Shown here in pieces: positions 1 to 64,000 of a stretch of DNA of 64,000 nucleotides. The stretch is from positions 2,849,121 through 2,913,120 of the forward strand of contig CP104013.1 of the NCBI GenBank assembly GCA_025839675.1. The letters run 5' to 3'. The number at the start of each line of letters is the position of its first letter. Position 1 is the first letter of the stretch. The DNA comes from Candidatus Lokiarchaeum ossiferum. Lineage in GTDB: Archaea > Asgardarchaeota > Lokiarchaeia > Sigyniarchaeales > Promethearchaeaceae. A program made the position numbers and the translations under genes. Under the pieces are notes generated by a model. The model did not search any database and was not told the DNA's origin. It saw only the letters and a list, made by a program, of their open reading frames with translations.

Positions 1-1250
1 TGCAAGGTTTTCTTTTCTTGCTCCGCAAGTTTCCGTTCGGTGATATCTTCAAAAATGATTTGTAGAACAGGCTCTTTATATTGGATGATTGGAATGGTTA
101 TTTGTTTCACCCACTTAACTTCATTATCAGAACAAAGATATCGAAGTTCATAAAAATTATGAGGGATTTTATCCAAATTTTGAAAATCATAGTATTTTTT
201 AACTTGGGGTAAATCTTGAGGGTGAATATGTGAAAAGAGGGTTTCTATATCCCACAAGTTTTGATTTTTTAGAGTCATTTTCATACATTTCTTCATTAAA
301 GCATTAATATAAATAATTCGATTTCCTTTGATCAAATACATGGCCAGAAATTCTTCTTCGACTAATTTTTTGAAATTAAACATCCCAATTTTATTATAGT
401 CATCGTCAATTTTAGGACTAACATCGATCGGTTTCTGAAAACCAAAATAAATGAAAATCGGGGAAAGTGTCCAAATGAAATGGCCTAGATAAGTAAAAAA
501 AAACCGATTGGAAGTCCCGTGGAATAGTAAGGGAACCGCCCCTTCTAAAATTCCAAGAAAAAGCCAATATAAATTTCCAATTCCCATTATCAGCACACCC
601 AAGATTAATGCGAGAATATGGTGTTTCATTTTATTAGAAGACTGAGCAAGAATTTCTTTCCTCAAGCTTGAGATTAATAATACAACGCCCCCAAAATAAA
701 TACAAATAAATAAGCCAATAACAAATCCCCCCAATCCTTGATATTCAGCATTAACTATGGGCAATCCATCAAGAATTTCAACTTTAATTTGGTCAAAGGC
801 AAGAACTATGAGGGAAATAACTAATACTGTCATGCGAACGACCCAATTTCGGAAAATTTTGGATGCTTGTGCTTCCCCAAGAAGAATTGTCAGAGAAGCA
901 AAGAAATACGACCATAACTGAATTAAAGCACCAGTAAATGCAATATCCCGTATCAAATTGACAAGGGTGAGCGAGAGATAATTTGAAAGATATCCTTTAT
1001 AAATTCCATCAGGAGCCAAGCTCATACTCACGGGAGCGAACAAAAAAATGAATATATCAAGAAAAATATAAATAAACCATCCAATTAATCCGATGAAAAA
1101 GAGGCGTTCTACTAATGGACGGTCGTTCCAATTGTGTTCAGAGTATTTTTTATACGCCAAAATAATATTGAGGAAAAATAACGATGATTCAATCGCCTTC
1201 GGGATGATTAGTATTAATTGTAAGTATTCGAAATAAATAAGGGTCACCAT
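1..1250 (-). CDS. Membrane sensor protein with a multi-TM N-terminus and a PAS-like domain, partial (C-terminal part runs off the window start); probably a sensor histidine kinase
   Basis: ATG at 1250 on the minus strand (read by hand, not in the ORF track because it is incomplete). The N-terminus translates to about 8 hydrophobic helices, followed by a PAS-like segment (HIHPQDLPQVKKYY...LRYLCSDNEVKWVKQ...FEDITERKLAEQ) that continues past position 1. Confidence 0.5.
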   Translation of the reverse strand, partial: MVTLIYFEYLQLILIIPKAIESSLFFLNIILAYKKYSEHNWNDRPLVERLFFIGLIGWFIYIFLDIFIFLFAPVSMSLAPDGIYKGYLSNYLSLTLVNLIRDIAFTGALIQLWSYFFASLTILLGEAQASKIFRNWVVRMTVLVISLIVLAFDQIKVEILDGLPIVNAEYQGLGGFVIGLFICIYFGGVVLLISSLRKEILAQSSNKMKHHILALILGVLIMGIGNLYWLFLGILEGAVPLLFHGTSNRFFFTYLGHFIWTLSPIFIYFGFQKPIDVSPKIDDDYNKIGMFNFKKLVEEEFLAMYLIKGNRIIYINALMKKCMKMTLKNQNLWDIETLFSHIHPQDLPQVKKYYDFQNLDKIPHNFYELRYLCSDNEVKWVKQITIPIIQYKEPVLQIIFEDITERKLAEQEKKTL

Positions 1251-1311
1251 TATTATTGTAATTCCTTTTGTTCACGTGACTTTAAAAAATAATGGGATAA
1301 TTCACCCATGG

Positions 1312-2595
1312 TTAAAAATCTATCATTGTTCCTTCGAATGCATATTCAAGCAACTTTTGAATTTCATCATCGGATGCATCCCGTGGGCTCATAGTAATGC
1401 TGGCACTCTCATTCGTAAGATCTACCAGTCGACCCATTTGTGAATCAAGTTGTTCACGCGTAATCCCACATTCACTTAATTTAGTAGGAAAATTTAATTG
1501 TTTTTGGAGAGAAACAATATACTCAATTAATTTATGAGCTGCTTGCTTATTATCATCATTCCATTGGGCAATTCCAGTCTTTTTTGCTGCGATACCTAAA
1601 ATTATTGTTGCACTATCATCGTCGGAATTGTTTAGGTAAAACTGAAGAATATAGGGGAGAACAACACCCACGCTAATTCCATGAGTTATATGAAACACTG
1701 CACCCAATGAATGTCCTAAGGAGTGTCCAATGGTGACTTGGGAATTTCCAAAACCTAAACCCGCAATCGTTGCTGCATTCGCCATCTTTTCCCGAGCAAG
1801 TTGATTTTTTCCATCTTCAACAACCAATGGGAGATATTGCTTAACAAGACTAATTGCATGTAAACACATCCCATCGGCAAGATCATTTTTCCATTCTGAA
1901 ACCAAACCTTCGCAAGAATGGGCTAAGGCATCAAATCCAGTGGCAACAGTTAGAGATTGCGGTAAGTTGGTTGTAAAAATTGGATCCACAATCGCATAGG
2001 TGGGTAACACATCAAAATGTGCTTGCTCCAATTTTGATTGCAAGCCATCTTCATCGGTGCGTGTCACAATGACGGCCCAAGTTGCTTCTGCGCCTGTTCC
2101 AGAAGTGGTCGGAATCGCAACGCACTTGGCTTTGATTCCCATATGTAAATCTTCAAAGGGATTTAAATCATCGATTCCAAAATCATCATGTTCATAGAGA
2201 AACCAAACTGCTTTGGCTGCATCCAAGGAAGAACCCCCACCAAGACCAATGATTAAGTCAGGTTCAAATTTTGCACATAACTCTTTTGCTTTAAGAATAG
2301 TGTCTTCATGAGGATCTGGTTCCACTCCATCAAATATTTCCCAGGATTTCTCAAATTCTTGCAATTTATCGGTTAAAATTTTAACAATCCCCAATTTAAC
2401 CAATATTTTATCTGTTACAATAAAACACTTTTGACCTTTAATACTTTCAAACTGATCAAGAGCATCTTCACCGAAGTAAACTGTTTTTGGACTAACAAAT
2501 GTAGGCATTTTTTTACACCAACTAAAGGATAGATAATCAAAAAAAAAGAGGTTCCAAGAATTTAAGTTAAAATTTTTCGGTATCAACCATTCCAA
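1312..2595 (-). CDS. Iron-containing (group III) alcohol dehydrogenase
   Basis: 427 aa. GGGSSLDAAKA NAD-binding motif. His-rich metal site (AHSCEGL, HSLGHSLGAVFHITHG) typical of Fe-ADH. Confidence 0.85.
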   Translation of the reverse strand: MEWLIPKNFNLNSWNLFFFDYLSFSWCKKMPTFVSPKTVYFGEDALDQFESIKGQKCFIVTDKILVKLGIVKILTDKLQEFEKSWEIFDGVEPDPHEDTILKAKELCAKFEPDLIIGLGGGSSLDAAKAVWFLYEHDDFGIDDLNPFEDLHMGIKAKCVAIPTTSGTGAEATWAVIVTRTDEDGLQSKLEQAHFDVLPTYAIVDPIFTTNLPQSLTVATGFDALAHSCEGLVSEWKNDLADGMCLHAISLVKQYLPLVVEDGKNQLAREKMANAATIAGLGFGNSQVTIGHSLGHSLGAVFHITHGISVGVVLPYILQFYLNNSDDDSATIILGIAAKKTGIAQWNDDNKQAAHKLIEYIVSLQKQLNFPTKLSECGITREQLDSQMGRLVDLTNESASITMSPRDASDDEIQKLLEYAFEGTMIDF

Positions 2596-2974
2596 TCGTT
2601 TTAACGAGGTTTTTTGCGGCTTTCACAGCCCGCATTACCTTTTTCATGTCCCCTTTTAATTTAAACTTCTTTGACATCAATCCTTTGATAGGATCAAGTT
2701 TTCCATCGATTAATTTCGACCAATTTTCCCATTTTCCAGAAAACACAAAGGCAGCATCGACTTCTTCACCCTCAGGAATTGTTCGCATACTTCGTGCCTT
2801 TCCATGCCACAGATCTGCATAAAAGCGAATTTCATGATCTAAATTTCCTTCTGGTTGGACAATGAAGACAAAATCGCCTTCCCAAGTTTTAGCACTCTCT
2901 TCATAGGCCGCATTATTATTTAATGTCTCCATATAGGAGGAGACCCATTCTTGACTTCCAAATTTTAAACCCAT
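2567..2974 (-). CDS. SCP2 sterol-carrier-like domain protein
   Basis: 135 aa, resembles stand-alone SCP2 lipid-binding domains (C-terminal KGDMKKVMRAVKA helix). The start overlaps the ADH stop (shared operon). Confidence 0.55.
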   Translation of the reverse strand: MGLKFGSQEWVSSYMETLNNNAAYEESAKTWEGDFVFIVQPEGNLDHEIRFYADLWHGKARSMRTIPEGEEVDAAFVFSGKWENWSKLIDGKLDPIKGLMSKKFKLKGDMKKVMRAVKAAKNLVKTIGMVDTEKF

Positions 2975-3056
2975 ATTATATTCACCAAATGATATTCGAA
3001 TTCAATTCTGTCCTTAAGTCTAATATATTTTTGCTTAAAATTGCAAATCATAAATT

Positions 3057-3075
3057 TTGACCATTGAAAGGTCAA
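3057..3075. promoter_or_regulatory. Perfect palindrome TTGACC-N7-GGTCAA in the intergenic region between two minus-strand genes; possible operator or hairpin
   Basis: ttgaccattgaaaggtcaa read directly from the sequence; sits upstream of the SCP2/ADH operon start. Confidence 0.2.
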
Positions 3076-3144
3076 TAAAAATACAATTTTAGATAAAGTA
3101 TAATTTCAAAAAATTTAGAAATGAAAGAAAAAAGAATATTTTTA

Positions 3145-3903
3145 TTATGAATTCGAATTGATTATGGATATGACATCTTCCACAGGATTTAGAGAGGATT
3201 TCTTATATTTAAGCTTGATTTTATCTTGAATTAAAGGGATGTAGATTTTTCCTTCTTTCAAAGCGGATTTATTGTTAATAACAAGAGATGATAATTCCAG
3301 TAACAATGCAAATCCTTCAGAATAAGTTTTCCGATACGATTCAATCTCAAATTCCATATAACCATAAAGATTTAATCCAATCGTATGCAAATAGTAAGTT
3401 CCATCATCATTTTTATGCCCTGTTGTTTTAATCCAAAGCATTAAAGGAAGTTTATTTGATGAGAGAAGGTTAGATTGTTCAATGAATAGTGAGTCTTGAA
3501 TGACCTGGGATGAAGCCCCCCAAAATACACCAATAGAATCTGAAATTTTACATACAGAAGCCGTAACCCGAGTTAACTGTTTTGAAATTTCAATTGGATC
3601 TACTTCACCTCGGGTAAAGATTAGTATATGACTACTATGACTAGAAACTTCCGCTTCAGCTTCTTTCCAATGATATGCAGTCTTACTTGGCAGCTCAAGA
3701 TCCTTAGAAGGAAAAGGTGTGGGGATTTCAGATATAATAAATTGGATCTTGTTCCAATCAAAAGAAAAAGCTTGACTTGTTCGCTCAAACTCAGAAATTT
3801 CTAAGCCACTTCCCCAATCATTCGCAATTTGTTCCACAAGTTTGGTTTCATTGATGTCCGACTTCGACTTCAACAAAATCATCGCCATTTGGATGTGAAC
3901 CAT
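3145..3903 (-). CDS. Hypothetical protein (252 aa), no confident domain
   Basis: Long ORF with a clean start. Mixed alpha/beta composition and no motif I can recognise. Confidence 0.5.
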   Translation of the reverse strand: MVHIQMAMILLKSKSDINETKLVEQIANDWGSGLEISEFERTSQAFSFDWNKIQFIISEIPTPFPSKDLELPSKTAYHWKEAEAEVSSHSSHILIFTRGEVDPIEISKQLTRVTASVCKISDSIGVFWGASSQVIQDSLFIEQSNLLSSNKLPLMLWIKTTGHKNDDGTYYLHTIGLNLYGYMEFEIESYRKTYSEGFALLLELSSLVINNKSALKEGKIYIPLIQDKIKLKYKKSSLNPVEDVISIINSNS

Positions 3904-4021
3904 GATATAGATTATATATTACATTATCTTCTCTTTAACTGTTTTGCTAAAAAAAAAATAAAGCATTAAGAAGATAAACAGCAAACTATATTCATAACTT
4001 TCACATACGAAGGGTAAAACC

Positions 4022-5863
4022 ATGAAGGGATTTACAAAAACAATTCTTGAAATAAATCTATCTAAAAATTCCGTTAAAAAAACTCCGCTTAATGAAGACA
4101 TTGCGCGTAAATTTTTGGGAGGGGCAGGATATGCATGTGCCACATTGTTTCCACTACTTTCAAAAGAGACTGATCCTTTGGGACCAGATAATAAACTATT
4201 TTTTATGACTGGACCACTCACAGGAACAACTGCCACATCTTCTGGGAGGATGGTTGTTTGTGCAAAATCACCCTTAACCGGAATTTGGGGAGAATCTAAT
4301 TCAGGAAGTGATGCCTGCATCCAGCTCAAAAAGGCAGGATATGATGGAATATTAATCCATGGAAAAGCTAAAGCACCTGTTTATCTCGAAATATTAGATG
4401 AGCAAGTAGTGATTAAACCAGCTGACCATCTTTGGGGAAAGGGAATTTATGAAACTACCAGCCATCTGAAAAACTTAGAGAAGTTTAAAAAGCCTCGTGT
4501 TATGGCTATCGGCCCAGCGGGGGAAAATTTAGTCAATTTTGCCATTATTGGAAGTGAAGAACGCGCCTTTGGGCGAACTGGGATGGGGGCGGTCATGGGG
4601 TCCAAAAATTTGAAAGCGATCGTGATTCAAGGTAGTGGTAAAATTGAAATTACCCATCCCGATGAATTTAAGGAATTAACCAAGACAACTAATTCGGAAA
4701 TGATGGAAATCTTTACCTATGAAATGATGCAAGAATTGGGTACCAGCGGATCTTTAGATATGTATTCAGTTTCTGGAGAACTCCCGATTAAGTATTATCG
4801 GGGCTCAGAATTTGAAAACACCGATGAAATTTCTGGATCAACCTTAGCAGAAAAATATTTGAAGAAGAACCATCATTGTTTTGCATGCCCAATTGGTTGT
4901 GGTAGAATAGTGGAACTTGGAGAAAATGGCCAAAAACTCCCAACTATTCCGTTTGAAGGTCCTGAATATGAGACCATGGCCGGTTTTGGATCTCTTATGA
5001 TGAATGAGGACCTTGAAGCCATTATTAAAGCGAATTACTTATGTAATGATCTTGGATTGGACACGATCTCCTCAAGTTCTATGATTGCTCTATTAATGGA
5101 TCTTGTTGAACGAAGGAAACTGAAGCCTTCAGATATAGATGGAATCTCCTTACAATTCGGTAAAATGGACGAGGTATTTGATTTGCTTGAAAAAATTGCA
5201 TTAAGACAAGGAATAGGGAATATTATTGCAGAAGGAAGTCAACAGCTGATTAAAGATTTTGCAATTGATCCAGAGCAAGTGGCAACCATCCATAATTCTC
5301 ATGTAACTTATCACGACATGCGAAGTACCAGCCCTATGGCTATCGCTTATGGGATTAGCCCTCACTATGGAGGATCCCATAATTCCTGTGATGGTTATAT
5401 GGTGACGACAGGATTAGAAATTCCAGATTTGGGAATATCTCTTGATGGACCATATGAAGAACCCAAGGAAACAGCTATAGTTGCAGGAAAATTGATGGAA
5501 TATCGCGCTTTTTATTCCGCGGCAATTTTCTGTGTATTTGCTAATCCACCTCCCAAAAATCTTGCAAAATATTTAGAACTCGCACTAGGAGAACCTTTTA
5601 CAATGGAACGAATTGTCACAACAGGTCAACGTATTCTCACTTTGAAACGTCTTTTCAATTTGAAGATGGGACATACCCCCCAAGATGAACATATTCCGAA
5701 AATATTGTTAGAACCACTTCCTGAAAGTGGGTCTGAAGGTCAAGTCCCCGATGTCGCGACCTTATTTTCAGAATTTTATTCCTATATGGAATGGGATAAG
5801 GAGAGTGGAATACCATTGAAAGATAAAATTAAGCGATTGGAACTAGAAAGTTATTCAATTTAA
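4022..5863 (+). CDS. aor: Tungsten-containing aldehyde:ferredoxin oxidoreductase (AOR family)
   Basis: 613 aa. AOR N-terminal domain, Cys motif HCFACPIGCGR for the 4Fe-4S cluster, and length and architecture typical of AOR. Confidence 0.85.
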   Translation: MKGFTKTILEINLSKNSVKKTPLNEDIARKFLGGAGYACATLFPLLSKETDPLGPDNKLFFMTGPLTGTTATSSGRMVVCAKSPLTGIWGESNSGSDACIQLKKAGYDGILIHGKAKAPVYLEILDEQVVIKPADHLWGKGIYETTSHLKNLEKFKKPRVMAIGPAGENLVNFAIIGSEERAFGRTGMGAVMGSKNLKAIVIQGSGKIEITHPDEFKELTKTTNSEMMEIFTYEMMQELGTSGSLDMYSVSGELPIKYYRGSEFENTDEISGSTLAEKYLKKNHHCFACPIGCGRIVELGENGQKLPTIPFEGPEYETMAGFGSLMMNEDLEAIIKANYLCNDLGLDTISSSSMIALLMDLVERRKLKPSDIDGISLQFGKMDEVFDLLEKIALRQGIGNIIAEGSQQLIKDFAIDPEQVATIHNSHVTYHDMRSTSPMAIAYGISPHYGGSHNSCDGYMVTTGLEIPDLGISLDGPYEEPKETAIVAGKLMEYRAFYSAAIFCVFANPPPKNLAKYLELALGEPFTMERIVTTGQRILTLKRLFNLKMGHTPQDEHIPKILLEPLPESGSEGQVPDVATLFSEFYSYMEWDKESGIPLKDKIKRLELESYSI

Positions 5864-5998
5864 TTCTTTTTTACTACTTTGTAAATAAATAGCATTGTTA
5901 CATTTAAATCGCTTAGAACCCTTTTTTCAATTAATTTGAATTTTTTCTTCGAGTATGGATTTATTAACAAATTTGACTAATTTATTTTTATCTTTTGA

Positions 5999-7048
5999 AT
6001 GATGGATATGAAAAAAATGAAGACAAGAAAAAAACAAATGTTGATAATCACTACTATAATCTTCTTATTTTTGCAACAGAATGTCAAGGCAGCAAGTAAT
6101 TCATCTCTTGCATTTTCTGAAGGAACTCAATTAGTTTGGAGGGTTAATAAAACAACAACAACTAATGGAACAGATGTTGAGGAAAAAACATTTTATCAGC
6201 GATTAAATATTTCTAAAATTGTAGAAGATTCAACAACAGTAAACGTTACTTTCAATTCATTAGAGAGTAATGAAACAGTAACTGAATCAACTATAAACGC
6301 TGCGAATTGGACGGAATCACATTTTGGATTAACCACAGGAAATCAAACCAATATATTCGATCGTTCTGTTGATGGAGGCGATATATTTCCATTTTTCTGC
6401 TTATTAGATAGTAACTTATCAAAAATTCAAACTTTTAATGAAACTACTACATTGAATTTCTTGTCTGAAATAGCTATGAAGCTATCTATTGAATATCTCA
6501 TTACTCTTTTTGTGATGGCTTTTTCAACCATTTCTAGCGACATTTCAGAATTAACAAATTCAAGCCAAATATTAACATGTACAGATACAAAATTGGTTGG
6601 ATCATATGCTTACAATTCAACTGCATTTTTTTCGGGTACTAATGCATGGACAAACATGACTCTAGAAACAACAGTGGATCTTAATTACGATCCAGTCAGT
6701 AGGGTTCTTATTTCTGGAAATATAAATACCGCAACGAACATGACAATGTGGAATAACACATTGATGAAATATGTGTCTACTGATATGACATATTTAAGCG
6801 AATTTCAATTAATCGCCCCTATGAATTTAGATACAAGTGATTCAACGACCACAACCTCAACAACTACAACTTCCCCAGATGAGACAAGCACTTCGACTTC
6901 CACAAATTCAACAATTGAAACGAGTCATGGGGAAGAAGGCGGAATTCAAGGATTACTAGATTCAATTCCAGGTTTTACTGCATATTATTTAATAGGTTTT
7001 AGTATTTTAGGGATTATTATCCTAATTAAGATAAGAAAATACCAGTAA
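5999..7048 (+). CDS. Secreted surface glycoprotein with signal peptide, about 15 N-glycosylation sequons, a Thr/Ser-rich linker and a PGF-CTERM archaeosortase sorting signal
   Basis: N-terminal basic region plus hydrophobic h-region (KKMKTRKKQMLIITTIIFLFL), with likely cleavage near VKA/AS. Many N-x-S/T sequons. Linker TTTTSTTTTSPDETSTSTSTNST. The C-terminus is IPGFTAYYLIGFSILGIIILIKIRKYQ (PGF, then a TM helix, then a basic tail). Confidence 0.7.
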   Translation: MMDMKKMKTRKKQMLIITTIIFLFLQQNVKAASNSSLAFSEGTQLVWRVNKTTTTNGTDVEEKTFYQRLNISKIVEDSTTVNVTFNSLESNETVTESTINAANWTESHFGLTTGNQTNIFDRSVDGGDIFPFFCLLDSNLSKIQTFNETTTLNFLSEIAMKLSIEYLITLFVMAFSTISSDISELTNSSQILTCTDTKLVGSYAYNSTAFFSGTNAWTNMTLETTVDLNYDPVSRVLISGNINTATNMTMWNNTLMKYVSTDMTYLSEFQLIAPMNLDTSDSTTTTSTTTTSPDETSTSTSTNSTIETSHGEEGGIQGLLDSIPGFTAYYLIGFSILGIIILIKIRKYQ

Positions 7049-7170
7049 AACATTTTTTCAACCGTTTTTTTGTTTCTATTTTATTTTATTCTGAATGATT
7101 TCTATTAAATAAGATCGCGGTTATAATAGGAAGAACTAAAAAATAGTAAAAACAAACCATAACTTAGCTT

Positions 7171-8424
7171 ATGTCATCAAAATTGACTGTCGAAAATATT
7201 TTGCATGAGTTAGTAAAAATCCCATCTCCCTATCCTTTCGAAAATCAGATAGTAGAATGGATTGCCAATTTCATAAAAGAACGCAGTTTCACCATCCATA
7301 AGATACCAGTAGAAGATCGGTTTTGTCTTGTAGCAAAACGAGGATCAGGAAAAAGTTTACTTCTATTTGGTCATTTAGATACAGTCCCAATTCAAGGAGT
7401 TGAAGATGAAACCCCACATCAACCAGAAGGACGCAATAAAATAGCCGAACATGCTAAAACTCTGGGATGGTTTCAAGATCCGTTTATCCCATTGATTAAG
7501 AAGGGGAGAATGTATGGAAATGGAGCCGTGGATATGAAAGCGGGAGTGGCATCAATCTTAGCCACAGCGATATCACTGCCAGAGGAATGGTTTAAAACCA
7601 ATGAATTAATATTAGCCTTCTCTGTTGATGAAGAATTTGTTGATAAAGGCATGTACCAGTTACTCCAAACAGATTTGATTCGCCATGCAAAAGGTTGTAT
7701 CTGTCCTGAAATTGCGGATATTTCTGAAGTGGTTGAAATGGGTGAGACACCCGATGTTGGAACAATTCTCCTAGGTCGGAGGGGAAGGATAGCCATAGAA
7801 GTATTAGTGAAGGGAAAAGCGGCCCATGCGGCTACACCTAAAGCAGGGATTAATGCGATAGAACTTGCAACAACAATGATAAATCATGTCATGAAATCTG
7901 TAGAATCGGGGGAGTTACCTCTGGGAAAACATGAAATTTTGCCGGAAGCATCCATAACCCCCCTAAAAATTCATGCTGGTACAAGTTCCCTTTCTGTACC
8001 CGATTCTTGCTTGGTAGAATTTGATCGTCATTTAGTACCTCCAGAAACACCAGAATCTGTCCTAAAACAAATGGAAGAATGTATCAAACAAGTGTTAAAA
8101 CCCTCCGAATTTGAAATTCGGAAAACGAACCGTCCCACACCATTTCTCCTTCCTTTCGTGACATCGAAGGATTCGGATATCGCTAAAGTGACCATATCAA
8201 CTCTTGAATCTTTAGGATATACTGTCAAAATTTCGGGAGGAAATTCTGTGGCAGATGAAAACATGCTTAGTTCCTCTGACTATAAACACCCTATCCTTCA
8301 TGCAATCCCCACAATCGTCTTAGGTTGTAAAGGAGGAAACTACCACAAGGAAAATGAATGGGTAGATTTGAGATCCTTAGAAAAACACTACCAAGCTTTA
8401 CTCAAAATTTGCGAAAATTGGTAA
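7171..8424 (+). CDS. M20 family metallopeptidase (ArgE/DapE/CPG2-like deacylase)
   Basis: 417 aa. Metal-binding FGHLDTVP motif and M20 dimerisation-domain layout. Confidence 0.8.
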   Translation: MSSKLTVENILHELVKIPSPYPFENQIVEWIANFIKERSFTIHKIPVEDRFCLVAKRGSGKSLLLFGHLDTVPIQGVEDETPHQPEGRNKIAEHAKTLGWFQDPFIPLIKKGRMYGNGAVDMKAGVASILATAISLPEEWFKTNELILAFSVDEEFVDKGMYQLLQTDLIRHAKGCICPEIADISEVVEMGETPDVGTILLGRRGRIAIEVLVKGKAAHAATPKAGINAIELATTMINHVMKSVESGELPLGKHEILPEASITPLKIHAGTSSLSVPDSCLVEFDRHLVPPETPESVLKQMEECIKQVLKPSEFEIRKTNRPTPFLLPFVTSKDSDIAKVTISTLESLGYTVKISGGNSVADENMLSSSDYKHPILHAIPTIVLGCKGGNYHKENEWVDLRSLEKHYQALLKICENW

Positions 8425-8440
8425 GATAGAAAAAAAAGAA

Positions 8441-9373
8441 TTATAATAATTGTGGAAAAATTCGAGTGTAATGAACTGCTGCAACATGAACGCCTGCGGC
8501 ATATCCCTTTTTTTGTAATTCTTTCATCATCGGTTGGTACAAGTCAACATTAATTTTATCGTAAGCTGCCTTTTTGGCTTTTTTTTCCAATCCTTGAGCT
8601 TTCACATTTTTGAATTGGGATAAAATATCTTTAGGAACAGAAACCCCTGGCACGTATTTATCAAAATCCCGAGCTGTGGAATAATTTCGCATTGGAAATA
8701 TGCCAACTAAGACTGGAACACCCAATTTTTTTAATTCTTGAAAGAAAGGTTCAGTGGTTTCCAAATCATAAACGACTTGAGTTTGAATAAATTCGGCACC
8801 CAATTCGACTTTTTTCTTCAATTTCAAGAGTTCAATTTCAGGATGGGTCGAATTTGGATTTGCACCCATTCCGATATGAAATTTAGGGGGTGCAATGTCA
8901 GCATCTTCAATTGGAATGCCATAAATCGTATGTTGATCTACCATTTCTCGAGCTAACATGAGCAATTGGGTAGAATCCAAATCAAAGGCAGGTTTGGATT
9001 GAGGAATATCCCCCACAGAAGAATGATCCCCCGACAAAACTAAAACGTTTCGGATTCCCGCTGCTGATGCACCTAACAAAGATGAGGCAAGACCAAGTCT
9101 ACTCAAATCTCGACAAGTTTGCTGATAAATGACTTCGACAGGAGTTTGATGTTGAATCGAGATCGAAGCCGCTAACCCACTCATGGAAACAAAAGATCCC
9201 GGAATATCTGTTACATTCGCTGCAGCAACATAATCTTTAATTTCCAAGGCTTCTTTAATCAAGGGTGCCATATTTGCACTGCGACCGGGTTCTAATTCTC
9301 CGGTAAATACGAATTTACCTGAATTCAATTCTTTCATTAACCGAGAGTAAGCGGGTTTATTCTTCGCATGCAT
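8441..9373 (-). CDS. metF: 5,10-methylenetetrahydrofolate reductase
   Basis: 310 aa. MTHFR TIM-barrel fold features (LSGDHSS, FIQTQVVYD). Confidence 0.8.
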   Translation of the reverse strand: MHAKNKPAYSRLMKELNSGKFVFTGELEPGRSANMAPLIKEALEIKDYVAAANVTDIPGSFVSMSGLAASISIQHQTPVEVIYQQTCRDLSRLGLASSLLGASAAGIRNVLVLSGDHSSVGDIPQSKPAFDLDSTQLLMLAREMVDQHTIYGIPIEDADIAPPKFHIGMGANPNSTHPEIELLKLKKKVELGAEFIQTQVVYDLETTEPFFQELKKLGVPVLVGIFPMRNYSTARDFDKYVPGVSVPKDILSQFKNVKAQGLEKKAKKAAYDKINVDLYQPMMKELQKKGYAAGVHVAAVHYTRIFPQLL

Positions 9374-10043
9374 AATAATCTTTCATCTCCTTACGTTGAT
9401 TTACGGTAGATCGTTTCGTCACTAAAGACCAATCTCGAGGGGGCCGTACTTTACTGAACAATTCCAATTTATCTAGTTTCTTCAACCGATTATAAATGGC
9501 GACCCATCCACAATCATTTTGATACCCTCCCATTTCACATTTTCCATCAATAACACCGCCACAAGGACCATTCAGAAGGGATTTTGCACAAGCCGTAATA
9601 GGACAGATCCCACCAGTTTCATTTAACACACACTTTCCACAAGCTCGACATTTTTCATGATAGAGACCAATTCGCTCGGTCTGGCTCATCATGATTGTGT
9701 CAGTAGTAATGATTACTGGTTTATCAGTCACTTCGCGAACCGTTTGAGCACCCATTCCACATGAAGCCACGATATATCCATCAATTTTTTGAGTCTCATT
9801 TTGAATATGTCGCAAATCGGTTTTCACGAGACGTTTATCACAAGGTTCTTCAATTACAATAGAAGCAGCAATTTGAATCCCATCTTGTTCTAAAGAATCC
9901 ACTATTTTTTTTAATCCTTCGGTCCCTCCAGTTCCACATTGGGCAGAGCAAGATCCACAGGAAATTACAGCGACTGTTTGTAAATCCCATTGCTTACATG
10001 CATCTCGAATTTCTGACCACGGTTTTGATACGGTTAAAATCAT
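9357..10043 (-). CDS. metV: MetV-like Cys-rich partner of MetF (MTHFR C-terminal-type domain with NGPCGG) plus an N-terminal CxxC...C domain
   Basis: The track ORF extends to 10238, but the first 65 aa are low-complexity and the internal Met at 10043 is the likelier start. The protein contains CGSCSAQCGTGG and CRACGKCV...CPITACAKSLLNGPCGG motifs. It overlaps the metF start by 17 nt. Confidence 0.6.
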   Translation of the reverse strand: MILTVSKPWSEIRDACKQWDLQTVAVISCGSCSAQCGTGGTEGLKKIVDSLEQDGIQIAASIVIEEPCDKRLVKTDLRHIQNETQKIDGYIVASCGMGAQTVREVTDKPVIITTDTIMMSQTERIGLYHEKCRACGKCVLNETGGICPITACAKSLLNGPCGGVIDGKCEMGGYQNDCGWVAIYNRLKKLDKLELFSKVRPPRDWSLVTKRSTVNQRKEMKDYYACEE

Positions 10044-10247
10044 ATATTTAAAACCCAATTTGAGTAATTTTATAGAAATCTGATCTTCTTTGTTAATTCC
10101 AAAATAAAAAGTTGAACATTTTAAAAAAAAATACGGAGAGTATGTATTTTTTGTTAAGATCTGGTAAAAAAAACCATTAAAAACATCTAAAAAAGACCAA
10201 ATTACGTAAATTTTTTTCAAATGCAAAATTAATAACAATGAGTTTTA

Positions 10248-11129
10248 ATGGTTAATGCAGTCATGGATTTATCAAAGGTAGTAGGCGAATTACAAAGGAA
10301 ATATAAGATCATCGGGCGCAAGCAAGAATTAACATTACTGCTTCTGGCTTTGAATGCTAAGAAACACATTATTTTAGAAGGTGCGGTTGGAACGGGAAAA
10401 ACCTATTTAGCACGCGCATTAGCAGAATATTCCGATGCTAAATTTTATCGAATTGATGGTAGTGAAGATGTTCTTAGCCATACCCTCACAGGCTATTTCG
10501 ATCCACCTGTAGTAATTGCCAAAGGTTATACCGAGGACGCATTCATTTATGGGCCTCTTAGTAAGGCGATGCAAGATGGAGGATGTCTATTTATCAACGA
10601 GTTGAATCGAATTCCAGAAAGTACTCAGAATGTTCTTTTATCTGCTTTAGATGAACACACCCTCATCATTCCTAAACTCAAGACCATTTCAGCAAATGGT
10701 AATGGATTTATTACGATTGCAACTCAAAATCCTGCAGCTCATGTTGGAGTTTCCGCTTTAGGAGAAGCTCTAAAAGACCGGTTTGTTTGGATTCATGTTG
10801 ATTATCAAACAGAAGATGAAGAGATCGAAATCACTGAGTTAAATTTGGATAAAACAAAAGATCACTATCACCTTTATGCAACAATTGCCGTTAAAATTGT
10901 GGACTTAACTCGAGAACACCCAGATATTCGTCGCGGTTCGTCTATCCGTGGGGCGATAGATCTAGCCCAATTAATCGAGGCTTACGGTAAATCACCAGGC
11001 ATGAAATTATGGAAGGAAGCTGCCGTAATGGCTCTTCATTCTAAGATAGAAATGATTGATGGTACAGACCGAAATCCTCGGGAAGTTATTATTGAAATTG
11101 TAGAGGCCGTCCTTGAAAATTTTCAGTAG
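10248..11129 (+). CDS. MoxR-family AAA+ ATPase
   Basis: 293 aa. Walker A GAVGTGKT, Walker B LFINELNR, and MoxR-like length. Confidence 0.85.
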   Translation: MVNAVMDLSKVVGELQRKYKIIGRKQELTLLLLALNAKKHIILEGAVGTGKTYLARALAEYSDAKFYRIDGSEDVLSHTLTGYFDPPVVIAKGYTEDAFIYGPLSKAMQDGGCLFINELNRIPESTQNVLLSALDEHTLIIPKLKTISANGNGFITIATQNPAAHVGVSALGEALKDRFVWIHVDYQTEDEEIEITELNLDKTKDHYHLYATIAVKIVDLTREHPDIRRGSSIRGAIDLAQLIEAYGKSPGMKLWKEAAVMALHSKIEMIDGTDRNPREVIIEIVEAVLENFQ

Positions 11130-11269
11130 AGGCTGAGGATCCCGAGCAATCTCCATCCAAGGAAGCCATCGCAGATATTAAACGTCTTCGTCTATCTTCA
11201 ATTAAAGAGAAAGATTTACTGAAATACGAAATTCTTCGGAAGCAGACTAGTCGTAAGAAGTACAAACAG

Positions 11270-12241
11270 ATGGCTAATGAACTCGGATTTCAAGATGTCA
11301 AAGCTATGACGGGTTTATCAGTTAAACAAGGAAATATTGATGCCCTAATGGGAATGGCACAATCAAATGTCTATGCGGTCACGGCAGAATTACAAAAACC
11401 AGAATATACGCAATTCTTCGCCAAAAAACATAAAAATCAGAGTGATTCTTTTATTCCTCAATTGTATTTCATGGTTCGATCTCATGCACCTCCGCATTTC
11501 AAAGTTATGTTACAGCGATTAACCCGATCCATCATCCTACGAACTTCTTTAAATATCTCTGGAAGAGGTAGTAAAGGAAAATCACGCCATCGCGTTCGTT
11601 ATTATCCAGGCATGCCTGAATTTGATTTGGATGCAACACTTTTCAATTATATTCAAAACGGGGCAAATTATCTCAAGCACTCAGATATTGTAGGGTATGA
11701 ACGACGACAACGGAAACGAAATGTAGTACTTATTTTAGATGTTTCAGGATCCATGTTTGGTAAACTGTTGCTTAATGCAGCGTTGACAACGAGTGTTCTT
11801 TCCTATGCTATGGCTAAGGATTTCACTTCAGTTATTTTATTTAATTCAGAAGCCCATGTTCTCAAAGGAATCAAAACCCAAACGAAGATCGTAGAATTAA
11901 TTGACCAAATTTTGGAAAGTGAAGCGGTCGGATTTACGAATATTTCCCGAGCCTTACATCGGGGGATAGTGGAATTAAAAAAAAATCCTGGAAATCGACA
12001 AAAAGTTGGAATCCTGATCACCGATGGAGATTTCAATCGCGGAAAAAACCCCTTATTTATGGCTCGACAGTTTCCTAAACTTCATGTGATTAATATGCCT
12101 CCAGAAGAAGTTAAACTGAAGCAAACTCGAGGTCAACAAGTATGTCGACAAATAGCGGCAGCAGGGCGGGGTTATTATGTCCCAGTTAAAGAATTTGATG
12201 AAATCCCGAGAGCATTAATGCAATTATTAGCAAAAATATAA
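11270..12241 (+). CDS. von Willebrand factor A (vWA) domain protein, the usual MoxR partner
   Basis: 323 aa. MIDAS motif DVSGSM, with downstream T and D residues (ILITDGD). Confidence 0.75.
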   Translation: MANELGFQDVKAMTGLSVKQGNIDALMGMAQSNVYAVTAELQKPEYTQFFAKKHKNQSDSFIPQLYFMVRSHAPPHFKVMLQRLTRSIILRTSLNISGRGSKGKSRHRVRYYPGMPEFDLDATLFNYIQNGANYLKHSDIVGYERRQRKRNVVLILDVSGSMFGKLLLNAALTTSVLSYAMAKDFTSVILFNSEAHVLKGIKTQTKIVELIDQILESEAVGFTNISRALHRGIVELKKNPGNRQKVGILITDGDFNRGKNPLFMARQFPKLHVINMPPEEVKLKQTRGQQVCRQIAAAGRGYYVPVKEFDEIPRALMQLLAKI

Positions 12242-12438
12242 AAAATAACTCATGTTTTATCTCAAGAAATTTTAATCTCCGACCCAAATAGATGGAATAA
12301 GTACAAAAAACACCTAAAAGGATAGATCATGAAAATGGTTTATTCATTAAATCTTCCTTAATTCTATTAGAATTAATCTCGTAGCAATTTTTAATTAATA
12401 ATATCAATATTTTAAGGTTTCAATAAACTTTCCCCAAT

Positions 12439-14499
12439 ATGGAAGGAGTTGACTTCTACAACAATTCAAAATTGTGGTATTTTTATAAAGAGAATATTCT
12501 TGGAGAAGCTTTGAAGCAGATTCAAAAGGAACAACCTTCAGATTTCCTATCTTTAATTGAAGAATATCTCAATTTAGAAAGTGAGATTAATCAACTTCAA
12601 AGCTATGGAGAATGTACTACCAAGCTATATAGTTTAAAAGAAAAATTAGATGAAAAGAACGATCCAATATTATTTTCCCATCTTCTTCTATCTGAAGGAG
12701 AAATTCTTAGAAAGAGGGGTAAGCTAATCGAATCACGGGATATTATTACTGATGCAATTACGAATTTTGAGAAAATCAAAGAACAATATCAATTTGGAAT
12801 AATATTTGCTTGTCGAAAAATGATTCATGTTTTATACTTACTTGGAGATTATAAAGCTGCGAAAAAATTTTGTGAAATGGGAATGTCGTTTATTACTGAT
12901 AAAAAGTTGTATGTTGATTCGTACATTGCTTTTTTGAATAATATGGGAATTATTATGCAGGCTCAAGGTGAAAGTAGTAGAGCAGTGGTTTTTCTGGATG
13001 AAGCATTTAAGCTTGCTAAATTGGAAAAAAAATACGATATTTTTGCAAGTTTAGCTAATAACTTAGGTGATTTTTATCTAAATCAAGGGAATTATAAAAA
13101 AGCCCAAGAATATTTAATAATAGGAATGGAAACCGCTAAGGAATTAAATTATACAGACATGTTATGCTATCTTTATATCAATCTTGGATTGCTAGAATCA
13201 AATAAAGGAAATTGGGCAAATGCAGAGAATTATTATAATGTGGGAATGAAAATTGCCCAAAAATCAGTAAAAGCTCTGCATTCAACATACTTATCAGAAA
13301 TAGCACTTCATTATAGAAGAAAAGGTAATTACTCAGAATCCATCAGTAAGTTTAAAGAAGCAATAGCATTATATCGCTTAAATCAAATAGAGAATAATGA
13401 ATTCATTAAAACCTTGGGTAGTTTAGCGGAGTTGTTAGGAATTATTGATGATTTTGAGGCCGCTTATGCCTACTTAAAGGAAGCAAGAAATTTAGCGAGA
13501 CAAAAGAAGATGCAACTAGGAAATCTACAAATTAGTTTGATTTTAGCGAAACTCTCACTACTTAAATCCGATTATATTTTCGCTGATTATGTACTTTCCG
13601 ACATTTCATTCTATTTATCTGATGAAATTGAGAAGAATTTCATAATAGAATTTAAATTGACGTTAGTGGAGTGTTTCATCCAGAATTATAAAGTGACGAA
13701 AAATAAAGATATAATTGACAAAGCAAGCAAAATATTGGAAGAAATTGTTGAAATTAGCGAAGAAAATCAATTACTACCTTATTTAATTCATGCGAAATTT
13801 TTACAAGCCGTTTTAATTTCAATTCGTCCAGAAAATCGAGATGAAGCAATCAAGAATTTAAATTTTACTATAAAACTGGCTAAAGAAAAGGAAATTGAAT
13901 CTCTAAAAAGAATTGGTAACGTAATATTGGAAGATCTAGAAAGAAAAAAATACAGTAGCGAAGAACTAGCAGATCTGTTTATCCAATATTTCAACACCTT
14001 GAATTATACAATAAAAATTTCGGATGATGAGAGAGAAATGATTGAAAAAATCGGAATTTTGCTCATATCTATATCGGATTTGGGACCTGATATTATAGCA
14101 GGTATTGATCGACCTGAAGAATTGGATGAGATACAAGGAATGCGTATGGCAACGTTTATTTCAGTATCTATTGGGCAAGGAGGCGAATATCATCAAGGAT
14201 TATTTGGACCATTACCAATTTCGGCACCAAACCAATCTTTAGCTTTGATTTCTTCCCATATAATAAAAGATAAGACAAATAAAGACAAGCGGTTAGCGGA
14301 TTCAAATTTAGCATTGATGACAATACTTGTTCCAGAAAAAATAATCCGATTTTTTAATGATAGATCCATCATTCAAACAATCATTAGCAATAACCTTGAA
14401 GAAATAACTTCCTTAGCAGAGATTACAGAAGAAATCTTGTATAATGTGAAAACAGAAATAATTGAGAACATTTTGCCTACAATTCCTTCGAAAAAATGA
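12439..14499 (+). CDS. TPR-repeat protein (686 aa)
   Basis: Multiple 34-aa TPR-like repeats in the N-terminal two thirds (e.g. ANNLGDFYLNQGNYKKAQEYL). The C-terminal region has no assignable domain. Confidence 0.55.
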   Translation: MEGVDFYNNSKLWYFYKENILGEALKQIQKEQPSDFLSLIEEYLNLESEINQLQSYGECTTKLYSLKEKLDEKNDPILFSHLLLSEGEILRKRGKLIESRDIITDAITNFEKIKEQYQFGIIFACRKMIHVLYLLGDYKAAKKFCEMGMSFITDKKLYVDSYIAFLNNMGIIMQAQGESSRAVVFLDEAFKLAKLEKKYDIFASLANNLGDFYLNQGNYKKAQEYLIIGMETAKELNYTDMLCYLYINLGLLESNKGNWANAENYYNVGMKIAQKSVKALHSTYLSEIALHYRRKGNYSESISKFKEAIALYRLNQIENNEFIKTLGSLAELLGIIDDFEAAYAYLKEARNLARQKKMQLGNLQISLILAKLSLLKSDYIFADYVLSDISFYLSDEIEKNFIIEFKLTLVECFIQNYKVTKNKDIIDKASKILEEIVEISEENQLLPYLIHAKFLQAVLISIRPENRDEAIKNLNFTIKLAKEKEIESLKRIGNVILEDLERKKYSSEELADLFIQYFNTLNYTIKISDDEREMIEKIGILLISISDLGPDIIAGIDRPEELDEIQGMRMATFISVSIGQGGEYHQGLFGPLPISAPNQSLALISSHIIKDKTNKDKRLADSNLALMTILVPEKIIRFFNDRSIIQTIISNNLEEITSLAEITEEILYNVKTEIIENILPTIPSKK

Positions 14500-14559
14500 G
14501 TTTAATTTGATGCAAATGCATGAAACATTTTTCTGGAGAGAATTGGAAGTAAAAAAAAA

Positions 14560-15987
14560 TTAAAGATCCATTTCATCCAATTTTTGATGGATAACTTTCA
14601 TTTTTTCTGGATTCAAAGTATTCATTTTCCAAAATATTAGAACCCCAAGCAACATAAAAATAATCGGGAGGATTGCTGAATGAATTCGAATCCCCCATTG
14701 AGCAGGAGTCGATTGATCTACATTTGGTCGATTGTCAAAGTTGGTAAGGGTATGGACAATCGCAAAGCTGGATGCTTGAACAGCATAAGAAAGACGTCCA
14801 AAAAAGGCACGGAAACCCATATAAATACCATCGTTACGTTTTCCCGTATTTACAACTACTTCATCTATCACATCAGCCATGCATGGAGTAATTAAGAACC
14901 AATAGCCTCCAAAACCCATCCCAAAAATCGTGATTGCAATAGTATAGGCAACATAGGTTTTCGCAAATATCATTGGAACTAAACCAGCAATGAGAACAAA
15001 AGCGGATAAAATTAAAGCTTTTTGATTACTTTGAATTTTTTTAGCAATAAAACCCCAAAATGGGACCGAAATTAGAGCACCCACTAGCATTCCAGCAAAA
15101 ATAATGGTGGTATCACTTTTCTCTCCAGGTAGAAGATAATCGGCAATATAATCAACAGATGCTGAAAGACTCATAGTGCAAGCTTGATAAAGGAAATAGA
15201 ATAAAATAAAGGCTACAAAATTTTTCTGTTTAAAAGCCCCTTTTAATTGAGTGAAGAAGGATGCTTCTTTTTCTTCGTTTGATTTCATGTCTTCCAGAGA
15301 TTGTAAATATCTCTCTATCATGACGGGATCCTCCCGTACACCCGGAAGCATTAGAAAGAATATAACTAGCGCTATTGCAGCGAAAACAATTGCATTCAGC
15401 ACATATCTGCCTGTATCTTCATAAGAAGGAATAATAAAGGTGGGGAGCAAGTTTCCTAAAGCAATCCCCAATACACCAACAATAGTGGCAAGCCCAGCAG
15501 CCTTAGAACGAATGTTATTACCTCGAAACTTATCTGGAAACAATGATTGATAATTTAATTCCCAAATTGAGAAGAAAGTATCATGAATACAGACGCTTAA
15601 TGCCATCCATAGGAATATACCGAATTGATGGTTTTCTGGATTTGTTTTATACGAACTTGGGACGATGAAAATTAAGATTATTGTAAATACCCAGATAAAA
15701 CACCCGAATACTATCCAAGGAAATCTTCGACCAAATTTTTTAGCAAATCGAGTTGGTCGAATTGTGAAATATCCAACAATGGGATCATTAATTGCGTTAT
15801 AAATGGAATAGATTATAATTCCCAATCCTGCCAATAAAGGATCCAATTGCAAGTTAGTTTCATAATACTTGAAAACTAGCACCGAAAAGGCTGCAGAAAA
15901 GAATTCAACTAAAAATTTCCCGGAACCATAGGAAAGCATAATATTAGTTGAAGGTTCTGATGGGTTTTTTGAACTTGTTTCTGTCAT
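14560..15987 (-). CDS. MFS-type transporter (GPH/sugar:cation symporter-like)
   Basis: 475 aa with about 12 predicted TM helices and MFS-like loop motifs. Confidence 0.7.
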   Translation of the reverse strand: MTETSSKNPSEPSTNIMLSYGSGKFLVEFFSAAFSVLVFKYYETNLQLDPLLAGLGIIIYSIYNAINDPIVGYFTIRPTRFAKKFGRRFPWIVFGCFIWVFTIILIFIVPSSYKTNPENHQFGIFLWMALSVCIHDTFFSIWELNYQSLFPDKFRGNNIRSKAAGLATIVGVLGIALGNLLPTFIIPSYEDTGRYVLNAIVFAAIALVIFFLMLPGVREDPVMIERYLQSLEDMKSNEEKEASFFTQLKGAFKQKNFVAFILFYFLYQACTMSLSASVDYIADYLLPGEKSDTTIIFAGMLVGALISVPFWGFIAKKIQSNQKALILSAFVLIAGLVPMIFAKTYVAYTIAITIFGMGFGGYWFLITPCMADVIDEVVVNTGKRNDGIYMGFRAFFGRLSYAVQASSFAIVHTLTNFDNRPNVDQSTPAQWGIRIHSAILPIIFMLLGVLIFWKMNTLNPEKMKVIHQKLDEMDL

Positions 15988-16164
15988 GATTTTTCATACC
16001 TTCTGAAAGTTTTGAACTGAACTTGTGTTTTTCAAAATCTCTTAATCCTATTTCGTGAAGCTTCTTCAAAAAGATTGAGTTTCCAAAATGACATCATAGT
16101 CTACTAATTGAAGGTTGTGAAAAATTCCAAAAACTCTTTTTAAATTCTAAAATTTCTATACCTC

Positions 16165-16980
16165 ATGACATTAAAGGGTTCCCGAAAGAAATCGAAATCC
16201 CTATCACCGAAGGATCAAAAAAATAAAAAAATTGCACAAATTCTCTGCATTGCTGGCATTGTGGGGATTCTCATCCAATTTCTTTATTTTTTTATTAAAT
16301 ATGGGAGGCTAAGCGATTGGTGGTGTATCGTAATTTATTGGATTATTTTTATCATGCCTGGTTACTTAGCAGATGCCATGATGGTGGTAGTGGGAGGCGG
16401 CAGACCATTAGATAATGGGAAGCTTGCGAAAGATGGACGACGTTTATTTGGTCCAGGTAAATCTCTTCGAGGATTTCTCTTAGGTCCTCTCACAGGTGGA
16501 CTAATTGCCTTGGGGATTCATACTATCCTATACTGGCAATGGGGAACCATTGAGACCGCAGTGGTAAATTTTGTTGCGGATCCCAATGTATTCTATAATT
16601 TCTACAACAACGATCCTGATTTGCTCCTAGCTGATCTATCCTTATATCTCCTTGGGGACAAATCCTCAAATCCTTCACTACTTACATTTCTAAAATTAAT
16701 CCCGAGAGTGTTTTTATGTGCGTATGGTGCTGCTCTTGGAGACCTTTTTGGGAGCTGGGCAAAACGGCGTAAAAATATTGAACGAGGACAGCCCTTCTGG
16801 ATAGTGGATCAAATTGATTTCTTAAGTGGATGCCTCATTTTAGCAGGATGGTTTGTATTTCTTCCAATTTCAGCCCATGTTCCTCATGTCCTAATTATGA
16901 TGATAATCATTACTCCAACCATCACAATTTTGGCAAATAATCTTTCATATATGACGGGTCATAAAAGTGTTCCATGGTAG
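16165..16980 (+). CDS. carS: CDP-archaeol synthase (CDP-2,3-bis-O-geranylgeranyl-sn-glycerol synthase)
   Basis: Conserved CarS signature VVGGGRPLDNGK...DGRRLFGPGKSLRGF, and the C-terminal ...VPW matches archaeal CarS. Multi-TM protein. Confidence 0.8.
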   Translation: MTLKGSRKKSKSLSPKDQKNKKIAQILCIAGIVGILIQFLYFFIKYGRLSDWWCIVIYWIIFIMPGYLADAMMVVVGGGRPLDNGKLAKDGRRLFGPGKSLRGFLLGPLTGGLIALGIHTILYWQWGTIETAVVNFVADPNVFYNFYNNDPDLLLADLSLYLLGDKSSNPSLLTFLKLIPRVFLCAYGAALGDLFGSWAKRRKNIERGQPFWIVDQIDFLSGCLILAGWFVFLPISAHVPHVLIMMIIITPTITILANNLSYMTGHKSVPW

Positions 16981-16989
16981 GGGAAAACG

Positions 16990-17412
16990 ATGGAAATTTT
17001 TGGTAAAAAGGAAGCAGGTATCATATATATTAATCGACCTGGAGTTTATGTTATTATCCAAAATGAATTACATCAGATTGCCTTTGTACGAACTGTAAAG
17101 GGATTGTTTTTACCAGGAGGAGGAAAAGAACAAGAAGAATCGGATGAAGAATGTTTACTCCGAGAATGTCGTGAGGAATTGGGCTGGGAGATTCAGATAG
17201 GAAAAAAAATCGCAGAAACAGGAGAATATTTTTCATCTCCCCACCAAGGACAATACTACTTCATCCAAGGAGTATATTATTTAGGAGAAAAACTTACTAA
17301 AAAATGGGATCCCATTGAAGATGATCATCTCTTAGAATGGAGAAGCCCAAAACTCGCACTTCCTCAGATTTATCCCCAAGGACAAAAATGGGTTATCCAA
17401 CAAAATTTTTAA
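16990..17412 (+). CDS. NUDIX hydrolase
   Basis: NUDIX box PGGGKEQEESDEECLLRECREELGWEI (G-x5-E-x7-REUxEExGU). Confidence 0.8.
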   Translation: MEIFGKKEAGIIYINRPGVYVIIQNELHQIAFVRTVKGLFLPGGGKEQEESDEECLLRECREELGWEIQIGKKIAETGEYFSSPHQGQYYFIQGVYYLGEKLTKKWDPIEDDHLLEWRSPKLALPQIYPQGQKWVIQQNF

Positions 17413-17440
17413 TTAATATACTGCCCATGATAAGACTATA

Positions 17441-18262
17441 ATGCCAAAACATCAAAGTAAATATGGACACTTTTCGAATGGATTAGAATATGTGGCTTTG
17501 GGAACGGGTGAAAAAAAAGTATTATTCTTTTTGGGTGGACCAGGAAACGAAATACCCCATGGAATAATGTTACAATTTTATTCCAAACCATTTACTCCGC
17601 TTATTGAAAATTATACATTGTATCTTATCAGCCGAAAATCGGATCTTCCCTCAGGATATACAACAATTCAGATGGCTGCAGATTATGCTGAGATGATTAA
17701 AAACGATTTGGGGGGAAAAGTGCATGGGGTTATTGGATTTTCGTATGGAGGAATGATATTACAACATTTTTGTGCTTTATATCCAAATTTAGCAGACAAA
17801 TTTATATTATTATCTGCATCCCATAAAACCTCAGAAATTGGTCTCCAGCTTGATTGTAAATATGCACGTCTATTGAGTAAAGGTAAATTTGGGAGTGCTT
17901 TCGCATTAATCGCTACAGCTGTATATCCTAAAGGATTAAAACGAACTGTTATTAAACCTTTGATCTGGTTGCTAGGAACCTTTAGTAAGAAACCAAGCAA
18001 TAAAACCTATTCTCAAGATGTGTTAATAGAATACCAAGCGGAAGAAAATCATAATGCTGATGAAAATTTACGTAAAATTAGAGTCCCCGTCGTAATTGTC
18101 TGTGGAGATCAAGATTATTATATGCCATTAGAAGGTTTCGAGGAGATGTATGATCTAATTCCTGAAGCAAAATTGAAGATTTTTCACGGAAAAGGACATG
18201 ATGTTTTTGAGGATCCACAGGCTATAAATTATATTTTGAAGGAATTACAAAACATTTCTTAA
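17441..18262 (+). CDS. Alpha/beta-fold hydrolase
   Basis: Nucleophile elbow GFSYGG, and the length and topology of an esterase/lipase-type alpha/beta hydrolase. Confidence 0.7.
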   Translation: MPKHQSKYGHFSNGLEYVALGTGEKKVLFFLGGPGNEIPHGIMLQFYSKPFTPLIENYTLYLISRKSDLPSGYTTIQMAADYAEMIKNDLGGKVHGVIGFSYGGMILQHFCALYPNLADKFILLSASHKTSEIGLQLDCKYARLLSKGKFGSAFALIATAVYPKGLKRTVIKPLIWLLGTFSKKPSNKTYSQDVLIEYQAEENHNADENLRKIRVPVVIVCGDQDYYMPLEGFEEMYDLIPEAKLKIFHGKGHDVFEDPQAINYILKELQNIS

Positions 18263-18315
18263 TACATCTTTTTTAATATCTTCTAATCTCTACTTCATCA
18301 TAGAAGAGAGGTCAA

Positions 18316-19395
18316 TCAAATTTTTCCATTTTTCACTTGTTCGAGGTTTTCCCATTCCTCAAATTGATTATCTAAAACCGAAACAAATTTTGTTAGATCT
18401 TCCACAATGATTTCATCTTTATTAATTTTAAAAGGATATTGATCCCCCCACTGAATTAAGCGTTGCAAAAGTTCTGATTCCGGAATAGATAAAGCCCGAG
18501 CAACATCATTTCGTTTTATTCGCTGAGAAATGCGCATAACATTCTTGAATTGATATAAAAGATCTTGATCCCGTTGTCGTTCTTTTTGTCTAAGGTCCAA
18601 TTGGATATTTTTCCTTCGTTCGATACGTTTTTTTTTTCTTTCGATTTGTTTTGACTTAATGGTTTGCTTAGCCTGTTCCAAATGTTTTTCAATAGATTTC
18701 ATAAAATGATTACTATTTTCTTCAATTTTCTTTTGGATATTAATGACATTATTCTTTTGCACAATAAACCACTTATTGAGATCAGAACCTACATGATCAA
18801 AAAATGTTTTAATGGGGGTTGTTTGTATTTTATTTGCCGGATTAATAGATTCATTAGAAATTAAAGCATCCATGTTTGGAAGAAATATATCCTCTAATTC
18901 TTCTGATTTTTGAGGTAAAGAAGTTATTTTATCTAGTATTTTGGATCTTGCGATTTTGATCATAGCGGGTGCTACCACTAACTGAAAAATACTTAGAAAA
19001 AATAAGGAATCAAATAGATTTTGTCGTGATATCGCGGGGTTAATGTAACTATTTTCTTCTGACTGGTTGGTAAAATCCATATAGTGTGAGAGAAAAAGAT
19101 CATTTAGTTCTTTTTTCTGCAATTTTTTTAGTTGTTGGATATAAAGTTGTATATTGGGGATGATTTCATCCTGGAATTTATTTAAAAGATTTTGTATTGT
19201 TTTTTGGTCTTCTACATCTAGTTTACTAAAATTTTCATCGTTTTTGTAGTTTTTTTGAAGAATCGAATGAATTTTCAGCCAATTGATCAAATAATTTAAA
19301 GTATTTTTATCATTTTTTATGGAAATATCAAATTTATTAACGTTTTCAAGTAATTGAATTAATAATTCATGGTTTTGCATATTAATCCTACACAT
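18316..19395 (-). CDS. Hypothetical protein with one TM segment, a Lys/Arg-rich coiled coil and a C-terminal HTH-like segment
   Basis: 359 aa. Hydrophobic helix LFDSLFFLSIFQLVVAPAMI, a charged coiled coil (KQIERKKKRIERRKNIQLDLRQKERQRDQ), and a putative HTH DVARALSIPESELLQRLIQWG. Confidence 0.45.
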   Translation of the reverse strand: MCRINMQNHELLIQLLENVNKFDISIKNDKNTLNYLINWLKIHSILQKNYKNDENFSKLDVEDQKTIQNLLNKFQDEIIPNIQLYIQQLKKLQKKELNDLFLSHYMDFTNQSEENSYINPAISRQNLFDSLFFLSIFQLVVAPAMIKIARSKILDKITSLPQKSEELEDIFLPNMDALISNESINPANKIQTTPIKTFFDHVGSDLNKWFIVQKNNVINIQKKIEENSNHFMKSIEKHLEQAKQTIKSKQIERKKKRIERRKNIQLDLRQKERQRDQDLLYQFKNVMRISQRIKRNDVARALSIPESELLQRLIQWGDQYPFKINKDEIIVEDLTKFVSVLDNQFEEWENLEQVKNGKI

Positions 19396-19517
19396 TTTTT
19401 TTAATATATTATTATGGATAATTACTCCATATAAAGATATGATATCTTTTTCCAGAATTGCCTTTACCCCCTATTACCTTTTTAGGAAAGGGATTCCTTA
19501 TTTAGATAGAAATCTTT

Positions 19518-20003
19518 ATGATGATCGTTCCGGGACATTATTCTGATATTATTGAACTTATGCGCGTGGAACTTTTCGCCTTTGAACAAGACGGGTATGA
19601 TATCAATACCATCAACCGATTAATTAAAGATTCAATTCTATTTTTGAAAATGATCAATCCGATAGATATGAGTTTGGTAGGATTTTCAATCTGTTCCAAT
19701 ATGATGGGAGAAGAAAATGTTAAGGAAACCCAAGCTGTAGAATTGATTACGTTAGCGATTCATCCTAAATTTCAAAGGCAAGGATTTGGAAATCGACTTC
19801 TCCAACGAACTTTGGTCGATTTACAACGGTTTAATGTACAAGTTGTGCAACTGCATGTGAAAGTTAGTAATGAAAAAGCGATTAATTTATATAAAAAACA
19901 TGGCTTTAAAATTGTTGAAACCATCGAGGAATACTATGATGACAGCAAGGAATCGGCATATACCATGATCTTGATGCTAACTAAAAAGTCGAAGGCTGAT
20001 TAA
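19518..20003 (+). CDS. GNAT family N-acetyltransferase
   Basis: Motif A RQGFGNRLLQ; 161 aa. Confidence 0.8.
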   Translation: MMIVPGHYSDIIELMRVELFAFEQDGYDINTINRLIKDSILFLKMINPIDMSLVGFSICSNMMGEENVKETQAVELITLAIHPKFQRQGFGNRLLQRTLVDLQRFNVQVVQLHVKVSNEKAINLYKKHGFKIVETIEEYYDDSKESAYTMILMLTKKSKAD

Positions 20004-20133
20004 ATTGGTTGTTAATATCGAGAAACATTTCCTTATAAGTGTGTAAAACTTAATAGGGGAAAAAATCAAAGTAAAAAATAAGATATTTATTGTGGATCTT
20101 ACAATAAACAATTTTGATTATACGGTGAAAAAT

Positions 20134-20301
20134 ATGAGCGAAGATGAACTTAAAAGAGAAATTGAACAGCATGATAAATCTGCCATGAAACACGTTTCCG
20201 ATGAAGAAAAAGCGGCTTATGAAGCTGAAAAGAAAAAACGTGCTGAAGAATTGGAAAAATTGAAAGAAAAATTAAAAGCCGAAGGTAAATGGGAAGAATA
20301 A
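20134..20301 (+). CDS. Small highly charged coiled-coil protein (55 aa from the ATG; the track ORF starts earlier at a GTG)
   Basis: MSEDELKREIEQHDK...EKKKRAEELEKLKEKLKAEGKWEE. Speculative small ORF. Confidence 0.3.
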   Translation: MSEDELKREIEQHDKSAMKHVSDEEKAAYEAEKKKRAEELEKLKEKLKAEGKWEE

Positions 20302-20326
20302 TCCCGCTTCAAATTACTACGTTTTT

Positions 20327-20950
20327 TTAACTATTCTTTTTATCTGGTTGATCTTTTTTCTTTTTATAGGAAACAAATGTCATTTTATCTGCACTTGTGG
20401 GTGTAATATAGGAACCCCCATCTGTATCCTTTAAAACAACATTAAAGACCATTTCTCCAGCCATACATTTTCGGAGACGCTTTATGGATTCGTTGCAATT
20501 TTTCCATTCAATGGAATCAATCGGATTAGTCTCTAAAAAGAACTTCAACTTCTCTTCGATTTTTAATAAAATCCCTTCAATATTTGTAAAATCAAAATTT
20601 GCTGCAGGACCTCGTTCAATAGAAACGCCAATTTCTTCAATATCAAGATTTCCAGTGGCTCCACGAAATATTTTGTGAGTAAGGTCACCATCATCAACAC
20701 AAAGGCGGTATTCACCTGGTTGAAACGCTGTAAACATGCTGATCATATCGGTTTTTCGATAATTACACTCATTGCATTCGAGGAGTAAAATAAAGATATC
20801 ATCGCCATCTGGAAGCTTATATAATGTACGGGACATTTTTAACGTTTTTTTACCACATACCGGGCAAGATAGATCATCAGTGATTTCAGGAAGTTCATAA
20901 GTCCCTTGACTTCGTTTTAAGGATGTTTTTTCTTCGATGGAATTCCCCAT
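20327..20950 (-). CDS. ZPR1-type zinc-finger protein
   Basis: CPVCG...(about 25 aa)...ECNECNYRKTD double CxxC zinc ribbon, followed by a beta-rich domain as in ZPR1; 207 aa as in archaeal ZPR1 homologs. Confidence 0.6.
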   Translation of the reverse strand: MGNSIEEKTSLKRSQGTYELPEITDDLSCPVCGKKTLKMSRTLYKLPDGDDIFILLLECNECNYRKTDMISMFTAFQPGEYRLCVDDGDLTHKIFRGATGNLDIEEIGVSIERGPAANFDFTNIEGILLKIEEKLKFFLETNPIDSIEWKNCNESIKRLRKCMAGEMVFNVVLKDTDGGSYITPTSADKMTFVSYKKKKDQPDKKNS

Positions 20951-21099
20951 AGGACAATGAGTTAGGCATTATGGAAAAATTTTTTGTTTATATAAAAAGC
21001 CTTTTTTTTACAAAGGTGAAGCTTTTTTTTTTCTAGAGTATATATACAAAATCAATAAATATCGATAAAACGTCGCCTTGATATTTTAATGGTGTTAAA

Positions 21100-21783
21100 A
21101 TGAAAATTTTAGACACAAAAACCCCATTTAAAAATTGTGACGTTTTTCAAAAACTAAGTGAATTTTTTACTCGAGGAATTTTTATGACCAATGAAAAAAT
21201 CTATGAAATAACTTGCCACGGCAGGGGAGGTCAAGGTGCAATTACGGGAGCCTTACTTCTCTGTGAAGTTGCATATGCGGATGGATACAAAGATGTATTA
21301 TCTATTCCTAAAATTGGAGCTGAGCGACGAGGTGCTCCAATTAAAGCATTTTCCAAAATATCGCGAATTCGTGAAATCAAAAATTTTGCCGCTGTAGATG
21401 ACGCCGATATTACAATTATCTATGATTCTTCTTTATTGGCACTACCTGGTGTGGCTGACGCAATTAAACATGGAACAGTGTTAATTAACACTAATTCAGA
21501 GGTTGATTTAAGCCAATTTCCGGAAAATACAAAAATCTATACTTCTCCAGTGACCGATATTGCATTAGAAATGAATCTATTAGCATCGGGATATCCAATT
21601 TTAAATGTCCCATTGTTAGGGGCACTATCTAAAATCAAATATAAAGACGAATCTGGCGAAAATACCTTAGGTTTGAATTTAGAAACAATTCGAGAAATTG
21701 CCACGAAGAAGTTTGGTTCCAAAGGTGAAGCCAATTACAAAGCCGCTGTAGAAGCGGCAAAAAGAATTGTGGAGTTGCGATAA
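21100..21783 (+). CDS. porG: Pyruvate:ferredoxin oxidoreductase gamma subunit
   Basis: CHGRGGQGAITGA motif. The true start may be the internal ATG at 21184. First gene of the porGDAB order. Confidence 0.8.
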   Translation: MKILDTKTPFKNCDVFQKLSEFFTRGIFMTNEKIYEITCHGRGGQGAITGALLLCEVAYADGYKDVLSIPKIGAERRGAPIKAFSKISRIREIKNFAAVDDADITIIYDSSLLALPGVADAIKHGTVLINTNSEVDLSQFPENTKIYTSPVTDIALEMNLLASGYPILNVPLLGALSKIKYKDESGENTLGLNLETIREIATKKFGSKGEANYKAAVEAAKRIVELR

Positions 21784-22123
21784 AATGACAGAAGAAAAAT
21801 GGAAATCTATTAATAAATGTCGAGACGACCGTCCAGAAATACAATGTTGGGATAATTATTGGGAATTACCTCCCGCTTCAGTCTCGTTCCCCATAAAGGG
21901 AAGTGCTGGAAAAACTGGAGCTTGGCGAACTTTTCGACCTGTAATTGATCAAGAACAATGTATCAAGTGCTACTTCTGTTTCATGTATTGTCCTGAAGGG
22001 ACGATCAAAGTTAATGATGAAACCAAAGAAGTATATGTCGACTATGAATATTGTAAAGGATGCGGAGTATGTGCAAATAATTGCCCAAAGAAATGCATCG
22101 ACATGAAAAAGGAGTCAAATTAG
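21767..22123 (+). CDS. porD: Pyruvate:ferredoxin oxidoreductase delta subunit (2x[4Fe-4S] ferredoxin)
   Basis: CIKCYFCFMYCP and CKGCGVCANNCP motifs; overlaps the porG stop. Confidence 0.8.
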   Translation: MWSCDKMTEEKWKSINKCRDDRPEIQCWDNYWELPPASVSFPIKGSAGKTGAWRTFRPVIDQEQCIKCYFCFMYCPEGTIKVNDETKEVYVDYEYCKGCGVCANNCPKKCIDMKKESN

Positions 22124-22133
22124 GTGAAATATT

Positions 22134-23426
22134 ATGGTATTTAAAGAAGGTCCATTAAAAGGAAATTTAGCCGCAGCATATGCGGCTATGGATGCAGATA
22201 TCGATTGTGTGACTGCATATCCAATTACCCCTCAAACAACTGTTGTTGAAAAACTGAGTGAATTGGTCGGAGAAAAAGAATTTCTTGACCGAGGGCAAAA
22301 AGTTGAATATATTCGAATGGAATCGGAACACTCTGTTGGAGCAGGATTGGTTGGAGCAGCATTTGCAGGAGCTCGAACTTATTCCGCAACAGCGGGACAA
22401 GGACTTCTCTATATGTCCGAGATGGTCCATTGGATGGTGGGTGCACGTATTCCCGTAGTACTTTCAATCGCTGCTCGTGCATTAACTGGTGGAGGATGGA
22501 ATATTTGGGCAGATTATGGAGACATTATGAACCAGCGAGATTCTGGGATTTTAATTCAATTTTTAAGCTCCCATCAAGAAATATATGATACAATCTTAAT
22601 GAGTTATAACATTGCCGAACATCCTGATGTAATGCTTCCGCTTTTCCCCGCCTATGGTGGCTTTGTTTTAAGTCACACCGCGAAACCCGTGAAACGAATA
22701 TCTTGGGAAGAAGCACAACAATTTGTGCGCCCAAAAACCGAAGAATGGCCACACATTTGGGTTGATGGAGATCGCCCTATTATGAGTGGTGCCATGATTA
22801 TGCCGCAAACTTATGCGGAATTCCGGATTAAAGCTCAAGAAGCACAATTACGGGCTAAACCAGTCATAAAACAAGTGATGGCCGATTTTAAAGCCAAATT
22901 TGGGAGAAGTTATGGAAATGGAATGGTCGAACCTTATATGACCGATGATGCCGAAGTTCTGTTAATTGGCTACGGGGGCATTGCCAAACAAGCCGAAGAT
23001 GCAGTGGACGCAGCCCGAAAAATGGGATTAAAAGTAGGAGCTTTACGCATTCGCACCTATCGACCGTTCCCAACTGAAGATATTTTATCGTATATTAGAC
23101 GGATTCCCGTTGTCGGAGTCGTTGATCGAGCCATTGCTTTTGGAAATCCAACCGCCAGTCCAGTGTGTACTGATATCATGGCAGTATGTCAACGAGATCC
23201 TGAAGCCAAAAATGCCCACATAATCCCCTTTGTTGCGGGTATAGGTGGACGCGATACTACATTTGATCAACAAATGGAACAAATCAAAATATTATTTGAA
23301 TATAAGGACACCGGTGTGGAACCAGCCCGTAAACATAAGATGTTTGGCACCTATTGGACCGGATTGATGACTGGAGAAGGCGAAAAGCCCGCAGACTTTT
23401 CAGAACCTTACTTTGGAGATATATAG
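22134..23426 (+). CDS. porA: Pyruvate:ferredoxin oxidoreductase alpha subunit
   Basis: 430 aa with a 2-oxoacid:ferredoxin oxidoreductase alpha domain. Immediately follows porD. Confidence 0.85.
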   Translation: MVFKEGPLKGNLAAAYAAMDADIDCVTAYPITPQTTVVEKLSELVGEKEFLDRGQKVEYIRMESEHSVGAGLVGAAFAGARTYSATAGQGLLYMSEMVHWMVGARIPVVLSIAARALTGGGWNIWADYGDIMNQRDSGILIQFLSSHQEIYDTILMSYNIAEHPDVMLPLFPAYGGFVLSHTAKPVKRISWEEAQQFVRPKTEEWPHIWVDGDRPIMSGAMIMPQTYAEFRIKAQEAQLRAKPVIKQVMADFKAKFGRSYGNGMVEPYMTDDAEVLLIGYGGIAKQAEDAVDAARKMGLKVGALRIRTYRPFPTEDILSYIRRIPVVGVVDRAIAFGNPTASPVCTDIMAVCQRDPEAKNAHIIPFVAGIGGRDTTFDQQMEQIKILFEYKDTGVEPARKHKMFGTYWTGLMTGEGEKPADFSEPYFGDI

Positions 23427-23437
23427 GAGAGATTAAC

Positions 23438-24376
23438 ATGGCAAAATCAAAAATAAAAGATTTAATCAATATTCCCGAAGCTCGACGCGAATATTTCCTT
23501 GCTGGTAATTCAACCTGCCAAGGCTGTGGATTAGACATGGCCCTCCGCTGGGCCATGAAAGCTCTGGGACAATATACCGTTACTATTTCCCCCGCCAGCT
23601 GCAGCAATGTTGTCACTGGAGTGTGGCCCAAATCCGCCCCTGATTGGCCTTGGTTTAACATGGCTTTTGCAGGTGCAACCGCTGCCGCTACGGGTATGAA
23701 ACATGGTTTGATCACGAAAGGTAAAGGCCACTACAATGTTGTGGTTTGGGCCGGCGATGGAGGCACTACCGATATTGGCCTTCAAGGATTAAGTGGCGCC
23801 GCTGAGCGCAACGAAGACATCATTTATGTCTGTTATGACAATGAAGCCTACCAGAATACCGGAAATCAAAGAAGTAGTTCGACCCCTCATGGAGTTGTTA
23901 CAACAACAACACCTTATGGAAAAGAACAACACAAGAAAAATTTGCCCATGATCGTGGCAGCCCATAATGTCCCTTATGTTGCGACAGCTTCCGTGTCAGA
24001 TCCAATGGATTTGTATGATAAATTTAAAAAAGCCAAGGACATCAAAGGATTCCGCTATATTCAAATTTTGAGCCCCTGCCCTCCAGGATGGCGCTCAGAA
24101 GCGAAGGATACAATTCAACATGCGCAGATGGCTATTGATTGCGGCATTTTCCCACTCTATGAGATAGAAAATGGGAAGTTGACTTTAAACGGTAAAAGTG
24201 TACGAATGCATGACAAAACCAAGCGCAAGCCCTTGGGAGAATATTTCAATAAGAAGAACCAAGGACGCTTCAAAAAGGTGGATGAAGAAGTCTTGAAAGT
24301 ATTACAAGAAGACACTGACAAGTGGTGGGCGTGGATCGATCGTCACTTAGTGTATCAAGAAGAAGCCGAATTGTAA
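23438..24376 (+). CDS. porB: Pyruvate:ferredoxin oxidoreductase beta subunit (TPP-binding)
   Basis: Start chosen at the ATG after an AGGAGA RBS; the track ORF starts earlier at 23354, inside porA. Motifs GNSTCQGCG and GDGG for TPP binding. Confidence 0.85.
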   Translation: MAKSKIKDLINIPEARREYFLAGNSTCQGCGLDMALRWAMKALGQYTVTISPASCSNVVTGVWPKSAPDWPWFNMAFAGATAAATGMKHGLITKGKGHYNVVVWAGDGGTTDIGLQGLSGAAERNEDIIYVCYDNEAYQNTGNQRSSSTPHGVVTTTTPYGKEQHKKNLPMIVAAHNVPYVATASVSDPMDLYDKFKKAKDIKGFRYIQILSPCPPGWRSEAKDTIQHAQMAIDCGIFPLYEIENGKLTLNGKSVRMHDKTKRKPLGEYFNKKNQGRFKKVDEEVLKVLQEDTDKWWAWIDRHLVYQEEAEL

Positions 24377-24405
24377 AATCTGGTGTTTTTTCTTATTTTT
24401 TTCCC
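24377..24405 (+). terminator. T-rich tract after porB, archaeal oligo-T terminator candidate
   Basis: tggtgttttttcttatttttttccc directly after the stop codon. Confidence 0.3.
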
Positions 24406-24569
24406 TTTTGACCATTTTTATTCCGTTTTCTTCGAATTTTAAGCTTATCTACCAATGAAATAATTCTTATAAAAAAATCAATTCACCAAAATAATTGATT
24501 TTCGTAAATAAGGCTTTTTTAACTACACCGAAAATATTCCAATTACTGTAATTTTGAACTAAAAAATTA

Positions 24570-25898
24570 TTGTATAAAGTGAAAAATATGACATTTAAAG
24601 AATGCTACATGGTCGATTATGTGCGCACACCATTCTCACGTGCACGACCCACATCACGAGAAAGAAGTGCTTTTAGTGAAGTTTCAAGCCATCAATTAGT
24701 CGGATATACACTCCGTAATATGTTTGAAGAACGATTAAAAGGAAAAGTTCAACCAGAAGAAGTGTCCGAATTTACCATTGGATGTTCCGTTCCTGTGGGC
24801 CACAATTGGAGTTACGCTGGACGAAATTCATGGTTTGCTGGCGGCATGCCTGCAACAGTCCCAAGTTTATTCTTTGATCGAGCTTGTGGATCTGCTATGT
24901 CTGGAATGCATCATGCAGTCATGTCGATTATGACGGGTTATGGTGACATTGAAGTATGTAGCGGAGCCGAACACATGTATCAAGAATCAATGGATATGCA
25001 ACTTCAAAAAAATATTAAACCTCCAACTTTCTTAGTGCAAGAAACAGAGGGTAATATTTTCTATCGTGGAGATCTTGACATTATGACAGGATTTCAAATG
25101 CTTCAGACGGCACAAAAACTTTTTGAAGAAGAAAGTGACCATATTACAGTAGAAGATATGGCAAAATTGGGAGTGAGAAGTCATAATTTAGCATCTAAAG
25201 CCTATGATGAGGGATATTTTAAAGGAGAACTTATTCCGGTAATGGGTCATAAAGAAGGAAATCTTGATGAGCCAATGTTAGTAGAACGAGATCTTGCAGT
25301 TCGAAAAGGAGTTACCTTAGAAAAAACAATGTCTTTACCACCTGCCAGTAATCCAGGATTCCGAGGTGGATATAAACATCCAAAGTTCAAGAAAAAGGAA
25401 TACAAAGAACGCTTTGGAACTACCAAAGGAGTAATCACCGCAGGAATGGCATCTCCATTAAATGCAGGTGCTGCGACATGTGTGTTAATGTCCAAAGAAG
25501 CTATGGAATCACACGATGTAAAACCAATGGTTAAAATCATTGGAATGGGATGGGCGGGTGTAGATCCTTCCGTAATGGGCCGTGGTCCAGTACCAGCATC
25601 AGAAATGGCCTTAAAGCATGCGGGATTAAAAGCAGATGATATTGATTATTGGGAAATTAACGAAGCGTTTTCAGTCGTTGCTCTCAATTGTATGCACCAC
25701 TTCAACATTCCAATGGAAAAAGTGAACGTCAAAGGGGGATCCACAGCAATTGGTCATCCCCTCGGAGCATCAGGTATCCGATTACCAGCAACTTTAGCCC
25801 GAATTTTGAACGAGAAGAAAGCCAAATACGGATTAGCCAACCTTTGTTGTGGTTCTGGACAAGGTGTTGCCGTTATAATGGAAAATACCAATATTTAA
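24570..25898 (+). CDS. Thiolase (acetyl-CoA C-acetyl/acyltransferase family)
   Basis: N-terminal active-site Cys region RACGSAMSG. C-terminal thiolase signatures GGSTAIGHPLGASG and NLCCGSGQG. Confidence 0.75.
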   Translation: MYKVKNMTFKECYMVDYVRTPFSRARPTSRERSAFSEVSSHQLVGYTLRNMFEERLKGKVQPEEVSEFTIGCSVPVGHNWSYAGRNSWFAGGMPATVPSLFFDRACGSAMSGMHHAVMSIMTGYGDIEVCSGAEHMYQESMDMQLQKNIKPPTFLVQETEGNIFYRGDLDIMTGFQMLQTAQKLFEEESDHITVEDMAKLGVRSHNLASKAYDEGYFKGELIPVMGHKEGNLDEPMLVERDLAVRKGVTLEKTMSLPPASNPGFRGGYKHPKFKKKEYKERFGTTKGVITAGMASPLNAGAATCVLMSKEAMESHDVKPMVKIIGMGWAGVDPSVMGRGPVPASEMALKHAGLKADDIDYWEINEAFSVVALNCMHHFNIPMEKVNVKGGSTAIGHPLGASGIRLPATLARILNEKKAKYGLANLCCGSGQGVAVIMENTNI

Positions 25899-25967
25899 TC
25901 GTCCAAATATGGATGAAATCCTTTTTTTTATAATTATATATTAACAACTTCGTAAATGTGAAAAAAC

Positions 25968-26828
25968 ATGGGAAGATTTGAAGGGAAAACCGCACTTATT
26001 GGAGGAAATCTTGGAAAACTCAAGAAAGATAAATTCAAGATGGGCCTCGGCGGTGTTATAGCAAAGCAATTGTTAGATGATGGTGCGCAAGTAGTGCTTG
26101 TTGATACTGATTTTGCAATTGCTCAAGAATGTGCCAAAGCACTTGGTGGTCAATCAAAGGCAGTGGAATGCGATTTGATGAAAGATCGAACGTATGAAAC
26201 TGAAGAATATACTGATCATCGAGGCAATAAAAAAACGAAAGTAGTATGGAAAGATAATCCAGCCTTAAAAATGGTTGAAGACATCGCCCAAGAATATGGA
26301 AAATTGGACATTTTAATTACAAATTTCGATAAATTTGAAAAAGCTCGTTTAGATTCAACTTCCGAGGAAATGTATAATGATCTACGTGAACAGAACATCA
26401 CTCCTACCTTCCATTTATTGGCAGCAGTCCGAGAATTGTTTTCTGCCCAACGTAAAACAACTGGATCCTATGCAAAAGTAGTAATGATCACCAGTATGGT
26501 AGGAAAAGCCGGAATGTCAATGGGGGCCATTTATTCAGCATTTAAAGGTTCAATTGTTGGCTTGACAAAAAGTTTAGCAAGAGAATTTGGAAGATTTGCA
26601 AATGTAAACACTATTGCTTGTGGACCCTTTGCTGAAAAGAAAATGCAAGGTCCTCGAGAAAAAATCCGTGATGGGTTCATGGCCACTCAAACTGACATGG
26701 CAAATCAACCAATTACATTTGATAAAATCGCCCCACTGGCCGCCTTTTTAGCATCCGATGATGCAATTGTTATAAATGGGCAAATAATTAGCGCCGATGG
26801 AGGACTATGGCTCAAATTGGAGCAATAA
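25968..26828 (+). CDS. Short-chain dehydrogenase/reductase (divergent SDR)
   Basis: Rossmann-like N-terminus (ALIGGNLGK...VVLVD) and SDR-like topology. The catalytic motif is diverged (YSAFKGS). Confidence 0.55.
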   Translation: MGRFEGKTALIGGNLGKLKKDKFKMGLGGVIAKQLLDDGAQVVLVDTDFAIAQECAKALGGQSKAVECDLMKDRTYETEEYTDHRGNKKTKVVWKDNPALKMVEDIAQEYGKLDILITNFDKFEKARLDSTSEEMYNDLREQNITPTFHLLAAVRELFSAQRKTTGSYAKVVMITSMVGKAGMSMGAIYSAFKGSIVGLTKSLAREFGRFANVNTIACGPFAEKKMQGPREKIRDGFMATQTDMANQPITFDKIAPLAAFLASDDAIVINGQIISADGGLWLKLEQ

Positions 26829-26837
26829 TTAGGAGGA

Positions 26838-27635
26838 ATGAAGATGGAAAACTTACTAAAAGGAAAAGTAGCAATAATTACTGGAAGCGGTCGTGGGATT
26901 GGAAAAGGAATTGCGACATTATTTGTTCAACAAGGATGTAAAGTTACAATTAATGATATCGACCCAAAACCTTGTGAAGAGACAGTTGCCGAATTGAAAG
27001 CTCTTGGTGGAGATGTAATTGCCTGTCCAGCCGATGTTACTAATGTTGAACAAGTATCGAAAATGGTTGCAGATACCGTTGCAGCCTTTGGAAAGGTGGA
27101 TATTCTTGTTAACAATGCAGGAACTAGTCGAGATGCCTTAATTCATAAAATGGATGATAAATTGTTACGATTTATCATTGATGTAAACTTGAAAGGGACT
27201 CATGTATGTACTCAAGCTGTTTTGGCTGAATTCTTAAAAGAAGATCGCGATTTAGAATTTAAGAAAATCGTGAATTTCTCAAGTACTACTGGAGTGTCTG
27301 GAAACATCGGTCAAGCTAATTATGCAATTGCCAAAGGAGCAATTATTTCCTACACTAAATCTTGTGCCCGGGAGTTAGCCAGACATCGAGTCTGCGTAAA
27401 TGCCCTAGCTCCAGGATTTGTAGAAACCCGAATGACTGCCGAAAAGAAACCCGGGATGAAATTAGGGATGCCCGCTGCAATTCGAGGAATAGCAATTAAT
27501 GCAATACCATTTTCACGCAATAAACGGGGAGGATTACCAGAAGATATAGCACGAATCGTGTTATTCTTCAGTTGTGATCTCTCTAATTGGGTAACTGGCC
27601 AATTATTATTGGGTGACGGTGGAGCAATGATCTAG
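26838..27635 (+). CDS. 3-oxoacyl-reductase-like SDR (FabG-like)
   Basis: TGSGRGIGKGIA cofactor motif, NNAG, and catalytic YAIAKGA (YxxxK). Confidence 0.8.
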   Translation: MKMENLLKGKVAIITGSGRGIGKGIATLFVQQGCKVTINDIDPKPCEETVAELKALGGDVIACPADVTNVEQVSKMVADTVAAFGKVDILVNNAGTSRDALIHKMDDKLLRFIIDVNLKGTHVCTQAVLAEFLKEDRDLEFKKIVNFSSTTGVSGNIGQANYAIAKGAIISYTKSCARELARHRVCVNALAPGFVETRMTAEKKPGMKLGMPAAIRGIAINAIPFSRNKRGGLPEDIARIVLFFSCDLSNWVTGQLLLGDGGAMI

Positions 27636-27702
27636 TTCTTTTTTTTTCTACCTTTTTATACTTCCAAAATTTATTTACAAGCCATATACTTACAAACCAT
27701 AT

Positions 27703-28446
27703 ATGGGATTATTGGTCAAGCTAAAAAATAGCCAAAAAAAGCAATGGGATTTCTTACTTCAGTGTGCAAAAGAATCGCATTTAGAAGAAAACTTAATTGC
27801 ATTACCCTTTAATAGAGGAGGTTATGGTCTAATAGCCAACCCAGAACAGTCATCTTGGCAATCTTCCTTTACAAGTGTGAATTGGGGATTGTTTCCAGAC
27901 CAAATAATATTTATATTAGATTCACTTGAACAAGCAATGGAAATTGGCATTTTTTCTCCTATTGCTATCAAAATGGCTCAAGAATTTTGGCCCAAAGAAT
28001 TGATATTGCAAGTTCCTATAAATAAATCCCACCCTCTATTTTCTAAACTCCAAAAAACTGTTTCACCTCAAATTTTAGATACCATTTTTCCCTCTGAGAC
28101 AATCAAGTTAATGATCCCGAACGATCTTGTGTTTACCGCTTTTATTCAATTACTAAAAATCCATAAAGCTGTGCCGATATTAGTGGGTATATATGCTCAA
28201 GATGGTTCAGGTGTTCCATGTGTTGATTCAACAAGATTTGCAGAATTATATACAGATAAACGAATAGGAATGATCTTGGATCATGGCACACTTCAAAAGG
28301 GAAGGAACTTAAAAAGTGCCACAATTGTTGAATGTTTAGATGATGTGAACATAGATATTATCAAAGAAGGGTTAATTTCTACCCAAGAGATTTCAAGTTT
28401 TATTGAAAAATGTGATGAGGAAGAATCTACTGATGATGAATTTTAA
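27703..28446 (+). CDS. Hypothetical protein with divergent YrdC/Sua5-like features
   Basis: Weak matches to YrdC fold landmarks (ALPFNRGGYGL like AFPTETVYGL, EFWPKELILQVP like RFWPGPLTL, YAQDGSGVP like SANxSG), but the key residues are degenerate. Confidence 0.3.
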   Translation: MGLLVKLKNSQKKQWDFLLQCAKESHLEENLIALPFNRGGYGLIANPEQSSWQSSFTSVNWGLFPDQIIFILDSLEQAMEIGIFSPIAIKMAQEFWPKELILQVPINKSHPLFSKLQKTVSPQILDTIFPSETIKLMIPNDLVFTAFIQLLKIHKAVPILVGIYAQDGSGVPCVDSTRFAELYTDKRIGMILDHGTLQKGRNLKSATIVECLDDVNIDIIKEGLISTQEISSFIEKCDEEESTDDEF

Positions 28447-28963
28447 TTTAATCGTATCCACTGCACGATCTTATGAGCGACAAGCAGAATGTGAATTATG
28501 GTTTAATCTCTTAGCGATCGGAGATGAAAATCCTATTTTTACTCAAACAGGCAATCCCGGACTAATTTTAGCCCAAACGGATTGCGAACCCCGAAAATTA
28601 ATCAAGCATCTTAAAGAAAGTGTGGAAGTTCATGATCCAAACTCAGTGAACTTCTTGCAAAAAATTTATCCAATCGATGTGGTTGTTCCAACCGAAATTG
28701 ATCTTATCAGACAGGCAACTATTGATTTAGCAGCCAACCACCCGATAGCTAAGGATTCTAATTCCAAATTTCGAATCACCATCCGAAAACGACAAACACG
28801 CTTGAAAACAAATGAAATTATTCCTGTGATAGCTGAAAGTTTTTCAAACCCAGTTTCACTCAAAGATTTTGATTGGAATATACAGATTGAAATCATTGGA
28901 GAAAAAACGGGGATTTCCATTTTAACGGATCATGATTATTTCAAGTTAGTTAATGAAAACTAG
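28403..28963 (+). CDS. Putative THUMP-domain RNA-binding protein
   Basis: The N-terminus NLIVSTARSYERQAECELWFNL resembles stand-alone archaeal THUMP proteins (LLVTCxRGxExxAxxE). Overlaps the upstream gene by 44 nt (translational coupling). Confidence 0.35.
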   Translation: MKNVMRKNLLMMNFNLIVSTARSYERQAECELWFNLLAIGDENPIFTQTGNPGLILAQTDCEPRKLIKHLKESVEVHDPNSVNFLQKIYPIDVVVPTEIDLIRQATIDLAANHPIAKDSNSKFRITIRKRQTRLKTNEIIPVIAESFSNPVSLKDFDWNIQIEIIGEKTGISILTDHDYFKLVNEN

Positions 28964-29053
28964 ATATACAATTTTTTCCTATCTTATTGACTCAATTTTA
29001 CAAAAGTGAAATTTGAAGGATTGAAAGCAAGCCAAAAAAAGAAAGGAGAGAAG

Positions 29054-29173
29054 GCCCCGCATGAACAGCGAACCAATATGGTTCGTAAAAGGAGGAAACC
29101 CCACGAAGGGGCGAAATCAAGGTGACGTTTTCCACATCACCATCCAAAAAGACAAAATAAAATTCATGCGGCG
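29054..29173. ncRNA. Candidate structured ncRNA: a GC-rich island with a 9-bp closing stem enclosing three hairpins
   Basis: CCGCATGAA (29057-29065) pairs with TTCATGCGG (29163-29171). Inner hairpins are CGAACC/GGTTCG (29069-29085), CCCC/GGGG (29099-29111) and GGTGA/TCACC (29121-29141). Local GC is far above the flanking sequence. Strand undetermined. Confidence 0.35.
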
Positions 29174-29594
29174 ACCATAGTTGTTTGTATGATTTATTGT
29201 TCCATTGATCAAAATTCAGCACTACTTGCGAGATTTAACCAATTCAAACAAAAATCTGGGTTTTTTTTTAAATTTTTTCCTCCATCATTTTTTGGAACGT
29301 TGCACCCTCGTTTTCAAGAGTCTAATACTAATTAAACAAGTTTTTCTAATAAATATTGACAATAGCCCAAAACTGACACTATAGAACAAAAAAATTTTGA
29401 ATTTTAGCTTTAAATACTCGAATATGACTTTTAGATTCATATTCAAAAATATGTGTTCATGTGAATAGGAATGGATCTTAATTAAAACAGCATTTTTTAT
29501 ATCTTACAAAGAATACCATGACGCAACTTTTTTGAATTTTCCCTCATTTGAAGGAATAATTAATGTTTTAGAATCTAGGAAATGATGGTCAAAA

Positions 29595-30824
29595 ATGGAA
29601 AAAATGCGAATTGGGATTTTAACTGGAGGAGGAGATTGCCCCGGATTAAATGCTGTTATTTACGGAGCTCTATTACGAGCATATCGTGAAAAAAACATAG
29701 ATGTGGAAATGGTCGGGATAATAAAAGGGTGGAAAGTCTTTGCAATGAATAAAGAAGATATTACACCTGAAATGGTAGATCATTATACACAGGTTTTAGA
29801 AATTGGGGAATTGGATGATTTGCATACAAAAGGAGGGACGATTCTTTATACTTCTCGAACTAATCCTTTCAAAGCTCTAGCAAAAATCAAGGATCCTCAA
29901 GAGAAGGAAGCAAAATCGATTGAAATCGGCAAAGATCTCGCATCCAAATTTAAAATTTTAGGGATTGATGCGTTAATTAGTATTGGAGGAGATGATACCC
30001 AAGGAGTTGCTGCCGCGATGTACAAATATGGTAATGCAAAAGTCTGTGGATGCCCAAAAACGATTGACAATGATTTAGCTGGAACAGATTTCACCTTCGG
30101 GTTTTTCAGTGGAGCCCAACTTGCCAGCAATACCCTCGATAATTTAACCACAACAGCTCATTCCCACCAAAGGATTTTTATAACCGAAATTATGGGACGC
30201 GATGCAGGATGGTTAACCTTGTATAGTGGTTTATCTTCTGGAGCGGATATTATTTTGCTTCCAGAAACTCCCTTCGATTTTGAAAAAAATATTGTTGATG
30301 TATTAAAAAAACGGGCAAATTCGGGCTATAAATACCACATGATTGCATGTTCTGAAGGTGCTTATCCTACAAAAGAATCTCTTGAGAGAGATTTCACCGT
30401 CATCACTCAAGAAGATATCGACAATTTACCTAAAGATTCCTTTGGTAACCCTGAACTACCAAAATTGGGAATTGCAGACAAAATTTCGAAAGAATTAAAG
30501 AATCGAGAAGATCTAATGAAATATTTCAATGATCGTCATGCTCATTATGAAATTCGGTCTGTTGTATTAGGACACACTATGCGAGCGGGTACCCCAAATG
30601 TGTTTGATCGCGTTCTTGGGTTAAGATATGGATGGCATGCTTGTGATTATATTTTACAAGGGGATTATGGAAAGATGGCCGCTTTGAAAGGAACAGAAAT
30701 TGTCCCTGTGGATTTAGTACAAGGTTCGAAAAAGGGATTAATTGATCCAGATTCAGATTTAATTCAAATTCGTAATGCGATGACAAGTGTGAAACACAAA
30801 TCCAAAGAAAAATTATTCAATTAA
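29595..30824 (+). CDS. pfp: 6-phosphofructokinase, pyrophosphate-dependent type
   Basis: PFK signatures GGGDCPGLNAVI, GGDDT and PKTIDNDL. Asp and Lys sit at the two positions that are Gly in ATP-dependent PFKs. Confidence 0.85.
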   Translation: MEKMRIGILTGGGDCPGLNAVIYGALLRAYREKNIDVEMVGIIKGWKVFAMNKEDITPEMVDHYTQVLEIGELDDLHTKGGTILYTSRTNPFKALAKIKDPQEKEAKSIEIGKDLASKFKILGIDALISIGGDDTQGVAAAMYKYGNAKVCGCPKTIDNDLAGTDFTFGFFSGAQLASNTLDNLTTTAHSHQRIFITEIMGRDAGWLTLYSGLSSGADIILLPETPFDFEKNIVDVLKKRANSGYKYHMIACSEGAYPTKESLERDFTVITQEDIDNLPKDSFGNPELPKLGIADKISKELKNREDLMKYFNDRHAHYEIRSVVLGHTMRAGTPNVFDRVLGLRYGWHACDYILQGDYGKMAALKGTEIVPVDLVQGSKKGLIDPDSDLIQIRNAMTSVKHKSKEKLFN

Positions 30825-30920
30825 TTTTTTCCTTCTCTTTTTTCACAACATTTTGTAGATTCGATTTGTAATGAAACACTATTAAGGTTGATTTTTTAAA
30901 TTAAATACAAGTGATATATT

Positions 30921-32264
30921 ATGAGTGATGATAAGAATAAACCTACAACCGAAGAGGATGCACCAACTAAATCGCCTTTACTTTCAGCAGAGAAAGCAGA
31001 AGTTGCGAAAAAAGTCATTGTAAAGTCAATTCTTTGGATAACTATGCTCGGATTATTTGTAACCGTAATCGGAGGCATTTGGGCAATTGGAGATATATTT
31101 TCTCAAGAGAAATTCTCAAATTTCACAGAATTAACAATTCAATCACAGTTATTTATAACTGGTTTAATATTGTTAGGTATTTTCTTCTTAGTTCTGTTTT
31201 TAGTTGTGCTGTATAAGCGTGGAAAGAAGAATTTAATGGAAAGTCTTTTCAAGGAAGCTCCAGAAAAAGAAGTGAAAACTGCAGATGAGTATTTACCTGC
31301 AAAAATAATTACTGCAGGTGCTTTAATTTCATTTTTCACAATATTTGTTGGTTTAATAGTCGCATTTCTTATGTTTTTAATTGATGCAACAGTTTTTACT
31401 GACGAGTTAGGTTTTTGGAGTTTCATGAGAGAATTAACCGGAGGTTCCATAGTTTTGATAATTGGACTAATTGTTCTTCTCTTAGATGGGTTAATATATG
31501 GTATGATTTATATTTGGCAAAATGGATATTATCTTCTAATCAACAAAATCCTACGTTATAACCAGAAAGTAGAAGAAATTCATGATTTTTCAAAGAATGA
31601 ACGGATTACAGGCAAAATTGTTTTTGGAATATTGGTTTTGATTCTTGTTGGAATCGTATTTGGTATTGTGTGGACTATAATTGAATCATTTTCAAGCGAT
31701 TGGGGAACGACATTCCGTGAAGATTATATCTTTGGGGTTCAATTATCAATAATTGGATTTTTTGGAACTCTATCATTTGGAACCATGATATCAGCTATGT
31801 TTATCTATAAATGGGGGAACAATGTGATTATGAAAGCACTTTTTATCCAATATACCCCTAAAGCTACTACTGAAGATAACCTTCCAGCTAAAATTCTCGC
31901 AGTTGGGATATTAATCGCCATCGTTTTACTTGCTTCATCTCTGATCATTTGGATAATCACTTTGATCATCGATGCCTTAAGTTCTGGAAGCGGAGAAAAT
32001 ATTTTTGCAGCACTGGCTGCTTTGAGTGGAGGGTTGGCTTTACTTGCATATTCACTCATTACCGAAATATTTGTGATTTTAATACTGCTTTTTATTTTCT
32101 TCCTCCATAATGGTTACGCTTTCACTCTTCTAAAAATAATGAAAACAGAATCAATTATTGATTCTGGATTAGAAGAAAGCAAAATTCGAGCTCAAGAAAA
32201 GAAACAACAGCGTTTGAAGAAACGGGAAGAGAAGAAAACAGAAAAAAAGCCCTCTAAAAAGTAA
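30921..32264 (+). CDS. Polytopic membrane protein with an internally duplicated module and a Lys-rich C-terminal tail
   Basis: About 10 TM helices. Internal repeat EYLPAKIITAGALISFF...LIDA versus DNLPAKILAVGILIAIV...IIDA. C-terminus KKQQRLKKREEKKTEKKPSKK. Confidence 0.5.
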   Translation: MSDDKNKPTTEEDAPTKSPLLSAEKAEVAKKVIVKSILWITMLGLFVTVIGGIWAIGDIFSQEKFSNFTELTIQSQLFITGLILLGIFFLVLFLVVLYKRGKKNLMESLFKEAPEKEVKTADEYLPAKIITAGALISFFTIFVGLIVAFLMFLIDATVFTDELGFWSFMRELTGGSIVLIIGLIVLLLDGLIYGMIYIWQNGYYLLINKILRYNQKVEEIHDFSKNERITGKIVFGILVLILVGIVFGIVWTIIESFSSDWGTTFREDYIFGVQLSIIGFFGTLSFGTMISAMFIYKWGNNVIMKALFIQYTPKATTEDNLPAKILAVGILIAIVLLASSLIIWIITLIIDALSSGSGENIFAALAALSGGLALLAYSLITEIFVILILLFIFFLHNGYAFTLLKIMKTESIIDSGLEESKIRAQEKKQQRLKKREEKKTEKKPSKK

Positions 32265-32505
32265 TTTGAGATTTTATCTCATTTTTTTTCATCTTTATCA
32301 TTACAATATTAAATAAATTGCAGTATTCCATTAGTTTTATTCCTTGAAGTATCGAGAAAAATTCAAACTGAAATCAAACTAGTAGTTAAAGTAAAGATAG
32401 CTCCGCGTGTTTAAATCAACATATCCCCATCATTTATATGGATTGGATCTTTTCAAATCACGAAACCATTTCTACCAAAAATCTTCCGATTTACATTAAT
32501 GATAC

Positions 32506-33654
32506 GTGATAATAATGAGTGACCCACGAAAAACACCTCTTTCAGCCATGCATGAAAAACTAGGGGGAAAGATGGTTGATTTTGAAAACTGGTATATGCC
32601 AGTTAAATTTGATGGAACAAGTGTCAGTGATGAACACTTATGGACTCGTGAACATTGTGGAATCTTTGATATTTGCCACATGACCGAATTCATGCTTGAA
32701 GGTCCAGATTGCATTCCATATCTAAAACATATGATGTCAAATAGTATAAATATTGTTGATAATCAAGCACAATACCAACATATGTGCTATCCAGAGGGAG
32801 GCGTTGTCGACGATTTATACATCTACCGAGAATCTGCAGAAAAATTCCGAATCATTGCCAATGCTCAAACATATGAAACCGAAGGAAAAGATTTCAATTG
32901 GTTAACTGAACATATTGAGAACTTCAAAGTATCTTTGGAAGATTTATCTCTTAAACGAGCAAGATTTGCCGTTCAAGGGAAAGAAACAATAAAACTATTA
33001 AATCCATTGACCGATGTAGATTTATATCCTATGAAACGTTTTAGATGGACCTATGCCAATCTTAAAACATCCGAGGGAGATATCCCAATATTTTGTTCAC
33101 GAACAGGATATACTGGAGTAGATAATAATAAAACTGGTGAGGAAGCAATTGCCTCCTACGAAATATCTTGTGATGCTAAATTTGCTGAACTCCTATACCA
33201 AACATTCCTAGATATGGGAGCAAAACCTATAGGTTTAGGAGCGCGCGATTCATTACGATTGGAATGTTGTTTTGCACTTTATGGCAATGATATCAATCGA
33301 AATATCACTTCTATTGAAGCTAATCTTGGTTGGGTTGTTAAACCGAAGGAGGACGCTCATTTTATTGGTGAAGAGGTGTTATTGAAACAAAAAAGTGAAG
33401 GAACTGCACGAATAAGTGTAGGGTTAAATTTAGTTGGTAAAGGTATTTTGCGGGATGGATATAAGATTTTTGCAGGTTCAAATGAAATCGGTTTTATCAC
33501 ATCTGGGGCTTATGGACCAAGTGTTGGCAAAACGATTGCCCTTGCATTAATTAAAAAAGAATATTCTAAAGTTGGAACAGAATTAGAAGTAGAAATTCGA
33601 TCCAAACGGAAAAAAGTGGTAGTTGTTACAACTCCATTTTGGAAACAAGAATAA
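32506..33654 (+). CDS. gcvT: Glycine cleavage system T protein (aminomethyltransferase)
   Basis: 382 aa with GcvT fold landmarks. First gene of the gcvT-H-PA-PB cluster. The true start may be the ATG at 32515. Confidence 0.85.
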   Translation: MIIMSDPRKTPLSAMHEKLGGKMVDFENWYMPVKFDGTSVSDEHLWTREHCGIFDICHMTEFMLEGPDCIPYLKHMMSNSINIVDNQAQYQHMCYPEGGVVDDLYIYRESAEKFRIIANAQTYETEGKDFNWLTEHIENFKVSLEDLSLKRARFAVQGKETIKLLNPLTDVDLYPMKRFRWTYANLKTSEGDIPIFCSRTGYTGVDNNKTGEEAIASYEISCDAKFAELLYQTFLDMGAKPIGLGARDSLRLECCFALYGNDINRNITSIEANLGWVVKPKEDAHFIGEEVLLKQKSEGTARISVGLNLVGKGILRDGYKIFAGSNEIGFITSGAYGPSVGKTIALALIKKEYSKVGTELEVEIRSKRKKVVVVTTPFWKQE

Positions 33655-33753
33655 ACATGATCAATACCGATCATCTTAATATCTAAAAGATATAAATGAT
33701 CTTTAATTTGAAAATTTAATACTTAACTTTTTTTTTTTGTAATAAAAAACTAG

Positions 33754-34140
33754 GTGAATTACATGGTTAACATCCCAGAAGATTTAAAATATGCTGAAAC
33801 CCACGAATGGGTGAAAGTTGAAGGCGATATCGCCATTGTCGGAATTTCAGACCACGCTCAAGACCAATTAGGTGAAATAGTATTTGCTGAATTACCTGAA
33901 GTCGGAGATAATGCAACTGCCGGAGAAGGAATTTGCAATTTAGAATCTGCTAAAGCTGTTGGTGAAATCAAAGCACCAATTTCTGGAGAAGTCATCGAAG
34001 TGAATGAAGATCTTGATGATGAACCAGAAAAAGTCAACTCAGATTGTTATGGTGAAGGTTTCCTTTACAAATGCAAAATTGCTGATGCTGGTGAATTAGA
34101 CAAGCTTTTAGATGCAGCTGCCTATAAAGGTACACTTTAA
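33754..34140 (+). CDS. gcvH: Glycine cleavage system H protein (lipoyl carrier)
   Basis: Lipoyl-lysine motif ESAKAVGEI and typical length (about 125 aa). Confidence 0.85.
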   Translation: MNYMVNIPEDLKYAETHEWVKVEGDIAIVGISDHAQDQLGEIVFAELPEVGDNATAGEGICNLESAKAVGEIKAPISGEVIEVNEDLDDEPEKVNSDCYGEGFLYKCKIADAGELDKLLDAAAYKGTL

Positions 34141-34235
34141 AACTTAAATAATTCAAATTTGAATTCTTTTTTTTCTTTCCACCATTTTTCTTAAATACGT
34201 GATGTCCATTCTAAATTGAGAAAGAGGCCAAAAAA

Positions 34236-35552
34236 TTGGATTACGTTCCCCATGATAAAAAAACAATGGAAACCATGCTAGCCAAAATTGGCGTATCAAG
34301 TATGGAAGAATTGTACGAAGACATTCCTAAAAGTTTACTTTTAGAGAAATTAAATTTACCCGAAGGTTTATCTGAAGCAGATCTATTAAAAAGAATGACT
34401 GTTTTATCAAAAAAGAACCACTTATATCGAACCGCCTTTATTGGAGCAGGATCTTATTATCATTTTATCCCAAGTTTAGTGGATTATGTCATAAGTAGAA
34501 GCGAATTTTTTACCGCTTACACCCCCTATCAAGCAGAAGCATCACAAGGATTTCTCCAAGCGATTTATGAATACCAATCCGCAATAACCCGCCTAACTAA
34601 AATGGATGTGACCAATGCATCAATGTATGATGTTGCAAGTGCTTTTGCAGAAGCAGCAACCATGTGTACTTTTGCGACACGCAAATCTAGAATTTTAATG
34701 CTTGAAGGAATGCATCCAGAATACATTGAAACGGTGAATACTTATTGCTGGGGTCGAAATATTCAGACTGAAATAGTACCCTTAACCAAATTGGAAGAAT
34801 CTCTCAATGATGATTGTGCAGGATTTCTCTTTCAGAGCCCTAATTTTTATGGAGAAATCGAAGATATTTCTTATTTAACAAAAATTGTTCGGGAAAAAGC
34901 AAAAAAATGTAAGATTGTTTATGGAATGCCAGATCCAACTTGTTTAGGTATATTGAAAGCACCTGGAGATTATGATATTGATATTTTTGTATCAGAAGGG
35001 ATGGGTCTTCCACCATCTTTTGGAGGACCAAATCTTGGAATCTTTGCTACAACTTCAAAATTGATGCGAAAAATGCCCGGTCGTGTTATTGGTGTCACAA
35101 AAGAAATTAATGGAGAAGGAGAAGGATTTGTTCTCACCCTACAAGCAAGAGAACAGCATATCCGGCGAGAAAAAGCACTTTCCAATATTTGTTCCAATCA
35201 ATCGTTGTGTATGCTGGCTTGCCTAGTATACATGGTTTGTTTAGGAAAAACAGGGTTGAAGCAAGTTGGAACCCAAAATATTCAAAAAGCAAATTATGTA
35301 AAGCGGGAAATGGCAAAAATTCCAGGATACAACCTTAAGGAATCACGGGCTACGTACAATGAATTTGTCATTGAATGCCCTAATGTAGATAAGTTCATAG
35401 GAAAATGTAAAGAAAATGATATATTACCTCCATTACCTCTTTCTCATTATTTTCCAGAACGATCTTCAGAAGTTTTAGTATGTGTTACTGAACAAAATTC
35501 AAAAGAAGATATTGAACTCTTCCTACGGGTTGCTAAGGAGGCAGCCCTTTAA
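34236..35552 (+). CDS. gcvPA: Glycine dehydrogenase (decarboxylating) subunit 1
   Basis: 438 aa. N-terminal half of split P-protein (archaeal/Firmicute-type split). Confidence 0.85.
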   Translation: MDYVPHDKKTMETMLAKIGVSSMEELYEDIPKSLLLEKLNLPEGLSEADLLKRMTVLSKKNHLYRTAFIGAGSYYHFIPSLVDYVISRSEFFTAYTPYQAEASQGFLQAIYEYQSAITRLTKMDVTNASMYDVASAFAEAATMCTFATRKSRILMLEGMHPEYIETVNTYCWGRNIQTEIVPLTKLEESLNDDCAGFLFQSPNFYGEIEDISYLTKIVREKAKKCKIVYGMPDPTCLGILKAPGDYDIDIFVSEGMGLPPSFGGPNLGIFATTSKLMRKMPGRVIGVTKEINGEGEGFVLTLQAREQHIRREKALSNICSNQSLCMLACLVYMVCLGKTGLKQVGTQNIQKANYVKREMAKIPGYNLKESRATYNEFVIECPNVDKFIGKCKENDILPPLPLSHYFPERSSEVLVCVTEQNSKEDIELFLRVAKEAAL

Positions 35553-35557
35553 GAAAG

Positions 35558-37000
35558 GTGATTATTATGAATAAAATTCAACTCATTTTTGAAAAGGGGT
35601 ATGAAACCACAAAAAATAACTTCGTACCTCAAATGGATATCGACGAAATTCCATTAACAGAATTACTCACTTCAGATAACTTACGGACTGATGAAATAAA
35701 TATTCCAGATATCCCTGAATTTGAAATTGTTCGCCATTTTACAAATTTAAGTCAAAAAAATTATGCAGTGGATTCAGGCATCTATCCTTTAGGTTCCTGT
35801 ACTATGAAATATAATCCACGGATAAATGAAAAAACGGCTCGTTTACCTCACTTTGCAAATATTCATCCCCTCCAAGAAGAGAATGAAGGGGCAATTGAGT
35901 TGATCTATAATTTAGGAAAGGATCTTTGCGAAATTTGTGGTATGGATGCATTTACTTTGAATCCTGCTGCAGGTGCACAAGGAGAACTCACAGGAATCCT
36001 CATTTTCAAAAAATATTTTGAAGTAAGGGGCGAAAAGAAAACAAAAATCATTGTACCTGACAGCGCTCATGGAACTAACCCTGCAAGTTCAGTAATGGCA
36101 GGTTTTGACATCATTGAAATTAAATCTGATGAAAATGGTGAACTTCCTTTGGATCAACTGGAATTTGCGATGCAGGAAGGGGATGTGGCGGGCTTGATGC
36201 TTACAAATCCTAACACTGTAGGGATGTTTGATAGAAATATTCTTCAAATTACGGAGATTGTGCATAAATATGGAGGGCTTTGCTATTATGATGGCGCAAA
36301 TTTAAACCCAATTCTTGGAATGTGCCGCCCAGGAGATATGGGATTTGATATCATCCATTTGAACCTACATAAAACCTTTTCCACACCTCATGGCGGCGGT
36401 GGCCCCGGAGCTGGACCAGTTGGAGTAAAAGCAGATTTAATTCCTTATCTCCCATGTCCACAAGTGATCTCTACTGAAAAAGGGTTAGCTTGCATGGACA
36501 ATGAGGAAACTACGATTGGGCGTTTACGAAGTTTTTGGGGAAATTTTGGTGTTTTGGTGAGGGCTTATACCTATATTTTAGCATTAGGGGCAGAAGGATT
36601 AAGACGGGCGGGTCAAAATGCAGTTTTAAATGCAAACTACCTCAGAGTTTCACTCCATGAGAAATATGCCGTACCTTATGACCGAATTTGTATGCATGAA
36701 TTTGTAATAGATGCCCATCTTCCAAATGGTGTAAATGCCGAAGATGTTGCTAAGGCACTTTTAGATCGTAAATTATATGCTCCCACTTCTTATTTTCCAT
36801 TGATAGTTCATGAAGCATTGATGGTAGAACCTACAGAAACGGAAAATAAACGTGAATTAGACCGATTCATTGAAGCCATGCTCGAAATATATGAAGAAAC
36901 TATAAATAATCCAGAGCATCTCAAATCGGGCCCACATAATTTGGATGTTGGGAGATTGGATGCTACGTTAGCTGCTCGAAAACCCCATCTAAAAGATTAA
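35558..37000 (+). CDS. gcvPB: Glycine dehydrogenase (decarboxylating) subunit 2, PLP-binding
   Basis: PLP-lysine region HLNLHKTFSTPHGGGGPG; follows gcvPA by 5 nt. Confidence 0.85.
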   Translation: MIIMNKIQLIFEKGYETTKNNFVPQMDIDEIPLTELLTSDNLRTDEINIPDIPEFEIVRHFTNLSQKNYAVDSGIYPLGSCTMKYNPRINEKTARLPHFANIHPLQEENEGAIELIYNLGKDLCEICGMDAFTLNPAAGAQGELTGILIFKKYFEVRGEKKTKIIVPDSAHGTNPASSVMAGFDIIEIKSDENGELPLDQLEFAMQEGDVAGLMLTNPNTVGMFDRNILQITEIVHKYGGLCYYDGANLNPILGMCRPGDMGFDIIHLNLHKTFSTPHGGGGPGAGPVGVKADLIPYLPCPQVISTEKGLACMDNEETTIGRLRSFWGNFGVLVRAYTYILALGAEGLRRAGQNAVLNANYLRVSLHEKYAVPYDRICMHEFVIDAHLPNGVNAEDVAKALLDRKLYAPTSYFPLIVHEALMVEPTETENKRELDRFIEAMLEIYEETINNPEHLKSGPHNLDVGRLDATLAARKPHLKD

Positions 37001-37030
37001 CACTTTTTCTTTTCTTTTTTTCCTAATTTA
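37001..37030 (+). terminator. T-rich tract after gcvPB, oligo-T terminator candidate
   Basis: cactttttcttttctttttttcc after the stop. Confidence 0.25.
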
Positions 37031-37087
37031 TATTGATAGTTTTACTCTAAAATCACACTTTTTTTTAAGCATGAATTAATCATTTTA

Positions 37088-37903
37088 TTGATAACTTTGA
37101 AGAGTGATACTTCCGGGATAGTATTCGATATCAAGAAATTTGCTATCCATGATGGCCCAGGAATAAGAACAACAGTATTTTTCAAAGGATGTCCTTTAAA
37201 ATGTGAATGGTGCCACAATCCCGAAAGTCAGAAACATGAAATAGAACATATCTTAAAAAATCCTATTGACTCTCTTCATAACGATAATTCTTACGAGCAG
37301 ATTGGAAAAAAGATTAGATCTCTTGATTTAATTGATGAAATTAAGAAAGACGTATTATTTTACGATGAATCGGATGGAGGAGTTACCTTTTCAGGGGGGG
37401 ATCCTCTATCTCAACATGAATTTCTGAAATCTTGTCTTCAATTGTGCAAAGAAAATGAAATTCACACAGCTCTTGACACCGCAGGTTATCTTTCTTGGTC
37501 AAAACTCAAAGAAATTATTCCATTAGTTGATTTGGTTTTATACGATCTCAAATTTGTTGATGAACCGAAGCATAAAAAATATACTGGTGTATCAAACAAA
37601 TTGATACTCGAAAATTTGTCCAACCTTTCGGCCATGAACAAGGCAGTTTGGATAAGAATTCCAATAATTCCCACTCTTAATGATACAGAAGATGAAATTC
37701 ACCAAATGATAAACTTTATCTCACGATTAAATAATATCGGGAGCATTGATCTCTTGCCCTTTCATAAAATAGGTAAAAATAAATATCAACGTCTAAACCT
37801 TCCATATAAAATGGAAAATTTTTTTGAACCATCACTTGATAGAATGGAAGAATTAAAAAGAAAATTTGAGACCCTAAATATTCCTGTTAAAATTGGAGGT
37901 TAA
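37088..37903 (+). CDS. Glycyl-radical enzyme activating enzyme (radical SAM; PFL-AE family)
   Basis: N-terminal FAIHDGPGIRTTVFFKGCPLKCEWCHNPES (CxxxCxxC). Likely TTG start. The stop lies 6 nt before the glycyl radical enzyme gene. Confidence 0.8.
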   Translation: MITLKSDTSGIVFDIKKFAIHDGPGIRTTVFFKGCPLKCEWCHNPESQKHEIEHILKNPIDSLHNDNSYEQIGKKIRSLDLIDEIKKDVLFYDESDGGVTFSGGDPLSQHEFLKSCLQLCKENEIHTALDTAGYLSWSKLKEIIPLVDLVLYDLKFVDEPKHKKYTGVSNKLILENLSNLSAMNKAVWIRIPIIPTLNDTEDEIHQMINFISRLNNIGSIDLLPFHKIGKNKYQRLNLPYKMENFFEPSLDRMEELKRKFETLNIPVKIGG

Positions 37904-37909
37904 AATTAT

Positions 37910-40273
37910 ATGAATCAACGAATTCAAGCATTGAGAACTCAAAGTCGTACCGCTATCCCAACATTATCTCTTGAACGAGCAAAATTGATGACAGAATTTT
38001 ATAAATCTGGAGCAGGACACAAATTAAGCCCTCCTATGGCAAGAGCAGAATCTTTTAAATATCTTATGCAAAATAAGACAATTTGTATTAATCCAGGGGA
38101 ATTAATAGTAGGAGAACGAGGGCCCAGCCCAAAAGCAACATCGACTTATCCTGAAATTTGTTGCCATACTCTTCAAGATTTGGAAATTTTAAATAATCGG
38201 GAGAAAATATCTTTCAAGGTGACAGATGAAGATAAGAAATTAACTACATCGACCGTACTCCCCTTTTGGAAAAATCGATCAATTCGTGATAAAATTTTTG
38301 CACAGGTGGATCCTGAATGGATTGAAGCTTATGATGCAGGAGTTTTTACAGAATTTATGGAACAGAGGGCTCCAGGCCATACAGTCGCAGGGAAACAATT
38401 ATTTACCAAAGGATTTTTGGATTTCAAAGAGGATATCAAGGAGAGTATAGCAAATTTAGATTTCTTTAATGATGCCGAAGCCTTTGCAAAGCGAGAACAA
38501 TTACAAGCAATGAATATTGCTGCAGATGCAATTATAATTTATGCCAAACGCCATTCAGATCTAGCTCGATCATTAGCTAACACAGAAGTAAATCCCACTC
38601 GAAAATCTGAACTTTTAAAAATTGCCGCAACTTGTGATTATGTTCCAGCTCATGCACCAAGGACCATGTGGGAAGCCTTACAACATTATTGGTTTGTTCA
38701 TTTAGGTGTTATAACTGAATTAAGTACTTGGGATTCATTCAATCCAGGAAGATTAGATCAACACCTCATTCCATTTTATCGGATGGAAATCTCAAAGGGT
38801 ACCCTTACAAAAGAGTTTGCAAAGGAATTACTCCAAGCTTTCTGGGTGAAGTTTAATAACCAACCAGCACCCCCAAAGGTGGGAGTTACCGCTGAAGAAT
38901 CTAACACATATACAGATTTTTGCAACATTAATGTGGGGGGACTTAAGGAGGATGGTTCAGATGGAGTAAATGAACTCTCTTATATGATTTTAGATGTAAT
39001 TGAAGAGATGCGTTTGCTCCAACCGAGCTCAAATGTGCAGATTAGTAAAAAGACACCAAATCGTTTTCTCAATCGAACTTTAGAAATCTTGAAAACGGGA
39101 TTTGGACAACCTTCGATATTTAATACGGATGCAATAATCCAAGAATTAACACGGCAAGGAAAAGACATAATCGATGCTAGAAATGGTGGAGCAAGTGGAT
39201 GTGTTGAAATTGGTGCTTTTGGTAAGGAGGCTTATATTCTAACAGGATATTTCAACCTTGTTAAAATTTTAGAAATAACATTGCATAATGGGACTGATCC
39301 ACGTACGGGAAAACAAATTGGAATTCAAACCGGAAATCCTCAAGATTTTTCTACATTTGACATATTTATGAAAGCTTTTGAGAAGCAGGTGAAACATTTT
39401 GTGGATATAAAAATCAAAGGCAATATGGTGATTGAACAATTATGGGCTCAAAATCTTCCAGCAGTCTTTATGTCTATATTCGTTGATGATTGTATAAAAA
39501 CCGGAAAGGATTATAATGCGGGTGGTGCCCATTACAATACATCCTATATTCAAATTGTTGGTATGGGGTCCATAACAGATTCACTTGCTTCAATCAAACA
39601 TCATATTTTTGATAAGCAGACACTTTCAATAGAAGAAATGATTAGTATTTTGGATTCTAATTTTGTACAGAATGAAAAATTGCAGCAAGATTTTCTTCTA
39701 AATACTCCAAAATATGGGCAAGATGATGAATATGCAGATGATATTCTTCATGATGTTTTTGAAATCGTATATAATTCCATAAATGGGAGACCGAATTCAA
39801 AAGGGGGTGTTCATCGTATTAATTTGCTCCCCACAACTGTTCATGTTTATTTTGGCTCAGTTATAGGAGCGACTCCAGATGGGAGATTCGCAAGCAGGCC
39901 ACTTTCAGAAGGAATTTCTCCCGTGCAGGGAACTGATATCAAAGGACCAACAGCTGTCTTAAAGTCTGCAGGTAAAATTGATCATCTTAGAACAGGTGGA
40001 ACCTTACTGAATCAAAAATTCACGCCAAGCCTAATGAAAGATGAAAGTGGCATCAAAAAAGTTGCACATTTAGTACGAAGCTACTTCAAAATGGATGGGC
40101 ATCACATTCAATTCAATGTGGTTTCTGCTGAAACTCTTCGCGCTGCTCAAAAAAATCCTCAAGATTTTCGAAATTTAATAGTTCGAGTCGCTGGTTACAG
40201 CGATTACTTCGTTAATCTTGGTTCAGATTTACAAGAAGAAATAATTAAACGAACAGAACATAAAGAATTCTAA
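37910..40273 (+). CDS. Glycyl radical enzyme, dehydratase/lyase (1,2-eliminase) subclass
   Basis: 787 aa. C-terminal glycyl radical motif VRVAGYSDYF (Gly codon 40193-40195). Active-site GCVE (Cys 39200-39202, Glu 39206-39208) instead of the Cys-Cys pair of pyruvate formate-lyase. Confidence 0.85.
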   Translation: MNQRIQALRTQSRTAIPTLSLERAKLMTEFYKSGAGHKLSPPMARAESFKYLMQNKTICINPGELIVGERGPSPKATSTYPEICCHTLQDLEILNNREKISFKVTDEDKKLTTSTVLPFWKNRSIRDKIFAQVDPEWIEAYDAGVFTEFMEQRAPGHTVAGKQLFTKGFLDFKEDIKESIANLDFFNDAEAFAKREQLQAMNIAADAIIIYAKRHSDLARSLANTEVNPTRKSELLKIAATCDYVPAHAPRTMWEALQHYWFVHLGVITELSTWDSFNPGRLDQHLIPFYRMEISKGTLTKEFAKELLQAFWVKFNNQPAPPKVGVTAEESNTYTDFCNINVGGLKEDGSDGVNELSYMILDVIEEMRLLQPSSNVQISKKTPNRFLNRTLEILKTGFGQPSIFNTDAIIQELTRQGKDIIDARNGGASGCVEIGAFGKEAYILTGYFNLVKILEITLHNGTDPRTGKQIGIQTGNPQDFSTFDIFMKAFEKQVKHFVDIKIKGNMVIEQLWAQNLPAVFMSIFVDDCIKTGKDYNAGGAHYNTSYIQIVGMGSITDSLASIKHHIFDKQTLSIEEMISILDSNFVQNEKLQQDFLLNTPKYGQDDEYADDILHDVFEIVYNSINGRPNSKGGVHRINLLPTTVHVYFGSVIGATPDGRFASRPLSEGISPVQGTDIKGPTAVLKSAGKIDHLRTGGTLLNQKFTPSLMKDESGIKKVAHLVRSYFKMDGHHIQFNVVSAETLRAAQKNPQDFRNLIVRVAGYSDYFVNLGSDLQEEIIKRTEHKEF

Positions 40274-40423
40274 AATATAATCAAGATCATCTTTTTCCCA
40301 TTTCCCTCCCATTTAAAAAGTTACATTCAAAAACTTTCCGCTTTTAGTAATATTAACATTCCGAAAATATTCATTTTTTCGAATATTTTTTTAAAATAAT
40401 ATTAATTCTCTGAGGAATCAATT

Positions 40424-41557
40424 ATGGCAGAAAACAAATTAGATCTTGCATATTTAGAAAAATTATGTAATGCATTTGGCCCTTCCGGTCACGAACGTGA
40501 AGTTCAAAAAATGGTTTTAAACTACGGTAAGCCCCTAGCGGATGAAGTTTTATTTGATAAAACTGGATCAGTTATTTTCAAACGCGGAACTTCGGGTCCT
40601 AAAATCATGCTTGCTGGACATGCTGATGAAATTGGCTATCTTGTTCAAAGTATTGAAAAAAATGGATTTCTAAAAATCTCCAATCTGGGAGGTATTTTTC
40701 CAGGAAACTTGATTGGTCATGAAATTCTTATCCGACCATTCAAAGGGGGGGAAAAAATCATTGGAATCACCACCAATGGTTCTTTAGCTGGGCCACATAA
40801 AGACAAAATTCCTAAATTGAGTGATCTTTTTGTTGATATTGGATGCGCTACTGATGAAGAAGTGAAGGAATTGGGAATTCGAGTTGGAGATCCTGCCGTT
40901 CCTTACGCAGTATATCGATCTTTAACCCGAAAACGAAAGGAAAAGAAAAAAGATGCCAAACCTGATGAAGAACCAGAGATAAAGGAAGCACGTTTGGCAG
41001 TAGCAAAAGCATTTGACGATCGGATAGGTGTGTTTATGGCACTTGAAGTAATGCGACGATTGTCTGATGATCACATTTCCCATCCCAATATTGTTTATGC
41101 CGCATCCACAACCCAAGAAGAAGTGGGATGTAGAGGAGCTCGAACAGCTGCACAATTAATTCAACCAGATATTGGATTTTCACTTGATGTAACTATTTGC
41201 GGAGGAGGACCAGGAGCAAAGTCTATTGAACAAAAAATGGGGAAAGGCGTTGCTGTAGGAGTTTATGATAGTTCTATGATTGCAAATCCAGTTTTCCGAA
41301 GGTTTGTTATGGAACTTGCAGAAGAAAAGGGTATTCCTTGTCAAACAGGATTTTTAAATAGAGGGGGAACTGATGCAGGACAGATACATCTTTCTGGAAT
41401 TGGAGCACCATCGTTATTTTTCGGTATTCCAACCCGTTATGTGCATTCCCATCATGCAATGTTAGATTTAGATGATGTTGAAGGCGCCATTCAACTATTA
41501 ATCGAGTTAATTAAAAAATTGGATGAAAAAACTGTTGCTAGTTTTACCACTTTATAA
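40424..41557 (+). CDS. M42 family aminopeptidase (TET/FrvX-like)
   Basis: MLAGHADEIGYLV metal-binding motif and M42 length. Contains an unusual Lys/Glu-rich insertion (RKRKEKKKDAKPDEEPEIKE). Confidence 0.8.
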   Translation: MAENKLDLAYLEKLCNAFGPSGHEREVQKMVLNYGKPLADEVLFDKTGSVIFKRGTSGPKIMLAGHADEIGYLVQSIEKNGFLKISNLGGIFPGNLIGHEILIRPFKGGEKIIGITTNGSLAGPHKDKIPKLSDLFVDIGCATDEEVKELGIRVGDPAVPYAVYRSLTRKRKEKKKDAKPDEEPEIKEARLAVAKAFDDRIGVFMALEVMRRLSDDHISHPNIVYAASTTQEEVGCRGARTAAQLIQPDIGFSLDVTICGGGPGAKSIEQKMGKGVAVGVYDSSMIANPVFRRFVMELAEEKGIPCQTGFLNRGGTDAGQIHLSGIGAPSLFFGIPTRYVHSHHAMLDLDDVEGAIQLLIELIKKLDEKTVASFTTL

Positions 41558-41594
41558 GAAATCATGAGATTTCTTTCTTTATTTTTCCCTTTTT

Positions 41595-43229
41595 TCAAAA
41601 TTCATTTTGATCTGTCGATATTTGAGACAAAATTTTAATCAATTTCAAATTAGGGGTCGAAAGTAGATACTTATACAACCGATTTTGAGGATAAATCATA
41701 CAATATTTGGAATTTTTTAAATCACGTAAAAAATTCAAAATGAATCGGGTTGAGAAAAACTTAGCGGAATGAAGGTCAAAAATCATGTTCCTTACGAAAG
41801 ATTTTGTCAAAGTATCTGAAAAACAGACTATTGAAGAAATAAAACCATATTTTTTACTTAACAAGTTTTTGATTTGAGGTAAGTAAGATTGTTCTTCAGA
41901 AGAATGAGAAGTATCCAAGCTTTCAAGAGTTAGAGAATTCGAATCGATTTTGGTTACTTCTTCTAAAACACCTTGTGAAAATCTCAATAAAACCAATGAA
42001 AACTCTGAAAGATCAAATCTCGAGGAAAATTTGGCTAAGTTTTGTACATTATTCCCTAAAATAAGGAGGATTTTCCCCTCAGAACCTATTTGGTGAATCA
42101 TTGCATTATTTAGTAATGATGGAATTGCCCAAAAGGCAATTTTTCTTGGATTAATAGTCAAATTTCGAGCATACTTTGAATATCGGAAAAGTTCTCGCAA
42201 AATTTTAGGTTTGGGATAGCAATTCCAATCTGTCCCATAATTTTTGTAACAGGATAACATTTTCTCTCCTAACAAATTCCATCGATCTTTGGTAGAAGGA
42301 AAGGGCGTTTGAAAGAGATCTTCTAAATATTGGACAATAGATTTGACTTGAAACATGAAATTAAAAGAAGTATGGTAGGATTTCTTTAAATATTTCATAA
42401 TTTTTGCATCCCTTTCAACAAAATCTTCACAAGATAATATTGTTTCTGGAATTTTACATGGAGTTATTATGAAGCGACTATACCGCTTAATTAATTTCAA
42501 AGCAAAATAATAGTCTGATCCTTTGAAAGTAAGAGAAAATGATTCATTCGGTGCCAAAGTTTCAATATACCGATAGAATGACTCATATTTAAAATTTCCA
42601 AAAAATTGATGACTTGAGGTTAAGAAATCTAGTCCCACAGATTTTGGAAAATATAAAAATTGATTTTGGCTTTGTGCATCAATTAGTCGATCTATAAAAT
42701 AACCCATCAAAGCAAAAATACTGCACGCTGGAGAAGATGTTTCATTATTTCCGGATTTTTCAACAAATTTTTCCAAAAGAGTTTCAGAGATAACATGAAT
42801 ATTTCCGAGATCGCTCCCAAATTTTTTTTTTATAAAAGGTGTTAATTTTTCAAAGGTTGTTTCAAGATGATAAATTGCATCTTCTTCCAAGGATAACTCC
42901 TTAACATCCAAAGTTACCATTTCTTTAACCATATTAAATTGGTTGACTGTATGAAGATATGCGCGTAAAATGACACCATTTGTATCCACAACAAATTCTA
43001 TCGATACTGGGTTCTGGTTCAAAAAGAGAGCATAGAAATCAGCCCATAATTTATGAAATAAGATCGAATTCGTCTCTAATTCAAGAAATGGCAGTTTTAT
43101 CACAATGTTGGATAGAATTTGAACCTTGGAATATTCTTGTGCAGTTGATAAATGCTTATGCCAAGTAACAAAGTACTCATGTATTTTTTTTTGAAGATTT
43201 TTTGATTTTATCGAATCTATTTTACTCAT
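41595..43229 (-). CDS. Hypothetical protein (544 aa) with no recognisable domain; last gene of the rSAM/DUF362 cluster
   Basis: Long clean ORF overlapping the upstream gene by 8 nt. No motif recognised. Confidence 0.5.
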   Translation of the reverse strand: MSKIDSIKSKNLQKKIHEYFVTWHKHLSTAQEYSKVQILSNIVIKLPFLELETNSILFHKLWADFYALFLNQNPVSIEFVVDTNGVILRAYLHTVNQFNMVKEMVTLDVKELSLEEDAIYHLETTFEKLTPFIKKKFGSDLGNIHVISETLLEKFVEKSGNNETSSPACSIFALMGYFIDRLIDAQSQNQFLYFPKSVGLDFLTSSHQFFGNFKYESFYRYIETLAPNESFSLTFKGSDYYFALKLIKRYSRFIITPCKIPETILSCEDFVERDAKIMKYLKKSYHTSFNFMFQVKSIVQYLEDLFQTPFPSTKDRWNLLGEKMLSCYKNYGTDWNCYPKPKILRELFRYSKYARNLTINPRKIAFWAIPSLLNNAMIHQIGSEGKILLILGNNVQNLAKFSSRFDLSEFSLVLLRFSQGVLEEVTKIDSNSLTLESLDTSHSSEEQSYLPQIKNLLSKKYGFISSIVCFSDTLTKSFVRNMIFDLHSAKFFSTRFILNFLRDLKNSKYCMIYPQNRLYKYLLSTPNLKLIKILSQISTDQNEF

Positions 43230-45156
43230 TTGACTTTTCTCCTTCCGGTTTTTCTTCTTGAGTATCTTTAGAAACTGATTCTGGTAAAAGAACTGATTCG
43301 GATCTTAGGGATTTTTGTTTTGAGTAGTTTTTTTTTTCAATTTTCAGGTTATCAATTTGAGGTTGAAACTTAGGTTTCAGTTCTTCCAATGCATTCTTTC
43401 GATTCTGTTTGTACTTCTGAATTTGCTCTTTATATGTTTGTTTAGCAAGTTTAAGCTCAGATTTAATCTGAGGTAATATTGGACGATTTATCTCGGTGAT
43501 TTTTGCCTTTAATTTAGATCTTTGTTGTTTTTGCTGAATCGTTCTTTCCTTTTTATCAAATTCTATAAAATTATAGACCGTTTTCATACTATCCAAAAAT
43601 GTAGTAAGCGTCGGGATCATCTTGGAAGGGATGAAATTTGCGATTGTCAGCATATTCTGTAAACCTATTGGTTGATAATTAGAAAGTTCCACTACTTTAG
43701 AATTTAAAACAACATCAGGTGCTTTGTTTTGAATTCGTAACTTTTCGTGTTTATATGATAGATCGAGACGGATCCTTTCTAATTTGTAATGAAAACTTAT
43801 AGTTGATTTTTCTAACTTCTTTTTCTTTTTCAATTTTAGGAGTTTTAGAGAAGGAGTCTGCTCTTTTTCTTCAATCATTGATATTTGATGATCAATTTTG
43901 GACTGAAATAATTCATTTTTTCTTCTTAATTTTGCCTGTTTTCCAATAATTGCTCGTTCTAACTCATCCCCATCCAAAATTCGAGTGACTCCAGTTTCAA
44001 AACCAAGAATTTCAAGAGGTTCTTTTAAAGAACTTTTAAGAATTGAGCGAAATGCATAATCTTGAGTCGATTGAATTGCAGAGTTCCCAAATACTACAAT
44101 ATATTCTTTACCCGTAAAATTCGGTTCTGGAGGATTTTCTCCTGCAAGTAAGATCCAATCTCCAACATTATAAAGATCTTTGAATAAAATTGTTTGAAAT
44201 CGTAAGAGTAGGAGGTAGAGTGTGTGATGATCGGCAACACTCAGATTTCCAAGATGAAGGGAAAGTCCAGGAAGCTTAAAAAGGTTTAAATCTTTTGGAA
44301 TAGGCTTGATATCGAGTTTTGCGATATTTTCAGGAGTTTTTACCACATTATTTCCTGAAGATGCGAATTTTTCTTCATTTATTTGTTTTAAGAAGGGATT
44401 TTGCTTAGGATCAAACCCTAAATCAATTAATGTTTCCCAATCCAACGTTAAACAATCATTTCCAAAATAAACCCGATGTAAATGTGTTGTTTTAATTCTC
44501 TTTCCTATACATGGCCCATTCTGTTCTATAATGGAAAATCCATCGTTAATAAAAAGTAAGGGTTTTTCTTTAGATAAACTTTGAGAGGGGCGATCAATCC
44601 ATTCTTGATAAGTCTCAGGGGATTTACTTGTATTTGAATTGCTAAAAACCGAGAATAGAGGAAGAGATGCCCAAAATCCGAATAAAGGATCTTGCTTAAG
44701 CTGGGATAAAAGAACAATTGAATCAATTTGTGAAAAGAGAGAAAGATTTGGTTCGTTTATTACCTCACTTGGCTCAAGGGTTGGATCTGTCTCACCATCA
44801 AGATTTTGGGAAATTTTTTGATCGAAAACATCTGATCTATCAACCAAAATTGCATTATGGTGGTTTATCCAAGTTTTTAACCCATAATTTGAGAGAAGAG
44901 CATCAGAACTATAGCCATTGAAAACAACAGGAAGCACATAGATTTCAGATATTCCTCGAGATTTTAAGAAATTTATTAGAACAACTAGAGAATCGGGATT
45001 GAAGGATACAGGAAAAGGTTGTGGAATCAACATATCAACTACAATTAAAACCTTACCCTTACTTGGAATAAAACCTCCTTTTTGCTCTAAAAGTCTCAAT
45101 CCATCAATTATGGTTTTTTCGAGTGAATTATTTTCTGAGATAATTGTGATGCCCAT
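43222..45156 (-). CDS. DUF362-domain protein with a long Lys-rich coiled-coil C-terminal extension (644 aa)
   Basis: N-terminal DUF362 landmarks: ITIISENNSLEKTIIDGLRLL...KGKVLIVVDM... and INDGFSIIEQNGPCIG (like vvDGivgMEGnGP). The C-terminal roughly 250 aa are heptad-like and K/E/Q-rich. Confidence 0.5.
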   Translation of the reverse strand: MGITIISENNSLEKTIIDGLRLLEQKGGFIPSKGKVLIVVDMLIPQPFPVSFNPDSLVVLINFLKSRGISEIYVLPVVFNGYSSDALLSNYGLKTWINHHNAILVDRSDVFDQKISQNLDGETDPTLEPSEVINEPNLSLFSQIDSIVLLSQLKQDPLFGFWASLPLFSVFSNSNTSKSPETYQEWIDRPSQSLSKEKPLLFINDGFSIIEQNGPCIGKRIKTTHLHRVYFGNDCLTLDWETLIDLGFDPKQNPFLKQINEEKFASSGNNVVKTPENIAKLDIKPIPKDLNLFKLPGLSLHLGNLSVADHHTLYLLLLRFQTILFKDLYNVGDWILLAGENPPEPNFTGKEYIVVFGNSAIQSTQDYAFRSILKSSLKEPLEILGFETGVTRILDGDELERAIIGKQAKLRRKNELFQSKIDHQISMIEEKEQTPSLKLLKLKKKKKLEKSTISFHYKLERIRLDLSYKHEKLRIQNKAPDVVLNSKVVELSNYQPIGLQNMLTIANFIPSKMIPTLTTFLDSMKTVYNFIEFDKKERTIQQKQQRSKLKAKITEINRPILPQIKSELKLAKQTYKEQIQKYKQNRKNALEELKPKFQPQIDNLKIEKKNYSKQKSLRSESVLLPESVSKDTQEEKPEGEKSNE

Positions 45157-45239
45157 TTTTTAATCCTTTAAATCGTTCTTATTTATTCAAATGTCGTTTC
45201 CAAATAAGAATTTTTCACAAAAACTAATTAGAAAAAAAT

Positions 45240-46541
45240 TTACTTTTGATCATATCGAGTTTTAACTAATCCCGCTTGCGCTTGATATTCGCCATAAGCT
45301 TTACCTGCTTTTGCCAATTTTCCAATAATATGTGAAATTCTAGGATCAATAATTCCTGGATTTTCATTTTCAAAAGGTGTCCCAGGGAGAGGCATAAAAG
45401 TATGGGTATGAATGCGGACATTTTTCACCTTGTTAGTCAGAACTTGATTAAAAAATGAAATATTCGCTTGAATATCTTCCTCAATCTCACCAGGTAACCC
45501 AAAAATGAAATCAATTTCTGCACCTATCCCAAATTCATCCATAAGATCGACAGCGGTGATGACATCTTCGATGTTATGTCCCCTTGCTATTGATTTCAAG
45601 AGACGATTGGAAGCAGTTTGAGCCCCAATCAATAATTTTCGATTTGTCATTAAAGGTGTGACAATTTCCAGCATTTCCCGAGTTACAGATTCAGGCCTAA
45701 CTTCACTTGGAAAAGTACCAAAATATATGCCTTTAATAGAATTTTTTTGCGAAATTCCAGTTAGTAATTCTTGTACCGCTTCTATGTTTGGTGTAATTCC
45801 ATTTGGAGAACCGTATGCAAATGCGTTGGGTGTTAAAAACCATACTTTATCAAATTTTATTTCGGACGCTCTTTTAACATTTTGAAGAATGGTTTGAATG
45901 GGAACATGTCGCATTTTATTTGAGGAACACCCTGTTTGACAAAATTTGCATCGATAAGGACATCCTCGAGAAATTTCAATGGGTCCAAAGAGACGGAATT
46001 TCTCTGAAAATGAGGGAGTGACCCCTAATTCAATAATTTTTGCAGGTAATCCAGGTGAATATTGAGGTTTCAGTTGGATCACCCCATTTAGCATAGGATA
46101 GTTAAGGAGATCTTGTGAAGCATTATATAAAGTATGTAATAATTGAGAAAATCCAATTTCACCTTCCCCTGGAATAAGGAAATCAACATTAAGGTTTTGA
46201 AATTCTTGAGGTGATGCCGTTACATGAGGACCTCCTGCCACCGTAAAGATTTTTGGATGAAATTGGTTGAAAAAATATGGAGTGGATTTACTAAACTCTT
46301 TAAATTGATTCATTTGAATTGACAACAACGAAAAAGCTAGAACTACAAAATCATAGTTTTGAAATGGAATTTCCTTAATTTTTGAAGAATGTTGAGGAGA
46401 TTTATAAAGTTGAAACGGTAAAGCAATAAAATCGTAGTTTTCCATCAGCTGGGAATTATTTTCTAAATATCCCATCAAAATGCTCCATGAATACCGGTTT
46501 GGTTTGTCATACCCAAATAATACCAATCCTTTCTTGATCAC
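45240..46541 (-). CDS. B12-binding-domain radical SAM protein (archaeal MJ_1487-like family)
   Basis: N-terminal Rossmann-like B12-binding region, then the radical SAM core ISRGCPYRCKFCQ (CxxxCxxC); 433 aa. Confidence 0.7.
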   Translation of the reverse strand: MIKKGLVLFGYDKPNRYSWSILMGYLENNSQLMENYDFIALPFQLYKSPQHSSKIKEIPFQNYDFVVLAFSLLSIQMNQFKEFSKSTPYFFNQFHPKIFTVAGGPHVTASPQEFQNLNVDFLIPGEGEIGFSQLLHTLYNASQDLLNYPMLNGVIQLKPQYSPGLPAKIIELGVTPSFSEKFRLFGPIEISRGCPYRCKFCQTGCSSNKMRHVPIQTILQNVKRASEIKFDKVWFLTPNAFAYGSPNGITPNIEAVQELLTGISQKNSIKGIYFGTFPSEVRPESVTREMLEIVTPLMTNRKLLIGAQTASNRLLKSIARGHNIEDVITAVDLMDEFGIGAEIDFIFGLPGEIEEDIQANISFFNQVLTNKVKNVRIHTHTFMPLPGTPFENENPGIIDPRISHIIGKLAKAGKAYGEYQAQAGLVKTRYDQK

Positions 46542-46676
46542 ATGAAATCCAAACCATTCCTTAAATAAAGAATTTTTGAAGAGACTGTTGGAGAAAAAAA
46601 CTAAAACTGGAATGCTTCTTAATAAGTTTCTAATAAGGATTCCTTAAAAGTATGCAACGGTTTTACATCATGATTA

Positions 46677-49541
46677 TTGAAAAAAGAGATGGCTAACCTG
46701 AATCTTTCGGAAGAATTAACAAACTCAGCAAAAATTCTTGAACAAAGAATTGGCATGCAAGCAATTATTTCAAAGATCTCTTCTCTATTTATAAGCTGTC
46801 CCTTTGATCTTGTTGATGAAAACATCGAAAAATCATTAGAAATTATAGGTAAGTTTACAAAAGTTGATACATGCCATGTGATTATTCCAAATGAGGATAA
46901 CAACCACAGCCTAGTTTTTGAATGGCACGATAAATCAGTAGAATCAACCAAACAAGTATTTGAACATGCAATTTTATCGGAAAAAATCTTTCAGAATAAC
47001 CTACTGATAAATCCACTTTTTGTAGCACAAACGAGCAAATTTAATTTTCCTTCTCCCAAGTTGAAGCAAATTTTTACGAATTTAGGAATACTGTCTTTCC
47101 TTATTGTCCCTATGAAATATCTCGGTAAAAATTTTGGGTTTATTACATTATCCAATTCTACCCATAAAAGAACTTTAGATCCAAAAAATCAAGCATTGGT
47201 TAACTCAATTGCAGAGATATTTGTTTCAAAAATAATAACAAAAAAATTAGAAGAAGAGAAGCAAGAACAAGAACTTAAATACCAAAATCTATTCAACAAT
47301 ATGGTTAATGGGTTCTCCTATCACAATGTAGTCTTTGATGCCAATGACGAACCCATAGATTTTATTTATGTGGATGTCAATCCTGCATTTACAATTTTAA
47401 CGGGTAGATCTCGTGAAGAAGTGATTGGTAAGAAATTATCGGAAATCAGTCCAAATTATTTGAAAGTACTGAAAAAACATTATTATAAAGTTATAGTCGA
47501 TAAATTTAATCTTACTTACGAGTATTATTCAAGTTCTATTGACAAATGGTTTTTGGTTAATTCTTACTCACCGGAAGATGGATATTTTGTTAATATATTT
47601 AATGATATTACAGAACGTAAAATAGCAGAACAAAAGCTTCAACAAAACGAAGAATGGTTTCAAGATGTTCTCAAGAATGCCTTGGATGCATCGTACAGAA
47701 TCAATTACATTACTCACAAAGTGGAGTATATTTCCCCAGTTTTTACCAAAATGACAGGAATATCAACAGAAAGTTTTAATTATCAAGATTTTAAAGCGCG
47801 AATTCATCCAACAGATTTTGAACACCAAGAAACTTACTTTTATGAAGAAATTAGAAGAAATCCAAGTTCGAAAATTCCATTGAAGATGAAATATAGGTTT
47901 AAATGCTATGGAGATAATTATCTTTGGTTGGAAGACAATTTTACTTTAATTGTGGATGAAAAAAGGCAGCCTTGCTATTCAATTGGTACACTTAGAGACA
48001 TTCATCAACAAACTGAAGCAGAAAGAAGGTTAAAACGGAGTGAACTAAGATTTCGGGAGGTTTTGGAACACTCATCAGATGTAATTTATCGAATTGCATT
48101 TAAAACAAGAAAATTTGATTTTATTTCACCCTCAATTGAAGTTAATTTAGGATATACAGTAAATGAAATATTAAATCTCAATTTTAATGATTCTCTTGCA
48201 TTAATTCACCCAGAAGATCGACAATTAGTAAATAACAAGATGAAACAATTATTAAATGAGAAGAAACACGAAAATACCATTAATATTCAATATAGGCTTA
48301 AAAACAAACAAAATAGCTATATTTGGGTCAATGAAAATCGGACGTCTATACGCAATAAAAAAAATAAGATTATATTTATTTTAGGAGTATTTAGAGATGT
48401 CACAGATCAATTAGAATTAGAAAAAGAACGATTACGAGCAGATAAAATTGAATCAATTGGACTCTTGGCAGCCGGAATCGCCCACGATTTTAATAATCTA
48501 CTCGTTTCAATATTAGGGAACGTAAATTTATTACAAATGACTCAAATAGATGAGGAACAATCAGATATATTACACGATATTGAACAGGGCACTTTTAACG
48601 CAACTAATTTAACAAAACAACTATTAACATTTGCAAAAGGCGGAGCCCCTATAAAGAAAAGTGAAAATTTGAAAGATATTGTTGAAAATGCCACAAAATT
48701 TGTTTTAAGGGGATCAAAATGCCGAGCAACTTTCAATTTTGAATCAAATCTTCCCCAAACCGCTATTGATGCAGGACAAATGAATCAAGTTCTTATGAAT
48801 TTACTTATCAATGCCGATCATGCAATGAGTGAGGGAGGAGTGATTCAGATTACAGTCAAATCAACATTGTTAGAAGAATCATCAAGTATACCTCTAAAAA
48901 AGGGAAAATATCTTCTGATTGAGATTAAAGATCAAGGAAAGGGAATCAAGCCAATACACAAAGATAGCATATTTAAACCATACTTCACAACAAAATCTAA
49001 AGGATCGGGGCTGGGATTGGCGACTTGTTATTCCATCATCAAACAGCATAATGGCTACATTAATTTTCGCTCCAATCTTCAAGAGGGAACAACATTCTTT
49101 TTCTACCTCCCGATTTCAGAGTCAGAAACGATTAAAGCTAATGAAGAACAACAAATATCGAGTAAAATCAATAAATCTATTTTAGTTTTAGATGATGATG
49201 CCAACATTCACAAGCTTCTGCAACGTTTATTCAAGAAACTCTCAATTAAACTCGATTCTATTTATGATGGAAAAGAGATATTAGAAATTTATAAGAAAAA
49301 AGACTCAATGGGAGAAAAATATGATTTAGTGATCATGGATTTAACTATTCCGGGAGGGATTGGAGGACAAGAAGCAATTTCCCGGCTTAAATCATATGAT
49401 CGGAATGTTAAAGCAATTGTTTCCAGCGGATATTCAAATGATCCCATCATGTCAAATTATGAAAAATATGGTTTTATTGATGTTCTTCCGAAACCTTTCA
49501 CGATTCAGGAATTAAAAACCATCATCGAAAAACATTGTTAA
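46677..49541 (+). CDS. Hybrid sensor histidine kinase: GAF-like, 3x PAS, HisKA, HATPase_c, and a C-terminal receiver domain
   Basis: H-box AAGIAHDFNNLL and ATPase G-boxes (GSGLGLA). Receiver domain LVLDDDANIHKLL...DLVIMDLTIPGG. Repeated PAS modules (DITERKIAEQKL, DIHQQTEAER, DVTDQLELEKE linkers). Confidence 0.85.
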   Translation: MKKEMANLNLSEELTNSAKILEQRIGMQAIISKISSLFISCPFDLVDENIEKSLEIIGKFTKVDTCHVIIPNEDNNHSLVFEWHDKSVESTKQVFEHAILSEKIFQNNLLINPLFVAQTSKFNFPSPKLKQIFTNLGILSFLIVPMKYLGKNFGFITLSNSTHKRTLDPKNQALVNSIAEIFVSKIITKKLEEEKQEQELKYQNLFNNMVNGFSYHNVVFDANDEPIDFIYVDVNPAFTILTGRSREEVIGKKLSEISPNYLKVLKKHYYKVIVDKFNLTYEYYSSSIDKWFLVNSYSPEDGYFVNIFNDITERKIAEQKLQQNEEWFQDVLKNALDASYRINYITHKVEYISPVFTKMTGISTESFNYQDFKARIHPTDFEHQETYFYEEIRRNPSSKIPLKMKYRFKCYGDNYLWLEDNFTLIVDEKRQPCYSIGTLRDIHQQTEAERRLKRSELRFREVLEHSSDVIYRIAFKTRKFDFISPSIEVNLGYTVNEILNLNFNDSLALIHPEDRQLVNNKMKQLLNEKKHENTINIQYRLKNKQNSYIWVNENRTSIRNKKNKIIFILGVFRDVTDQLELEKERLRADKIESIGLLAAGIAHDFNNLLVSILGNVNLLQMTQIDEEQSDILHDIEQGTFNATNLTKQLLTFAKGGAPIKKSENLKDIVENATKFVLRGSKCRATFNFESNLPQTAIDAGQMNQVLMNLLINADHAMSEGGVIQITVKSTLLEESSSIPLKKGKYLLIEIKDQGKGIKPIHKDSIFKPYFTTKSKGSGLGLATCYSIIKQHNGYINFRSNLQEGTTFFFYLPISESETIKANEEQQISSKINKSILVLDDDANIHKLLQRLFKKLSIKLDSIYDGKEILEIYKKKDSMGEKYDLVIMDLTIPGGIGGQEAISRLKSYDRNVKAIVSSGYSNDPIMSNYEKYGFIDVLPKPFTIQELKTIIEKHC

Positions 49542-49611
49542 AAAAATGGTAGATAGAAATCACTTAGGGGAATAACATCATTTAAATTCCATTTGAACTA
49601 AACTATGTTTA

Positions 49612-49998
49612 ATGGGGAAATTATCACTTATTATTTTACCAGAAACTTATGCTATTTGCAGGCTCTCCCCTCACGAAAACATTCCGAAACCAAAAAACCA
49701 AGATCATTTCTTTTCGGTAACTCAAACAAACCAGGAAATATCGGTCGTATTAGATGAACGTGATGTTTCACCCGATTGTAGTACAGTTGAATTAGGTTGG
49801 CGATGTTTAAAGATTGACGGTCCGTTATATTTCAGTCTTATTGGCATTCTGGCATCAATAGCAGTACCTCTTGCAGAAGCGAAGGTCAGCATTTTTACAA
49901 TTTCAACTTTTGACACTGATTATCTACTAGTAAAAAGTAGAGATCTCCAAAAGGCGAAAGAGGCGTTAAATAAAGCCGGATTTAATATAAATCATTAA
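49612..49998 (+). CDS. ACT-domain (ACT_7-like) small regulatory protein
   Basis: 128 aa with ACT-like beta-alpha-beta-beta-alpha-beta pattern (SVVLDE...GPLYFSLIGILASIAVPLAEAKVSIFTISTFDTDYLLV). Confidence 0.5.
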   Translation: MGKLSLIILPETYAICRLSPHENIPKPKNQDHFFSVTQTNQEISVVLDERDVSPDCSTVELGWRCLKIDGPLYFSLIGILASIAVPLAEAKVSIFTISTFDTDYLLVKSRDLQKAKEALNKAGFNINH

Positions 49999-50014
49999 AA
50001 TTGTCGAAAAAAAA

Positions 50015-50458
50015 TTATCTTTCATCCCACGATGGAACGTCTTCATTCACACAATAAAGAAATACGAAAGTCCCCGTGCGCCCTAGCCATTTAAATTTTT
50101 TAGAGATTTCTTTATTCTTTTCAGGATATACTAAGTTTCTTAAAGAGTGCAGATATTCTGCGAAGGATCCAAATTGACTGACAATTTCATTAAATATTCT
50201 TGCATTTTCAACAGTGGCCCGGATTTTACGGATATTTCGAATAATTAAACTCGATTCTAATGCAGCAAAAATTTCATCTTCACCCCACTTAGCTATAATT
50301 TGTGGATCAAAATTTAGAAAGACTTTCCTAAAACCTTCCCATTTACTTTGAACAACTTTATACGAGAAACCGGCTTGAAATACAGCTTTGGTGATCTGTT
50401 CAAAATATTCCTGATCAATTTCAGGAGTTATTCGGGGAGGTATGATTAATTCAGGCAT
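50015..50458 (-). CDS. DNA-3-methyladenine glycosylase I (Tag)-like protein lacking the N-terminal Zn segment
   Basis: FEQITKAVFQAGFSYKVVQSKWEGFRKVF...FDPQIIAKWGEDEI resembles the Tag core (FEMICLEGQQAGLSWITVLKKRENYRACFHQFDP). Confidence 0.45.
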   Translation of the reverse strand: MPELIIPPRITPEIDQEYFEQITKAVFQAGFSYKVVQSKWEGFRKVFLNFDPQIIAKWGEDEIFAALESSLIIRNIRKIRATVENARIFNEIVSQFGSFAEYLHSLRNLVYPEKNKEISKKFKWLGRTGTFVFLYCVNEDVPSWDER

Positions 50459-50460
50459 TT

Positions 50461-50673
50461 TTACACCTTGAGGGTTTTATCAATCGATCCATCGGGTAAC
50501 ATATTATCTGGATGAATTTGTCCGTTATTTTCCATTTGATACCGAACACATTTGGAATTAGCAACCAAACAATAATTATTAACCCAAGTGGAGTCTAATA
50601 AGCCCTTATCAGTATAATACTTGATAGGACATATCAAATACCATTTGCATACTGATTCGGGCACGTTGAACAC
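50461..50673 (-). CDS. Small Cys-containing hypothetical protein (70 aa)
   Basis: ORF tightly packed between Tag-like and aminotransferase genes; no motif recognised. Confidence 0.25.
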   Translation of the reverse strand: MFNVPESVCKWYLICPIKYYTDKGLLDSTWVNNYCLVANSKCVRYQMENNGQIHPDNMLPDGSIDKTLKV

Positions 50674-50692
50674 CTAATTTATATTAAAAAAA

Positions 50693-51862
50693 TTAAAGGA
50701 AATTTCGATTGCGGAGGAATTTTTCAATCCGATTGAAGCCTTCTTCCAGCTTTTCATCGCTGGTGGCATAAGATATGCGGAGGGAATCATTAGAATAGCT
50801 TCCAAATCCACTGCCAGGGACACAAGCAACTTTTTGTTCTTGAACTAGAGCATTCGAAAATTCATCTCCATCCATACCCCATTCTGGGTTTAACTTAGGC
50901 ATAATATAAAAAGCACCTTTGGGCATATCTACAATGAATTTCATTTCTTTCAATCTTCGAACACAAAATTGACGTTTACGGTCATATTCTTCGATTATCT
51001 CTGGAATATTCATGCGATCAACATGTTTTAGCCCTTCTATAGCACCATATTGAACCGGATGATTGACTCCCGCGGTTGTATATTGAATATATTTTTCCAT
51101 ATTAATGATTATTTCTTCACTAGCGGCAATATAACCTAATCTTAATCCTGTAGCCCCAAAGGTTTTACTAAGCGCGTTTAAGGTAATAGTGCGATCTTTC
51201 ATTCCCTCATAGGATGCAGGGCTGATATGAGTCATTCCATCAAAATAGAATTTTTCATAGACTTCATCGCTAACAAGATAGAGATCATGTTCTAATACAA
51301 GGGCAACTATTGCATCCATTTCTTCCTTGGAAAATGCATACCCTGTTGGATTACTCGGAGAATTAATGAGAATAAATTTGGTTTTTGGAGTGATTGCATT
51401 TTTAATTCCCTCAATATCTGGAGAATAATTGTTTTTGGCAGGTACTTCCACACATTTTATTCCATAGTAATCCGCTAAATGATAATAGCTTAAAAAAGCA
51501 GGACTGGACAAGATCATTTCATCCCCTGGATTCGTTAAGACAGCATAGGCTAATTGTAAAGCTTGACTCCCTCCATTTGTAACAATTGTGTTTTCGGGTT
51601 TGACCCAGGACATATTATTTTCGTTTTTAAATTTGTAAGCAATGATTTCCCGCAATTGAGGAATTCCTCGGGCAGGAGCATATTGTGTTTTATGTTCTCG
51701 GAGAGCTTTGATAATGGCATCATTCATATAATCGGGAGAGGTAAAATCAGGTTGACCAATTCCAAAACTGATCGCATCAGATCCAGATTTTAGAAGCATA
51801 TCGAATAATTTGCGGATCTTGGATTTTTTTGAATTTAAAATAGCTTGGCTTAATTCCTTCAT
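50693..51862 (-). CDS. Class I/II PLP-dependent aminotransferase (aspartate/aromatic type)
   Basis: PLP-lysine motif SKTFGATGLRLGY, conserved N (INSPSNPTG), 389 aa. Confidence 0.85.
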   Translation of the reverse strand: MKELSQAILNSKKSKIRKLFDMLLKSGSDAISFGIGQPDFTSPDYMNDAIIKALREHKTQYAPARGIPQLREIIAYKFKNENNMSWVKPENTIVTNGGSQALQLAYAVLTNPGDEMILSSPAFLSYYHLADYYGIKCVEVPAKNNYSPDIEGIKNAITPKTKFILINSPSNPTGYAFSKEEMDAIVALVLEHDLYLVSDEVYEKFYFDGMTHISPASYEGMKDRTITLNALSKTFGATGLRLGYIAASEEIIINMEKYIQYTTAGVNHPVQYGAIEGLKHVDRMNIPEIIEEYDRKRQFCVRRLKEMKFIVDMPKGAFYIMPKLNPEWGMDGDEFSNALVQEQKVACVPGSGFGSYSNDSLRISYATSDEKLEEGFNRIEKFLRNRNFL

Positions 51863-51863
51863 G

Positions 51864-52262
51864 ATGGTTAATGATAGGTGCGAAGATTTTAAAAAGCTTG
51901 GTGGGTTTAATTTGGGAATTCCAATTTTTAACTCAAAAAAAACTCAAATAATTGATGTGGTAATTACAAAACAGTCATGGATTTTTATATTTGTAGTGTT
52001 CTTAGATAGTTGGTTTATTTTTGTTTACAAAAAAAATGCTTTCGAAGATGAAAAAAACATGCGACGTCTTGTATGGGGAACTGTAATCGGGGCTATGATC
52101 GGGCTTTTAATTTTAGCAGTAACTAACAACCCTTTTGTGATTGTTGGGTATTTTGGACTCTACTTATTGGCAGTAGTCACAATTTTTCAACATTTTTATG
52201 AAAAAATTCGAACTACTGAAATTTTACAAACAACGGAACAATCTTCACTGAACGAAAACTAA
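51864..52262 (+). CDS. Small membrane protein (about 130 aa; the track ORF starts at 51810 and overlaps the divergent aminotransferase start)
   Basis: Three hydrophobic helices (WIFIFVVFLDSWFIFVY, VIGAMIGLLILAV, FGLYLLAVVTIF). Speculative. Confidence 0.3.
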   Translation: MVNDRCEDFKKLGGFNLGIPIFNSKKTQIIDVVITKQSWIFIFVVFLDSWFIFVYKKNAFEDEKNMRRLVWGTVIGAMIGLLILAVTNNPFVIVGYFGLYLLAVVTIFQHFYEKIRTTEILQTTEQSSLNEN

Positions 52263-52389
52263 TTTTTTTTATTTTATTGATTTCTTCCCGAAATTTTTTT
52301 CGCTTTTATTCCAAAAAAAAGCCATATATCTCTAAAATCCCTTAGAACAGTAATATAGCTGTGATAATGTGGGATGGGATTATTTTTAA

Positions 52390-53301
52390 ATGGATGCTGA
52401 AGCAAAAAAAAGGTTAATTGAACGGAGTTTTAAAGAAATTGAAGAAAAAAAGGCCCTTTTCAATAATAATCCAGAGAATTCCACCCAATATTTTGAAAAA
52501 TTAAAAGATTTAATCACTTTTGAAGGTAATTTGGACCTCTCAAATTATCGAAAAAAGTATCTAGAGAGGAGATTTCTTCATCGCCTTTCTTTTTTGAACA
52601 TTGAATCCTACAAGAAATATATTGATTTTGCAAAAGATAATCCTAAAGAAATATTGGAAATGAAAGATTCCCTTACCATCCATACTACCGAATGGTTTCG
52701 GGATAAAACCCCTTTCGAATTATTAAGAAAAAACATTCTTCCTAGGATATTAAAAACAAAAAAACTCGCAGCAGACAAAACTTTCAGAATTTTTTCCGCG
52801 CCTTGTAGCTCAGGGCAAGAACCATACACATTAGCCATGATTTTGGATGATATCCGTAGAGAACTTGGCATTACTACACCAATAGAAATTTATGGGTGTG
52901 ATGTAGAACCGAAAATTGTCGAAAAGGCGAAAGATGGAAAATATTTTGCTCAGTATATGAAAGGAATTCCAGTAGAATTTGTGGATCGTTATTTTACACC
53001 ATTACCCGATGATTGGTTTGAAATTAAGCATTCTATTAAGCGGATGGTGAAATTTTTTGTCCAAAATTTGTTCAAACCTCTTCCTTCATGGATCAAATCA
53101 ATGGACGTGATACTCTGCCGGAATTTATTAATTTATATTGATCGCGACCACCAATTGCAAGTTATTCAGAATCTATCAAAAATTCTACGCAAAAATGGAT
53201 ATTTGATGCTAGGAAAAACTGAAAGTCTGCTTATCCTAAATACTAAAACAGATTTTATCGCGGAAAATGCCCGTGAACATCTATATCAATACACCCCATG
53301 A
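52390..53301 (+). CDS. CheR-type protein-glutamate O-methyltransferase-like SAM methyltransferase (orphan; no other che genes in the window)
   Basis: FRIFSAPCSSGQEPYTLAMIL (like CheR lRIWSAGCSTGEEPYSLAM) and an N-terminal all-helical CheR_N-like region. Confidence 0.7.
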   Translation: MDAEAKKRLIERSFKEIEEKKALFNNNPENSTQYFEKLKDLITFEGNLDLSNYRKKYLERRFLHRLSFLNIESYKKYIDFAKDNPKEILEMKDSLTIHTTEWFRDKTPFELLRKNILPRILKTKKLAADKTFRIFSAPCSSGQEPYTLAMILDDIRRELGITTPIEIYGCDVEPKIVEKAKDGKYFAQYMKGIPVEFVDRYFTPLPDDWFEIKHSIKRMVKFFVQNLFKPLPSWIKSMDVILCRNLLIYIDRDHQLQVIQNLSKILRKNGYLMLGKTESLLILNTKTDFIAENAREHLYQYTP

Positions 53302-53363
53302 TTTTGTGGGATGACTAAAATTGAGGGGTAAAGTTATTTTGTGATAAAATAAATAATTGTATA

Positions 53364-54674
53364 ATGCTCCCAGTGATCAATCAGATTTTCATAGCTCTTT
53401 TGATTTTTTCGCTCATCTTGGTGTATTCAAAAGAAAATTGGGATGCAACACTTTTTATTCTGATTTTTGCTATTGTTGGAGCTCTCTTCACCAGTTTGGT
53501 ATTTGAAGTTGACATTGATACCTTTTTTAACTATATTCCTCTACAAACACTAACTTTCCTCATTTTTATGGATATTTTCATTAAAATTCTGGTCAAAGAT
53601 AAAGTGTTTGAATACATGACGATCCAGTTAATCCATATCACCCATGTAAATATCCGATTACTCTTCTATCTACTATGTATTGCAAGTGCCTTAATTTCTG
53701 GGATTATGGAAGATGTGTCAGTTGCTCTTATTTTCAATCCAATCATATTTCGAGCTACGAAAATTCTAAAAATCGAGACGAAACCATTTATAATGGGTAT
53801 AACATCATCAATTTTAATTGGAAATTTATTAACTCCTTTTGCAACTCCTGTAAGTATAATCATTGCCTCGGGATTTGATTTGAATATGGGCTGGTATTTC
53901 AAGTATTTTTCGATTCTTTTTGTTCTCCTACTAGGTACCAGTTTATTTCTGATTGATAAATTTTTTATTAAGAAACTCCCTTCACCTTCCGATAAAGATG
54001 TTCAAATTTTGATGGTCATTATGGATCCAGAATATGTAATCGTCAATAAGAACCGATTTATCCGCTTAATTATTTACTTGGTTATATTGGTTATATGTAT
54101 TGCATTTAACATCTTGCCTTTTATGGTTGTAAGTTTTATCACCATTTTTACATTACTCGTGGAGCGGATTAAATTTGATAAAGTGTTAAAAACTGCCAAT
54201 TGGAACCTGTTATTTTTATATTGTGGCTTGTTTGTTTTGATCGGATGCATGGTTGAGAATGGAACAATTGGTATGATCCAAGATGGTTTAAGCTTCATTA
54301 TTGGAGGCAATTTAATTATAGCCATGCTAATTATTCTTATTGTAGGTAGCCTTCTGGCAAGTTTTGTCTCTAAAAGTTTAACTTCCATCATATTTATAGC
54401 GATAATATCAACATTATTTTTGGAAACATTCACAAATACTGTAGATCAAACCCTTCTAATCCTTGCCCTTACCATTGCAATTTTAATAGGTGGAAACATG
54501 GTTCCACAAGCATCCAGCTTTATATTATTTACCATTCAGCTAGCAAAAACAGAAAAAGTACCCAGTTTAACCTATCAATCCTTTAAGAAGGAAATGGGCA
54601 AGTTTTCAGTTCTCTCCGTGTCCATCACCATTATATATTATATTTTGCTAGCAATTATCCTTAAATTGCTATAA
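53364..54674 (+). CDS. Ion transporter of the ArsB/NhaD/CitMHS permease superfamily
   Basis: 436 aa, about 12 TM helices with the two-repeat architecture typical of this superfamily. Confidence 0.6.
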   Translation: MLPVINQIFIALLIFSLILVYSKENWDATLFILIFAIVGALFTSLVFEVDIDTFFNYIPLQTLTFLIFMDIFIKILVKDKVFEYMTIQLIHITHVNIRLLFYLLCIASALISGIMEDVSVALIFNPIIFRATKILKIETKPFIMGITSSILIGNLLTPFATPVSIIIASGFDLNMGWYFKYFSILFVLLLGTSLFLIDKFFIKKLPSPSDKDVQILMVIMDPEYVIVNKNRFIRLIIYLVILVICIAFNILPFMVVSFITIFTLLVERIKFDKVLKTANWNLLFLYCGLFVLIGCMVENGTIGMIQDGLSFIIGGNLIIAMLIILIVGSLLASFVSKSLTSIIFIAIISTLFLETFTNTVDQTLLILALTIAILIGGNMVPQASSFILFTIQLAKTEKVPSLTYQSFKKEMGKFSVLSVSITIIYYILLAIILKLL

Positions 54675-54695
54675 CCGAAAAGAAAAAAGAAGTTT

Positions 54696-55133
54696 TCAAA
54701 GTATAGGATTTAAGGATGCAATATGTTGATTGATTCCTACATTTCTAATATTTTCAATGGATACTTGAATTTCGTTATCAATATGAACCCGAAATAGCAT
54801 ATTAAATTTCTTACAGGGATATTCGAGATCACATTCCGCACAGGTAAAATAGCTTCGTTTGGTGGCACATTTTCGAATTCCACAGAAAGGATTTCCTCCT
54901 TTATTTCTGCACCCAGGACATTCTCCTTTAAAAAATTCCATTGATTTTAAATACCCTTTATATTTTCGTTTCATAAATGGAATTACTTTAGCCATTTCAG
55001 CAAAATTTACCGCTTCCATTTTTTCTTGTAACAGCTGAGCAGTTTCTCGAATATCTTGAAATTTTGATTTACAATCCTTGCAATTTAGCCCACAATAGGC
55101 AATATCGACTTTTTCATATTTCTGTGTTTGCAA
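54696..55133 (-). CDS. DUF3795-like Cys-rich protein
   Basis: CGLNCKDC...CPGCRN...CGIRKC...CAECDLEYPC pattern typical of DUF3795. Confidence 0.5.
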   Translation of the reverse strand: MQTQKYEKVDIAYCGLNCKDCKSKFQDIRETAQLLQEKMEAVNFAEMAKVIPFMKRKYKGYLKSMEFFKGECPGCRNKGGNPFCGIRKCATKRSYFTCAECDLEYPCKKFNMLFRVHIDNEIQVSIENIRNVGINQHIASLNPIL

Positions 55134-55426
55134 TTTTTTCCCCTCAATATATGAAAAATAAGTAATTTCTTACAAACTATAATATTAAGGAAATGAGACA
55201 CTACATTTACTAGATTAGAAGAAAATTTATTGTGTCGGCCAAAAAGATTACGTTAGAGAGAAAAAAATTGATATTTAATTATGATCTTTGAGAAAGATCT
55301 ACAACAATTCTAGAACTGAAGAATTTTTTAGGTTTACACGAAAAAAATTATAAAATTCCTGAAAAATCCGAGTTTAATCAAGAAATTCATTCAAGGGGAG
55401 TAAAAAAAAGAAAGGAAAGAAAAAGT

Positions 55427-56050
55427 TTATTCGCCTAATTCATCTAAGGAAAAACGTTCAGAAGAGGTGCCATCCTTAGTAATGGTCATAACATCCATTC
55501 CACTACCCACCATAGCATCTCGAGTCATACCGTTTTTAAGAAGTTTTTTCATTAATTCCACGCCTTTTTTAACGGTAAGGGTAGGTTTGTATTCGGCTTC
55601 CAGCATACCCGAGGCGAAATACATGGAATCACCAGCCATTCCGTAATCATCTTCGGTTAAACTACCACCTGCATCTAATGTATAAACATGACCATCTCCA
55701 TTTTCTTCCACACCTGCTATGACAATCATCACATAAAGAGGTGCCATTTTGCGTTGGTAGAGATAGTTTGCAACCATTTTACCCATCGCTTGGACCGAGA
55801 TCTTAAATCCTTCTCGCATCTCATAGATATTTGCTTGAGCTTGCATGATTCGGGCTAAGGCTTGGAAATCTCCAATTAATCCATAACAGGTCATAGCAAC
55901 TCGTCCGTCCTTGGTCAACGGAAAGATTTTGGCAACATTTTTATTATTCACTGTGTATCCATAGGTAGATCGAGTGTCATTACCTAAAACAACACCGTCT
56001 TTGCATCTAATTGCAACTCCGAAAGCACCTGGTATCCATATTTGAGCCAT
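55427..56050 (-). CDS. Proteasome beta-type subunit homolog lacking the N-terminal catalytic Thr (likely non-catalytic)
   Basis: Full-length similarity to archaeal PsmB (YGLIGDFQALARIM, LDAGGSLTEDDYGMAGDSMYFASGMLE, GMDVMTITKDG), but the mature N-terminus reads AFGVAIRCKDGVVL where TTTVGI is expected. An in-frame TGA two codons upstream of the ATG rules out a longer N-terminus. Confidence 0.7.
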   Translation of the reverse strand: MAQIWIPGAFGVAIRCKDGVVLGNDTRSTYGYTVNNKNVAKIFPLTKDGRVAMTCYGLIGDFQALARIMQAQANIYEMREGFKISVQAMGKMVANYLYQRKMAPLYVMIVIAGVEENGDGHVYTLDAGGSLTEDDYGMAGDSMYFASGMLEAEYKPTLTVKKGVELMKKLLKNGMTRDAMVGSGMDVMTITKDGTSSERFSLDELGE

Positions 56051-56402
56051 TATTTTTCATCTCGAAATTTTTTCAAATTCCTATACAAAGAAGTAATAAC
56101 AAACTGCTTTAATTTTTTTTGCCTTTGCAATTTAATATTAGTTTACTTTTCAAGAATAAAAAATTCCTTTTCACAAATCAAATTCAAAAATTTAATATTT
56201 TAATCAATCTAATGCTATCGATATTACCATAAAAATGATTTTGTAGGTTATTTTTGGTGAAATGAAGAATTTAGTTTACTCTTGGAATTCGATTGTAGAC
56301 TTAAGACTCTAGTTTAATATTTTGTATTTTAATATATGAATTTGTAGAAATAAATTTAGAGGAGCTGAAAGCTTTTTAGCTTTATACGACATCATCTATA
56401 TT

Positions 56403-57185
56403 ATGAAAACCTATCTCAAGGAATTCGAAAACATCGGGAAAGAATATGCAAATCAATTACAAAAGCAGATGAAGATTCGTTCAATTGATGATTTTGAAAA
56501 GTTTTCGTTAGAAGAAATCCACCAACAGACGAAGATAGATATGGAACGGCTCAAGCAATGGGCCGACGTGATTGATCTATATCATATTCCAGATTTAACG
56601 ACTCGAGAAGCAGAATTACTCTATTTCGCCAACATAAATTCAGTTCAAGAACTATCACACCGTCAAGCGATACGTATTTTCTATAAACTTCGTGAAATTG
56701 ATATAGAAACTTACCATATCATTCTTCAACTTCCGACATTTCAAAAAATTGAAAATTGGATAAATTTTTCAAAATTAATGACAAAACGGATAAAATTTGG
56801 ACAAAATATTCCAATTATCATGATCCCAGTGGTCGAATTTGATCACGCCAGTGAATTGAAGAATTTCAAAATTTTTACAGTAGAGGACTTTGTCCAAAAA
56901 AGCCCTATGATTTCAAATCTTCGAAAAAAAATCGGGATGTCGCGACACAATTTTCATATATTAGAAAATACAATAGATTTTATCAAAGTTGAAGGAATTG
57001 ATCTCTATTTTGCTAATCTATTTCTTCAAGTGGAAATCGAAGGGATCAACGATTTTTTATCTTTGAATAATGATGAAATCCTTCAAAAAGTTAAAGAGAT
57101 CCAGGATAATGATGAAAATTGTCCTGAAAAGTTAACTTTAAAACATATTGAGGAAATTAAACAAAAAATAATGGAGCAAAACTAA
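56403..57185 (+). CDS. Hypothetical protein with three helix-hairpin-helix-like (DUF4332-like) motifs
   Basis: FENIGKEYANQL, IPDLTTREAELLYFANINSVQEL and VEGIDLYFANLFLQ...INDFLSL fit the HhH pattern xxGIGxxxAxxL. 260 aa. The stop lies 1 nt before the next gene. Confidence 0.45.
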   Translation: MKTYLKEFENIGKEYANQLQKQMKIRSIDDFEKFSLEEIHQQTKIDMERLKQWADVIDLYHIPDLTTREAELLYFANINSVQELSHRQAIRIFYKLREIDIETYHIILQLPTFQKIENWINFSKLMTKRIKFGQNIPIIMIPVVEFDHASELKNFKIFTVEDFVQKSPMISNLRKKIGMSRHNFHILENTIDFIKVEGIDLYFANLFLQVEIEGINDFLSLNNDEILQKVKEIQDNDENCPEKLTLKHIEEIKQKIMEQN

Positions 57186-57186
57186 A

Positions 57187-60100
57187 ATGGCATTACCAGA
57201 TATATTAATTCAACTAACATACGTAATTATTGGAGTAATTGTATTTTTCATGGGATTTCTCTTAGTATATAAGAATTTGAAGAAAATCAATACAGTTGAG
57301 GGTGAAAAATTTAACGGTTCTGATTGGTTAGCCATGATTGGATTTGGATTGCTATTTGGCTTAGCAATGATTTTCATTGTGAATATCACTTTCGAGCTAA
57401 TATTACCAGTAGAAATTCCAAGTATCGCTGGATATGTCTTAATGATAATGTTAGGGGTACTTGTAATATATCCTCTGTGGGAAGTAATTTTCTTAGGGCG
57501 ACCCACAAGCGATTCAGTACATGATTTTCATAAGTTCTTGGAATCGAAAATATTAGATCGGTTTAAAGGAAAGGTGGCATATTTGGTATCTTTACTTATT
57601 TTCATAATCATCTATCTAGTTCCAATTATTATTATCAACCTAATTTCGAACGAACCTTGGCAGCAAATTGCATTTATTTGGTTCTTACTTTTTCCACTCT
57701 TCTTCTTAGCTTATTTTGCAGCTAATGGAACGGTTTCAGGAATTATAGCTAAAACTTATACAAATACAATCCCAGCCCGTGTATTGACCAAAGGAAAACT
57801 AGGAAATAAAAAAGTGATAGGTATAATAATGGTCGCTATAACTTGGATTCCTTTTATGCTAAATATCTATAATTTTGGAAATCCTATTTTGAAGGCAATT
57901 AGAGGCGTTGGAGAGATACCAACAGAATCTTCTACTAGTAGTCAGTTGGATAAATATAATGCATATATATCCCTATTTACTACAACAGTTTTTGGTATCA
58001 AAGGATTTTTCTCTAAATTCTGGAATAAGAAATCGAAAACAAAAACAATAGATTTTCTCTTTTCTGGATATTTAATGATTGGAATTGGAGTGAATATGTT
58101 ATTAAGTTTCGTGCAAATTGACCCTTCCGTCGTTGCTTCCATTTTTGATTCAATTCCAATCCCATTTATTGCGTCTTTAGGAAATGTCTTCTATAATTAC
58201 ACACTCTTATTACCAATAATTATAATTTCAAGCGGTATAACATTCGTTTATGGAATAATCAATCTTGTCCAAGTTAACTCAGATTTTCATTCGGATATTC
58301 GTCTTCAATCAACTACCAAAGCTTTTGGAAAAATAGATCTGGATAAAATGGTCGAAAGTCGTAACGAAATGCTAGAAGATCTGGAAAAAGGAAAACAAGA
58401 TAAAAAGAAGAAGGAAAAGAAGAAAAAATATGACTATGCAACCTTGTACAAATCACTTTTATTAGCTCCGAGTTATTCAAAATATGGAGTAGATCTTAAC
58501 GAACAAGTTCGACAAAAGGCGGCTCAATATTTATTCCTAATGTCGGTAGATGACAGAGAAATCGCACAGAAAATAATTGAATTCATTTTTGCAGTAACGA
58601 TTGAGAAAGATACAATCGAGAAGGATACAACAGAAATTCAAGAACAATATTACTTGAGCAAAGAAGCATTTGATGCTTTAGGAGAAATTGGGGAAATTTA
58701 TCCAGATTTGGTTATGGAACGCCTAATTAACGCATTAGAAATTGTTGATAATTATACTCAAAGATATATTTTGGATGCACTGGGTGATATCGGAGAAACG
58801 AAGGAGAACATGAAAGTAATTTTGTCCAAAATTCTCCCATTGTTTAGCAGTAAGCGCTATGATGTGCGACTCGCGGCATTCCAAGCTATGTCAGAAATGA
58901 TCTTGGAAGGAGATTCTTCGGATAAAGAATTTGTCAAGCTTGCCTTAGATGCAGTGTATACTGTCTTAAAAGATGATACTAATGAAGGGGCGATTGATAC
59001 TTGTTTAGAAGCTTTAGTAAAAATGAGTGCTCGGATTGCAGATGATATAGATATTGAAAAAATTATACCCTTTTTAACCTATTCCAAAGGGAAAGACCAA
59101 GATACCACAGATTTCATAATTCAGAATGCGATTGTTATCCTCAGTTATATGGTATATTATAATATGGCCCAGTTTACAGCAATTTTGGATAATTTAAAAC
59201 CATTTTTAAAGGATCAAAGAGATTTTATCCGATATGCTGCAGTAGATGCTTTGGGGAACTATATATTAAAATGTCCAGAAGATAAAATTGATGAAATTTT
59301 AGTGGAGCTATTGATTTTATCTACGAATGATGCTAATGATGATGTGGCTCATATAGCGACCGAAAGTATAGCGGAATTTTTGATCATGCATAAAGGATAT
59401 AAGATCACTATCGATAACCAAGCTATTTCGATTTTAGATTATTATATGAACGCATTGGTTTCAAGCAATGTTCAAGTTACTGAAAATGCGAGTGAGGCTT
59501 TAAAACAAATATCGCCATTATATGATGAAGATATTTACCCACAACTCGAAAAGCATTTGAAAAGTCAAGAAAACTTGGAACTAGTAAGGGATTGTTTGCA
59601 TGTGATTGCTGTCTCCGGAGTAGAAGAACATTTAAGCACCGATTTAGAATTGATCTACAGCTTGACAGAGCATGAGGATCCAAGTGTGCGAAGTGAAGCA
59701 ATTCTGACATTAGGATTTTTGGGAAAGAATAGACCTGAAATTAAACCCGAAGTAATTGTGAAATGTCTGGACGATAAAGATCCTCAAGTTCGTAGAGAAT
59801 CGATCTTTGCTTTAGGAAAAATTGGCAAGCAAAACCCAACGGCTGTGGTCCCTGTATTAATTCAAAAATTCTTCGAATTGGATCGCCACGATGAAGATAA
59901 GGTTAGTGAAGTAGAACTATATGCTGAAACCCTTGGGGAAATTGGAAAAGTGCACCCATCAAATGAAATCATAATCACATTGCAAAATGTGCTAATGGGT
60001 GATACTAATCCTTTCTCGAAGGATGTGATTGCAAGAGCCTTAGGAACCATTGGATATGGGATGATTCAATCCGGAAAAGCTATAAAACGGATTGAAAATG

Positions 60101-60768
60101 ATGCATTCTACAATCAAATCTCATGGTTACGATCCGCTGATAAGGCAGAATATACAATTGGTAATCTTATCATTATTTTCTTAGAAGCATTACAATTGAA
60201 AGGCATTCCAGATTCAGTAATGAATGAAATTTCCGATTCGATTCAAGATTTGCTCCCAGTATTTCTTTTTGCACAAAAAGATGAGAAGAAACCAAAGAAT
60301 GAAGATGTTATTTTAGAAACTATTAAATCTTTGCTTGCTCAAGCGTATTATGCAAATTATAACAATGAAATCTTGGAAACCATCGATCGAGTAGATTCTT
60401 TACTGAGTTTCAAACGGTTTTTCAAAACAGATGATGAGATCCTCCAAAAGCAATTCATATTCTACGCCACGCAATATACTGCGGATGGGAAGCAATTCCA
60501 TGATCAGGGTGAAGTCTTTTTACTTTTGAAAGATCAAGATCCTGAATATCTGAAATATGCGCTAAAATCTTTTGAAATCTCTCAGCAATTATCGCCTTAT
60601 GAGTTTTATACCCCCAATGCAGTGCTTCAAATGGGAATAATCCATAAGACCTTAAACAATAGAGAATTGGCAAAGCAGAAATTTGAGGAAGCACTTGAAA
60701 TCTTCACTTCATTGGATGAAGTGGATAAAATGCGCGAATGCGATGCAAATTTGAAAGAATTAAGTTAA
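57187..60768 (+). CDS. Large membrane-anchored protein (1193 aa): about 11 N-terminal TM helices, six or more PBS-lyase HEAT-like repeats, C-terminal TPR
   Basis: HEAT-like repeats RYILDALGDIGE, VRLAAFQAMSEM, IRYAAVDALGNY, VRSEAILTLGFLGK, VRRESIFALGKIGK, VIARALGTIGYG. Also contains a poly-Lys linker (KGKQDKKKKEKKKKYD) and a tandem IEKDT repeat. Confidence 0.6.
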   Translation: MALPDILIQLTYVIIGVIVFFMGFLLVYKNLKKINTVEGEKFNGSDWLAMIGFGLLFGLAMIFIVNITFELILPVEIPSIAGYVLMIMLGVLVIYPLWEVIFLGRPTSDSVHDFHKFLESKILDRFKGKVAYLVSLLIFIIIYLVPIIIINLISNEPWQQIAFIWFLLFPLFFLAYFAANGTVSGIIAKTYTNTIPARVLTKGKLGNKKVIGIIMVAITWIPFMLNIYNFGNPILKAIRGVGEIPTESSTSSQLDKYNAYISLFTTTVFGIKGFFSKFWNKKSKTKTIDFLFSGYLMIGIGVNMLLSFVQIDPSVVASIFDSIPIPFIASLGNVFYNYTLLLPIIIISSGITFVYGIINLVQVNSDFHSDIRLQSTTKAFGKIDLDKMVESRNEMLEDLEKGKQDKKKKEKKKKYDYATLYKSLLLAPSYSKYGVDLNEQVRQKAAQYLFLMSVDDREIAQKIIEFIFAVTIEKDTIEKDTTEIQEQYYLSKEAFDALGEIGEIYPDLVMERLINALEIVDNYTQRYILDALGDIGETKENMKVILSKILPLFSSKRYDVRLAAFQAMSEMILEGDSSDKEFVKLALDAVYTVLKDDTNEGAIDTCLEALVKMSARIADDIDIEKIIPFLTYSKGKDQDTTDFIIQNAIVILSYMVYYNMAQFTAILDNLKPFLKDQRDFIRYAAVDALGNYILKCPEDKIDEILVELLILSTNDANDDVAHIATESIAEFLIMHKGYKITIDNQAISILDYYMNALVSSNVQVTENASEALKQISPLYDEDIYPQLEKHLKSQENLELVRDCLHVIAVSGVEEHLSTDLELIYSLTEHEDPSVRSEAILTLGFLGKNRPEIKPEVIVKCLDDKDPQVRRESIFALGKIGKQNPTAVVPVLIQKFFELDRHDEDKVSEVELYAETLGEIGKVHPSNEIIITLQNVLMGDTNPFSKDVIARALGTIGYGMIQSGKAIKRIENDAFYNQISWLRSADKAEYTIGNLIIIFLEALQLKGIPDSVMNEISDSIQDLLPVFLFAQKDEKKPKNEDVILETIKSLLAQAYYANYNNEILETIDRVDSLLSFKRFFKTDDEILQKQFIFYATQYTADGKQFHDQGEVFLLLKDQDPEYLKYALKSFEISQQLSPYEFYTPNAVLQMGIIHKTLNNRELAKQKFEEALEIFTSLDEVDKMRECDANLKELS

Positions 60769-60866
60769 TTCCCTCCACTTTTTTTACTCATCTTTTTTGA
60801 TAAATCCTTTAAATTTCAATTCTAATCTAGTAACAAGTAATTTAGAAAAACAATTTTAGGATTAAA

Positions 60867-62441
60867 ATGCGTAAAACAAATTCAATCCCACGGTCTGCGG
60901 GAATTCTCTTACACCCTACTTCCCTTCATACACCATTTGGTATAGGGGATTTTGGTTCCAAAGCAATTCATTTTATTCAATATTTAAAAAAGTGTGGTCA
61001 AAAATTCTGGCAAATCCTACCATTAGGACCTACTGGGTATGCAGATTCACCTTATCAATGTATTTCAACCTTTGCAGGGAATCCTCTTTTAATCAGCATG
61101 GATGGACTCATAAAAATGCAATTGATTACTCAAAAAGAAGTCATGCAGTGTTTCGAAACCAGTCCAGATCCCAATACTCCAGAAATTCAATGGACAATTT
61201 CTACAAAAATTAATTATCAGGCTGTGAGGAAAAGCAAATATCAAGTGTTTGAAATATCTTATAACAATTTCATAAGGTCAAACTATGAGGGGAAAACCCA
61301 ATTTTTACAAGAATTTTCAGATTTTTGCCGAGAAGAAAAAGACTGGTTGGATGATTTTGTATTATTTACTTCACTAAAAAATCAGCATGACTCAAAATCT
61401 TGGATCAAATGGCCGGAAAAATATCGAAATCGACGAATTCACTCAAACGCGATTAAAGTATGGATTGCAGGACATAAAAAAGAGTTAGATTACTACAGAT
61501 TTATCCAGTGGATCTTTGCGAAGCAATGGAAAGAATTAAAAACCTATGCTAATAAACAAGGCATCCAAATTATTGGAGATATGCCAATTTTTGTAGCCCA
61601 TGATTCTGTAGATGTATGGAGCAATCCGGAATTATTTTCTCTTGACTCTTCCGGCATTTTGGAAACACAAGCAGGTGTCCCTCCAGATTATTTTAGCCCC
61701 ACAGGACAATTATGGGGAAATCCTTTGTATAATTGGAAACAAATGGAGTTGAATGGCTTTAAATGGTTTATTAGGCGATTTAAAAAGCTAGCAGACTTTT
61801 ATGATTGGATTAGAATTGACCACTTCAGAGGATTTGAAGCCTTCTGGGAAGTTGACGGGATCGCCACGGATGCAATTAAAGGAAAATGGGTAAAGGCACC
61901 AGGGGAAAAACTTTTCAAAGAAGTGGAGAAAGAATTGGGGCAGTTACCAATTTTTGCTGAGGATTTAGGCATAATTACTGCTGAAGTTGAGCAATTACGA
62001 GATAAATTTGATTTTCCTGGGATGAAAGTAATGCAATTTGCATTTGGAGACGATTCAAATAATCCGCATTTACCTCATAATGTAATTCCCAACTCAATTG
62101 TTTACTCAGGTACTCATGACAATGACACCACGGTAGGATGGTGGCAAAATGGGGCAACTAAAGAAGAAAAAGAAATGTTTATGGAATATTTAAACGCAGA
62201 AGGAATGAATATCATTGAGGATATGATCAAAGGATTATATCGAACTTCTGCAAAAATTGCAATTATACCTATTCAAGACTTATTGGGATTGGGTTCAAAA
62301 TCCCGGATGAATACTCCAAGTGTAACCCAAGGTAATTGGCAATTTCGACTAAAATATGGGGATCTTTCCGAACAAAAAGCCATTTGGATACGTAAAATAG
62401 CATCCCTCTACGGAAGATTACCCGTTGACCCTAAATCATGA
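60867..62441 (+). CDS. malQ: 4-alpha-glucanotransferase (amylomaltase, GH77)
   Basis: N-terminal RSAGILLHPTSLHTPFGIGDFG and GH77 catalytic regions (IDHFRGF, GDMPIFVAHDS, FAEDLG). Confidence 0.85.
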   Translation: MRKTNSIPRSAGILLHPTSLHTPFGIGDFGSKAIHFIQYLKKCGQKFWQILPLGPTGYADSPYQCISTFAGNPLLISMDGLIKMQLITQKEVMQCFETSPDPNTPEIQWTISTKINYQAVRKSKYQVFEISYNNFIRSNYEGKTQFLQEFSDFCREEKDWLDDFVLFTSLKNQHDSKSWIKWPEKYRNRRIHSNAIKVWIAGHKKELDYYRFIQWIFAKQWKELKTYANKQGIQIIGDMPIFVAHDSVDVWSNPELFSLDSSGILETQAGVPPDYFSPTGQLWGNPLYNWKQMELNGFKWFIRRFKKLADFYDWIRIDHFRGFEAFWEVDGIATDAIKGKWVKAPGEKLFKEVEKELGQLPIFAEDLGIITAEVEQLRDKFDFPGMKVMQFAFGDDSNNPHLPHNVIPNSIVYSGTHDNDTTVGWWQNGATKEEKEMFMEYLNAEGMNIIEDMIKGLYRTSAKIAIIPIQDLLGLGSKSRMNTPSVTQGNWQFRLKYGDLSEQKAIWIRKIASLYGRLPVDPKS

Positions 62442-63218
62442 ACGATTTATTAAATAATTTTTTACTTTCTCGTAAATTTTTGCCATTTTTTCTGTCTGCG
62501 GTAAAGTTTGATTTAAGATTTCGATATATCTTCTTTCCTTTATAATTTCAAAAGATCGAGGAAAATTTAAGTCAAATACCCAAGCGAGTTGTAAAATCTT
62601 AAAATCTGTGACCGAAACAATATCTTCATGCTTGACTAATTGATCATTCATAATCGAGGTGAAAACTTTGTCTGAAATAATTTGGGAATTGGGTAATCCT
62701 AATTCGATAGTATTTGCAAATATTGGGTCTGGATTTTGGTAGTGATCACACACGACTTTATAAATATCAATTTTATCGGCATCTCGGATGAGTTTGGTAA
62801 AGAAAATTTCCTGATCAGAAAGTTCCAGAGGAACATGAGCTACATTATGATAATTTATTGCAGAAAGGATTAAGATTTGTTCATTAGGAGGTAAAATGGC
62901 GAGTATATCTTTTTTTTGAAGAATATTAACTGCTAAATGGGCATGATTCACCGATTTCCTATCTGCAAATGTATTATATTCAAAAAATTGTTGAAAACGG
63001 CCTAAATCATGAAATAACGCAATTATCCGGGAAAGTTCCACATCATTTGGTGAAATTTTAAGATGGGAGGCAATATCTTCAATTGCCGCAATCACTCGCA
63101 TGGTATGATCAATCTTCAATTGAATATTTCGATTGAAACCAAGATCAGAAGTCAGAAAAGATTGAGAATACGACGTAAACCATGATTTCATAGTTTGATA
63201 GTGATGAATCGATGCCAT
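62436..63218 (-). CDS. HD-domain phosphohydrolase
   Basis: H...HDLGR metal-binding motif; 260 aa. Confidence 0.7.
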   Translation of the reverse strand: MASIHHYQTMKSWFTSYSQSFLTSDLGFNRNIQLKIDHTMRVIAAIEDIASHLKISPNDVELSRIIALFHDLGRFQQFFEYNTFADRKSVNHAHLAVNILQKKDILAILPPNEQILILSAINYHNVAHVPLELSDQEIFFTKLIRDADKIDIYKVVCDHYQNPDPIFANTIELGLPNSQIISDKVFTSIMNDQLVKHEDIVSVTDFKILQLAWVFDLNFPRSFEIIKERRYIEILNQTLPQTEKMAKIYEKVKNYLINRS

Positions 63219-63911
63219 TGGGAATGATTGTAAAAATATACCAATCCAAATGAATTTTTGTGAATGAATTCAAGCAGAATTAAAGATATTGTTTTATTCG
63301 AAAGCAAATCAATATTCAATGGCCAAGATTCTAAAGTTATGAATTGAGGCCATTGGAATGATTACGTGAATGAATCACACCACATGAATAATGTCAATCA
63401 AAAAAAAGCACGTTTTACCATGGTGGAACAAATTAAGATCGAAGTCGGGATAATTGATATATAATATTTACTGATCTTCATATCAATCTCAGTGAATTTA
63501 GGACAAAGAACTTTACTTTTTCTTCTTATCATTGACAGCTTTCTTGTTAATTTTTGCTTTATCCTTTTTATCTTTACGATTATTTTCCATTTTCTTTTTT
63601 CGAGGCGTATTTTTTGGCATTGAATTTAGCAACTCCAATTTTATTATTACATCCAAGTTCTTTAAACCTTTAGTATCTCAATTATCTTCATTTTATGGGA
63701 TTTTTGCAATATTTAGCGAACCAAAATTTCTTGAAAGTGTAAATAGTTCAATTTTACTGGAATGTTCTCAATCAGAAATTGATTTTATTTTTTTTCAAAA
63801 AAAGCATTAAATTATAGTCGTGATGAGATTATTTTTAGATTAATACCTCCATTTATTATTGCCTTAAGTTTAAATAGTTCAGTTAGAACATAGAATTAGG
63901 AGAAATGATGT

Positions 63912-64000
63912 ATGACGGACAAAGAACCAATAGAGCGGACAAAAATCAATCAGAAACAGCCAGATTCCATACAGCCTCCCCTTAATTCAGCAGACATACA
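63912..64000 (+). CDS. Possible 5' end of a gene running off the window (MTDKEPIERTKINQKQPDS...)
   Basis: ATG preceded by AGGAGA; only 29 codons are visible. Confidence 0.15.
   Translation, partial: MTDKEPIERTKINQKQPDSIQPPLNSADI

What the first reader, a model, noticed from the sequence alone, without database searches (positions are those of the whole stretch)
56403..60768. Translationally coupled pair: tandem-HhH protein and a 1193-aa membrane-anchored HEAT/TPR scaffold
The 260-aa protein shows three helix-hairpin-helix-like motifs, suggesting nucleic-acid binding. Its stop codon lies 1 nt before a giant protein with about 11 TM helices, at least six PBS-lyase HEAT-like repeats (VRxxAxxALGxIG pattern) and a C-terminal TPR. 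A multi-pass membrane anchor fused to a long cytoplasmic HEAT/TPR solenoid, coupled to a putative DNA/RNA-binding partner, has no described function. It could tether nucleic acid or a protein complex to the membrane.
Basis: partly seen in the sequence, partly recalled or inferred. Interest (0 to 1): 0.65.

Follow-up and report, generated by a model that had tools for sequence, protein, structure and literature searches.

The report
Membrane HEAT scaffold plus HhH partner
In the Asgard archaeon Lokiarchaeum ossiferum, a small protein made of two helix-hairpin-helix domains is always encoded right in front of a giant membrane protein that carries a long cytoplasmic HEAT-repeat arm; the pair is real, strictly conserved and uncharacterised, and probably forms a membrane-anchored docking platform, possibly for DNA.

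Summary
Both ORFs exist at the stated coordinates, separated by 1 nt. An SD-like GGAG lies 10 nt upstream of the second start. The window is Ca. Lokiarchaeum ossiferum.

- **1193-aa protein:** TPR signal there is sub-threshold.

The pair is adjacent in every locus with upstream DNA: 24 further pairs, down to 30-34% identity, in at least five unrelated neighbourhoods. Gaps are -10 to +5 nt with a conserved GGAGG. One contig carries the whole pair duplicated in tandem.

The membrane domain matches no Pfam or NCBIfam family and no solved fold. It defines an apparently Asgard-restricted family of membrane+HEAT proteins (116 clusters). Only the subgroup with the C-terminal module has the DUF4332 partner. 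A paralog lineage sits between GINS and MCM genes.

Best reading: an obligate two-subunit membrane scaffold. Nucleic-acid binding is unproven, because the hairpins are degenerate and the protein is acidic. I found no published description of the fusion or the pairing.

The parts
56403..57185 (+). Gene for the 260-aa cytoplasmic tandem-DUF4332 / (HhH)2 protein (NEF87_002450 of Ca. Lokiarchaeum ossiferum)
   Evidence: The ORF is. P0057 is 100% identical. Pfam DUF4332 scores E 1.8e-21, 77 bits. No hydrophobic segment was found.
56430..56765 (+). DUF4332 domain 1 (aa 10-121). It holds HhH-like units 1 (FENIG..YA..L, G12 invariant) and 2 (IPDL hairpin, P63 invariant).
   Evidence: Pfam gives 54.7 bits against a cut-off of 23.2, with weak TfoX_C and Cdd1 hits. 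A PHROG DNA-polymerase HhH matches aa 5-62 at E 7.5e-5.
56769..56801 (+). Conserved basic inter-domain segment (A/S)KxMTKRIKxG (aa 123-133). It lies inside the most conserved stretch of the protein (aa 71-140).
   Evidence: K124, I130, K131 and G133 are invariant, and K128 and R129 are at least 90% conserved. Columns 71-140 average 75-89% identity per 10-column block, yet mean pLDDT over aa 81-140 is only 41-63 and falls below 50 at 96-111 and 129-133. The basic motif is kept as MTRRKKYG/MTRRKKFG in the partners that are only 30-33% identical.
56841..57152 (+). DUF4332 domain 2 (aa 147-250), acidic. HhH-like unit 4 has an EGID hairpin (G198 at least 90% conserved, D200 invariant).
   Evidence: Pfam gives 26.6 bits against a cut-off of 23.2 when the domain is scanned alone. 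The pI is 4.94. pLDDT is 81-93.
57173..57176 (+). Shine-Dalgarno-like GGAG inside the 3' end of the first gene, 10 nt upstream of the second gene's ATG
   Evidence: The sequence is. The equivalent GGAGG/GAGG/GGAG lies about 6-14 nt upstream of the start in 18 orthologous junctions.
57187..60768 (+). Gene for the 1193-aa membrane + HEAT protein
   Evidence: The ORF is. P0001 is 99% identical and named 'HEAT repeat domain-containing protein [Ca. Lokiarchaeum ossiferum]'.
57187..58281 (+). N-terminal 9-TM domain (aa 1-365) with no known family. The strongest conserved motifs face the cytoplasm: YPLWE...PTSDSVHDFHKFLE (aa 95-119) and KFWNKKSKTKTID (aa 277-289).
58282..58476 (+). Charged, poorly conserved linker with a Lys-rich run (aa 366-430)
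   Evidence: Mean column identity is 0.48, the lowest of all regions. The pI is 9.3.
58477..60126 (+). Acidic HEAT-repeat solenoid (aa 431-980) with six ALGxIG-type repeats
   Evidence: Pfam HEAT_2 scores E 3.8e-22, HEAT 9.4e-19, Cnd1 4.5e-10 and HEAT_PBS 27.4 bits. The profile matches alphaRep at 5e-46, AP-1/AP-2 beta at 3e-16 and importin-5 at 4.5e-9. The pI is 4.5 with net charge -41. Repeats are listed.
60127..60765 (+). Conserved C-terminal alpha-helical module (aa 981-1110) plus TPR-like tail (aa 1111-1193). It is specific to the DUF4332-linked orthogroup and is a candidate docking site for the partner (inference).
   Evidence: aa 981-1110 is the most conserved region of the protein (0.72). 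Region HMMs hit 48 and 47 orthogroup proteins and none of the paralogs, whereas the TM and HEAT HMMs hit all groups. TPR_12 reaches only 14.6 bits.

Best explanation
The two genes form a translationally coupled operon. It encodes the two subunits of one membrane complex found in Lokiarchaeia (Asgard archaea).

- **Large subunit.** It sits in the cytoplasmic membrane through a 9-helix domain of a new, apparently Asgard-restricted type, with the N-terminus outside. It projects an acidic HEAT solenoid of about 550 aa and a conserved helical module of about 210 aa into the cytoplasm.
- **Small subunit.** It is soluble and consists of two (HhH)2-type DUF4332 domains. It probably docks on the large subunit through its most conserved, partly basic central segment (aa 71-140). 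The likely docking site is the orthogroup-specific C-terminal module or the acidic solenoid.
- **Proposed role.** The HhH units remain free to hold a ligand at the membrane. That ligand would be nucleic acid, most plausibly DNA or a DNA-bound machine, or else another protein. The complex would then be a membrane-anchored docking or tethering platform rather than an enzyme.

**Status of each step**
- Shown: the gene pair, its coupling and co-conservation, the domain composition, the topology prediction, and the HhH fold.
- Inferred: physical interaction, the docking surface, and the nature of the ligand.
For: **Coupling and co-conservation**
- The gap is 1 nt with an internal SD-like motif. The same arrangement (gap -10 to +5 nt, GGAGG) recurs in 18 orthologous junctions.
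- The genes are adjacent in 15 of 15 genome loci that have upstream DNA.
- They are also adjacent in L018-L021 and L025-L028, which span at least five unrelated neighbourhoods.
- The check is reciprocal. Starting from DUF4332 homologs, the HEAT gene is always next.
- In L028 the whole pair is duplicated in tandem. The two partners have diverged equally, to 65.6% and 66.3% identity.

**Location and charge**
- The cytoplasmic position of the HEAT arm follows from 9 TM helices and positive-inside loops.
- The small protein has no TM segment.
- The solenoid is acidic (net -41). The partner has a conserved basic motif, MTKRIKxG.
- The most conserved part of the partner is modelled with low confidence on its own. 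This fits a segment that folds on its partner.

**Specificity**
- The C-terminal module occurs only in the orthogroup that has the DUF4332 partner.

**HhH fold**
- Pfam DUF4332, TfoX_C and Cdd1 hits agree.

**Hint of a DNA link in the wider family**
- A paralog lineage lies head-to-head with a GINS (Sld5) gene. In Loki-like contigs it also sits between topoisomerase VI and MCM genes.
Against: - No interaction was modelled or measured.
- None of the four hairpins has the canonical G-h-G.
- The small protein is acidic overall (pI 5.6). Ortholog pI ranges from 5.2 to 9.3, so there is no consistent basic character.
- Protein-binding (HhH)2 and SAM domains match about as well as DNA-binding ones.
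- A 9-helix domain that is as conserved as the rest of the protein (0.60 mean identity) is more than an anchor needs. It may have an activity of its own, such as transport, sensing or lipid handling, which this model ignores.
- The GINS/MCM neighbourhood concerns a paralog that lacks the DUF4332 partner.
- Both AlphaFold models rest on shallow alignments of 19 and 24 sequences.
Confidence: 0.4

Rival explanations
1. Protein-only scaffold. The DUF4332 domains act like the NusA acidic repeats, ERCC1/XPF HhH domains or SAM domains. In that case they are protein-protein adaptors or oligomerisers, and the complex is an adaptin-like membrane platform. It might recruit or cluster cytoplasmic proteins for membrane shaping, protrusion formation or trafficking-like processes. 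Nucleic acid would play no part.
For: - Domain 2 is acidic and has a G-I-D hairpin.
- The HEAT profile matches AP-1/AP-2 beta-adaptin trunks at E 3e-16.
- Family members pass the Pfam Adaptin_N cut-off.
- L. ossiferum is reported to be enriched in 'adaptin N heat repeats domain' signature proteins (PMC9834061).
- Lokiarchaeal HEAT proteins cluster with clathrin adaptors (PMC5228436).
Against: - The window protein itself is below the Adaptin_N cut-off (28.8 against 37 bits).
- Its best repeat matches are the prokaryote-derived alphaRep / PBS-HEAT type.
- No coat, GTPase or cargo genes are conserved next to the pair.
- Most HhH-clan relatives found do bind DNA.
Confidence: 0.3
2. The membrane domain is the active part, acting as a channel, transporter, lipid-handling module or receptor. 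The HEAT arm and the HhH protein would then be its cytoplasmic regulators or substrate-delivery module. One version is DNA passage across the membrane, with logic resembling ComEA/ComEC.
For: - The 9-TM domain is large and as conserved as the soluble part.
- It has residues in or at the edge of the membrane that are invariant across the family: N303, Y295, D289, W165 and P170.
- It is the defining shared element of 116 family clusters.
- An HhH protein combined with a polytopic membrane protein recalls the DNA-uptake machinery. This point rests on my own knowledge, not on a test.
Against: - No transporter, channel or enzyme family matches by sequence or by Foldseek (best E 0.23, TM-score about 0.17).
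- The strongest conserved motifs are cytoplasmic loops rather than charged intramembrane residues.
- The HhH protein has no signal peptide or TM segment, unlike ComEA.
Confidence: 0.2
3. Proteasome or quality-control link. The complex would be an ERAD-like membrane platform, working like Hrd1, that hands membrane or secreted proteins to the proteasome. The HEAT arm would serve as a proteasome or ubiquitin-system adaptor.
For: - A proteasome beta-subunit gene lies divergently upstream in the window and in many Lokiarchaeales loci.
Against: - No RING or ubiquitin-related domain is present.
- The proteasome neighbour is lost in the more divergent loci L018-L021 and L028, while the pair persists. 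It is therefore local synteny only.
- This model does not explain the HhH partner.
Confidence: 0.05

Closest known systems
DUF4332 (Pfam PF14229, HhH clan) and solved (HhH)2 domains: RAD51 paralog N-terminal domains, NusA AR1/AR2, Hef/XPF-ERCC1 HhH domains, RNA polymerase alpha-CTD, Pol X/beta
   Different: - Two domains are joined by a highly conserved basic linker that is specific to this family.
- The hairpins lack G-h-G.
- No catalytic or other domain is attached.
- It is always encoded upstream of a membrane protein.
- No PDB sequence relative exists (best E 0.04).
Adaptin_N / clathrin-adaptor large-subunit trunks, and the lokiarchaeal 'adaptin N HEAT repeat' signature proteins described in Asgard genomics papers
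   Same: Both are HEAT-type alpha-solenoids. The profile matches AP-1/AP-2 beta residues 23-197 at E 3e-16. Several family members pass the Adaptin_N cut-off. The class is already noted in L. ossiferum and other Asgards (PMC9834061, PMC5228436, PMC10307638).
   Different: - Adaptins are soluble, peripheral subunits of heterotetramers. This protein is an integral 9-TM membrane protein with one small HhH partner.
- The window protein is below the Adaptin_N cut-off.
- I found no paper that mentions the membrane fusion or the DUF4332 pairing.
PBS-lyase-type HEAT-like repeat proteins (CpcE, NblB; the designed alphaRep proteins derive from this class)
   Same: The repeat signature (VRxxAxxALGxIG) matches. 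HEAT_PBS scores 27.4 bits against a cut-off of 20.9. The alphaRep match is E 5e-46.
   Different: - NCBIfam CpcE and NblB models score 29-37 bits against cut-offs of 300-330.
- Those proteins are small and soluble.
- No bilin-lyase context is present.
Membrane-chromosome tethers and DNA-handling membrane systems: eukaryotic inner-nuclear-membrane LEM/HeH proteins and bacterial ComEA/ComEC (analogy only)
   Same: The logic is the same: a membrane protein is coupled to a small helical, HhH-like nucleic-acid-binding module.
   Different: - No homology was detected or tested.
- Here the HhH module is a separate cytoplasmic polypeptide.
- Binding to DNA has not been shown.
- The resemblance rests on my own knowledge.
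Hrd1 / Doa10 (ERAD ligase membrane domains) and SERINC3
   Different: - rmsd is 5.2-5.6 A for the long alignments (Hrd1, SERINC3). Doa10 aligns only 95 residues, at 4.3 A.
- Sequence identity is 5-9%.
- Foldseek finds nothing significant.
- There is no RING domain.

Membership tests
DUF4332 (PF14229) | Score above the Pfam gathering cut-off (23.2 bits) | tested here: met
   The whole protein scores 77 bits. Domain 1 alone scores 54.7 bits and domain 2 alone 26.6 bits. All listed homologs carry PF14229.
Helix-hairpin-helix (HhH)2 DNA-binding domains | (HhH)2 five-helix fold | tested here: met
   [not shown]
Helix-hairpin-helix (HhH)2 DNA-binding domains | Canonical G-h-G hairpin followed by A at +4 | tested here: not met
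   Alignment A2 gives the following. Unit 1 is x-I-G...A, with G12 and A16 invariant. Unit 2 is I-P-D/N-L, with no Gly. Unit 3 has no Gly. Unit 4 is G-I-D, with D200 invariant. No unit has both glycines.
Helix-hairpin-helix (HhH)2 DNA-binding domains | Binding to nucleic acid | not testable with these tools
   Only indirect data exist: pI 5.6, the conserved basic motif MTKRIKxG, and mixed DNA-binding and protein-binding structural neighbours.
HEAT repeat proteins (PF13646 HEAT_2, PF02985 HEAT, PF03130 HEAT_PBS) | Scores above the gathering cut-offs, with repeated units | tested here: met
   HEAT_2 scores 78.8 against 27.7, HEAT 66.2 against 23.5, and HEAT_PBS 27.4 against 20.9. Six ALGxIG-type units are present.
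Adaptin_N (PF01602; clathrin-adaptor / COPI large-subunit trunk) | Score above the gathering cut-off (37 bits) | tested here: not met
   The window protein's C-terminal third scores 28.8 bits, E 6.2e-7. Paralogs P0098, P0143, P0158 and P0177 do pass, at 45.6-69.2 bits.
Adaptin_N (PF01602; clathrin-adaptor / COPI large-subunit trunk) | Part of a heterotetramer with medium and small subunits; soluble and recruited peripherally | tested here: not met
   The protein is integral to the membrane, with 9 TM helices. No mu- or sigma-like genes lie in any of the neighbourhoods examined.
Phycobilin lyase / NblB HEAT proteins (NCBIfam NF058502, NF045915) | Score above the equivalog cut-off | tested here: not met
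   Scores are 28.9 against 330, and 36.7 against 300.
TPR repeat proteins | TPR profile above the cut-off in the C-terminal tail | tested here: inconclusive
   TPR_12 scores 14.6 bits against 30.1, and TPR_2 13.3 against 27. Precomputed TPR hits exist in some orthologs (P0021, P0023, P0032, P0037, P0042).
Condensin / cohesin HEAT subunits (Cnd1 PF12717, SCD, PDS5) | Profile match plus an SMC-kleisin partner context | tested here: inconclusive
   Cnd1 scores 40.3 bits against 26.4, but over only about 85 of 162 profile positions (aa 822-903). SCD is below its cut-off. No SMC or kleisin gene lies nearby. This is most simply generic HEAT cross-matching.
Any described membrane-protein family (Pfam, NCBIfam, PDB folds) | Sequence or structural match of the 9-TM domain | tested here: not met
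   [not shown]
Asgard TM+HEAT family (defined here) | N-terminal 9-TM domain with the YP(L/I)xE/D...H and G.F..(K/R)(F/Y)W.(K/R)K.K...D motifs, followed by a HEAT solenoid | tested here: met
   The profile of the TM domain finds 116 representative clusters among 1.84 billion, of which 89 score E<=1e-10. In the full-length members the TM domain lies at or near the N-terminus, preceded in a few long members by an extension of up to about 280 aa. All seven full-length members scanned carry C-terminal HEAT repeats. Named members are Promethearchaeota, Loki, Thor or Hod, apart from single MAGs labelled 'Bathyarchaeota' and 'Euryarchaeota'.

The most novel reading that the evidence does not exclude
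The 9-TM/HEAT proteins are an Asgard invention for attaching DNA or DNA machines to the cell membrane.
- In the focal orthogroup, the tandem-(HhH)2 subunit would clamp chromosomal or extrachromosomal DNA to the cytoplasmic face.
- The paralog encoded between GINS and MCM would do the same for the replisome.

This would be a prokaryotic membrane-chromatin tethering system built on an adaptin/HAWK-like solenoid. It would be a conceptual forerunner of nuclear-envelope-chromatin attachment.
Probability: 0.12. Interest if true: 0.85.

Novelty: new variant of a known kind. Interest (0 to 1): 0.55.

Why it matters
[quoted passage not shown] This work shows three things about that class:
- A large part of it consists of integral membrane proteins built on a membrane domain with no detectable relatives outside sequences labelled Asgard.
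- One conserved orthogroup is an obligate operon partner of a tandem HhH protein.
- A sister lineage sits inside the GINS-MCM replication gene cluster.

These points turn a vague annotation into a concrete, testable two-subunit complex in two cultured organisms, L. ossiferum and P. syntrophicum. If the complex links DNA or other machinery to the membrane, it bears on how cell organisation became more complex before eukaryotes. If it does not, it is still a new membrane-protein family worth a structure.

Tried and rejected
1. **Fusion artefact of two genes.** Rejected. About 45 full-length homolog clusters of 1163-1238 aa exist, including two closed genomes.
2. **Chance adjacency or local synteny only.** Rejected. 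The pair persists at 30-37% identity in unrelated neighbourhoods and is duplicated as a unit. The proteasome-beta and GH77 neighbours are lost in those same loci.
3. **Defence-system or phage origin.** PADLOC gives only generic HEAT cross-hits (OloA 3e-8). PHROGs gives only an HhH match to a DNA polymerase. Composition is uniform.
4. **Bilin lyase.** NCBIfam scores are an order of magnitude below the cut-offs.
5. **A solved-structure relative of the 260-aa protein by sequence.** None found (best E 0.04).
7. **N-terminal extensions of long paralogs (P0164, P0174) as fused DUF4332.** Rejected on inspection. The extensions are rich in N-x-S/T sequons and are followed by TM helices, and Pfam finds no DUF4332 (P0164; sequences of both).
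8. **RNA genes in the window.** No tRNA or Rfam hits.
9. **Third homology search with the TM profile.** It returned only 15 fragments and added little beyond taxon labels.
10. **Literature.** Searches for DUF4332, the locus tag, and Asgard + HEAT + transmembrane found no functional study.

Full report
**1. What is in the sequence**

The window contains two same-strand ORFs: 56403-57185 (260 aa) and 57187-60768 (1193 aa). The first ends with TAA at 57183-57185. One base follows, then the ATG of the second. A GGAG at 57173-57176 lies 10 nt upstream of that ATG, inside the first gene.

The DNA is 30-35% GC throughout, with no compositional break. There are no tRNA or Rfam hits.

Both proteins are 99-100% identical to database entries from Candidatus Lokiarchaeum ossiferum. 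Those entries are named 'HEAT repeat domain-containing protein' and NEF87_002450 'DUF4332 domain-containing'. The window is therefore a piece of that cultured Asgard archaeon's chromosome.

The neighbours are ordinary genes:
- a proteasome beta subunit, divergent upstream;
- a GH77 4-alpha-glucanotransferase downstream;
- HD, DUF3795, CitMHS and CheR genes, and metabolic genes.

**2. The small protein**

Pfam assigns DUF4332 (HhH clan) at E 1.8e-21. Each half passes the cut-off on its own: aa 10-121 at 54.7 bits and aa 147-250 at 26.6 bits, against a cut-off of 23.2. TfoX_C and Cdd1 give weak HhH hits.

DNA binding is not established, for four reasons:
- None of the four hairpins has the G-h-G signature. 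Only G12 and G198 are conserved, and unit 4 reads G-I-D.
- The protein is acidic (pI 5.6; domain 2 pI 4.9). Ortholog pI varies from 5.2 to 9.3.
- Protein-binding members of the fold match as well as DNA-binding ones.
- No PDB sequence relative exists.

The most conserved stretch is aa 71-140, where 10-column blocks average 75-89% identity. It includes the basic motif (A/S)KxMTKRIKxG. Yet it is the least confidently modelled part. I read this as a possible partner-binding segment. That is inference.

**3. The large protein**

Hydropathy and an AlphaFold model of aa 1-400 (19 sequences, pLDDT 80, pTM 0.79) agree on nine TM helices. Two short non-spanning helices lie on the outer side. All Lys/Arg-rich loops fall on one side. 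This gives N-out/C-in topology and places everything after residue about 365 in the cytoplasm.

The strongest conserved motifs of the membrane domain are cytoplasmic:
- YPLWE...PTSDSVHDFHKFLE
- KFWNKKSKTKTID

The rest of the protein, in order:
- A variable Lys-rich linker (aa 366-430).
- An acidic HEAT solenoid (aa 431-980; net charge -41; six ALGxIG-type repeats; HEAT_2 E 3.8e-22).
- A roughly 210-aa helical C-terminal module that includes the most conserved region of the whole protein (aa 981-1110, 0.72 mean column identity). Its tail is only weakly TPR-like.

The family profile matches the following in PDB:
- designed alphaRep (PBS-HEAT type) proteins, E 5e-46;
- AP-1/AP-2 beta-adaptin trunks, 3e-16;
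- importin-5, 4.5e-9;
- CAND1, 6e-7.

This is generic solenoid similarity, closest to the prokaryotic HEAT_2/PBS class. The window protein is below the Adaptin_N cut-off (28.8 against 37 bits).

**4. The membrane domain is new**

A profile of the domain was searched against 1.84 billion representative proteins. It found 116 clusters, 89 of them at E<=1e-10. In the full-length members (1087-2037 aa) the domain lies at or near the N-terminus. All seven full-length members scanned carry HEAT repeats behind it, and some pass the Adaptin_N cut-off.

Every named member sampled is labelled Promethearchaeota, Lokiarchaeota, Thorarchaeota, Hodarchaeota or Harpocratesius. The exceptions are single MAGs labelled Bathyarchaeota and Euryarchaeota. 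I therefore regard this as an apparently Asgard-restricted family of membrane + HEAT proteins with several paralogs per genome.

**5. Co-conservation of the pair**

- A scan of one genome per species found 16 loci. All 15 that have upstream DNA carry the DUF4332 gene immediately upstream on the same strand.
- The same holds for the most divergent orthologs. These are L018 (33% identity, genes overlapping by 10 nt, SHMT/POR neighbourhood), L019, L020 and L021.
- It also holds in reverse, starting from DUF4332 homologs (L025-L027).
- Across 18 junctions the gap is -10 to +5 nt. A GGAGG/GAGG motif sits about 6-14 nt before the second start.
- In L028 the pair is tandemly duplicated (DUF4332-HEAT-DUF4332-HEAT). 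The two partners have diverged equally, to 65.6% and 66.3% identity, and both junctions are preserved.
- No third gene is conserved with the pair. The proteasome-beta and GH77 neighbours are local synteny of close relatives only.
- Region-specific HMMs show that the TM and HEAT parts are shared with all paralogs. The C-terminal module and tail occur only in the orthogroup that has the DUF4332 partner. That makes the module the best candidate docking site, by inference.

**6. A paralog in a replication cluster**

A second lineage of about 1063-1153 aa has the same architecture but no DUF4332 partner. In three Loki-like contigs it lies within the gene order topoisomerase VI B/A, a small divergent gene, the TM-HEAT paralog, MCM.

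In a distant contig the paralog is only 30% identical, yet the divergent neighbour is retained. That neighbour hits the GINS Sld5 profile above its cut-off (25.5 against 22.3 bits). It is homologous to the Loki-like one at E 5e-14.

This is a hint that the family is connected with DNA transactions. It rests on four loci and concerns a paralog.

**7. Interpretation**

Firmly supported:
- The genes form a bicistronic, translationally coupled operon.
- They encode a polytopic membrane protein with a long cytoplasmic solenoid and a soluble tandem-(HhH)2 protein.
- The two are inherited and duplicated as a unit.

The simplest mechanism is a stable two-subunit membrane complex that acts as a docking or tethering platform. 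Whether the tethered ligand is nucleic acid or protein is open.
- For nucleic acid: the HhH fold, the basic linker, and the GINS/MCM context of the paralog.
- For protein: degenerate hairpins, acidity, NusA-AR/SAM-like matches, and the adaptin-like solenoid.

**8. Relation to what is known**

Published work notes two things. L. ossiferum is enriched in 'adaptin N heat repeats domain' signature proteins (PMC9834061). Lokiarchaeal HEAT proteins cluster with clathrin adaptors and HAWKs (PMC5228436; see also PMC10307638).

I found no description of the membrane-domain fusion, of the DUF4332 pairing, or of any function.

The building blocks (HEAT, HhH) are known kinds. The membrane domain, the architecture and the operon are undescribed. 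I therefore rate it as a new variant of a known kind, a membrane-anchored solenoid scaffold, with moderate-to-high interest for Asgard cell biology.

**9. Limits**

- Both models rest on shallow alignments.
- No multimer prediction, AFDB search or experiment was possible.
- Taxon labels of MAG proteins are as deposited.
- Several loci come from related MAGs and are not independent.

Noticed in passing
L017:5337-11640; L024:3520-9838; L022:4368-8462; and the contig of P0054 (no DNA): A paralog lineage of the TM+HEAT family, without a DUF4332 partner, sits head-to-head with a small GINS (Sld5-like) gene. In Loki-like contigs it is flanked by topoisomerase VI A/B upstream and MCM downstream. An Arf-like GTPase and a histone-deacetylase gene follow MCM in L017 and L024. 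The GINS neighbour is retained at 30% identity between the paralogs.
   Followed up: partly
L028:4091-13136: The whole DUF4332 + TM-HEAT pair is tandemly duplicated. The two copies are 65.6% (small protein) and 66.3% (large protein) identical. Both junctions keep TGGAGGCG...TGA-N-ATG.
   Followed up: yes
window 56613-56822 (aa 71-140 of the 260-aa protein): The most conserved stretch of the small protein averages 75-89% column identity per 10-column block. It is the least confidently modelled part, with mean pLDDT 41-63 over aa 81-140. It may fold only on its partner.
   Followed up: partly
window 41595-45156 (-): Two large overlapping ORFs (544 and 644 aa) have no Pfam hit at E<=1e-5. They lie next to a B12-binding radical SAM gene (45240-46541, -). 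In L025, close to the orthologous pair, a radical SAM gene of the same size (433 aa) and domain content lies next to a 676-aa gene with no Pfam family; I did not test whether that gene is homologous to the 644-aa ORF.
   Followed up: no
window 55427-56050 (-) and 60867-62441 (+): The proteasome beta subunit and GH77 4-alpha-glucanotransferase genes flank the pair here and in many Lokiarchaeales loci (L003-L006, L013, L025-L027). They do not flank it in the divergent loci L018-L021 and L028. This is local synteny, not a functional link.
   Followed up: yes
P0164 aa 1-260, P0174 aa 1-280 (proteins): Long family members (1641-1705 aa) have N-terminal extensions of about 160 aa before the first hydrophobic helix. 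The extensions are rich in N-x-S/T sequons and have no obvious signal peptide. Their side of the membrane is unclear.
   Followed up: no
window 46677-49541 (+), 52390-53301 (+), 37910-40273 (+): The window also carries a hybrid PAS-histidine kinase-receiver protein, a CheR methyltransferase and a glycyl-radical (PFL-like) enzyme. These are ordinary signalling and metabolic genes with no evident connection to the pair.
   Followed up: no
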